Below are positions 1 through 29,696 of a stretch of 29,696 nucleotides of DNA, piece after piece (the first letter of the stretch is position 1; each line of letters starts with the position of its first letter). Position numbers and translations under genes: made by a program. This stretch comes from Phreatobacteraceae bacterium. GTDB lineage: Bacteria; Pseudomonadota; Alphaproteobacteria; Rhizobiales; JBDHTH01. The notes below the pieces were generated by a model that had not been told where the DNA came from, searched no databases, and saw only the letters and a list, made by a program, of their open reading frames with translations. Location: contig JBDHTH010000001.1 of NCBI GenBank assembly GCA_039808545.1, positions 1-29,696 of the forward strand. Reading direction: 5' to 3'.

Positions 1-459
1 ATCGATGCGCGCCACCACTATGTCGACGCCATGGCGCTCGACCTCGTGCGCCGGCCATGGGACTTCGACGTGCTGCCGATGGAGAACCTGTTCGGCGACA
101 TCCTCTCGGATCTCGGGGCGGGATTGATCGGCGGCATGGGCTACGCGCCGTCGGCCGATATCGGCGACAGGATCGGCATGTTCCAGCCGAGCCACGGCAC
201 CGCGCCGGACATCGCCGGCAAGGGCATCGCCAATCCGACCGCCATGATCCTCTCCGCCGCGATGATGCTCGACTGGCTGGGCGAGACACGCGGCAGCGAT
301 GCGGCGATCGACGCGGGGCGGGCGATCGACAAGGCGGTCGACCACGCCTTCGGCACGATCGGCCTCAAGGCGCATGACGTCGGCGGCAAGACCGGCACGA
401 TGGAGATCGGCACGGTCGTCGCCGACCTGATCCGCAGCGGAAAGGCCGATCCGCAATGA
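1..459 (+). CDS. Isocitrate/isopropylmalate/tartrate dehydrogenase family protein, 5'-truncated (C-terminal part)
   Basis: Frame is open from base 1 ([13 protein letters not shown]...). Motifs [10 protein letters not shown], GxAPSA and [17 protein letters not shown] are typical of beta-decarboxylating dehydrogenases. TGA at 457-459 overlaps the next ATG. Confidence 0.9.
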
Positions 460-1475
460 GCCTTTCGGTCGCGATCGCGGGATGCGGCTATTTCAGCCGT
501 TTCCACCAGGACGCCTGGCGCCGCATCGACGGCGTAGACGTTCTGGCCGTGGCGGATCGCGACCCGGAGAAGCGCGCGGCAGCGCTGGCTCTGTTCCCTG
601 AAGCGCGCGGCTTCGCGGATGCCGGGGAGATGATCCGCATCTGCCGGCCCGATCTGCTCGACATCGTCACGCCGCCCGCGACGCATCTCGATCTCGTGCG
701 TGTCGGCGCCGAAGCAGGTATGCGCATGGTCTGCCAGAAGCCGCTCGCGCCGACCTACGGGGAGGCGGTGGCTGTCGTCGAGGCAGCCGAGGCGGCGGAC
801 GCGATGCTCGCCGTGCACGAGAATTTCCGCTTCATGCCGTGGTTTATCGAGACCGGGCGGCTGATCGCGGCGGGCCGCATCGGCACGCCGCTCGCGATCT
901 CGTTTCGCCTCAGGCCCGGCGACGGGCAGGGCCCCGACGCCTATCTCGCGCGCCAGCCTTACTTCCAGAAGATGCCGCGTTTCCTGATCCACGAGACCGG
1001 CATCCACCTGATCGACGTCTTCCGCTGCCTGTTCGGCGAGATCACCGGCGTGTTCGCGCGGCTGAAACGCATCAACCCGGCGATTGCGGGCGAGGATGCC
1101 GGGCTCGTGATCTTCGACTTCGCGAACGGGGCGAGCGGGCTGTTCGACGGCAACCGGCATATCGATCACCCGGCGGCCGACACGCGCATGACCAACGGCG
1201 TGCTCCTCGCCGAGGGCACCGAGGGCGTGATCCGGCTGGACGGTTTCGGCAGGCTCTTCGTCCGCGCTCTTGGCGAGGCCGAGGCGGAGCACGCCTATGA
1301 CTGGTCCGACCGCGGCTATGGCGGCGACTGCGTGCATGCGCAGTGCCTCCACGTCGCGGATCACATCCGCAAGGGGACGCGGCTCGTCAACAGCGGACGC
1401 GACTACCTGCGCAATCTGAAAATCGAGGAGGCGATCTACCGCTCCGACGCGGAGGCCCGCTTCGTCGCAGTCTGA
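456..1475 (+). CDS. Gfo/Idh/MocA family oxidoreductase
   Basis: N-terminal Rossmann motif IAGCGYF, CQKP (variant of EKP), HENFRF and [12 protein letters not shown] overlap with the upstream gene. Confidence 0.9.
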
Positions 1476-1500
1476 AGCCAACAGAACCGAGCCAAGAGAA

Positions 1501-1516
1501 GGCGGCGCGAGCCGCC
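1501..1516 (+). other. GC hairpin with GNRA tetraloop just upstream of the dctP RBS
   Basis: GGCGGC-GCGA-GCCGCC. It could be an mRNA stabiliser or processing site; function is inferred. Confidence 0.35.
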
Positions 1517-1544
1517 CGGCCGCTACATGATCCGGGAGGACACC

Positions 1545-2558
1545 ATGACGAACCGTCGCACATTCCTGCAAGGCTCGGCCGCCGCCGGGCTCCTCGCAAC
1601 GGGTTTTCCGAATATCGCCCGGGCGCAAGGCGCGAAAACGCTGCGCTTCAGCCACACCGACACCTCGGTGGGCGCGGCGCAGCAGGCCTCGCTGATGTTC
1701 GCGGATCTGGTCGAGAAATACACCTCCGGCCGCTACAAGGTGCAGGTCTTCCATTCCGGCCAGCTCGCCAACGACGCCAAGTCGCTCGACCAGCTCCAGA
1801 TCGGCGGCCTCGATTTCGCGCTGACCGGCACCGTCACCTTCACGCCGCATGTGAAGGACCTGTCGCTCATCGCGCTGCCCTATCTCGCCGAGACATACGA
1901 GCAGGGCTGGAAGCTCTACGACACCTCCAAGTTCATCGCCCAGCAGGCGGCGCTCCTGCCCGCCAGGGGCATGCGCATCGTCGGCAACTGGGAGGCGGGG
2001 TTCCGCTCCTTCACCACCAACTTCGCCCTGAACACGCCGGCCGACGCCAAGGGCAAGAAGCTGCGGATCGCGCCCGTCGAGATGGTCCGCTGGATCATGG
2101 AATCGATCGGCTTCTCGCCGGTCGTGATGCCGGTCACCGAGGTCTATCTGGCGATCCAGCAGAACACCGTCTCGGGTCAGGAGAACCCGATCGACACGAT
2201 CTACTCGCAGCGCTTCTACGAGGTCGCGAAATTCGTCACGCTGTCGCAGCATGTCTACTCGCCGCGCTGGCTCGCCATGGCGGAGAGGAGCTTCAAGGCG
2301 CTCTCGGCGGCCGATCAGGAGGCCGTGACGAAGGCCGCGAAGGAAGCCGGCGACTGGAACCGCAAGGAGGTCAAGGCGAATGACGAGCGGCTCCTGGCCG
2401 AGATGACCTCGAAGGGCGCCACCGTCTCCAAGCCCGACCTCTCGGCCTGGCGCAAGGCGAGCGAAGGGGCCTACGAGCGCTCGCGCAAGGAGTTCGGCGC
2501 GCAATTGGTCGATCAGATGCTGGCCGAGGCCGAGGCCGTCCGCAAGGCTGCAAGCTGA
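1545..2558 (+). CDS. dctP: TRAP transporter substrate-binding protein (DctP family) with Tat signal peptide
   Basis: GGAGGA RBS before ATG 1545, preferred over ATG 1527. Twin-arginine signal MTNRRTFLQG...ARA. Motifs GFRSF, KGKKLR and GQENP. Confidence 0.93.
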   Translation: MTNRRTFLQGSAAAGLLATGFPNIARAQGAKTLRFSHTDTSVGAAQQASLMFADLVEKYTSGRYKVQVFHSGQLANDAKSLDQLQIGGLDFALTGTVTFTPHVKDLSLIALPYLAETYEQGWKLYDTSKFIAQQAALLPARGMRIVGNWEAGFRSFTTNFALNTPADAKGKKLRIAPVEMVRWIMESIGFSPVVMPVTEVYLAIQQNTVSGQENPIDTIYSQRFYEVAKFVTLSQHVYSPRWLAMAERSFKALSAADQEAVTKAAKEAGDWNRKEVKANDERLLAEMTSKGATVSKPDLSAWRKASEGAYERSRKEFGAQLVDQMLAEAEAVRKAAS

Positions 2559-2581
2559 GAGGCGGCGCAAAGGCCAGCGCG

Positions 2582-3100
2582 ATGTTCTTCCACCGACCCG
2601 CCACGCCGGAGCCGCGCTGGCTCCGGCTCCTCGGCGACGCGATCGACCTCGCCGTGGTCGTGCTCGCCGGGGTGCTCCTCCTGGTGATGCTCGCCAATGT
2701 CTCGGCGCGCGTCGCGCTCAACTCGGACATCGCCTGGAACACGGAATTCGGCGAGTTCGTGCTGCTCTGGGCGACGTTTTTGGGCGGGGCGGCGGCCGCA
2801 AGGCGCGGTGCGCATATGCGCATCACCGAGCTGATCGACAAGATGGGGCCGAGCCTGTCACGCGCCGTCGAGATCGCGACCCGCATCGGCACCGCGGCGG
2901 TCCTGGCCTGCCTCGTCTGGTACGGGACGACGATCGTGCAGAGCACGATGGAGCAGGAGATGACGGTGCTGCACTGGCCGATCGGCGTCCAATACCTCGC
3001 CATGCCGGTCGGCTCGGGCTTGGCGCTGATCTTCGTGCTGCACGAAATCTGGCTGCTGGCGCTGGGGCGCCCGGTCCCGCAGGAAGCCTTTACGGATTGA
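2582..3100 (+). CDS. dctQ: TRAP transporter small permease (DctQ)
   Basis: 172 aa with about 4 hydrophobic segments and a W..FLG.A...RRG.H.RI motif. Lies between dctP and dctM. Confidence 0.9.
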   Translation: MFFHRPATPEPRWLRLLGDAIDLAVVVLAGVLLLVMLANVSARVALNSDIAWNTEFGEFVLLWATFLGGAAAARRGAHMRITELIDKMGPSLSRAVEIATRIGTAAVLACLVWYGTTIVQSTMEQEMTVLHWPIGVQYLAMPVGSGLALIFVLHEIWLLALGRPVPQEAFTD

Positions 3101-3104
3101 CCCC

Positions 3105-4391
3105 ATGGTTCTCGCCGTCATCTGCCTGATCTTCTTCGGCCTCGCGCTGCTCGGCATGCCGCTCGTCTGGGCGCTGCTCCTGACGGCGTCGGCCACGATC
3201 TGGATCTTCGGGCAGAGCTATCCGCTCGAGGCCATCTTCCTCACCTATGTGTCGAGCGTCGAGCCGCTGCATCTCGCGGCCGTGCCGCTGTTCATCTTCA
3301 CCGGCGAGCTGATCACCCATGGCGGCGTCGGGCGGCGGCTGATCAGCTTCGCGCGCTCGCTGCTCTCCTTCATGCCGGGCGGGCTCGGCGTCGTCTCGGT
3401 AACAGCCTGCACGATGTTCGGCTCGGTCTCGGGCTCGGCCGTCGCCGATTCGGCGGCGATCGGATCGATCATGATCCCGCGCATGGCGGAGCGCGGCTAT
3501 CCGCGGCCGTTCGCCGGCGCGCTGATCGCGGTGGGCGGCACGATCGGCGTGCTGATGCCGCTCTCGGTGCCGCTGCTCGTCTATGGGTTCGTCGGCAATG
3601 TTTCGGTCAGGGAGCTGCTCGTCTCGGGCATATTCCCGGCCTTCACGCTCGCCTTTGCGCTCATCCTGCTGTGCATGTGGAAGGGCCGTTCGCTCGGCTG
3701 CGATCTCGGCGGGGAAATGCCGAGCCGGGCCGAGATCTGGAAGAGCTTCGTCGCGATCCTGCCCGCGGCCGGCATGCCGGTCGTCATTCTCGGCGGCATC
3801 CTCAGCGGCTTCTTCACGCCGACGGAAGCGGCCTCGGTCGCGGTCTTCTACGGGCTGATCCTGGCGGTCCTCGTCTACCGCGAGATCAGACCGGCCCAGG
3901 TGCCGGGGCTGCTGCTGTCCTCGTTCCGTACGAGCGCGGTCGTCATGCTCGTGGTCGGCGCGACGGGGGCGCTGTCCTGGCTGATCACCGCCGAGCAGAT
4001 CCCGGCCAATCTCGCGGCCGCGATCCTCGAGATCTCGGACAACAAATACGTCTTCTTCCTGCTCCTCAACGTCGCGCTGATCCTCGTCGGCATCTTCCTA
4101 GAGCCACTGCCCTCGCTCATCCTGACGGCGCCGCTCTTCATCCCGGCCGCCAAGGCGTTCGGCATCGATCCCGTCCATCTCGGGCTCGTGATGGTGTTCA
4201 ACCTGGTCATCGGCCTCTACACGCCGCCGGTCGGCGGCACGCTGTTCGTGGCGGCGCGGATCGCCCGCGTCGGCATGGTGGCGATCAGCCGGGAGCTGAT
4301 CCCGATGTTCATCATCGCGCTGCTGGTTCTTTTCCTCGTCACCTATGTCGAGGCGATCCCGATGGCGCTCGTCTGGTTCATGCGCGGATGA
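3105..4391 (+). CDS. dctM: TRAP transporter large permease (DctM)
   Basis: 428 aa, highly hydrophobic. Motifs FGSVSGSAVAD, GFFTPTEA, GIDPVHLG and GLYTPPVG. Confidence 0.95.
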   Translation: MVLAVICLIFFGLALLGMPLVWALLLTASATIWIFGQSYPLEAIFLTYVSSVEPLHLAAVPLFIFTGELITHGGVGRRLISFARSLLSFMPGGLGVVSVTACTMFGSVSGSAVADSAAIGSIMIPRMAERGYPRPFAGALIAVGGTIGVLMPLSVPLLVYGFVGNVSVRELLVSGIFPAFTLAFALILLCMWKGRSLGCDLGGEMPSRAEIWKSFVAILPAAGMPVVILGGILSGFFTPTEAASVAVFYGLILAVLVYREIRPAQVPGLLLSSFRTSAVVMLVVGATGALSWLITAEQIPANLAAAILEISDNKYVFFLLLNVALILVGIFLEPLPSLILTAPLFIPAAKAFGIDPVHLGLVMVFNLVIGLYTPPVGGTLFVAARIARVGMVAISRELIPMFIIALLVLFLVTYVEAIPMALVWFMRG

Positions 4392-5359
4392 AACAGCTCG
4401 ACATAGACGACGTATCGCTGGTCGGCAGCGGTCTCAGTAGGCCCGAATGCGTCCTGGCGACGAAGGCCGGCGACCTCTACACGGCCGACTGGCGCGGCGG
4501 CGTGGCGCATATCGCCCCCGACGGCAGCCAGCGGCTCTATGCCGGCGCCAGTGCCGATATCCCGGAAGGGCTCAGGCCCAACGGCATCGCGCTCGAGCCC
4601 GATGGCAGCTTCCTCGTCGCCAATCTCGGCAGCGAGATCGGCGGCGTGTGGCGCCTCGACCGCAGCGGCCAGCTCGCCCCCTATCTCGTCGAGATCGACG
4701 GCGCGCCGATCCCGCCATCCAACTACGTGGTGCGGGATTTCGCCGGCCGGCTGTGGCTGACGGTGTCGACGCGCATGAGCCCGCGCTCCCTCGACTATCG
4801 TCGCGGCGCGCGCAGCGGCTTCGTCGCCGTGATGGACGGGAAGGGCGCGCGCATCGTGGCGGACGGCCTCGGCTTCACCAACGAATGCCAGATCTCGCCG
4901 GACCGGCAATGGCTCTACGTCAACGAGACCTATGCCCGCCGTCTCAGCCGCTTCCCGTTGCGCGCCGATGCCAGCCTCGGCCCCGGGGAGACGGTCTGCG
5001 AGTTCGGGGCGGGCCAGTTTCCGGACGGTCTCGCCTTCGACGCGGAAGGGCAGGTCTGGATCGCCTCCGTCATTTCCAACCAGCTGCTGCGCGTGGATCC
5101 GGATGCCGGAATCATCGCGGTCATTCTCGCCGAAACCGATCCGGCGCATGTCGCCTGGGTCGAGGCGGCCTATGAGGCCGACGCGCTCGGGCGGCCGCAT
5201 ATGGACCGCAACCCCGCCGCGAAGCTACGCAACCTGTCGAGCATTGCCTTCGGCGGGCCCGATCTGAGGACGGCCTATCTCGGCGTGTTGCTCGGCGATG
5301 CCGTCGGCAGGCTCCGTCTTGACGTCGCCGGGGCGCCGCCGGTGCACTGGCGCTATTGA
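4388..5359 (+). CDS. SMP-30/gluconolactonase/LRE family beta-propeller protein
   Basis: ATG 4388 overlaps the dctM stop (ATGA). Motifs RPEC, PNGIAL, GFTNECQISPD, FPDGLAFDAEG and SSIAFGG. The ORF track's upstream extension to 3671 is a shadow of dctM. Confidence 0.88.
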   Translation: MKQLDIDDVSLVGSGLSRPECVLATKAGDLYTADWRGGVAHIAPDGSQRLYAGASADIPEGLRPNGIALEPDGSFLVANLGSEIGGVWRLDRSGQLAPYLVEIDGAPIPPSNYVVRDFAGRLWLTVSTRMSPRSLDYRRGARSGFVAVMDGKGARIVADGLGFTNECQISPDRQWLYVNETYARRLSRFPLRADASLGPGETVCEFGAGQFPDGLAFDAEGQVWIASVISNQLLRVDPDAGIIAVILAETDPAHVAWVEAAYEADALGRPHMDRNPAAKLRNLSSIAFGGPDLRTAYLGVLLGDAVGRLRLDVAGAPPVHWRY

Positions 5360-5519
5360 GGATGTCGGCGGCTGCTTGGCCTCATCGGAAGATAGCCTAC
5401 AGCCTAGAACCGGATCTCCGCCAAGGACGTCCTGAGATCCAGGCTGGAAGAACAGGTCGCGTGAAGCCCAAACGAAACTTAGGCCCGCCGCCAACCGGGA
5501 GATCAGGCTCTCACGTCAG

Positions 5520-5930
5520 TCAGCTCCTCAGCCTTGCGACCGGCGTGCCATATCCGATGAGGGTGCCGGGTTCCGCGAGCACCGCCTCGACGATGCCGTC
5601 GGCCGGTGCGGTCACGGGTACGTAAAGCGGCCCGACCTGCACGAGACCGACGATATCGCTCTTCGCGACCGCCTGGCCAACCGTCGCGAGCGGCTCCGAG
5701 CGCCAGGGATGGGCGGACAGAAATCTTCCCGCGATGCTCGCTCGGGCGAGGATCGCGGTCTCCTGCGCCGCGCCGGCCGGCAGCGGCTTCGGCAGGTCGG
5801 CTTTCGGCGCGGCGGCGGGCTCGACGACGAGCGTCAGGGCGCCGTCCGCGCCATCGATCTCGACGCGGCCGATGCCGCGCCGTTCCATGGCGACCGCGAG
5901 GGCGTCGATGTCCGCGACGGTGAATGCCAT
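5520..5930 (-). CDS. Biotin/lipoyl-attachment-domain (BCCP-like) protein lacking the biotinyl-lysine motif
   Basis: ATG at 5930, 2 nt after the upstream stop; 136 aa. BCCP-like layout: N-terminal helix, Ala/Pro linker, C-terminal G..V...V.AP.DG.V....G..V.YG.P.ARL. QVGPL replaces EAMKx. Confidence 0.82.
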   Translation of the reverse strand: MAFTVADIDALAVAMERRGIGRVEIDGADGALTLVVEPAAAPKADLPKPLPAGAAQETAILARASIAGRFLSAHPWRSEPLATVGQAVAKSDIVGLVQVGPLYVPVTAPADGIVEAVLAEPGTLIGYGTPVARLRS

Positions 5931-5932
5931 GC

Positions 5933-6904
5933 TCAATACTCCCGATAGCGTGCGATGGTGGCCGCGAGACGGCCCATATAGGCCTCGACCGCGTCGCGGG
6001 CCGCGAGCGCCTCGTCGTAGGAGGCTTCCGCGAAGCGCAGCGAGCTGCCGAGCCGGGCCTGGCCGAGGCGCCAGAGATCGGCCTCGATGACGGTGCCGAT
6101 CTTCGGATAGCCGCCGGAAGTCTGCGCGTCCCGCACCTGGATGATCGGCTGGCCGCTCGGCGGGATCTGGATCACGCCGGGCACGATGCCGTGCGAGCGT
6201 TTCTCGATCGGCTCCCGCGGCAGGACGGGCGAGCCTTCGAGGCGATAGCCATAGCGATTGCTCTGCGGCGTCACCTTCCAGGCGGTGCTCCAGAACAGCG
6301 AGCGGGCCGCCATGTCGAAGGCATGATACTCGCCGGCCGCGACGACCCGCAGGACCGTTGCCTCGGCCCGGTCCAAAGGCCGGGCCAGTGCGAATTCGGG
6401 CGGCTCGATGCCGAAATCCAGCAGGATCGCCCGCGCCGGCGGCGCGCCGACCGGCAGCCTGTCTCCAGCCCGAAGGACACGACCCTCCAGCCCGCCGAAC
6501 TCCCCGCGAAGCTGGGTGCTGCGCGAGCCGAGAACGGGCGGCACGTCGATGCCGCCGGCGACCGTCAGATAGACGAGCGCCCCGCGCGTGATCCGCCGCA
6601 CCGTGAGGACATCGCCCGTGCGCGCCGTTACGCGCCACCAGGGCAGCAACGGACGATCGCCGAGCAACGCCTCGGCGTCGCCGCCCGTCAACGCGAACTG
6701 CGTTTCGGCGAGAAAACGAAGGCGCAGCGGCGCGATCGCGATCTCGATGCCGGCCGCATCCTCCGAATTGCCGTTCAGGAGATTGCCGGCGCGCAGCGCG
6801 ACGTCGTCCATCGCACCCGCCGTCCCGACCCCGAAGCGGTACTGGCCGAGGCGGCCGAGGTCCTGCACGGTGGTCGGCCCCGATACGGCCAGCAGTTCGA
6901 TCAC
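5933..6904 (-). CDS. pxpC: PxpC-like / urea carboxylase CT (A/B) domain protein (biotin-dependent carboxyltransferase family)
   Basis: GTG start at 6904 overlaps the pxpB stop (GTGA). Motifs TTVQDLGR, GAMD, VLGSRST, SNRYGYRL and DAQTSGGYPK. Confidence 0.88.
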   Translation of the reverse strand: MIELLAVSGPTTVQDLGRLGQYRFGVGTAGAMDDVALRAGNLLNGNSEDAAGIEIAIAPLRLRFLAETQFALTGGDAEALLGDRPLLPWWRVTARTGDVLTVRRITRGALVYLTVAGGIDVPPVLGSRSTQLRGEFGGLEGRVLRAGDRLPVGAPPARAILLDFGIEPPEFALARPLDRAEATVLRVVAAGEYHAFDMAARSLFWSTAWKVTPQSNRYGYRLEGSPVLPREPIEKRSHGIVPGVIQIPPSGQPIIQVRDAQTSGGYPKIGTVIEADLWRLGQARLGSSLRFAEASYDEALAARDAVEAYMGRLAATIARYREY

Positions 6905-7557
6905 CGCACGACCCTTTCGACCGCGAAGCGGATCCGGTCGCCGGGCGCGAGCGCGGCCGGGATCGGTCGGTCGACGTCGAAGAAGCACCAGTCCGTATGC
7001 CCGATCGTGTGCCAGCCGCTCGGGCCCGGCGAGGCCGAAACGCCGGTCTGTGCGCCGCCGATCGATACGGCGCCGGCCGGAATGCGTTGCAGCGGCACCT
7101 TGCGACGCGGCACCGCGAGGCGCGGATCCATGCCGCCGAGATAGCAGTAGCCCGGATGGCTGCCGAGCGCGAAGACCGTGTAGAGCGGCGCGCTGTGCAG
7201 GCTGACGACATCGTCGACCGACAGGCCGCAATGCGCCGAGACATCGGCCAGCGAATTGCCCACCTCGCCGCCATAGGTCACCGGCAGCGCGACCTCGCGG
7301 CCCTCCAGAGGGGAGGCTTGCGCCGCGTGCCATGCCTCTTCGAGGAGTGCGAGGAAACGGTCGATGGCGCGTGGCGGGCGCGCGAAGAGAACCAGCAGGT
7401 TCGTCATCCCCGGCACCGCTTCGCTAACCCCCTCCCATGTCGCGATGCGGCGCGCCAGCGCCCAGATGCGCTGCTGCTGCGCGAGGTCGAAAGCGCCCGG
7501 CGCTTCGAAGAGGACCGCGGTCGTGGCGAGGAGGCTGATATGCGGGCGCTCCGCCAT
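6901..7557 (-). CDS. pxpB: PxpB-like / urea carboxylase CT (C/D) domain protein
   Basis: ATG at 7557, 1 nt after the accC stop. Motifs EAVPG, LPVTYGG, G..PGY.YLGG, PRR..P...IPAGAVSIGG.QTG and SPGPSGW..IG. Confidence 0.88.
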   Translation of the reverse strand: MAERPHISLLATTAVLFEAPGAFDLAQQQRIWALARRIATWEGVSEAVPGMTNLLVLFARPPRAIDRFLALLEEAWHAAQASPLEGREVALPVTYGGEVGNSLADVSAHCGLSVDDVVSLHSAPLYTVFALGSHPGYCYLGGMDPRLAVPRRKVPLQRIPAGAVSIGGAQTGVSASPGPSGWHTIGHTDWCFFDVDRPIPAALAPGDRIRFAVERVVR

Positions 7558-7558
7558 C

Positions 7559-8911
7559 TCAGGCGGCGTCCCGGCGTGCCAGCCATTGTCCGAGATGGTG
7601 GATTGCATAACCGCCTTCGCGGAACGCATCGTCCTCCAGGATGGCGCGATGGAGGGGGAGGTTGGTCTCCACCCCCTCCACGCGCATCTCGGAGAGCGCG
7701 ACGCGGGCGCGGGCGAGCGCTTCCGCGCGCGTTTCGCCATGCACGATCAGCTTGCCGATCAGCGAGTCGTAATAGGGCGGAACGGTGCCGCCCGCCGCCA
7801 TGTGGGAATCGACCCGGATGCCGATGCCGCCCGGAACGTCCCAGCGCGTCACGGTTCCGGGCGAGGGCGCGAAGCTCCAGGGATTCTCGGCGTTGATCCT
7901 GAATTCGAGCGCATGGCCCCGGCCCGCGATATCGGCCTGGGCGATGGGAAGCGGCTCGCCGCGCGCGATCCGGATCTGCTCCCCGACGATGTCGATGCCG
8001 CTCGTCGCCTCGGTGACGGGGTGCTCGACCTGCACGCGGGTGTTCATCTCGATGAAGAAGAACGCGCCGTCCTGGAACAGGAACTCGAACGTGCCCGCGC
8101 CGCGATAGCCGAGCCGCCGGCAGGCCTCGGCGCAGCGCGCGCCGACCGCCGCGACGAGCGCCCGATCGATGCCGGGCGCCGGCGCCTCCTCGACGACCTT
8201 CTGGTTGCGCCGCTGCAGCGAGCAGTCGCGATCGCCGATCCAGAGATGGTTGTCGTGATCGTCGGACAGCACCTGGATCTCGATATGGCGGGGCCGTTCC
8301 AGGAACTTCTCGATATAGATGGCGGGATTCTTGAAGGCGGCGCGCGCCTCCGCGCGGGTGACGTCGAGCGCCTCGGTCAGCTCTTCCGGCGCGCGGACGA
8401 TGCGCATGCCGCGTCCGCCGCCGCCGCCCGCCGCCTTCACGATGACCGGATAGCCGATCTCGCGCGCGATCCCCGCGATCGCGGCCGGATCCTCCGGCAG
8501 ATCCTCGTCCGGTCCCGGCACGCAGGGCACGCCGGCCTCGCGCATGGCGCGCTTGGCCGCGACCTTGTCGCCCATTGTTCTGATGCACTCTGCCGGCGGC
8601 CCGATGAAGACGCGCCCGGCCGCTTCGACCGCCGCCGCGAAATCGGCGTTCTCCGAGAGAAAACCATAGCCGGGATGGATCGCGCCGGCGCCGGTCGCCT
8701 CCGCCGCCAGCAGGATCGCCGAGGCGTTGAGATAGCTGCGGCCGGCCGCGGGGGGGCCGATGCAGACGGCCTCGTCGGCGGAAGCGACATAGGAGGCGTC
8801 GCGGTCCGCCTCCGAATGGGCGACGACCGTCTTCAGTCCGAGAGCGCGGCAGGCACGCTGGATCCGCAGGGCGATTTCGCCGCGATTGGCGATCAGGACC
8901 TTGTCGAACAT
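7559..8911 (-). CDS. accC: Biotin carboxylase (ATP-grasp)
   Basis: [14 protein letters not shown] start, [47 protein letters not shown] and [12 protein letters not shown]. Context suggests a paralogue dedicated to this cluster rather than the fatty-acid ACC. Confidence 0.95.
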
Positions 8912-8945
8912 CGACGCCCTCCGCTGCGCCTCCGCCGGCCGGCAG

Positions 8946-9398
8946 TCACGCCGCCGCCGCATCGAGGCCGATGCGGAGCAGCGGTTGCCCGGCTTCGACC
9001 TCGGAGGCGTTCTCGGCAAGGATTGCCAGCACCGTTCCGGCGGCCTCGGCCTCGATCCGGATGAAGGTCTTCATCGCTTCGACCACGCAGACCGCCTGCC
9101 CGGCCTCGACCCGCGCGCCGAGCTCCGTGAAGGGCGGCGCGCCGGGCGCCGGCGCGCGATGAAAGACGCCGTAGGTCGGGGCGCAGATCTCGATCTCCGC
9201 GGCGGCGCTCGCGGCGGCTGGCGCCGAGGTTGCCGGAGGCGCGGCGCGCTCGGCCGGCGGGGACGCGACTTCCGCGACGGCTGCGCCGGGCTGGCCCTTC
9301 ACTATGCGAATGCGCGTGCCGTTCTCGGTGATCTCCAGCTCGGCGATCCGCGACCGGGCCACGAGATCGAGCAGCTCTTCGATGCGCGTGAGATCCAC
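8946..9398 (-). CDS. accB: Biotin carboxyl carrier protein
   Basis: GTG start, Ala/Pro linker and EAMKT biotinylation motif (Lys codon at 9069-9071). Confidence 0.93.
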
Positions 9399-9431
9399 GT
9401 CGCAGGCCCTTTCTTTTCCGCCGCGATGCCC

Positions 9432-10190
<759 letters not shown>

Positions 10191-10309
10191 GCGAGGCTTC
10201 CCTGAAAAGCGCGTCCCGGCGGACGTCGCATGGGGCGCGTTGTCGTCGCGCGACTTCAACGTATAGGCTTCGGCGGGGCTCGGGCGCTAAGAACAAATTA
10301 TTGTTGCCG

Positions 10310-10326
10310 CATAGGCGCCGCGTATA
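10310..10326 (+). promoter_or_regulatory. LysR-type box (ATA-N9-TAT, Nac-like) between the divergent SDR and LysR genes
   Basis: CATAGGCGCCGCGTATA contains ATA-N9-TAT and the T-N11-A core. It lies just upstream of the lysR start, as expected for an autoregulatory site. Confidence 0.6.
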
Positions 10327-10352
10327 GCCGGGGACCGGACGGAACAGCGCAC

Positions 10353-11267
10353 GTGGACACGCGACGCCTGGAAGCCTTCGTGAAGATCGTCGATCTCGGC
10401 AGCGTCACCCGCGCCGCCAAGGTGCTCAATGTCGCGCAGCCGGCGCTCAGCCAGCAGATCGCCGGGCTCGAGGCCGAGTTCAAGCGCCAGCTTCTCGTCC
10501 GCACGACGCGCGGCGTGACGCCGACCGAGGCCGGGCAGACGCTCTACCGCTACGCCAAGTCGATCCAGCGCCAGCTCGACGAGGCCCGGCGGCACATCCT
10601 CGACGCCAACCAGCGGTTGACCGGCAACGTGACGGTGGGGCTCGCGCCGCTCAGCTCGGCAACGCTGCTCGCCCTGCCGCTGCTGCGCGAAACGCGCCGG
10701 CGCCATCCCGGAATCGTCCTGCATGTCGTCGACAGCTTCGGCATCGTCTTGAGCGAGCTGATGCTCAAGGGCAGCATGGACATCGCGCTGCTCTACGGTG
10801 ACCGGCCCGTGCGCGGACTGGACTACAGGCCTGTCCTGAAGGAACGGTTCTCGCTGGTTGCCGCGCGGCGAGCCTTTCAGGACCACGGTGACGGCACGGC
10901 GATCGGCCCGGAGGCGCTTGGATCGTTCGACCTCCTTCTGCCCTCGAAGGAGTCGTTCCTGCGGCAGGCGACGGAGCGGATCTGCGCGGAGGGAAACGTG
11001 CAGCCGCGGGTCGTCGGCGAGGTTCAGTCGCTGCACCTGCTCTCCGCCGCGCTGGCGGCCGATATCGGCGCGACGGTGCTGCCGGCGAGCATCGCCAGGA
11101 CGCTTCCGGACTTCGCCGCGCTCGACCTGCGCCGGATCGACGCGACGGCCGCCATGTTGCAGCTCTCGCTCTGCATATCGGACTATGCCGGGCTCTCGGA
11201 CGCCGCCTTCGCGGTCTACAACATTCTCCTGGAATTGATCGCGCAGGGCGGCGTACTGGAGGCCTAG
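10353..11267 (+). CDS. LysR family transcriptional regulator, Nac-like (copy 1)
   Basis: GTG start. HTH region DTRRLEAFVKIVDLGSVTRAAKVLNVAQPALSQQI closely resembles enterobacterial Nac as I recall it. C-terminal effector domain present. Confidence 0.92.
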   Translation: MDTRRLEAFVKIVDLGSVTRAAKVLNVAQPALSQQIAGLEAEFKRQLLVRTTRGVTPTEAGQTLYRYAKSIQRQLDEARRHILDANQRLTGNVTVGLAPLSSATLLALPLLRETRRRHPGIVLHVVDSFGIVLSELMLKGSMDIALLYGDRPVRGLDYRPVLKERFSLVAARRAFQDHGDGTAIGPEALGSFDLLLPSKESFLRQATERICAEGNVQPRVVGEVQSLHLLSAALAADIGATVLPASIARTLPDFAALDLRRIDATAAMLQLSLCISDYAGLSDAAFAVYNILLELIAQGGVLEA

Positions 11268-11409
11268 CGCTGCGCTCGATGCCGCGCAGCGTTGCGCCGA
11301 GTCATCATTTTCGGCGATGCCCCGATTGGAAGATCCTGACTTGGCATGCACGAAACCCTCTGCTTTTTAGCTTTTCGGCCGCTGCGGCCAGCAAGGGCGG
11401 AGACGACAG

Positions 11410-12081
11410 GTGGTTCACGTCATAAGAAATTTCGATAGACCCGCGGCAGACCTCGTCGCGCAGATTCAGAAATATCCTCCATCCACCCTGCACGAGGCGC
11501 AGGGGCGATCGGGCGCGCTGACCTCGCGGATCAAGCCGATCTATCCGGGCATGCGGGCCTGCGGGCCGGCCCTCACGGTGAGCTGCCACCCCGGCGACAA
11601 CATGATGCTCATCACGGCGATCACGCTTGCCAAGCCGGGTGACGTGCTGGTGGTCAGCGCCGGCGACCGCCCGGAGCAGGGCGGCTTCGGCGAGGTCCTC
11701 GCCACGGCCTGCATGGCGAAAGGCATCGCGGGCCTCGTCACCGATGCGGGGGTCCGCGACGGCCCGGCGGTGCGCGCGCGGGGCTTCAACGTCTTCTGCT
11801 ATGGCCTCTGCATGAAGGGCACCGTCAAGGAGACGCTCGGCGCCATCAACCAGCCGATCACCATCGGCGGCGTCCATATCCGGCCGGGCGACATCGTCAG
11901 CGCCGACGATGACGGCGTCGTGGTTGTCCCGCAGGAGACCATCGCGGATGTCTGCGCCAAGTCCGAGGCCCGCGAGGCGAAGGAAGCCGAGGTGATGAAG
12001 GCGCTCGAGGCGGGCGGCGACATCCTGGAGCTTTCCGGCATCGGCAAGGTGCTGCAGGCGAAGGGATGCACCTTCGCCTGA
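11410..12081 (+). CDS. RraA-like 4-hydroxy-4-methyl-2-oxoglutarate / 4-carboxy-4-hydroxy-2-oxoadipate aldolase family protein
   Basis: GTG start. Motifs STLHEAQG, GDNMM, GFGEVLAT, DAGVRD and PGDIVSADDDGVVVVP. Confidence 0.88.
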   Translation: MVHVIRNFDRPAADLVAQIQKYPPSTLHEAQGRSGALTSRIKPIYPGMRACGPALTVSCHPGDNMMLITAITLAKPGDVLVVSAGDRPEQGGFGEVLATACMAKGIAGLVTDAGVRDGPAVRARGFNVFCYGLCMKGTVKETLGAINQPITIGGVHIRPGDIVSADDDGVVVVPQETIADVCAKSEAREAKEAEVMKALEAGGDILELSGIGKVLQAKGCTFA

Positions 12082-12100
12082 CGATGCCGCCACGGCATCG
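12082..12100 (+). other. Perfect 8-bp inverted repeat directly after the aldolase stop
   Basis: CGATGCCG-CCA-CGGCATCG. There is no U-tract, so a terminator role is uncertain. Confidence 0.35.
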
Positions 12101-12239
12101 CTCGGCCTGCATCCGCTGCTGCGGCTTGAAATCGGCCGGCCGCGTGCTTCTATGGCGGCCGCCGCGTCTGGCATGTCGTGCGGGCAGGAGGAACGCGCCT
12201 CTTGCCCGCTTGTCCGCAACGGATGTCCGGGAGCCGGCC

Positions 12240-13142
12240 ATGGATACCAGGCGGCTTAGATCCTTCATCAGGATTGTCGATACCGGCAGCATCACGCGTG
12301 CGGCCGACGTCCTGAACATTGCCCAGCCCGCGCTCAGCCAGCAGCTGGCGGCGCTCGAATCGCATTTCCGCCAGCAGCTTCTGATCCGCGGCCCGCAAGG
12401 CGTGACACCCACCGAGGCGGGCCGCACGCTCTATAGGCACGCCCAGGTCATCCTGAAGCAGTTCGACCTCGCCTATGCGGATGTCAGCGCGTCGCGCTAC
12501 ACGATTTCCGGGAAGGTTTCGATCGGGCTGGCGCCCTATAGCGGGGCGACGCAGCTTTCGGTTGCGCTGCTACGCGCCGTGCGAGAGGAGCTGCCCGGCG
12601 TCACGCTGCACATCGTCGAGAGCTTCGGTCAGGCTTTCAGTGAGCTCGTGATCAACGGCCGGCTCGATCTGGCTGTCATCCACGGGGCGGGCCCCATCAA
12701 GGGCGCCAAGTTCAAGCCGATCCTGACCGAGCGCTTCTTCCTGATCGCGCCGCTCGAATCCGACTGGCCGGACGAGCCCGTGCCGCTGGAGCGGCTTGCC
12801 GGTGTGCCGATGCTGCTGCCGCCGACCTATAATTTCGTCCGTCGCGCGGTCGAGCTCGCGTTCCTGCGCCGCGGCGCGCCGCTCAATCTGGTCGCCGAGA
12901 TAGAATCGCTGATCACGCTCGGCAAGAGCGTGACGGAAGGGCTCGGCGCGACGATCATGCCGATGAGCTTCGCGCGCGACATCGTCGGCCTCGACCGTGT
13001 CAAGGTGCGGGATATCGATCCGGCCATCGAGGAAACGCTCTCGATCTGCATGCCCGAGCATTCCACATTGTCGGAGCCGGCCGAAGCCGTGCGCCAGATC
13101 CTCGAGCGGCTGGAACCCCTGATCCAGTCCGCCGCGGACTAA
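12240..13142 (+). CDS. LysR family transcriptional regulator, Nac-like (copy 2)
   Basis: MDTRRLRSFIRIVDTGSITRAADVLNIAQPALSQQL. Its stop overlaps the convergent gene's stop (CTAA at 13139-13142). Confidence 0.92.
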   Translation: MDTRRLRSFIRIVDTGSITRAADVLNIAQPALSQQLAALESHFRQQLLIRGPQGVTPTEAGRTLYRHAQVILKQFDLAYADVSASRYTISGKVSIGLAPYSGATQLSVALLRAVREELPGVTLHIVESFGQAFSELVINGRLDLAVIHGAGPIKGAKFKPILTERFFLIAPLESDWPDEPVPLERLAGVPMLLPPTYNFVRRAVELAFLRRGAPLNLVAEIESLITLGKSVTEGLGATIMPMSFARDIVGLDRVKVRDIDPAIEETLSICMPEHSTLSEPAEAVRQILERLEPLIQSAAD

Positions 13143-14161
13143 ATGCGCGGCGCCACCTTCACCCACGCCCCATCGGCGCGCGCGCTCGCGGCGATCGCCT
13201 CGAGCGTCGCGGCGATATCGAGCGATTCCGCCTCGCTCGCGCCGGTCCAGCGGTCGGCGCCGTGCGTCAGCATGTCGGCGAAGGATTCTGCCTCCCGCCG
13301 GAAGCCGTTGCCCTCCGGCACCGGAATGTCCTCGAACGGCGCGTCGTAGGCGATGCCCTTGCGCAGGCGCAGCAGCGGCGGCCCGTAGAGGGGCGGGTGG
13401 TTGAGGTAATTCGTCTCGATCAGGCCCTCGCTGCCGGTGATCTCGGCATGGCGGTGATAGGCGGTCTCGAAGGAGCAGGACATCTGCGCCAGGATGCCGC
13501 TTGGGAACACGATATTGGCGATCGTCGTGAGGTCGACACCGTTCGCCGCGAAGCGGGCGGTCGCCTGCACGCGTTCGGGCCTTTCGCCGGCGACGATGCG
13601 GATCAGGCTGAAAGGATAGGTTCCGGCATCGAGCAGCGCGCCGCCGCCAAGCGCCGCGTTGAGGCGGATATTGGCGGGATCGGCGGCCATGACGCCGAAG
13701 CTCGCGCGGATGGTGCTGATCCGCCCGACTGCCCGCGCGGCGATCAGCGCGCGCAGCGTCGTGGTCTGCTCCTGCGCCATATAGGGATAGCCCTCGACGA
13801 TCCGCACGCCGTGCCGGCGCCCGGCCTCGAAGATGGCCCGCGCCTCGCTTTCGCCGACCGCGAGCGGCTTCTCGCAGAGCACCGGCTTGCCGGCCGCCGC
13901 CGCCTTGATCGCCCATTCGGCATGCAGGCCGTTCGGCAGCGGGATGTAGACCGCGTCGATCTCGGGATCGGCGAGCAGCGCCTCGTAGGAGCCGTGCCAG
14001 CGCGGCACGCCGGTCTCGCGGGCGAAGGCCTCGGCCTTGTCGGCGGCCCGGCTCGCGACCGCTGCAACTGTGGCCTTGTCCGACGGCTTGACGCCCTTGA
14101 TGAAGGCGCGGGCGATGTTGGCGGCCCCTAGGATACCGTAGCGCAGCGGCGGCTGGGTCAT
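13139..14161 (-). CDS. Gfo/Idh/MocA family oxidoreductase
   Basis: YGILGAANIA, CEKPLA and GGGALLDAGTY motifs. Confidence 0.92.
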   Translation of the reverse strand: MTQPPLRYGILGAANIARAFIKGVKPSDKATVAAVASRAADKAEAFARETGVPRWHGSYEALLADPEIDAVYIPLPNGLHAEWAIKAAAAGKPVLCEKPLAVGESEARAIFEAGRRHGVRIVEGYPYMAQEQTTTLRALIAARAVGRISTIRASFGVMAADPANIRLNAALGGGALLDAGTYPFSLIRIVAGERPERVQATARFAANGVDLTTIANIVFPSGILAQMSCSFETAYHRHAEITGSEGLIETNYLNHPPLYGPPLLRLRKGIAYDAPFEDIPVPEGNGFRREAESFADMLTHGADRWTGASEAESLDIAATLEAIAASARADGAWVKVAPRI

Positions 14162-14176
14162 GGTGGGATCCCGCGG

Positions 14177-14869
14177 CTAAAGCATCGGCTCGAACTGGCA
14201 ATGCACCAGCAGCTCCGAGACCGAGGCGTTGTTGGGCAGCCGCAGCGCCATGTCGGTCAGCGCCGCGATATCCTCGGGCGCACTCATCTCGTGGCGCGGG
14301 ATCTCGTCGTCGGCGAGCGTCATGTCGGTCGCCACATAGCCCGGACAGATGACGGTCGCGCGGATGCCGGCGGCGCGGCCCTCGCGGCGGATGCCATGCG
14401 TCATCGCCACCACGGCGAACTTGGTCATCGCATAGCCGACATTCGACCCGACGCGCTTGCCCGACAGCGAGCCGAGATTGACGACGCGCCCGTGGCCGCA
14501 GACCGCCAGATAGGGAAGGGCGGCCTTGATCACCCGGAGCGGTCCCTTGACGTTGACACGCCACATCTCCTCGAGGAGCTCTTCGTCGCCGTCCGAGACG
14601 CGCACCTTCGGATTGATGCCCGCCGCGTTGACGAGCCCGTCCACCCCGCCCCAGCGCGCCACCGTCGCCTCGACCCAGGCGAGCGGGCTCGCGGCGTCGG
14701 TGGCGTCATAAGGGTGCACCATCAGGTTCTCGGCCTCCTTCATGCGCGAGGGATCGCGCATGCCGGCCGACACCCTGTAGCCGGACTTCAGGAGGCGGTT
14801 CACCACCGCCCGCCCGATGCCGCGCGAGGCTCCCGATACCATGACGATGCGATTGTCAGGCTCCAGCAT
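14177..14869 (-). CDS. Short-chain dehydrogenase/reductase, Mas1/MocC-like
   Basis: GGAGG RBS before ATG 14869. SGASRGIG and catalytic YAMTK. Several segments match my recollection of the agropine synthesis reductase SDR domain. Confidence 0.88.
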   Translation of the reverse strand: MLEPDNRIVMVSGASRGIGRAVVNRLLKSGYRVSAGMRDPSRMKEAENLMVHPYDATDAASPLAWVEATVARWGGVDGLVNAAGINPKVRVSDGDEELLEEMWRVNVKGPLRVIKAALPYLAVCGHGRVVNLGSLSGKRVGSNVGYAMTKFAVVAMTHGIRREGRAAGIRATVICPGYVATDMTLADDEIPRHEMSAPEDIAALTDMALRLPNNASVSELLVHCQFEPML

Positions 14870-14944
14870 CCGTTCCTCCCGTTCCGAATGGCGGGAGCCT
14901 AGGCAGCCGATAGCCGCGTGCATAAGACCGTTTCGCTCTGTCGG

Positions 14945-14961
14945 TATCCGCGCGGCTTATG
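14945..14961 (-). promoter_or_regulatory. LysR/Nac-like box
   Basis: Minus strand reads CATAAG-CCGCGCG-GATA (ATAA-N8-GAT). Located in the divergent SDR/aminotransferase intergenic region. Confidence 0.5.
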
Positions 14962-14977
14962 GGCGCACAGCCGCGCT

Positions 14978-14994
14978 CATTCGCGACCCTTATG
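14978..14994 (-). promoter_or_regulatory. LysR/Nac-like box
   Basis: Minus strand reads CATAAG-GGTCGCG-AATG, embedded in the dyad CTCAT-N11-ATGAG (14976-14996). Confidence 0.6.
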
Positions 14995-15077
14995 AGGGCA
15001 GAAGAAATTCGTCCTATGCCGAGCATCGGCGCGCTCCTACGGTCCGTTCACCCGAGTGCTGCCCTGCGGAGCCTGCG

Positions 15078-16280
15078 ATGCCGGAAATCGCCGATCGACT
15101 GAAGAAGGTCAAAGTCTCGGCCTCGGCCGCGATGACCGACAAGGCGCGGGAGCTGCGCGCCCAGGGCGTGAAGATCGTCAGCCTGTCGTCGGGCGAGCCG
15201 GACTTTCCGACGCCGCCGCATGCGGTGGAGGCGGCGCACCAGGCGGCGCTCGCGGGCGACACGAAATATCCGCCGCAGCCCGGCACGCCGGCCCTGCGCG
15301 CCGCCATCCAGCGCAAGTTCAAGCGCGATAACGGCCTCGACTATGCACTCGACGAGATCCTCGTCGCCAATGGCGGCAAGCAGGTGATCTTCAACGCGCT
15401 GCTCGCGACCTGCAATCCGGGCGACGAGGTGGTCATTCCAGCGCCCGGCTGGATCACCTATGCGGATATCGCCCTCCTCGCCGAGGCGACGCCCGTGCCG
15501 GTGCCGTGCCCGGAGAACAACGGCTTCAAGCTGCGCCCGGCCGATCTCGAGGCCGCGATCACCGCGAAGACCAAATGGCTGATCCTGAATTTCCCGAACA
15601 ACCCGACGGGCGCCGCCTGCACGCGGGCCGAGATGCGCGAGATCGCGGACGTCATGCTCCGCCATCCCCATGTCTGGATCCTCACGGACGATATCTACGA
15701 GCACCTCGTCTATGGCGGCTTCGAGTTCTGCACGATCGCCGAGGTCGAGCCGGCGCTGAAGGGTCGCGTGCTGACCGTCAATGGCGTGTCCAAGGCCTAC
15801 GCGATGACCGGCTGGCGGGTCGGCTATTGCGGCGGCCCGAAACCGCTGATCGCGGCCATGAACAACGTGCACGGCCAGGCGACCGGCGGCATCACGACGG
15901 TGAGCCAGGCGGCGGCCGTCGCGGCGCTCGACGGGCCGCAGGACCTTCTCGCCGAGCGCGCCGCCATCTACCAGGCACGGCGCGACATGGTGGTGGAGCG
16001 GCTGAACCGCATTCCCGGCATCACCTGCCACAAGCCGGAAGGCGCCTTTTACGTCTTCCCGAACATCGCGGGATGTATCGGCAAGACGAGCCGCGGCGGA
16101 CGGCTGATCGCCAACGACACGGATTTCGTGACGGCCCTCCTTGCCGAGCAGCATGTCGCGACCGTGCAGGGAGCGGCCTATGGCATGAGCCCCTATTTCC
16201 GGATCTCCTATGCGACCGACATGGAAACGCTCGAGGAGGGGTGCGACCGCATCGCGGCCTTCTGCGCCGGGCTGACGTGA
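15078..16280 (+). CDS. PLP-dependent class I aminotransferase (aspartate aminotransferase-like)
   Basis: GEPDF, NFPNNPTG, DDIYEH and PLP-lysine motif SKAYAMTGWRVGY. Start taken as MPEIADRL. Confidence 0.93.
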   Translation: MPEIADRLKKVKVSASAAMTDKARELRAQGVKIVSLSSGEPDFPTPPHAVEAAHQAALAGDTKYPPQPGTPALRAAIQRKFKRDNGLDYALDEILVANGGKQVIFNALLATCNPGDEVVIPAPGWITYADIALLAEATPVPVPCPENNGFKLRPADLEAAITAKTKWLILNFPNNPTGAACTRAEMREIADVMLRHPHVWILTDDIYEHLVYGGFEFCTIAEVEPALKGRVLTVNGVSKAYAMTGWRVGYCGGPKPLIAAMNNVHGQATGGITTVSQAAAVAALDGPQDLLAERAAIYQARRDMVVERLNRIPGITCHKPEGAFYVFPNIAGCIGKTSRGGRLIANDTDFVTALLAEQHVATVQGAAYGMSPYFRISYATDMETLEEGCDRIAAFCAGLT

Positions 16281-16300
16281 GGCCGACACCGCGCCGCGGG

Positions 16301-16317
16301 CATAAGCGCTGCAAATG
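16301..16317 (+). promoter_or_regulatory. LysR/Nac-like box upstream of the ABC transporter operon
   Basis: CATAAG-CGCTGCA-AATG has identical flanks to the box at 14978-14994. Confidence 0.6.
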
Positions 16318-16336
16318 ACCCTAAACGAAGATCGTC

Positions 16337-16366
16337 TTGGCGTAGCGGCGTAACGGCTCGTAAGCT
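16337..16366 (+). promoter_or_regulatory. Candidate sigma70-type promoter for the ABC/pxp operon
   Basis: TTGGCG-N18-TAAGCT. This would place the LysR box centre about 64 nt upstream of the inferred start site. Confidence 0.35.
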
Positions 16367-16534
16367 TTGTTCCATGGTGGCGGTCGGTATCGGCTCCGGG
16401 CAATGCAGCCCCCTCACGCCCGCGCACCGGAAAATGGCAGAGGTCGGCGAAACTCCATCGCGGCTGCGTGAGCGAGGCTGCGCGCCGCGCCATGGCCGCA
16501 GGAAAAAACGGGGGATGAGCGTGCATATCGTAAC

Positions 16535-17467
16535 ATGTTCGACCCGGCAAGGATTCGGCGCGTGACCGAGAACGTCGAGGAGATGCCGCGCCGCCGGGCC
16601 TCGATTCCGCCGTTTCGTCTCTCGGCGAAATATCTCGCCCTGCCGATGCTGGCGTTTCTCTCGTATTTCTTTTTCTATCCGGCGCTCAGCCTGCTGTTCT
16701 CCAGCGTCCAGACCCAGAACAGCCAAGGCATCGTCGGCCCGCCCTATACGCTCTCCCACTATGTTCGGCTGATCGACGTCGACCTCTATGCGCGGGTCTT
16801 CTGGAACACGCTGCGCATGAGCGTGATCACCTCGCTGCTCGCCACCCTCATCGCCTATCCGGTCGCCATCGTCATGGTGAAGAGCCGGCCGATGGTGACG
16901 CGGATCATCACCTTGATCGTCATCGCGCCGCTGATCGTCTCGGTGGTCGTGCGCGGCTACGGCTGGCAGCTCGTGCTGATGAACGGCCCGAAGGGCATGC
17001 TGAACTGGATCCTGATGACGCTCGGCATCACCGACGGGCCGATCTCGGTCCTCTATACGGAAGCCGCGGTCATCATCGGCTCGCTGCACGTGTTTTTCCC
17101 GATGATGGTGCTGCCGCTCGCCTCCGCGCTCGGCAAGATCGACCCGAACCTGGAGGACGCGGCGCGCATGCTCGGCGCGCCCTGGTGGAAGGTCTTCCTT
17201 AGGATCACGCTGCCCCTGAGCCTGCCGGGCTTCGTGGCCGGCTTCACCATCGTGTTCTCGCTGACGGCCGGTTCCTTCGTGATCCCGGCGATCCTCGGCG
17301 GCCCCGCCGCGCTGATGCTCGGCAACCTGATCGAGCAGCAGATCTTCGTCGTCTACGACTGGCCGTTCGGGGCCGCCATCGCGATGATCCTGGTCGCGGT
17401 CGTCTTCGCCGTGAACGGCGTCTCGATGTGGCTGCTCGAAGGCCGCCGTTTCAAGAGGGCCGAGTGA
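16535..17467 (+). CDS. ABC transporter permease, PotB-like
   Basis: Hydrophobic protein with EAA loop LEDAARMLGA and SAGSFVIP-type/WPFGAA motifs. Start is uncertain (16535, GTG 16562 or ATG 16583). Confidence 0.9.
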   Translation: MFDPARIRRVTENVEEMPRRRASIPPFRLSAKYLALPMLAFLSYFFFYPALSLLFSSVQTQNSQGIVGPPYTLSHYVRLIDVDLYARVFWNTLRMSVITSLLATLIAYPVAIVMVKSRPMVTRIITLIVIAPLIVSVVVRGYGWQLVLMNGPKGMLNWILMTLGITDGPISVLYTEAAVIIGSLHVFFPMMVLPLASALGKIDPNLEDAARMLGAPWWKVFLRITLPLSLPGFVAGFTIVFSLTAGSFVIPAILGGPAALMLGNLIEQQIFVVYDWPFGAAIAMILVAVVFAVNGVSMWLLEGRRFKRAE

Positions 17468-18270
17468 TGGACGAGCGCTTCTCCGGCCCCGGCGCCTGGA
17501 CCCTCTACGCGATCACCATCGCGATGATGGTCTTCATCATGACGCCGCTCCTCCTGGTGATGGCGGTCTCGGTGTCGGACAGCTATTTCGTGACCTTCCC
17601 GCCGCAGGGCTTCACGCTCAAATGGTACCTGAAGGTGCTGGAGGATCGCGACTTCATCGACGGGATGAAGCTCAGCATCCTGCTCGCCTTCGGCGCGACC
17701 GCGGGCTCGCTGCTGCTCGGCGTGCCGGCCGCCTTCGCACTCGTCCGGGGCAACTTTCTCGGCGTCGCGGCGATCAAGGGGTTTCTGCTCTCGCCGCTGA
17801 TCTTTCCGACCCTCGTCACGGGTCTCGCGCTGCTGCAGGTGCTGTCGCGGCTCGGCTCCGAGGATGCGCGGCTGAACCTGCTCATCGGCCATATCGTGGT
17901 CACGGCGCCCTATGTCATACGCACCGTGATCACCGGGCTGCAGCTCGTCGACGAAAACCTCGAGGATGCGGCCCGCACCCTCGGCGCCAACCGCCTCGTG
18001 ACCTTCTGGCGCGTTACGCTGCCGCAGATCGCGCCAAGCGTTGCCGCGGGCGGGCTCTTCGCCTTCATGGTGTCGTTCGACAACTACCCGATCTCGATGT
18101 GGCTCGCCAATTCCGAGCACACCCCGGTGCCGCTCGTTCTGATGCGCCAGCTCGTCAACGTCTTCGACCCGTCGGTCCCGGCGATGTCGACGATCATCAT
18201 CCTGCTCGCGCTGCTCGGCGTCCTGATCCTGGAACGCCTGGTGGGCCTGCGCCGCGCTCTCGCCGCCTAG
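17467..18270 (+). CDS. ABC transporter permease, PotC-like
   Basis: TGATG overlap with the upstream permease. Motifs FTLKWY, LEDAARTLGA and SFDN. Confidence 0.92.
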   Translation: MDERFSGPGAWTLYAITIAMMVFIMTPLLLVMAVSVSDSYFVTFPPQGFTLKWYLKVLEDRDFIDGMKLSILLAFGATAGSLLLGVPAAFALVRGNFLGVAAIKGFLLSPLIFPTLVTGLALLQVLSRLGSEDARLNLLIGHIVVTAPYVIRTVITGLQLVDENLEDAARTLGANRLVTFWRVTLPQIAPSVAAGGLFAFMVSFDNYPISMWLANSEHTPVPLVLMRQLVNVFDPSVPAMSTIIILLALLGVLILERLVGLRRALAA

Positions 18271-18300
18271 AAATTCTCGCAAGCAAAGGGGAATGGAACC

Positions 18301-19362
18301 ATGGCACTTTCGCGCAGAACCCTGATCAAGGCCGGCGCCGCCGCGTCGCTGTTTCCGACTATCATCAGCCGCGCCTCGGCGCAGGGCAAGCAGCTCCATG
18401 TCGGCGTCTACAACTCGGCGCAGGGCAAGCTGATTCAGAAGGAAATCATTCCGAAGTTCGAGGCCGAGTTCAAATGCCGTGTCTTCACGACCGAGGGCGC
18501 GACGCTCGCCAATATCGCGGCCCTGCGCGCCACGCGGGACGCGCCGCGCTTTAGCGTCATGTCGATGGACGATGTCGGCATCCCGCAGGCCAAGCAGGAA
18601 GGGCTGATCGACAAGCTCGACCCCAACAAGATTCCGAATCTCGAGAAGGTCTACAAGCGCTACATCTTCGAGGACGGCTACGGCGTCGGCTTCGCGATCT
18701 CGAGCGCCGCGATGTTCATCAATCCGCAGGTGACGAAATCGCTGGAGAGCTACGAGCAGATCTTCGACGCGAAATACCGCAAGCAGATCCTGCTCAACAC
18801 GCCGAAGAACACGCAGAGCGTGCTGATGCTGATCGTGGCGACCTCGCTCGCCACCGGCAAGCCGCTGAAGGAGGCGCAGTATCTCGTCGACCAGGGCTGG
18901 GACAAGCTCGCGACGCTGAAGCCGAACGTCCTCACCATCTATGACAGCGAGGCGCAGGTGCTGCAGGTCGCGCAGGGCCAGGCGACGATCGGCGGCATCG
19001 AGTATTCCAAGGCGATCTATCCGCACACGGCCAAGGGCATGCCGATCGACATGGCGTTCCCGAAGGAGGGCTCGTTCACGGGCATCAACAGCATCACGCT
19101 GGTGAAGAACGCGCCCGAGCCGGAGCTCGGCGCGGCCTTCATCAACCGCCTGCTGGAGCCTTCCGTCGCGAAGATGCTGGCCGAGCAGACGCTCAGCGCT
19201 CCCTCGGTCGCCGGCATCGACTTCAAGCCCGAGGTCGCCCGCTTCCTCGCCTATCCGGACACGAAGGCGACCGATCTCGGCCTCTTCACGCCGGACTGGA
19301 ACTATATCGTGCCGCGCCGCGGGCCGTGGCTCGAGCGCTACAACCAAGTCTTCACGAGCTGA
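18301..19362 (+). CDS. ABC transporter extracellular solute-binding protein (PotD/PotF-like fold) with Tat signal
   Basis: MALSRRTLIK twin-arginine signal, KLD..KIPNL, FPKEG and LVKNAP..ELG.AFIN motifs. Confidence 0.88.
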   Translation: MALSRRTLIKAGAAASLFPTIISRASAQGKQLHVGVYNSAQGKLIQKEIIPKFEAEFKCRVFTTEGATLANIAALRATRDAPRFSVMSMDDVGIPQAKQEGLIDKLDPNKIPNLEKVYKRYIFEDGYGVGFAISSAAMFINPQVTKSLESYEQIFDAKYRKQILLNTPKNTQSVLMLIVATSLATGKPLKEAQYLVDQGWDKLATLKPNVLTIYDSEAQVLQVAQGQATIGGIEYSKAIYPHTAKGMPIDMAFPKEGSFTGINSITLVKNAPEPELGAAFINRLLEPSVAKMLAEQTLSAPSVAGIDFKPEVARFLAYPDTKATDLGLFTPDWNYIVPRRGPWLERYNQVFTS

Positions 19363-19373
19363 GCGGCGCCATC

Positions 19374-20471
19374 ATGAAATCGGCCGAAGTCAGGCTTGAA
19401 TCGCTTTGCAAGCACTACGCCGACCTGAAGGCGGTCGATGACGTGTCGCTGACCATCGAGCCGGGCAGCATGATCGCGCTGCTCGGCCCGAGCGGCTGCG
19501 GGAAGACCACCTGCCTGAGAATGATCGCGGGCCTCATCAGGCCCTCCTCCGGCGCGATCTACATCAACGGCAGCGACGTGACGCCGGTGCCCGTGCACCG
19601 GCGCAACATCGGCATGCTGTTCCAGAACTACGCGCTCTTTCCGCATATGACCGTGGAGGAGAACATCGCGTTCGGCCTGCAGATGCGCGGCGTTGCCAAG
19701 GCCGATATCGCCCAGAAGGTCGCCGATGCGCTCGCCCTGGTGCAGCTCTCGGCGCTCGGCAAGCGCTATCCGGCGCAGCTTTCGGGCGGCCAGCAGCAGC
19801 GTGTGGCGCTTGGCCGTTCGCTGGTCATCGAGCCGGCCGTGCTGCTGCTCGACGAGCCGCTCGGCGCGCTCGACAAGGGCCTCCGGGAGAGCATGCAGGT
19901 GGAGCTGCGCGCGCTCCAGCAGCGCCTCGGCCTCACCACCGTCATGGTCACGCACGACCAGGACGAGGCGCTGACCATGGCGGACAAGATCGTCGTCATG
20001 CGCGGCGGCCGGCTCGAGCAGGTCGGCTCGGCGACCGAGATCTACCAGCGGCCGGCCTCGACCTTCGTGGCGCGCTTCATCGGCGCCTCCAACCTCTTCG
20101 AGGGCCGCGTGGCCGCCCGCAACGGCGCCGGGGCCGAGATCGTCGCCGAGAACGGCATCCGCTTCCGCGTCGAGCAGCTTGCGGAGGATCGCAAGGACGT
20201 CACCGTCTCGGTCCGCCCGGAATCGATCGTCGTCGACAAGGCGGCCGGCAACGGGGCCGCGCCGGAGGGGGCGAACGCCGTGCGCGCCAGGATCGATCAG
20301 GTCGTCTATCGCGGCTATGTCAGCCACTACTACATGAGCACCGCCGATGGCGGGCAGCTGATCGCCTTCGAGCAGAACCAGTCCAGCGAAACCGGCCTGC
20401 ACTACGCGCCCGGCGACGAAGTTCTCGCCCGCTGGAGCCCTTCGGCGATCCACGTCATTCCGCAAGCCTGA
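19374..20471 (+). CDS. ABC transporter ATP-binding protein, PotA-like
   Basis: Walker A GPSGCGKT, signature LSGGQQQRVAL, Walker B LLLDEP, H-loop VTHDQ and a C-terminal TOBE-like region. Confidence 0.95.
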   Translation: MKSAEVRLESLCKHYADLKAVDDVSLTIEPGSMIALLGPSGCGKTTCLRMIAGLIRPSSGAIYINGSDVTPVPVHRRNIGMLFQNYALFPHMTVEENIAFGLQMRGVAKADIAQKVADALALVQLSALGKRYPAQLSGGQQQRVALGRSLVIEPAVLLLDEPLGALDKGLRESMQVELRALQQRLGLTTVMVTHDQDEALTMADKIVVMRGGRLEQVGSATEIYQRPASTFVARFIGASNLFEGRVAARNGAGAEIVAENGIRFRVEQLAEDRKDVTVSVRPESIVVDKAAGNGAAPEGANAVRARIDQVVYRGYVSHYYMSTADGGQLIAFEQNQSSETGLHYAPGDEVLARWSPSAIHVIPQA

Positions 20472-20501
20472 ACCAAGACGGCCGCGCAACCCGATCGCAT
20501 C

Positions 20502-21212
20502 ATGCTGGATCGACATTCACGCCAGACCGATATCGCCGTGCCGCTCGCTGCCGTGCCGCCCGGCGCGCCGAAGATCAGCTTCATCGGCACGCATGCGGTG
20601 CTCGTGGAGGCGCCCGGCGATCTCTGCCTGGAGCAGCAGAACCGCATCTGGACGCTCGCCGAGCTGGTCTCGGCCTGGCCGAATGTCGCGGAGGCGGTGC
20701 CGGGGGTCACCAACCTCATGCTGGTGCTGAAAGCCCCGCTCGAGGATGTCGACGCCTTCGTCGCGACGCTGCAGGAAACCTGGCGCCGCCTGCCGCGCCG
20801 CGAGCGCAAGGGCAAGCTGATCGAGATCCCGGTGATCTATGGCGGCGAGCTCGGCTTCGACCTGCCGGCCGTCGCGCGGCGCGCCGGCCTGTCGGAGCGC
20901 GAGGTGATCCGCATCCATGCCGAGCGCGCCTACACGGTCTTCGCGATCGCGAGCTCGCCGGGCTTCGGCTATCTCTCGGGCCTTGATCCGCGCATCTTCA
21001 TGCCGCGCAAGACCGTGCCGTCGCTGAACATGCGCGCCGGCTCGGTGACGATCGGCGGCATGCAGACCGGCGTTGCGGTGTTGACGAGCCCGAATGGCTG
21101 GAACGCCATCGGCTGGGCCGAGCAGCCGATGTTCGATCCGGGTAGCGAGACCCCCTCGCTGATGTCGCCCGGCGACGAGGTGCGCTTCCGCATCGATCGG
21201 ATCGAGCTGTGA
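20502..21212 (+). CDS. pxpB: 5-oxoprolinase subunit B-like protein (second copy)
   Basis: EAVPG, IPVIYGG, SPGFGYLSG, PR...P...RAGSVTIGG.QTG and SPNGWNAIG. Confidence 0.9.
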   Translation: MLDRHSRQTDIAVPLAAVPPGAPKISFIGTHAVLVEAPGDLCLEQQNRIWTLAELVSAWPNVAEAVPGVTNLMLVLKAPLEDVDAFVATLQETWRRLPRRERKGKLIEIPVIYGGELGFDLPAVARRAGLSEREVIRIHAERAYTVFAIASSPGFGYLSGLDPRIFMPRKTVPSLNMRAGSVTIGGMQTGVAVLTSPNGWNAIGWAEQPMFDPGSETPSLMSPGDEVRFRIDRIEL

Positions 21213-22183
21213 TCGAGATCCTGACGAGTCACGCTTTCAACACGATCCAGGATCGCGGCCGCTTCGGCGCGCGGCGCCTCGGCGTCAGCACCTCCGGCGT
21301 CATGGACCCGCTGGCGCTCGCGGCCGGCAACCTGATGCTCGGCAATGCCGAGGATGCGGCCGCGATCGAGGTGCAGACCTTTCCGTTCCGCCTGCGTTTC
21401 ACGGCGACGACGCGTTTCGCGGTGACGGGCGCGGATTGCAGCGCGCGCCTCGCGGACCGCGCTCTGCCGCCCTGCTGGTGCGGCCGGGCGGCGGCCGGCG
21501 ACGTGCTGGCGCTCGGCATGCCGAAGCGGGGCTCGCGCGCCTATGTCGCGGTGCCGGGAGGCATCGCGGTGCCGCCCGTGCTCGGCTCGCGCAGCACGCA
21601 TCTGCGCGCCGGCTTCGGCGGCCATGAGGGGCGCGCGATCGCCGCCGGCGATCGGCTGGCGGTCGGCGCCGATGACGGGATAGAGGCGCCGCGCGCCGAT
21701 TTCGGCGTCATGCCGGCCGATGTCGCCATTCCGGCCGAGCCGCTCGAACCGACCTCCCTCGCGATCCGTGTCCTACGGGCCGGCGAATACGATTTCTTCC
21801 CGGCCGAGATGCAGCGCCTCTTCTGGGAAACGCCCTGGAGGATCAGCCTGCAGAGCGACCGCACCGGCTACCGGCTGGCGGGCGCCAAGCTGCTCCTGCC
21901 CAGGCCCGTGGAGATGCGCTCGCACGGCGTCGTCTCGGGTGTCGTGCAGGTTCCGCCGGCCGGCGAGCCGATCATCCAGATGAGCGACGCCAATACGGCC
22001 GGCGGCTATCCGAAGATGGCGGCCGTGATCGAGGCCGATCTATGGCGCCTCGGCCAAGCCGGGCCAGGCACGCTGATCCGCTTCGTCGACGTGTCCTATC
22101 GGGACGCGGTCGCCGCGATGGAGCCGGTCGCGGCCTATGTCGCGCGCATTGCGCGAACCGCCGCGCTTTACCGGACGCTTTGA
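21209..22183 (+). CDS. pxpC: 5-oxoprolinase subunit C-like protein (second copy)
   Basis: GTGA overlap with pxpB. Motifs TIQDRGR, VLGSRST, SDRTGYRL and DANTAGGYPK. Confidence 0.9.
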   Translation: MIEILTSHAFNTIQDRGRFGARRLGVSTSGVMDPLALAAGNLMLGNAEDAAAIEVQTFPFRLRFTATTRFAVTGADCSARLADRALPPCWCGRAAAGDVLALGMPKRGSRAYVAVPGGIAVPPVLGSRSTHLRAGFGGHEGRAIAAGDRLAVGADDGIEAPRADFGVMPADVAIPAEPLEPTSLAIRVLRAGEYDFFPAEMQRLFWETPWRISLQSDRTGYRLAGAKLLLPRPVEMRSHGVVSGVVQVPPAGEPIIQMSDANTAGGYPKMAAVIEADLWRLGQAGPGTLIRFVDVSYRDAVAAMEPVAAYVARIARTAALYRTL

Positions 22184-22215
22184 ACGGGCGCGCCGCCGCC
22201 CAGGAGGACAGCAAG

Positions 22216-22995
22216 ATGAAGATCGACGTGAACTCGGACATGGGCGAGGGCTTCGGCCCCTACCGCATCGGCGACGACGAGGCGCTGATGGATGTCGTCT
22301 CCTCGGCCAACGTCGCCTGCGGCTTCCACGCCGGCGACCCGATCATCATGGATCGCACGGTGCGCATGGCGAAGGCGCGCGGCGTCGGCGTCGGCGCCCA
22401 TCCCGGCCTGCCGGACCTGCTGGGCTTCGGCCGGCGCGTGATCCAGATGGACGCGGCCGAGATCGAGAAGCACATGGTCTACCAGATCGGCGCGCTGCAG
22501 GCGGTCGCCGCCAATGTGGGCCACCGCGTGACGCATGTCAGCTTCCACGCCGCGATGGGCAACATGGTCAATGCCGATCCCGACATGGCGCGCGTCGTCG
22601 CCAAGGCGATCGCCAGGATCGATCGCGACCTCATCGTCTTCTCGATGCCTGACCAGCCGATCGTCGCGGCGGCCGAAGAAGCCGGCCTGCGGACGCTGAC
22701 GCTGTTCCTCGCGGACCGCGCCTATGACGCGACCGGCAATCTGGTGCCCCGCAAGGTCGCCAATTCGGTGATCACCGCGCCCGAGGCGGTCGCGGCCCGC
22801 GTCAAGCGGTTCCTGGACGACGGCACGGTCGAGACGATCGACGGCCAGTCTATCAAGGTGAAGGCCCGCTCGATCCTCGTTCACAGCGACACGCCCGGCG
22901 CGGTGGACCTCGCCCGCACCGTAAGGCGCGTCATCGAGCAGGGCGGGGGAAAGGTCGTCGCGGCGACGGAGCTGGCCATGGCTACGGCAGCGTAG
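22216..22995 (+). CDS. pxpA: LamB/YcsF family protein (5-oxoprolinase subunit A-like)
   Basis: AGGAGG RBS. Motifs DVNSDMGE, SANVACGFHAGDP, HPGLPD..GFGRR, ADRAY and HSDTPGA. Confidence 0.92.
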   Translation: MKIDVNSDMGEGFGPYRIGDDEALMDVVSSANVACGFHAGDPIIMDRTVRMAKARGVGVGAHPGLPDLLGFGRRVIQMDAAEIEKHMVYQIGALQAVAANVGHRVTHVSFHAAMGNMVNADPDMARVVAKAIARIDRDLIVFSMPDQPIVAAAEEAGLRTLTLFLADRAYDATGNLVPRKVANSVITAPEAVAARVKRFLDDGTVETIDGQSIKVKARSILVHSDTPGAVDLARTVRRVIEQGGGKVVAATELAMATAA

Positions 22996-23131
22996 AGGAG
23001 CGGCAGCCGAGACGACCGTTATCTCAACGTCTTTCCGGGTCGCCACTTTGTGGCCGCCGTGCCGGTGCGTTGCTGGCGGCAGACGATCCCGGCAACAAGG
23101 AGTGGAGGGCACGCCGGACCTGGAACCGCGA

Positions 23132-24178
23132 TCATAGCGTCGCGAGCCGGGCATTGGAGACCGTCGGCCCGTAGGCGTCGTGGAGCGCCTGCTTTTTCTC
23201 CAAAGCGGCGATCACGTCATTCGAGAAGTCGGCCTTGTACATGGTCTGCATGCGGCTGAGGCCGCCCGGCGTGAATACGTTGATCTCCAGCAGCTTGCGG
23301 CCGACGATGTCGAGGCCGACCAGGAACATGCCGTCGGCGACGAGCTTCGGTCTGACCAGCTCGGCGAGCGCCAGCATCTCGTCCGTAACCTTCACCTTGC
23401 GCGCCGTGCCGGCCGCATGGATGTTGGAGCGCAGATCGCCCTTGGCGGGCACGCGCTGGAAGGCCGCGTAGCTGTCGCCGCTGCGCAGCGGCACGCCGTT
23501 CATCAGGAAGAGGCGTGTATCGCCAGCCTTCGCCTCCGGCATATAGGCTTGCGCGATCAGATAGCCTTCTTCGCTCGCCGCCTCGAAGATCTGGTTGAGG
23601 TTGAGGTCGTCCGGCTTGGCGACGTGGAAGACGCCCTTGCCGCCGGATCCCTGGAGCGGCTTGACGATGCAGCCCTTCGGCTGCTCGGCGATGAAGGCGC
23701 GGATGGCGCCGAGCGAGCGCGAGATCAGCGTGGCGGGCCGCGCCGCCTCCGGAAAGGCCTGAAGGTAGAGCTTGTTTTGCGCCTGCGCCAACCCATCGGG
23801 GTCGTTCACCACGAGCACGCCGCGATCGGCGGCCAGACGCGCGAACATGATGCCGGCCGTCGCGGCCCAGGGGCGTTCGGTGGCGTCGACCGATGGGTCG
23901 TTGCGCAGGAACAGCACGTCGAGATCGCCGCATTCGAAAGTGTCCTTGCGGCCGGCGGCCGCCTGCAAAGCGGCGAACATCTTCTCGGCACTGCGGTAGT
24001 TTCCATCCGGCACCGCGACGGCCTCGACCGAAAGGCTGTTGTCGGCACGCAGGATGAAGTCTCCAGGCTCCATGTAGACGACCGAATGGCCGCGCTTGAT
24101 GGCCGCGAAGGCGAGGCTCGTCGTCGTAAAGCCCGGCGTCTCGGTCGCGATCGAGTTCACGAAGAGGGCTATGCGCAT
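23132..24178 (-). CDS. Glutathione synthetase (GshB)-like ATP-grasp ligase, divergent
   Basis: AGGAG RBS before ATG 24178. Collinear with prokaryotic GshB motifs: DVLFLRNDP, VKPLQGSGG, AQAYMP....GDTR, RSNIHAAG and VGLDIVG..LLEINVFTPGG. Confidence 0.88.
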   Translation of the reverse strand: MRIALFVNSIATETPGFTTTSLAFAAIKRGHSVVYMEPGDFILRADNSLSVEAVAVPDGNYRSAEKMFAALQAAAGRKDTFECGDLDVLFLRNDPSVDATERPWAATAGIMFARLAADRGVLVVNDPDGLAQAQNKLYLQAFPEAARPATLISRSLGAIRAFIAEQPKGCIVKPLQGSGGKGVFHVAKPDDLNLNQIFEAASEEGYLIAQAYMPEAKAGDTRLFLMNGVPLRSGDSYAAFQRVPAKGDLRSNIHAAGTARKVKVTDEMLALAELVRPKLVADGMFLVGLDIVGRKLLEINVFTPGGLSRMQTMYKADFSNDVIAALEKKQALHDAYGPTVSNARLATL

Positions 24179-24189
24179 CGCGCGCTCCT

Positions 24190-26055
24190 TCAGTTGGAGA
24201 TCATGTCGAGCGGCTCGATGCCGGCGATCGCCTTCTTCAGGCGCGGCCGTGCCGCCTCGGCGGACAGGAAGGCGGGCTCGAGCTGCGGCGGCCGGAGGAG
24301 GTCGCGGGCGCGCAGCTCCTCGATCGCATCGAAATGCGTCGCCGATATCTTGCCGACCCAGAAGGGCGTCAGGCTGCCGCCGCGCCGCAGATGCGCGAGA
24401 ACCTGCGAGACGCCGCGCAGGTAAATCGCGTCCTTGGCGAGGCCGCCGCCGCGATAAACCCTGAGTGCGATATTGAACGCCGTCCGCGCGCTCAATGCGT
24501 AGCTGTCGCACAGCATGGCGAAGGTCTCCACGAACGCCGCGCCCTCCAGCATTGCGTGGGAGGCGATGACGCGGGCCGCGAGCAGGCGCAGGCGCTGCGC
24601 GGTCATGCCGCCGACCAGGTATTCGGCGAGGACCGCGAGACCCTCCTGCGTCGCCTCATAGCCCGCAAGGCCGCTGCGCAGGATCGTCAAGCCCTGCACG
24701 GCGCCGTTGAAATAGGTGAGGAGATGGACGCCGATCTCGTGGCTGAGCAGGGCTGGCAGACGATCGCGGGCAACCTGTGTGTCGCGGGCGATCAGCAGGC
24801 GCCCGTTCGAGACGAGCAGGCCCGGCGGCAGGTCGCTGCGGATTTCCACGGATGCGTCGAAATCGCGAAAGACGCTGCGATAGCCCGCGATCATCTCGCG
24901 CGCCGCCGCCGCCACTGTCTCGGCGCCGAGCGAAGGCCCCGACGCGGCCCCGTCTGCGACGGCCGCCTTCAGGATGGTTTCCGCCCTTGCTTTCAGCGAG
25001 GGTTCGACGCCGCCGTAGAGCGCCCGTCCGAGCGGCGCGAAGCGGGGCGTCTCGCGCGCAGCGAGCAGCGAGAGCTGAAGGTCGAGCTCCTGCTGCTTCT
25101 CGGAGAGCAGGTCGCGGAGCAGCGGGTCCTCCAGGTGATCGAGCGAGACGGCGTAGAGCTTGCGTTTCTCGGCGCCGACCTCGATCTCGAGCGGGCGGTA
25201 GAGGAAGGTCGGCGCGGCCTTGAAGTCGTGGGCCTTGAACTCCGCCCAGGCAGCCTCCGAATTGATCGGGGTGAGCGCCAGCAGGAAATCGAAGGAGGAC
25301 GCGACCTTGTCGAGGCCGCGATCGGCGCGGCCGACAGCCTCGATGAAGGCCCGCCGGCCGAGGGCGCGGTGGCTGGGCGGTGCCGCCACTTTCGATGCCT
25401 TGAGGAAAGCGCCGACCGCTTGCAGACCTGAATCGATCATGTTGGCGACGACCTGGTCGCGCAGGCCCGGATAGATGGTCTTTCCACCGGCCGCCTTGTA
25501 GATCGGGGCAAAGCGTACCCAGAGCCGCGCAATGTCCCTCCGAAGGTGACTTCTCGGCGGCGGCAGATCGCAGACGCGCGGCGTCCGGTATCGGGACTTG
25601 CGGCTCGCCGCCGCTTCCGAGAATCGCTTCAGCGCGGCGCGTTCCGGCGCGGACTCGCCGCTCGCCAGCGCGATCTCGAAAGGCGGCAGGAAGGGCGCAT
25701 CGGGAGTGAGAAACCGATCTTCCGCGAGCTCGTCGACATCGAGCAGCAGGAAGGCTCCGGTGCGCTCGGCGAGGCGAGGCGCGAGATGCGCCACAACGGC
25801 TTCGGCCAAGCGCGTATCTGCTGCCGTCAGATAGGCGGCGTTCGCCGACACGACATCGAAAGCCGCGCTATTGTCGATCCCGACCTTGACCCAGAGGAAC
25901 GGCAGCGGACGGTCCATATGCAGGCGGCTGCCGTCGGGAAGATCGAGACGGATCGGCCGTCCCTGACCGAGGAGCTCGTCGAGCGCGGCGGCGATGGTGG
26001 CCATCGCGGCATCGATCGTCGTCGCGGCAGGCCGCTCGGCGCGCTTCGGCCTCAT
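24190..26055 (-). CDS. QEGLA-motif / DUF1704 (MATCAP-like) zinc metallopeptidase-domain protein with N-terminal extension
   Basis: ATG 26055 overlaps the upstream stop (ATGA); 621 aa. HEIGVH at 24724-24741, TQEGLA (QEGLA at 24634-24648) and KDAIYLRG. Confidence 0.87.
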   Translation of the reverse strand: MRPKRAERPAATTIDAAMATIAAALDELLGQGRPIRLDLPDGSRLHMDRPLPFLWVKVGIDNSAAFDVVSANAAYLTAADTRLAEAVVAHLAPRLAERTGAFLLLDVDELAEDRFLTPDAPFLPPFEIALASGESAPERAALKRFSEAAASRKSRYRTPRVCDLPPPRSHLRRDIARLWVRFAPIYKAAGGKTIYPGLRDQVVANMIDSGLQAVGAFLKASKVAAPPSHRALGRRAFIEAVGRADRGLDKVASSFDFLLALTPINSEAAWAEFKAHDFKAAPTFLYRPLEIEVGAEKRKLYAVSLDHLEDPLLRDLLSEKQQELDLQLSLLAARETPRFAPLGRALYGGVEPSLKARAETILKAAVADGAASGPSLGAETVAAAAREMIAGYRSVFRDFDASVEIRSDLPPGLLVSNGRLLIARDTQVARDRLPALLSHEIGVHLLTYFNGAVQGLTILRSGLAGYEATQEGLAVLAEYLVGGMTAQRLRLLAARVIASHAMLEGAAFVETFAMLCDSYALSARTAFNIALRVYRGGGLAKDAIYLRGVSQVLAHLRRGGSLTPFWVGKISATHFDAIEELRARDLLRPPQLEPAFLSAEAARPRLKKAIAGIEPLDMISN

Positions 26056-26852
26056 CGCATCGCTTTCAGGGCATCCTCGAGCAGCGGGATGGTCGAGGCG
26101 AGGAGATGCCGCAGTTCCGCGACGGCGGATCGGTCGGGCCGGCCCGTCCATTCGTCCATGAAGATCTTCTTGAATTCCACCGCGATGGCGCAGCCGGTCT
26201 CGGGAAACCGCTCGTGGATGAAGCGGGTCTGCTCGCCCCGTCCCTGGAACGAGACGTTCTCCCCGACAGCCAGGGGCCGTCCGGCCAATCGCCCCTTGGC
26301 GAGCGCTTCGAGAAACCGGTCGACGACGGGCGCCCATCGGTCGCGATCCATCGAACTCGTGCCGATATTGATGTCGGGCGCCTGGGCGACAGGCGTGGGG
26401 GCGGCATCCGGCCCGTCCCGCCGATGATTGTAGCTATGCACGTCGATGACGACGAACTTCCCGTGCCGTCGTGCAATCTCCGATAATGTGCTGTGCAACG
26501 CCTCATAGAAGGCCGTGTGGAAAGCGAGCGACCGCGCGACGATCGCCTCGTCCGGCGGCTCGCGCCAGACCCGCAAACCCCAGGACTGCTCCGGCTTCAA
26601 ATAGATGGCTGCATCGCGCGCCCGGTTCAGGTCGACCTCGAAGCGCGACCGATGTGCCACGATCCGCGTCGGAAAATTCGCGATCAGCTCGGCGGTGAAC
26701 GGATCTTCCTCGCGCTGCCGCTGCCCGGCATCGAGCGCCATAAGGGCCTCGCATTCCGGCCGGACGTCCCCGCCGTCGTGAATCGCCGTGCCGACGATGG
26801 GCGAGGCGCCTCGCACGATCGTCCAGCCCTCGTCGCGATGAATGCCAGTCAT
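26052..26852 (-). CDS. N-formylglutamate amidohydrolase family protein
   Basis: AIHDG, REEDPFT, SRFEVDLNR, DVHSYN, ENVSFQG and EFKK motifs. Start is MTGIH (26852), or possibly 26915. Confidence 0.87.
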   Translation of the reverse strand: MTGIHRDEGWTIVRGASPIVGTAIHDGGDVRPECEALMALDAGQRQREEDPFTAELIANFPTRIVAHRSRFEVDLNRARDAAIYLKPEQSWGLRVWREPPDEAIVARSLAFHTAFYEALHSTLSEIARRHGKFVVIDVHSYNHRRDGPDAAPTPVAQAPDINIGTSSMDRDRWAPVVDRFLEALAKGRLAGRPLAVGENVSFQGRGEQTRFIHERFPETGCAIAVEFKKIFMDEWTGRPDRSAVAELRHLLASTIPLLEDALKAMR

Positions 26853-27053
26853 AGGCGCTGCCGATTGCTCTCCCGATGCAAATGCCCGGCCGTGGCGGAA
26901 GTTCCTCCGCGACATTGGAGTAGCGGCGGTCGCCGCCCCTCAATGGCGGGAAGCGCGGTCTTGGATGGGTTATGCTGCAGGCGACTTCGATGCCGGCCAA
27001 TAGCGCGACCTGCGGGGCGATTGTTGGTCACGCGCCGAACGCGGACGGCAGGC

Positions 27054-27083
27054 TTGACAGCATTTCAGTAACGCCATTACTGT
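27054..27083 (+). promoter_or_regulatory. sigma70-type promoter for the FAH/hydantoinase operon
   Basis: Perfect TTGACA at 27054-27059, 18-nt spacer, TACTGT at 27078-27083. AT-rich leader and AGGGAGG RBS before ATG 27126. Confidence 0.6.
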
Positions 27084-27093
27084 AACGACGTTA
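27066..27093. promoter_or_regulatory. Tandem operator-like palindromes overlapping the promoter
   Basis: CAGTAA-CGCCA-TTACTG (27066-27082) and TAACG-A-CGTTA (27083-27093). GTAACGnCnTTA repeats with a 14-bp period. Confidence 0.55.
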
Positions 27094-27125
27094 GCATAAA
27101 AACAACACGACTCAGGGAGGATCTC

Positions 27126-27974
27126 ATGCGGCTCGGTCTGGCCGAGATCGATGGCGTGCGCGCTCTGGTCGCGCCGAAGGGAGAGGGCATCGTGCGGCTC
27201 GGCGGCGACCTGCCGGCCGACCCCCTTGCAATCCTTACGGATCCCGCGCTGCGTCGGCGCGCCGAGGCCGCCATCGCCGCCGCGCCGGTCGAGGCGAAGA
27301 CCGTCCGGCTGCTGCCGCCGCTCGCCGCCTTCGGCAAGATCGTCTGCGTCGGCCTGAACTATGCCGACCACGCCGCCGAAAGCCCCTATGACCGGCCGAA
27401 ATTCCCGGTCTTCTTCCTGCGTGTCGACACCGGCGTGATCGGTCCGAACGACCCGATCATCCGCCCTCAGGTCTCCGACCATCTCGATTTCGAGGCCGAG
27501 ATGGCGATCGTCCTCGGCAAGGGCGGGCGTCGCATCGCGGAGGCCGAGGCGCTTTCCCATGTCGCAGCCTACACCGTCTTCAACGACGGCTCGATCCGCG
27601 ACTGGCAGTTCAAGGGCCCGCAATGGACGCTGGGCAAGAACTTCGACAACACCGCGCCGATCGGTCCGTTCCTGGTCTCGGCCGACGAGGTGCCGGCCGG
27701 CGGCAAGGGCCTGAGGATCACGACCCGCCTCAACGGCGCGACCGTCCAGGACGCCAACACGGACGACCTGCTGTTTCCGATCCCGGAGCTGATCGCCCGC
27801 ATCTCCGAGGCGATGACGCTGAAGACGGGCGACGTGATCGTCACCGGCACACCGGCCGGCGTCGGCTTCGCGCGCAAGCCGCCGCTGTTCATGAAGGCCG
27901 GCGATGTCTGCGAGGTCGAGCTCGAAGGCGTGGGCAAGCTCGTCAACCCGATCGTCGACGAGGTGGTTGCATGA
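27126..27974 (+). CDS. Fumarylacetoacetate (FAA) hydrolase family protein
   Basis: KIVCVGLNY.DH, DFEAE, NDGSIRDWQ, GKNFD and GDVIVTGTPAGVG. Confidence 0.93.
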   Translation: MRLGLAEIDGVRALVAPKGEGIVRLGGDLPADPLAILTDPALRRRAEAAIAAAPVEAKTVRLLPPLAAFGKIVCVGLNYADHAAESPYDRPKFPVFFLRVDTGVIGPNDPIIRPQVSDHLDFEAEMAIVLGKGGRRIAEAEALSHVAAYTVFNDGSIRDWQFKGPQWTLGKNFDNTAPIGPFLVSADEVPAGGKGLRITTRLNGATVQDANTDDLLFPIPELIARISEAMTLKTGDVIVTGTPAGVGFARKPPLFMKAGDVCEVELEGVGKLVNPIVDEVVA

Positions 27975-29696
27975 GCGCCGCGCCGCTGCGCATCGCCGCC
28001 GATGTCGGCGGCACGTTCACGGATGTCGCCGTCTTCGACGAGGCGACCGGCGCGATCCGGCTCGGCAAGACGCTGACGACGCCCGCGAGCCTGATCGCCG
28101 GCATGGCCCATGGGGTGGAGAAGGCGGAGGCGCGCTTCGCCGATGCCGGCCTCTTCCTGCACGGCACGACGGTCGCGATCAACGCGCTGCTCGAGCGCAA
28201 GGGCGCGAAGACCGCGCTCGTCACCACGAAGGGCTTCCGCGACATCTACGAGATCGGCCGCATCAACCGGCCCGAAGCCTACAACCTCTTCTTCAAGAAG
28301 CACCGGCCGCTGGTCGAGCGCGCGTTGCGCATCGAGGTCGATGAGCGCATGGACGCCGCCGGGGAGGTGCTGCGGCCCCTCGACGACGCCGAGATCGCCC
28401 GCGTCGCCGAGGCGCTGAGGGCGGAGAAGGTCGACGCGGTCGCCGTCCTCTTCCTGCATTCCTATCGCAACCCGGCGCATGAGATCCGCGCCCGCGACCT
28501 TCTGGCGAAGCTGCTGCCGGACGTCTTCGTCACGGCTTCGCATGAGCTCTCTCAAGAGTATCGCGAGTTCGAGCGCTCCTCCACGGTCGCTGCCAACGCC
28601 TATATCGGCCCCACCGTCACGCGCTACCTGGCCGAAGCCGAACAGGTGCTGGACGGGCTCGACTTTGCCGGCAAATTCCTCATCGTCCAGTCGACCGGCG
28701 GCCTCTACGACGCCGCGCAGGCGAGCCGGGAGTGCATCCGAATGCTCGAATCCGGCCCCGCCGCCGGTGTTATCGGCACGCGGGCGCTATGCGCCGAGAT
28801 CGGGTTGAAGAGTGCCATCGCGTTCGACATGGGCGGCACCACCGCCAAGGCCGGCGTCATCCTCGATGGCACCGAGCTGACCGCTAACCAGGTGATGGTC
28901 GGCGGCTATGCCGAGGGGCTGCCGATCCAGATCCCGATGATCGATATCGAGGAGGTCGGCACCGGCGGCGGTTCTATCGCGCGGCTTGTCCACGGGCAGA
29001 TGCGCGTCGGGCCGGAGAGCGCCGGCGCCGTGCCCGGACCGGTCTGCTACGGTGGCGGGGGTACGGAGCCGACCGTCACGGACGCCAACCTGCTGCTCGG
29101 CCGCCTCGCGCCCGACCTGTTCCTCGGCGGCGAGATGGCGCTCGATGTCGAAGGGGCCGAAAGGGCGATGCGCGAGAAGGTCGCTGATCGCCTCGGTCTC
29201 ACCGTCGCGGAAGCGGCCGACGGCGTCATCCGCATCGCGGTCACCCAGATGGCCAATGTCGTGAAGCGCGTGACCACGGCGCGCGGCCTCGACGCGCGCG
29301 ACTTCGCGATGGTCGCCTATGGCGGGGCCGGGCCGCTCCACGCCGTTCTCGTGGCGCGCGAGCTGCAGATCCCGCGCGTCGTCATCCCGAACGCGCCCGG
29401 CCATTTCTCGGCCTATGGCATGCTGGTCTCGGACCTGCGCCGCGACTTCGTCCGAACCCTCTTTGCCCGCCTTGCGGAGGCGCCCTTCGACACGTTCGAC
29501 GCGATCTTCACCGAAATGGAGGCCAAGGGCCGCGCGGAGATCGGCGCCGCCGCGCCGGGCCGGCTCGACATCGCGGTCAAATACGCCGCCGACATGCGCT
29601 ATGTCGGGCAGGAGCACGCGGTGACGGTGGAGGTGCCGGAGGCGGCGTTCCGCGACCGCGACGTCGCCGCGATCAAGGCGGCCTTCGACGCCGTCC
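27971..29696 (+). CDS. Hydantoinase/oxoprolinase A subunit (HyuA/N-methylhydantoinase A-like), 3'-truncated by the window end
   Basis: ATGA overlap. MSAAPLRIAADVGGTFTD, HGTTVAINALL, ESGPAAG, DMGGTTAK, VGTGGGS, EPTVTDA and AYGGAGPLHA. There is no stop before the end, so it is absent from the ORF track. Confidence 0.93.
   Translation, partial: MSAAPLRIAADVGGTFTDVAVFDEATGAIRLGKTLTTPASLIAGMAHGVEKAEARFADAGLFLHGTTVAINALLERKGAKTALVTTKGFRDIYEIGRINRPEAYNLFFKKHRPLVERALRIEVDERMDAAGEVLRPLDDAEIARVAEALRAEKVDAVAVLFLHSYRNPAHEIRARDLLAKLLPDVFVTASHELSQEYREFERSSTVAANAYIGPTVTRYLAEAEQVLDGLDFAGKFLIVQSTGGLYDAAQASRECIRMLESGPAAGVIGTRALCAEIGLKSAIAFDMGGTTAKAGVILDGTELTANQVMVGGYAEGLPIQIPMIDIEEVGTGGGSIARLVHGQMRVGPESAGAVPGPVCYGGGGTEPTVTDANLLLGRLAPDLFLGGEMALDVEGAERAMREKVADRLGLTVAEAADGVIRIAVTQMANVVKRVTTARGLDARDFAMVAYGGAGPLHAVLVARELQIPRVVIPNAPGHFSAYGMLVSDLRRDFVRTLFARLAEAPFDTFDAIFTEMEAKGRAEIGAAAPGRLDIAVKYAADMRYVGQEHAVTVEVPEAAFRDRDVAAIKAAFDAV

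Follow-up and report, generated by a model that had tools for sequence, protein, structure and literature searches.

Which compound would be degraded by a locus that brings together a PxpABC-type enzyme, a paralogue of aspartate aminotransferase (AT) and an RraA-fold aldolase-like protein? We addressed this question in a 29,696-nucleotide stretch of a Phreatobacteraceae genome (the window) by assigning its roughly 28 genes to families with Pfam and NCBIfam profiles across its whole length (Table 1). A preliminary description of the region had listed an ABC importer, a PxpABC-like lactamase, an AspAT-like AT, an RraA/HMG aldolase and redox enzymes, and the profiles recovered all of them in place. 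It had also regarded them as one apparently co-regulated block. The AT-ABC-pxpBCA genes likely form an operon, with intergenic gaps of -4 to 254 bp, but the cluster genes are spread over at least three transcription units and not a single operon. The RraA gene stands apart, 3 kb upstream of the AT operon and behind a LysR gene (LysR1), with a second LysR gene and two opposite-strand genes lying between RraA and AT.

Table 1. Features of the cluster, with positions in the window, strand and supporting evidence
Feature	Position	Strand	Evidence
Small BCCP-like protein, last gene of the biotin operon	5520..5930	-	Biotin_lipoyl, PF00364 match, C-terminal end of frame 5520-7274
PxpC/KipA paralogue 2 (CT_A_B)	5933..6904	-	PF02626, 290 bits
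PxpB/KipI paralogue 2 (CT_C_D)	6901..7555	-	PF02682, 210 bits
Biotin carboxylase (BC)	7559..8914	-	PF02786, PF00289, PF02785
Biotin carboxyl carrier protein (BCCP)	8946..9431	-	PF00364, 59.6 bits
SDR1, YdfG-like short-chain dehydrogenase	9432..10190	-	PF00106
LysR1, Nac-like LysR regulator, divergent from the SDR1-biotin operon	10353..11267	+	PF00126, PF03466
RraA-fold class II pyruvate aldolase/oxaloacetate decarboxylase-like protein	11410..12081	+	PF03737, 149 bits
LysR2, Nac-subfamily regulator	12240..13142	+	NF008410
Gfo/Idh/MocA oxidoreductase, peripheral	13139..14161	-	PF01408, PF22725
SDR2, short-chain dehydrogenase	14177..14869	-	PF00106
Divergent SDR2/AT control region	14870..15077	.	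Four CATA(A/G)G-type hexamers
Class Ib aspartate-aminotransferase paralogue (AT)	15078..16280	+	PF00155, 270 bits
Two ABC permeases	16535..18270	+	PF00528, two matches
PotD-like periplasmic binding protein (SBP)	18301..19362	+	PF13416
ABC ATPase with TOBE domain	19374..20471	+	PF00005, PF08402
PxpB (set 1)	20502..21212	+	PF02682; TIGR00370
PxpC (set 1)	21209..22183	+	PF02626; NF045499
Variant PxpA/LamB	22216..22995	+	PF03746, 307 bits; NF003814

The PxpA of the window exceeded the cut-off of NF003814 (342 against 226) and its PxpB that of the equivalog model TIGR00370 (182 against 145.6); the PxpC score with NF045499, 290, is far under the equivalog cut-off of 500. PxpA carries the motifs HVSFHAAM and HSDTPG, where the canonical equivalents are HVKxHGAL and HGDTPG, and belongs to a variant clade with another residue in place of the HVK Lys and with two further motif changes, all conserved from Alphaproteobacteria through Enterobacterales. 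From 80 PxpA loci sampled irrespective of context, 20 were variant and 60 canonical. An AT paralogue was found near 17 of the 20 variant loci, a YdfG-like SDR (at least 50% identity) near 18, a Nac-like LysR gene near 16 and an RraA-family gene (at least 38% identity) near 13, compared with none of the 60 canonical loci in each case. This co-occurrence, which had been anticipated in the preliminary description for AT and RraA, is genuine and far exceeds chance, although Fisher values overstate its significance because related genomes are not independent. Each genome searched additionally contained a canonical PxpA paralogue. In the cluster, PxpA is thus represented by a specialised paralogue rather than by the housekeeping protein. 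PxpABC paralogues that diverged in lactam specificity, for butyrolactam versus 5-oxoproline, have been described in P. putida (bioRxiv 10.1101/2021.12.09.472016).

Beyond the region first described, the window holds a dedicated BC/BCCP module at 5520-9431, which together with 20502-22995 makes up the span of the specialised Pxp enzyme and its biotin genes. This module belongs to the Pxp-AT-RraA system. BC orthologues of 64-78% identity adjoin Pxp genes in relatives, a counterpart of the small BCCP-like gene was found in three other clusters (L053, L064 and L102), and PxpC paralogue 2 shares about 48-50% identity with the set-1 PxpC of relatives. Dedicated BC and BCCP genes are present with most clusters, and neither was found in the vicinity of Erwinia typographi-type clusters. 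Since a dedicated biotin module accompanies it, the Pxp enzyme is unlikely to be a simple lactamase of the 5-oxoprolinase type that needs only ATP, which was the assumption before this module was noticed. A KipA/PxpC homologue has been reported with BCCP-biotin bound and positioned for carboxyl transfer (10.1101/2025.10.28.685139).

The RraA-like protein exceeded the cut-off of NF006731, ‘CHA aldolase/oxaloacetate decarboxylase’ (221 against 179), and stayed below those of TIGR02798 (195.6 against 304.5) and of the RraA regulator model (62.8 against 136). It matched the HMG/CHA aldolase 3NOJ with 165 bits and keeps the active-site residues R40, N71, G101, R123, D124, G144, T145, K147, R195 and E199, with D102 replaced by E and H75 by I; the distal pocket is changed at H75 (Ile), W72 (Met) and F74 (Leu). 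In this alignment, the catalytic residues of HMG/CHA aldolases are intact. Enzymes of this type also decarboxylate oxaloacetate (PMC5065237). As for context, every RraA locus that shares at least 76% identity and has 10 kb of flanking sequence (18 loci) lies within 10 kb of BCCP-BC-PxpB/C-SDR1 genes; a 19th locus at this identity is a 2.9-kb contig. Two RraA subfamilies, with a mutual identity of 32%, have been recruited to the clusters and sometimes occur inside the same operon as the partner genes. RraA is missing from about a third of the clusters. The compact ones of Neorhizobium, Rhodobacterales and some Erwiniaceae do not have it, and the searched Rhodobacterales and Erwiniaceae genomes with RraA-less clusters gave only paralogues of up to 43% identity. 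Because these clusters and genomes lack an orthologue, RraA cleavage is not obligatory.

Regarding the remaining enzymes, the AT gave 490 bits with AatA (6F77), contains the GGKQ and SKAY motifs and is below the cut-off of NF004769 (529.7 against 617). The best PDB match of SDR1 was YdfG (3ASU), with a score below the cut-off of NF007829 (159.6 against 411). This YdfG-like SDR belongs to the core of the module, whereas redox enzymes had earlier been taken as extras and SDR1 had been overlooked. SDR2 orthologues (56-83% identity) were found only in clusters with a PotD-like ABC importer, and the Gfo/Idh/MocA gene adjoins the cluster only in the window's lineage (elsewhere only in L039); Bradyrhizobium loci lack it and have a second SDR1-like gene before AT instead. 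With NF008410 (cut-off 309), LysR2 scored above (313.8) and LysR1 below (297). LysR2 goes with the cluster in all taxa, with orthologues of 52-56% identity in Rhodobacterales, Erwinia, Neorhizobium and Bosea clusters. An ATA-N9-TAT site is located at 10311, in the divergent SDR1/LysR1 intergenic region. The hexamers of the SDR2/AT control region are located at 14921, 14956, 14989 and 15013; none was found upstream of RraA, and the whole window contains 28, against about 14 expected.

The SBP scored 57.9 with NF007048, far under the cut-off of 582, and has N, S, G and N at the positions of PotD residues D168, E171, W255 and D257; it is a protein without the polyamine-binding acidic residues of PotD. 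The importer had been counted as part of the system; it is present in the window, but it is interchangeable, since other clusters have TRAP or amino-acid ABC systems in its place. Its distant homologues adjoin other amide hydrolases and a class I AT, with HyuA/HyuB at loci L036 and L037, and Amidohydro_1 and M20 at L033.

The link between Pxp, AspAT-type AT and RraA-type genes was found in at least five gene arrangements, covering Alpha-, Beta- and Gammaproteobacteria and one actinobacterium. Many of the hosts are soil and plant-associated bacteria. In L053 and L056 the order is BCCP, BC, KipI, KipA, BCCP', LamB, SDR1, an amino-acid ABC system and then RraA, which in L053 ends a co-directional gene row. 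Since this L053-type operon has RraA but lacks an AT gene, another origin of the 2-oxo group is possible, for instance through the SDR. In L098, RraA precedes BCCP, BC, KipI, KipA and LamB, with SDR1, TRAP and AT genes divergent. In pMK-3 (L102) the order is AT, ABC, RraA and then Pxp, BCCP, BC and LamB genes, RraA lying between importer and Pxp genes and all on one strand, while Amycolatopsis (L169) shows PxpA, B, C, SDR1, AT and RraA. Some clusters have two LamB genes. Our literature search found no paper describing this gene module.

From the gene content, family assignments, conserved catalytic residues and co-occurrence, we infer a step order, a biotin dependence and a type of substrate. 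We put the chances at about even that most of a conserved and so far uncharacterised catabolic system is contained in this stretch, and that the system acts on a carboxylated small molecule containing nitrogen. Equally balanced is our estimate that its core comprises PxpB/PxpC/PxpA with their own BC/BCCP, a YdfG-like SDR, an AspAT-type AT and Nac-like LysR regulators, joined by RraA in most lineages. The compound would be imported, in the window through the PotD-like ABC system, and a redox reaction of SDR2 or the Gfo-type enzyme might trim it. Opening of its amide or lactam bond would follow, with consumption of ATP (and bicarbonate/biotin), and would give an aspartate- or glutamate-like amino dicarboxylate, which the AT would turn into a 2-oxo acid for RraA to cleave or decarboxylate into pyruvate and a second product. 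This route of amide or lactam opening, transamination and RraA cleavage is plausible. A simple four-step version does not account for what the YdfG-like SDR, which is present universally, would do. The preliminary description, whose overall interpretation is partly supported, had favoured a 4-substituted pyroglutamate; we found no direct support for it and nothing specific to 4-hydroxy-4-methylglutamate or its lactam, and a hydroxylated or 4-substituted 5-oxoproline would be one candidate among several.

One could argue that the substrate is not a lactam but a primary amide or ureido derivative of aspartate, asparagine or glutamine, such as 2-hydroxy- or 2-oxosuccinamate, N-carbamoyl-aspartate or 2-oxoglutaramate (cyclic form 2-hydroxy-5-oxoproline), with RraA as oxaloacetate decarboxylase. 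By analogy with urea carboxylase, BC, BCCP and PxpBC would add a carboxyl group to the amide nitrogen, PxpA would carry out the hydrolysis, and SDR and AT would interconvert 2-hydroxy, 2-oxo and 2-amino forms. This scheme uses all four core enzymes, SDR included, and agrees with the homology of PxpB and PxpC to the urea-carboxylase carboxyltransferase domain (TIGR02712 match), the BC and BCCP of most clusters, the doubled LamB gene in some, the Nac-like regulators and the oxaloacetate decarboxylation by HMG/CHA aldolases (PMC5065237). We still find it unlikely, though worth serious attention: the PxpABC enzymes characterised to date all act on five-membered lactams, the ATP cost would be unexplained since simple amidases for such amides exist, and BC/BCCP are not near Erwinia typographi-type clusters. 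Ordinary use of 5-oxoproline as carbon and nitrogen source, through PxpABC to glutamate and AspAT to 2-oxoglutarate with RraA and the SDRs as bystanders, would suit the scores of PxpB (above its equivalog cut-off) and PxpA (above its subfamily cut-off), and C. glutamicum grows on 5-oxoproline via pxpABC, a transporter and a regulator (PMC13274462). The separate canonical PxpA in every genome checked, the conserved loss of the HVK Lys with two more motif changes from Alphaproteobacteria to Enterobacterales, the confinement of the AT, SDR, Nac-like LysR and RraA neighbours to the variant clade and the low PxpC score (290 against 500) make it quite improbable.

We give very little credence to a lactam of the opine or Amadori type as the substrate, for example an N-substituted pyroglutamate resembling agropinic acid, whose polyol part SDR2 and Gfo/MocA would oxidise. 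Plant-associated hosts are common, the window has a Gfo/Idh/MocA gene, SDR2 homologues (46-50% identity) adjoin FAD oxidoreductases and opine- or amino-acid-type ABC genes on Rhizobium and Paraburkholderia plasmids, and weaker SDR2 matches occur on 75 Agrobacterium plasmids. However, no Agrobacterium plasmid has an SBP homologue at E < 1e-30, genes for a deglycase, a kinase or an FAD opine oxidase are missing from the cluster, both SDR2 and the Gfo enzyme rank as peripheral rather than core members, and a secondary amine is not usable by AspAT. Just as hard to credit is that RraA lies outside the pathway, as an unrelated neighbour or RNase E regulator, with AT-ABC-Pxp ending in a central metabolite. 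The compact clusters and searched genomes without an orthologue would fit, as would the separate transcription unit in the window, but RraA-family genes accompany variant and not canonical loci (13/20 against 0/60), two subfamilies were recruited independently, RraA sits between co-stranded importer and Pxp genes in pMK-3 and closes the row in L053, the aldolase catalytic residues are intact and the regulator model is matched poorly (62.8 against 136).

To contextualize the favoured amide- or lactam-opening system, we compared it with its closest known counterparts. The PxpABC 5-oxoprolinase (E. coli, B. subtilis; P. putida PP_4575-7) and its butyrolactam paralogue (PP_2920-2) share PxpA (LamB/YcsF), PxpB (CT_C_D) and PxpC (CT_A_B), and they too are accompanied by a transporter and an adjacent regulator. 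The cluster differs in its PxpA, without the HVK Lys and with HSD for HGD, in a PxpC below the equivalog cut-off, and in its link to dedicated BC/BCCP, AspAT, YdfG-like SDR and RraA genes, which canonical loci lack. Urea carboxylase/urea amidolyase (TIGR02712) shares BC, BCCP and a carboxyltransferase of KipI/KipA-type domains, and the regulation looks nitrogen-linked here too; in the cluster, however, the parts are separate subunits, LamB/PxpA takes the place of allophanate hydrolase as hydrolase partner, and the urea carboxylase model gives a score of 164 (cut-off 1304). The HMG/CHA aldolases of protocatechuate 4,5-cleavage/gallate pathways (P. putida F1, 3NOJ; LigK, GalC, ProA) have the same RraA fold, and the window protein keeps R123, D124, E199 and most pocket residues of 3NOJ, but it is under the LigK equivalog cut-off and its context is amino acid and amide catabolism, without aromatic ring-cleavage genes. 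As noted previously, the window lacks protocatechuate 4,5-cleavage genes: none of its roughly 28 genes belongs to the LigA/B/C/I/J families, and a search of the MAG (69% complete) gave no LigB (PF02900). In the hydroxyproline-derived 4-hydroxyglutamate route, a 4-substituted glutamate is the substrate of AspAT, and pyruvate and a carbonyl compound result from the subsequent aldol cleavage; the aldolase for 4-hydroxy-2-oxoglutarate (HOGA1 or Eda) has a fold other than RraA, and the route is not known to include a lactam-opening step. The same logic of ATP-dependent lactam opening followed by transamination is found in the caprolactam catabolism of Pseudomonas jessenii (PMC6061476, PMC8453981). 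There, the caprolactamase is a HyuA/HyuB-type enzyme, transamination falls to an omega-aminotransferase, and neither an aldolase nor a biotin module is known.

We chose the genes of the window (68% G+C) by third-position G+C content and confirmed them with Pfam and NCBIfam. Every member of the gene set listed in the preliminary description (RraA-like protein, class I aminotransferase [AT], ABC importer, PxpABC and redox enzymes) was found to be real by these models. Regarding the proposal that the range 11410-22995 forms one co-regulated block, part of it stood: AT, the ABC genes and pxpBCA look like a single operon, with intergenic gaps of -4 to 254 bp. The range as a whole contains at least three transcription units, and the RraA gene lies apart, 142 bp behind the gene of the LysR regulator LysR1, with LysR2 and two opposite-strand genes between it and AT. 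Immediately upstream of this range we found a minus-strand operon with a YdfG-like short-chain dehydrogenase (SDR1), a biotin carboxylase (BC), a biotin carboxyl carrier protein (BCCP) and a second PxpB/PxpC pair.

Coordinates, strands and supporting models of the cluster genes
Feature	Position	Strand	Support
BCCP, biotin carboxylase, second PxpB/PxpC pair, small BCCP-like protein (same operon as SDR1)	5520-9431	-	
SDR1, YdfG-like SDR	9432-10190	-	
LysR1, Nac-like LysR, divergent from the SDR1-biotin operon	10353-11267	+	
RraA-like gene	11410-12081	+	Pfam/NCBIfam
LysR2, Nac-like LysR	12240-13142	+	Pfam/NCBIfam
Gfo/Idh/MocA oxidoreductase	13139-14161	-	Pfam/NCBIfam
SDR2	14177-14869	-	Pfam/NCBIfam
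Class I aminotransferase (AT)	15078-16280	+	Pfam/NCBIfam
Two permeases	16535-18270	+	Pfam/NCBIfam
PotD-like binding protein (SBP)	18301-19362	+	Pfam/NCBIfam
ABC ATPase	up to 20471	+	Pfam/NCBIfam
pxpB	20502-21212	+	PF02682
pxpC	21209-22183	+	PF02626
pxpA	22216-22995	+	PF03746

With the Nac equivalog model NF008410 (cut-off 309), LysR2 scored 313.8 bits and LysR1 297.4 bits. Since both accompany the cluster, they are probably pathway-specific paralogues. Hexamers of the CATA(A/G)G/CTTATG type occur 28 times in the window, against about 14 expected; four of them fall inside 100 bp of the SDR2/AT intergenic region (14870-15077) and one more lies ahead of the permease gene, at 16301. Besides, a Nac-type ATA-N9-TAT site was found between SDR1 and LysR1 at 10311. 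Scanning the region upstream of RraA gave no such hexamers or sites, so that co-regulation of this gene with the rest is only conjectural. A scan for consensus promoters and terminators gave nothing over chance level, and a hairpin is located 3' of pxpA (23171-23192). Four wastewater runs marked 'RNA?' are probably DNA, with short contig pieces only.

The three Pxp subunits are encoded by adjacent genes and differ in how well they fit the canonical models. PxpB passed its equivalog cut-off (182 vs 145.6), while PxpC (290 vs 500) and PxpA (NF003813, 238.5 vs 392) failed theirs, PxpA passing the subfamily model NF003814 alone. Where its paralogues carry HVKxHGAL and HGDTPG, the window PxpA has HVSFHAAM and HSDTPG, so that the motif lysine is replaced. 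These changes are common to the orthologues from Chelatococcus, Bradyrhizobium, Bosea, Paenirhodobacter, Erwinia and Neorhizobium, and each of these genomes, as well as the metagenome-assembled genome (MAG) of the window (contig C20), also encodes a canonical paralogue. PxpABC paralogues have been reported to open different lactams (bioRxiv 10.1101/2021.12.09.472016), and in a PxpC/KipA homologue BCCP-biotin is bound so that a carboxyl group can be transferred (10.1101/2025.10.28.685139). Some clusters have two LamB/PxpA genes, as in Erwinia typographi (L024:13723-14757) and on Rhizobium plasmid pMK-3 (L102:16414-19330, flanking accC), which hints at two amide bonds being opened. The cluster-type pxpA of Bosea sp. 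LjRoot9 (L085 / L099:7377-8135) contains one in-frame TGA, which could reflect a pseudogene, a sequencing error or read-through.

We then sampled 80 PxpA loci regardless of context and counted their neighbours within 10 kb. The motif lysine was lost in 20 of them, and the other 60 were classed as canonical, 13 of these without a motif reading. A scripted classification had assigned 18 variant and 40 canonical loci; when the motif was read directly in 17 loci, including nine that the script had left unclassified, L115 and L169 turned out to be variants and seven had the YVKPHGALYN form, with the lysine kept. The 13 further unclassified loci were set as canonical unread; AT, SDR1, Nac-like and RraA genes are all missing from their neighbourhoods. 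Next to the Lys-less pxpA genes we found the aspartate aminotransferase (AspAT) paralogue (at least 45% identity) in 17 of 20 loci, the YdfG-like SDR (at least 50% identity) in 18, a Nac-like LysR in 16 and an RraA-family gene (at least 38% identity) in 13, while all four were absent from the 60 canonical loci. The expectation that these genes would travel together in other genomes is thus borne out; p-values for these counts are only indicative, because related genomes are non-independent and some loci are shortened. The Lys-less clade also includes Rhizobium, Sinorhizobium, Martelella, Acetobacter, Geminicoccaceae, Rhabdaerophilaceae, Paraburkholderia, Trinickia, Variovorax, Rhodoferax, a Pseudomonas, Erwinia rhapontici, Acerihabitans and Amycolatopsis, and the system ranges over Alpha-, Beta- and Gammaproteobacteria plus Amycolatopsis. 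Its transporter differs among clusters (PotD-like ABC, amino-acid ABC or TRAP), SDR2 is confined to clusters with the PotD-like importer, and the Gfo enzyme to the lineage of the window. This pattern defines an enzymatic core of SDR1, AT and the Pxp genes, the last usually accompanied by BC and BCCP; RraA joins this core in most lineages. The importer, SDR2 and the Gfo enzyme are peripheral to it.

Anchoring the comparison on the SBP gave 37 relatives. In 23 Bradyrhizobium and Chelatococcus loci the order is SDR2; SDR1-like gene, AT, ABC, pxpBCA; pxpC2, pxpB2, BC, BCCP, SDR1; LysR1. A compact form in Rhodobacterales and on Neorhizobium plasmid pNCHU2750a (accB, accC, small gene, pxpB, pxpC, pxpA; ABC; SDR, aatA, SDR; nac) has a single Pxp set right behind BC and BCCP and lacks RraA. 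Bosea combines a single Pxp set with BC/BCCP-SDR1 and LysR1-RraA, and Erwinia typographi, a Pantoea and Winslowiella carry pxpBCA and LysR; SDR2 and AT; ABC. In these three, a second LamB gene (LamB being a PxpA homologue) and an SDR1-like gene lie directly after ABC in the Erwinia and Winslowiella loci and about 7 kb further in that of Pantoea; in Erwinia they are followed by an amino-acid ABC system. Given the relatives with a single Pxp set, the second PxpB/C pair of the window is a lineage-specific duplication, and the Pxp enzyme is the most likely partner of the BC/BCCP module. More distant importer relatives (48-59% identity) adjoin other amide-bond hydrolases and a class I AT: HyuA/HyuB in loci L036 and L037, and Amidohydro_1, an M20 amidohydrolase and a threonine-aldolase-like enzyme in L033. 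These neighbours are in keeping with uptake of a stable amide, cyclic or other, that is then transaminated. We discarded a reading of L033 as a hydantoinase/carbamoylase pair, as its NCBIfam names are only generic amidohydrolase and M20 amidohydrolase. On the Pantoea sp. At-9b plasmid pPAT9B01 (L101), a nac-ABC importer unit sits beside accB-accC and a Glu/Leu/Phe/Val dehydrogenase, with no pxp or AT genes inside 11 kb; the dehydrogenase may stand in for the aminotransferase as a non-orthologous substitute.

When RraA was used as the anchor (at least 76% identity, 10 kb flank), 18 of 18 loci lay within 10 kb of BCCP-BC-PxpB/C-SDR1 genes, and a 19th match was a contig of 2.9 kb with the same sequence as the window. 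In a second Bradyrhizobium copy (L053, L056), the genes run in one direction as BCCP, BC, KipI, KipA (the PxpB and PxpC homologues), BCCP', LamB, SDR1, two permeases, ATPase, SBP_bac_3 and RraA, without AT. The GTDB family consists of the window's own MAG only, and among 400 genomes sampled from the order there was one more RraA match, G221, from a different family, with another cluster variant: AT, TRAP, SDR1 divergent from LysR, RraA, BCCP, BC, KipI, KipA and LamB. On pMK-3, one strand encodes AT, two permeases, SBP, ATPase, an RraA-family protein, BCCP, PxpB, PxpC, BCCP', LamB, accC, LamB and LysR; its RraA is 32% identical to that of the window and hence belongs to another subfamily. The Rhodobacterales and Erwiniaceae genomes with RraA-less clusters have elsewhere only RraA paralogues of at most 43% identity. 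A third, distant RraA-family gene (29-32% identity to the one in the window) was seen just before canonical pxpB-pxpC-pxpA, on the opposite strand, in L120, L123, L128, L137, L144 and L164, from Bradyrhizobium/Xanthobacteraceae and related MAGs, so RraA-like genes adjoin even ordinary pxp genes in that group.

The window RraA matches PF03737 at 149 bits and exceeds the cut-off of NF006731 (221.4 vs 179), but does not reach the LigK/PcmE equivalog TIGR02798 (195.6 vs 304.5). Aligned at 165 bits to the Pseudomonas putida HMG/CHA aldolase (3NOJ), it keeps R40, N71, G101, R123, D124, G144, T145, K147, R195 and E199, and replaces D102 by Glu, H75 by Ile, W72 by Met and F74 by Leu. In HMG/CHA aldolases Arg-123 is catalytic, Asp-124 and Glu-199 are metal ligands, and the enzymes cleave 4-hydroxy-2-oxo dicarboxylates and decarboxylate oxaloacetate (PMC5065237). 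By its NF006731 score and retained residues, the protein appears to be an active class II pyruvate aldolase/oxaloacetate decarboxylase whose distal pocket has changed. The absence of protocatechuate 4,5-cleavage genes was reproduced, as no LigA/B/C/I/J-type gene was found within the window with Pfam and NCBIfam, and the MAG (69% complete) gave no LigB (PF02900) match. The MAG has 11 RraA-family matches in total, one of them a partial gene at a contig end (C135:6708-7064) with 193 bits to the LigK model over half its length only; per residue it outscores the window RraA and is the better LigK candidate.

The AT, a fold type I PLP enzyme of class Ib that keeps the PLP lysine, matches PF00155 at 270 bits and rhizobial AatA (6F77) at 490 bits, and falls short of the housekeeping AspAT equivalog NF004769 (529.7 vs 617). 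It carries GGKQ and SKAY motifs, and we take the GGKQ lysine to be the distal-carboxylate lysine, as in Thermus AspAT. The enzyme is an AspAT paralogue and, by this analogy, should still bind substrates with a distal carboxylate. SDR1 has the 3-hydroxy acid dehydrogenase YdfG (3ASU) as its best PDB match and does not reach the YdfG equivalog NF007829 (159.6 vs 411). The SBP scored 57.9 with NF007048 (cut-off 582), and N, S, G and N stand in place of the PotD ligands D168, E171, W255 and D257; judging from its sequence, it is only remotely PotD-like, and a polyamine is an unlikely ligand. Its AlphaFold2 model (13-sequence alignment, mean pLDDT 57) was of too low quality for a fold search or for work on the pocket. 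A MocC/Mas1 identity for SDR2 was retained as a weak rival lead only, since no named mocC/mas1 context was seen and the SBP lacks a Ti-plasmid homologue. Plasmid homologues of SDR2 (46-50% identity) adjoin FAD oxidoreductases.

Taken together, we tentatively propose, as a reading that may well prove wrong, a widespread undescribed pathway around the biotin-coupled Lys-less PxpA. In the likeliest course of events, the compound would be taken up and possibly trimmed by redox enzymes, its lactam or amide bond would be opened at the expense of ATP (and bicarbonate) to give an Asp- or Glu-like amino dicarboxylate, this would be transaminated to a 2-oxo acid, and RraA would release pyruvate and a second product. 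The bond opened would be that of a common yet overlooked cyclic amide, or amide, of an amino or oxo dicarboxylate, and hydroxylated 5-oxoproline or 2-hydroxy-5-oxoproline (cyclic 2-oxoglutaramate) are candidate substrates. In this reading the product would reach pyruvate by way of the AspAT paralogue, the YdfG-like SDR and an RraA aldolase. Caprolactam catabolism offers a precedent for lactam opening followed by transamination. We infer the order of the steps; the gene set, its conservation, the intact catalytic residues of RraA and AT and the specialised PxpA clade are observed. Transamination could just as well precede the Pxp step, with AT taking an amide amino acid and giving a 2-oxo product that cyclises. 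The ever-present YdfG-like SDR is not accounted for by the simple route, and in RraA-less clusters a housekeeping aldolase could substitute, or the route could end at a central metabolite. As for the 4-substituted pyroglutamate suggested in the preliminary description, it is compatible with the route, but no evidence picks it out.

Other explanations were weighed against the same data. One could argue that the substrate is a non-lactam amide or ureido compound, handled as by urea amidolyase, with RraA working as an oxaloacetate decarboxylase, which we consider unlikely. Plain use of 5-oxoproline is improbable, given the canonical PxpA paralogues in the same genomes and neighbours that are specific to the Lys-less clade. 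An opine or Amadori lactam is highly improbable as the substrate, as the SBP has no Ti-plasmid homologue and the cluster contains neither a deglycase nor an oxidase. Finally, RraA is hardly to be expected as a bystander: it closes the gene row of L053 and lies inside that of pMK-3, and its family shows the same bias towards Lys-less loci as the other neighbours.

Our literature search for the Pxp/biotin/RraA/aminotransferase/LamB gene combination found no paper describing the module. Its parts are known enzyme families; the widespread Lys-less PxpA clade, biotin-coupled and partnered by AspAT, SDR and RraA, is uncharacterised. PxpABC, KipI/KipA and RraA-like proteins are among the commonest ill-understood bacterial enzyme families, and the proposed pathway, if true, would give non-aromatic RraA aldolases and biotin-dependent Pxp enzymes their first physiological role. 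The module as defined here (variant PxpA, BC/BCCP, AspAT paralogue, YdfG-like SDR, RraA and Nac-like LysR control) is phylogenetically broad and open to direct test in many culturable bacteria, and its three transporter types, which can replace one another, offer three independent binding proteins to screen for ligands. Identifying the substrate would assign functions to thousands of 'allophanate hydrolase subunit', 'LamB/YcsF' and 'RraA family' genes, tell whether Pxp-type enzymes can use carboxybiotin, provide RraA-fold aldolases with a role beyond aromatic degradation and possibly reveal a nitrogen source of rhizosphere and wastewater bacteria.

Regarding the flanks of the cluster, positions 1-5359 probably form a separate sugar-acid-like unit upstream, with the 3' end of an isocitrate/isopropylmalate/tartrate dehydrogenase-family gene, a second Gfo/Idh/MocA gene, TRAP DctPQM and a SMP-30/gluconolactonase-like gene. 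At the other end (27126-29695), a hydantoinase/oxoprolinase HyuA gene comes after a fumarylacetoacetate-hydrolase-family gene; HyuA/B enzymes, which open lactams or hydantoins at the expense of ATP, are a second family of this activity, not related to Pxp, beside the two PxpB/C sets in the 30-kb window.

Follow-up and report, generated by a model that had tools for sequence, protein, structure and literature searches.

What joint reaction might be carried out by one amide-forming ligase and two putative amide hydrolases encoded side by side? The question is raised by a window of 29,696 nucleotides, the whole stretch of Phreatobacteraceae DNA analysed here, whose minus strand carries, in order of transcription, an FGase-family gene, a MATCAP/DUF1704/QEGLA gene and a GshB-like ATP-grasp gene (Table 1). 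A preliminary description had placed this trio at 23132-26852, and gene calls, Pfam and NCBIfam scores and the sequence itself bore it out. The sequence also confirmed the two junctions that it had proposed, an ATGA overlap and an 11-nt gap: the MATCAP start overlaps the FGase stop at 26055-26052, and the MATCAP stop codon (TGA, 24192-24190) is followed by the spacer and then by the ligase ATG at 24178. The start of the FGase gene is ambiguous, with ATG 26852 agreeing with the homologue alignment and ATG 26915 giving the longest open reading frame. Third-position GC in the trio (0.82-0.88) was the same as in the adjacent genes. A scan of the operon (minus) strand for promoter and terminator consensus sequences returned no promoter-like site and no terminator, and is uninformative because the genome is 68% GC.

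Table 1. Features of the trio and its immediate flanks, in window coordinates
Feature	Position	Strand or orientation	Details
FGase-family amidohydrolase	26055..26852	-	266 aa from ATG 26852; PF05013
Long-form MATCAP/DUF1704/QEGLA metallopeptidase	24190..26055	-	621 aa plus stop
N-terminal domain of MATCAP protein, residues about 18-232	25360..26004	-	hhalign, AF2, Foldseek
MATCAP catalytic (gluzincin) domain, residues about 245-610	24226..25323	-	Pfam/NCBIfam envelopes
HExxxH zinc and catalytic motif HEIGVH	24724..24741	-	Translation; invariant in 74 homologues
QEGLA motif	24634..24648	-	Translation; Q470, E471 invariant in 74 homologues
Intergenic spacer aggagcgcgcg, 11 nt, Shine-Dalgarno-like AGGAG	24179..24189	-	Sequence
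GshB-like ATP-grasp ligase, subfamily NF009110	23132..24178	-	348 aa plus stop
pxpB/C/A	20502-22995	Convergent with trio	Immediate flank
FAA-hydrolase-family gene	27126-27974	Divergent from trio	Immediate flank

The FGase-family protein scored 94.9 bits against PF05013 (cut-off 28.9) and had the metal and catalytic motifs of the family (H25, EEDP, DLNR and D137-x-H139). Invariant in 14 module FGases were H25, EEDP (48-51), SR (69-70) and DLNR (74-77), together with D137, H139, Y141, N142, R145, E226 and KK (228-229). Against the hutG equivalog TIGR02017, however, it reached 25 bits, where the cut-off is 278.75, and the earlier statement that neither hut genes nor gshA lie nearby held across the ten flanking genes scanned. 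The gene was therefore rejected as hutG. A profile of module-type FGases gave 16 matches in 401 genomes, 13 of them inside a module; all 16 had E values of 3e-68 or better, and nothing lay between there and 1e-15. Judged by its sequence, the window FGase is a member of a module-specific subfamily, which shares with HutG the Pfam FGase family and the conserved metal and catalytic motifs but is separate from it, module-linked and without hut genes among the scanned flanks. The namesake substrate of the FGase family is N-acyl-glutamate.

The ligase matched GSH-S_ATP (167.5-169.5 bits), GSH-S_N (50.5 bits) and, over its full length (1-348), NF009110 (PRK12458), of which it is a member (442.1 bits, cut-off 408). 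It fell below the cut-offs of the GshB equivalogs TIGR01380 (196.2 vs. 299.05 bits) and NF003573 (210.8 vs. 272 bits). A better GSH-S_ATP gene is present in the same genome (contig C5, 16117-16632; 228 bits), as is a gshA of the GCS2 type (contig C37). Because canonical gshB and gshA sit elsewhere in the genome, and because of the equivalog scores, the ligase was rejected as housekeeping gshB; canonical gshB was likewise found elsewhere in four of five other module-bearing genomes. E. coli GshB (1gsa) was matched at E 1.5e-34, and no other characterised family comes nearly as close as GshB. The two share a fold, a two-domain build and catalytic Lys, Arg, Asp, Glu and Asn residues (equivalents of R86, K125, K160, R210, R225, R233, N235, D273, E281 and N283 are kept), as well as the flexible lid loop (P227-G240 equivalents), which in GshB closes over small substrates. 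The module ligase differs from GshB in forming a separate subfamily beside a MATCAP gene, in its N-terminal substrate-side motif (DSS/DST in GshB, YTTT in the window-type ligase), in three insertions and in a C-terminal extension of about 30 aa. GshB itself adds glycine to γ-Glu-Cys, not glutamate.

Is the trio a unit beyond this window? A locus search with a single protein reached close relatives only; the broader sample came from genome searches, and 25 Rhizobiales loci and 40 others were compared (65 other loci). In a sample of 401 Pseudomonadota genomes, all 15 NF009110 ligase genes adjoin a MATCAP gene, and a score gap separates these module ligases (436-488 bits) from ordinary GshB (at most 241 bits). 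The order of the trio was identical in 25 of 25 Rhizobiales loci and was rearranged at some loci outside them, e.g., L079. FGase and MATCAP are fused, as proteins of about 662 aa, in six loci, and an FGase-pseudoFGase-MATCAP fusion of 843 aa was also found. The trio is a true, widely conserved unit. This survey of neighbourhoods found the three genes strongly conserved together and two members fused; since, in addition, gshB does not account for the ligase nor hutG for the FGase, there is good support for a functional link between the ligase and the two hydrolases, as proposed earlier. That an ordinary gshB and an ordinary hutG lie by chance beside a DUF1704 gene, as the database names alone would have it, has a practically negligible probability: both proteins are below equivalog cut-offs, canonical gshB and gshA are elsewhere in the genome, and the three subfamilies co-occur strictly, two of them in fused form.

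In the window, the immediate flanks of the trio also include a hydantoinase/oxoprolinase A gene, and an ABC importer and an aminotransferase belong to its surroundings. By tblastn, none of the pxpABC, FAA-hydrolase-family and hydantoinase genes was found beside the module in the 25 Rhizobiales and 40 other loci; they were therefore rejected as module parts and are taken to be local neighbours. This result bears on the idea that the trio serves a glutathione analogue or γ-glutamyl peptide, in which the ligase would extend γ-Glu-Cys or a like dipeptide with a non-glycine residue and the hydrolases would recycle the product stepwise. The closeness to GshB, including conserved R86, R210, R225 and R233 and the lid loop, would suit such a metabolism, as would a genomic gshA that could supply γ-Glu-Cys and the position of the window module between PxpABC and the hydantoinase/oxoprolinase gene, i.e., amid 5-oxoproline metabolism. 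However, none of the 65 other loci shows the pxp or oxoprolinase genes beside the module, no γ-glutamyl enzyme (GGT, GshA) travels with it in the loci compared, one genome (G066) has the module and no gene above the canonical gshB cut-off, and the ligase carries YTTT in place of DSS/DST, plus insertions. We consider this metabolism improbable.

A one-way catabolic or salvage route, in which the enzymes would act serially on a compound taken up from outside or arising from damage, with the ligase product left uncleaved by the hydrolases, appears very unlikely. It would avoid a futile cycle, and it agrees with the catabolic surroundings in the window (ABC importer, PxpABC, aminotransferase, FAA-hydrolase-family gene) and with the LysR-type regulators that adjoin 10 of 17 module-bearing loci, which fit substrate-induced catabolism. 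Nevertheless, across the loci compared the trio has no conserved partner that is a transporter or another catabolic enzyme, and there is no evident chemical logic in a catabolic route built from one amide ligase that consumes ATP and two enzymes that hydrolyse amides.

At some loci the neighbours are ion-related, i.e., an MscS-family (MscK-like, 1046 aa) channel, CorA-like and CNNM transporters and a Kef-type K+ antiporter; ion-channel neighbours are absent from the window and from the 25 Rhizobiales loci. At locus L057 the neighbour of an orphan long MATCAP is instead a deacylase of the AstE/AspA type, from a family that likewise acts on acidic amino acids carrying an N-acyl group, and at L058 RloB/RloC-like genes adjoin the module. 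Across the lineages compared, the genes beside the module include no conserved candidate for its substrate. A small DUF413/MaoP-like protein with an acidic tail was rejected as a general answer for the substrate because it was found only in gammaproteobacterial fused-type loci, as part of an hdfR-maoP pair.

The DUF1704/QEGLA assignment of the middle gene was upheld by scores of 303.5 bits against PF08014 (cut-off 27) and 341.6 bits against TIGR02421 'QEGLA' (cut-off 338.65). Residues H439, E440, H444, Q470 and E471 are invariant across 74 MATCAP homologues, and the glutamate of the QEGLA motif is presumed, by analogy with gluzincin chemistry, to be the third zinc ligand. The window motif HEIGVH aligns with HEIGTH of human MATCAP; in TMCP1 the catalytically dead mutant is E281A (PMC10499314). 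An AF2 model of the whole protein had a pLDDT of 94, and its best PDB matches in Foldseek were human MATCAP (7z5g/7z6s; probability 1.0, target TM 0.69-0.71). With the family profile, the HExxxH motif and downstream glutamate, and a fold like that of solved MATCAP all present, the window protein is predicted to be a MATCAP-like zinc carboxypeptidase with its motifs intact.

The N-terminal domain of this protein gave no match in a Pfam scan, and plain BLASTP of it against FGase gave E values of 0.055 and 3.0, short of significance. Only profile and fold comparisons revealed its kinship with FGase: hhalign aligned it with module FGases at 94% (E 1.4e-7) and 97% (E 7.9e-11), and an AF2 model of the domain alone (pLDDT 94.8) matched Amidase_3 enzymes, an M14-like carboxypeptidase and FGase 2q7s (probability 0.98) in Foldseek. 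Where the FGases have H139 the alignment shows D or W, the H25/EEDP segment is missing, and the domain is without the metal and catalytic motifs of FGase. On these comparisons, the N-terminal ~230 aa of the window MATCAP protein are a degenerate FGase-like domain. Complex prediction for the FGase and the full-length MATCAP protein gave a score of 0.00, which carries no weight for or against binding.

Literature searches on QEGLA/DUF1704, on bacterial MATCAP with ATP-grasp and on FGase with ATP-grasp returned nothing on the module except Photobacterium transcriptome tables, and no publication giving a biochemical characterisation of it was found. In Photobacterium damselae, a fused-type pair was induced 38-fold and 27-fold in 1% vs. 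3% NaCl (PMC10308900), a response of one species with the fused architecture.

Among eukaryotes, an ATP-grasp ligase (TTL/TTLL) is paired with an HExxxH gluzincin (MATCAP1/TMCP1, MATCAP2/TMCP2; KIAA0895L, KIAA0895), as in the module; in the tubulin cycle the ligase adds a residue at the C-terminal carboxylate and MATCAP removes a residue. In eukaryotes the MATCAP/TMCP enzymes take off Tyr and Glu at the C terminus and also trim polyglutamate chains (PMC10499314). The window MATCAP protein resembles human MATCAP in sequence and fold (target TM about 0.7), but the module ligase is GshB-type and without a TTL domain (a Pfam scan of it listed GSH-S, RimK and other ATP-grasp families, and no TTL family), the module has an obligatory FGase-like third part or domain, and its genes are operonic and sometimes fused. 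The tubulin tail is absent in bacteria. RimK/RimB and RloABC of Pseudomonas and E. coli likewise co-encode an ATP-grasp ligase with a protease, which in RimK/RimB reverses the ligation; RimK and RimB add and remove glutamates, acting on glutamate tails and on free poly-α-glutamate, and the related Rlo system plays a part in hypo-osmotic stress (PMC12239564). RimB-type proteases are retropepsins, whereas the module hydrolases are predicted zinc enzymes (MATCAP-like, FGase-like). A RimK/RimB-type pair was rejected for the trio: the ligase scored 64.4 bits against TIGR00768 (cut-off 143.4) and 26.8 bits against PRK10446 (cut-off 331), and a Pfam scan of the trio and flanking genes found no retropepsin gene in the operon.

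These precedents, TTL/MATCAP on tubulin and bacterial RimK/RimB on ribosomal protein S6, speak for a protein-tail writer and eraser, in which the ligase would add one or more residues to the C terminus of one particular, broadly conserved cellular protein, the MATCAP-like peptidase would remove them and the FGase-like enzyme would clean up the fragments. The only characterised members of the MATCAP family act on protein C-terminal tails, a housekeeping target would need no dedicated substrate gene, and the minimal unit is a ligase plus a fused hydrolase. We nevertheless regard tail editing as unlikely: the ligase keeps a lid loop of the kind that closes over small substrates, the obligatory FGase-type enzyme acts on very small N-acyl amino acids, a substrate gene conserved across lineages is missing, and the LysR-type regulators beside 10 of 17 loci suggest a small-molecule inducer.

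The best explanation, in which as a whole we place middling confidence, is that the three enzymes would work together in the cytoplasm as one module, forming an amide bond at a carboxylate terminus and breaking it again. The GshB-like ligase would activate a terminal carboxylate, by way of its acyl phosphate, before adding an amino acid; the MATCAP-like zinc carboxypeptidase would strip C-terminal residues singly; and the FGase-like amidohydrolase would cleave the last small N-acyl-amino acid or dipeptide left by the carboxypeptidase, with reaction directions drawn from family chemistry. As a guess, the module would handle an acidic (glutamate-type) residue, its substrate would be oligo-glutamate or some short free peptide and not the tail of a folded protein, and it would adjust the glutamate or peptide pool under osmotic or ionic stress. 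An acidic residue is suggested because of family chemistry, the induction (27- to 38-fold) of the Photobacterium pair at low salt and the ion-channel neighbours, and the evidence leans mildly to a small acidic peptide over a protein tail or a glutathione-like metabolite. One caveat for this role is that ligase specificity is unreadable from sequence. A ligase co-expressed with opposing hydrolases would also run a futile cycle unless regulated.

Distinctly unlikely, in our view, is that the module acts as an 'osmolyte capacitor'. On a shift in osmolarity or ions the ligase would condense glutamate, the main counter-ion of K+, to short α-oligoglutamates and the hydrolases would release it, so that there would be fewer osmotically active particles without loss of carbon or nitrogen; such a module would be a bacterial source of the eukaryotic ligase/MATCAP logic.

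If the favoured reading is true, a widespread module is mislabelled by its current names ('glutathione synthetase', 'flavohemoglobin expression-modulating protein' and 'N-formylglutamate amidohydrolase'), and the ligase has already been misread as GshB in the transcriptome literature (PMC10308900). Which proteins belong in a joint assay is indicated by the natural fusions and by the pseudo-FGase domain. The module would represent a cycle, as yet unstudied, in which peptide bonds are made at the expense of ATP and trimmed again, would provide the first biochemical role for bacterial MATCAP homologues and a prokaryotic counterpart to the enzymes of tubulin tyrosination and glutamylation, and may constitute a new way of adapting to osmotic or ionic change.

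The preliminary description had named a coupled operon of an FGase-family hydrolase, a QEGLA/DUF1704 protein and a GshB-like ATP-grasp ligase. The three open reading frames lie on the minus strand of the window, which has a GC content of 68%. The stop codon of P0001 (the FGase-like protein) and the start codon of P0002 (the MATCAP-family protein) overlap as ATGA, and the TGA of P0002 is followed by 11 nt, aggagcgcgcg (containing AGGAG), and then by the ATG of P0003 (the ligase). Third-position GC is 0.82-0.88 in the trio, the neighbouring genes being alike, and the operon has as its neighbours a convergent gene (end at 22995) on one side and a divergent gene (start at 27126) on the other. In profile searches, P0001 matched the FGase family with 94.9 bits (PF05013). 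P0002 is a member of MATCAP/DUF1704, the family of eukaryotic tubulin carboxypeptidases (PF08014, 303.5 bits); it passed the cut-off of TIGR02421 ("QEGLA"), and carries the motifs HEIGVH (HExxxH) and QEGLA, both invariant in 74 homologues. P0003 contains both GshB domains and passed the cut-off of the ligase subfamily NF009110 (442 versus 408 bits). Because the coordinates, the ATGA overlap, the 11-nt spacer and the family scores all match, the operon is confirmed as originally described.

Features of the module and its flanks in the window
Feature	Coordinates	Strand or position	Length
P0001 (FGase family)	26852-26055	minus	266 aa
P0002 (MATCAP family)	26055-24193 without stop	minus	621 aa
P0003 (GshB-like ligase)	24178-23135 without stop	minus	348 aa
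pxpB-pxpC-pxpA cluster (5-oxoprolinase type)	20502-22995	convergent to module	
FAA-hydrolase-family gene, then hydantoinase/oxoprolinase A gene	27126-29695	other side of module	

The pxp and oxoprolinase theme of the flanks is compatible with glutamate chemistry. The window's pxp, FAA-hydrolase-family and hydantoinase flanks were not conserved beside the module at 65 other loci, and neither pxp nor hydantoinase genes adjoined it at any of the 25 loci retrieved with P0002.

It had also been considered that the ligase might simply be GshB, and the FGase simply HutG (N-formylglutamate amidohydrolase). Against the hutG equivalog, which has a cut-off of 278.75, P0001 reached just 25 bits and was rejected as hutG on that basis. 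P0003 fell below the cut-off on both GshB equivalogs, and a GSH-S_ATP gene with a higher score (228 bits, versus 169.5 bits for the module ligase) lies on contig C5 of the window's genome, a 69%-complete assembly whose closest homologues are in Mesorhizobium and Aminobacter; a role for P0003 as the housekeeping gshB was therefore rejected. A GCS2-type glutamate-cysteine ligase is encoded on contig C37 of the same genome. A canonical gshB above the cut-off of TIGR01380 (one of the two GshB equivalogs) was present outside the module in four of five other module-bearing genomes, their module ligases scoring 181-248 bits, below that cut-off. In one genome, G066, the module was present and a canonical gshB was not found.

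A further objection, that the three genes might not be conserved together, did not hold. The order FGase, MATCAP, ligase was found at all 25 loci retrieved with P0002, which came from Mesorhizobium, Aminobacter, Neomesorhizobium, Devosia and Shinella. Of 401 evenly sampled Pseudomonadota genomes, 50 had a MATCAP-family gene, and 40 of these loci, searched with the window's proteins using tblastn, fell into five groups. Short (~430 aa) stand-alone MATCAP-family genes made up the first (22 loci), with no NF009110-type ligase or module-type FGase found within 8 kb, one locus (L034) having a weak ATP-grasp match ~2 kb away. The others comprised short relatives of the module clade, likewise alone (four loci); long forms as in the window, with the ligase adjoining in all seven and the FGase also in six; one orphan long form (L057); and six loci with a ligase followed by a single protein of 661-703 aa. 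In the reverse search, 15 genes in 13 genomes passed the NF009110 cut-off, all 15 adjoining a MATCAP match, and the next-best scores were 241 bits or less. The module-FGase profile gave 16 matches, all with E values of 3e-68 or better and none between that and 1e-15; 13 were in the module and three at contig edges or extra copies. These searches give the three subfamilies a common, patchy distribution, covering ~3% of sampled genomes in at least nine families. Within the window's own order, only 1 of 60 genomes had any MATCAP gene.

The 22 short genes (L030-L038, L040-L045, L047, L051, L065-L069), which had the highest Pfam scores (350-462 bits), are a separate stand-alone clade. Pseudomonas PA3697, of the "flavohemoglobin" name, presumably belongs to it. 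The NCBI name "flavohemoglobin expression-modulating" goes back to PA3697 and the fhp promoter, as cited in PMC8070244. One genome, G186 (90% complete, 3% contamination), has the MATCAP-ligase pair three times, on contigs C16, C47 and C283 (L063, L064); at L063 the FGase is absent from the 1.3-kb gap that holds it in its relatives.

The 661-703-aa proteins proved to be fusions, with FGase followed by MATCAP in one chain in all three scanned with Pfam; tblastn showed both parts in each of the six. A metagenomic protein of 843 aa (P0184) joins an FGase to a window-type long MATCAP, with the ligase next, and on another contig the order is FGase, ligase, an inverted aminotransferase and long MATCAP. 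That the parts become fused or reordered and yet none is lost points strongly to a single function. At L057 (6896-10920), the orphan long-form gene, without a ligase, directly follows an AstE/AspA-type deacylase gene, and it looks as if this analogous enzyme has replaced the FGase.

Residues 1-250 of P0002 gave no Pfam match. Profile-profile comparison of this N-terminal domain with the module FGases gave 94% when 13 sequences were used (E 1.4e-7) and 97% for 53 sequences (E 7.9e-11). AF2 models of the whole protein and of the N-terminal domain alone are confident (pLDDT 94 and 94.8, respectively), and the Foldseek neighbours of the predicted domain were Amidase_3 enzymes, an M14-like carboxypeptidase, the FGase 2q7s (probability 0.98) and aspartoacylase. 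The domain lacks the FGase histidine/EEDP segment, its D-x-H motif is replaced, and it occupies the position held by the active FGase domain in the 662-aa fusions. We interpret it as an inactive copy of an FGase (pseudo-FGase domain), presumably retained for structure or binding.

In an alignment that included E. coli GshB and four GshBs from proteobacteria, the module ligases retain the flexible loop and E. coli residues R86, K125, K160, R210, R225, R233, N235, D273, E281 and N283, whose roles we take to be those in the GshB literature. The window type differs from GshB in having YTTT instead of the N-terminal DSS/DST motif, insertions near residue 60, after the DPS motif and before R225, and a C-terminal extension of ~30 aa. 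The extreme C-terminus, N-x-x-(L/M)-(A/N)-T-L (window 23135-23155), is strongly conserved in ligases paired with a separate FGase (window, L005-L029, L048, L058-L061, L063, L064, L079), being kept at overall identities of 45-76% in loci of alpha- and betaproteobacteria as well as on one metagenome contig. Ligases paired with fused hydrolases lack this end. The motif may serve to dock the ligase onto the carboxypeptidase or onto the pseudo-FGase domain.

Genes for channels and transporters lie beside several modules: a 1046-aa MscS-family channel and a CorA-like gene at L063, CorA-like genes at L059 and L060, and a Kef-type antiporter at L075 (435-7217), where the 843-aa triple fusion (FGase, pseudo-FGase, MATCAP) directly follows KhtT/TrkA_C and Na_H_Exchanger (Kef-type K+ antiporter) genes, an arrangement seen on three metagenome contigs. 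CNNM and CitMHS/TrkA_C transporter genes adjoin the orphan gene of L057. At L058 (3779-6252), from one betaproteobacterial or gammaproteobacterial genome, RloC-like (ATPgrasp_ST) and RloB-like (7TM fused to inactive transglutaminase) genes lie ~650 bases from the module ligase gene, placing two ATP-grasp systems side by side. None of these neighbours occurs in the window. LysR regulators flank the module in 10 of 17 module-bearing loci, which is compatible with a small-molecule signal. In Photobacterium damselae, a "glutathione synthase" (RS17020) and a 660-aa "QEGLA protein" (RS17025) were up 38-fold and 27-fold, respectively, at 1% versus 3% NaCl (PMC10308900); this pair has the fused-type architecture. 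In four gammaproteobacterial fused-type loci (L050, L054, L055, L056), a small gene of the DUF413/MaoP-like type lies upstream of the ligase together with an HdfR-like LysR regulator, three of the four small proteins having an acidic C-terminal tail. P. damselae has the same arrangement (RS17010-RS17015), its DUF413 gene rising 9-fold at low salt.

Our literature searches yielded no study characterising the module. To our knowledge, characterised members of the GshB/RimK branch all join an amino acid to the terminal carboxylate of a peptide, the established chemistry of the family. FGase cleaves N-acyl-glutamate, and AstE/AspA-type deacylases likewise cleave N-acyl acidic amino acids. MATCAP/TMCP enzymes cleave Tyr and Glu from C-termini and also trim polyglutamate chains (PMC10499314). 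Given the chemistry of these relatives, the simplest scheme would have a single ligase and two hydrolases, graded in the size of their substrates, acting on the same acidic peptide. RimK/RimB provides a bacterial precedent for a ligase co-encoded with a reversing protease, and a related system, Rlo, is required during hypo-osmotic stress (PMC12239564). The module is real and conserved; its kind, in which trimming hydrolases accompany an ATP-grasp ligase as its cognate partners, is known, but the present combination and the pseudo-FGase domain are not.
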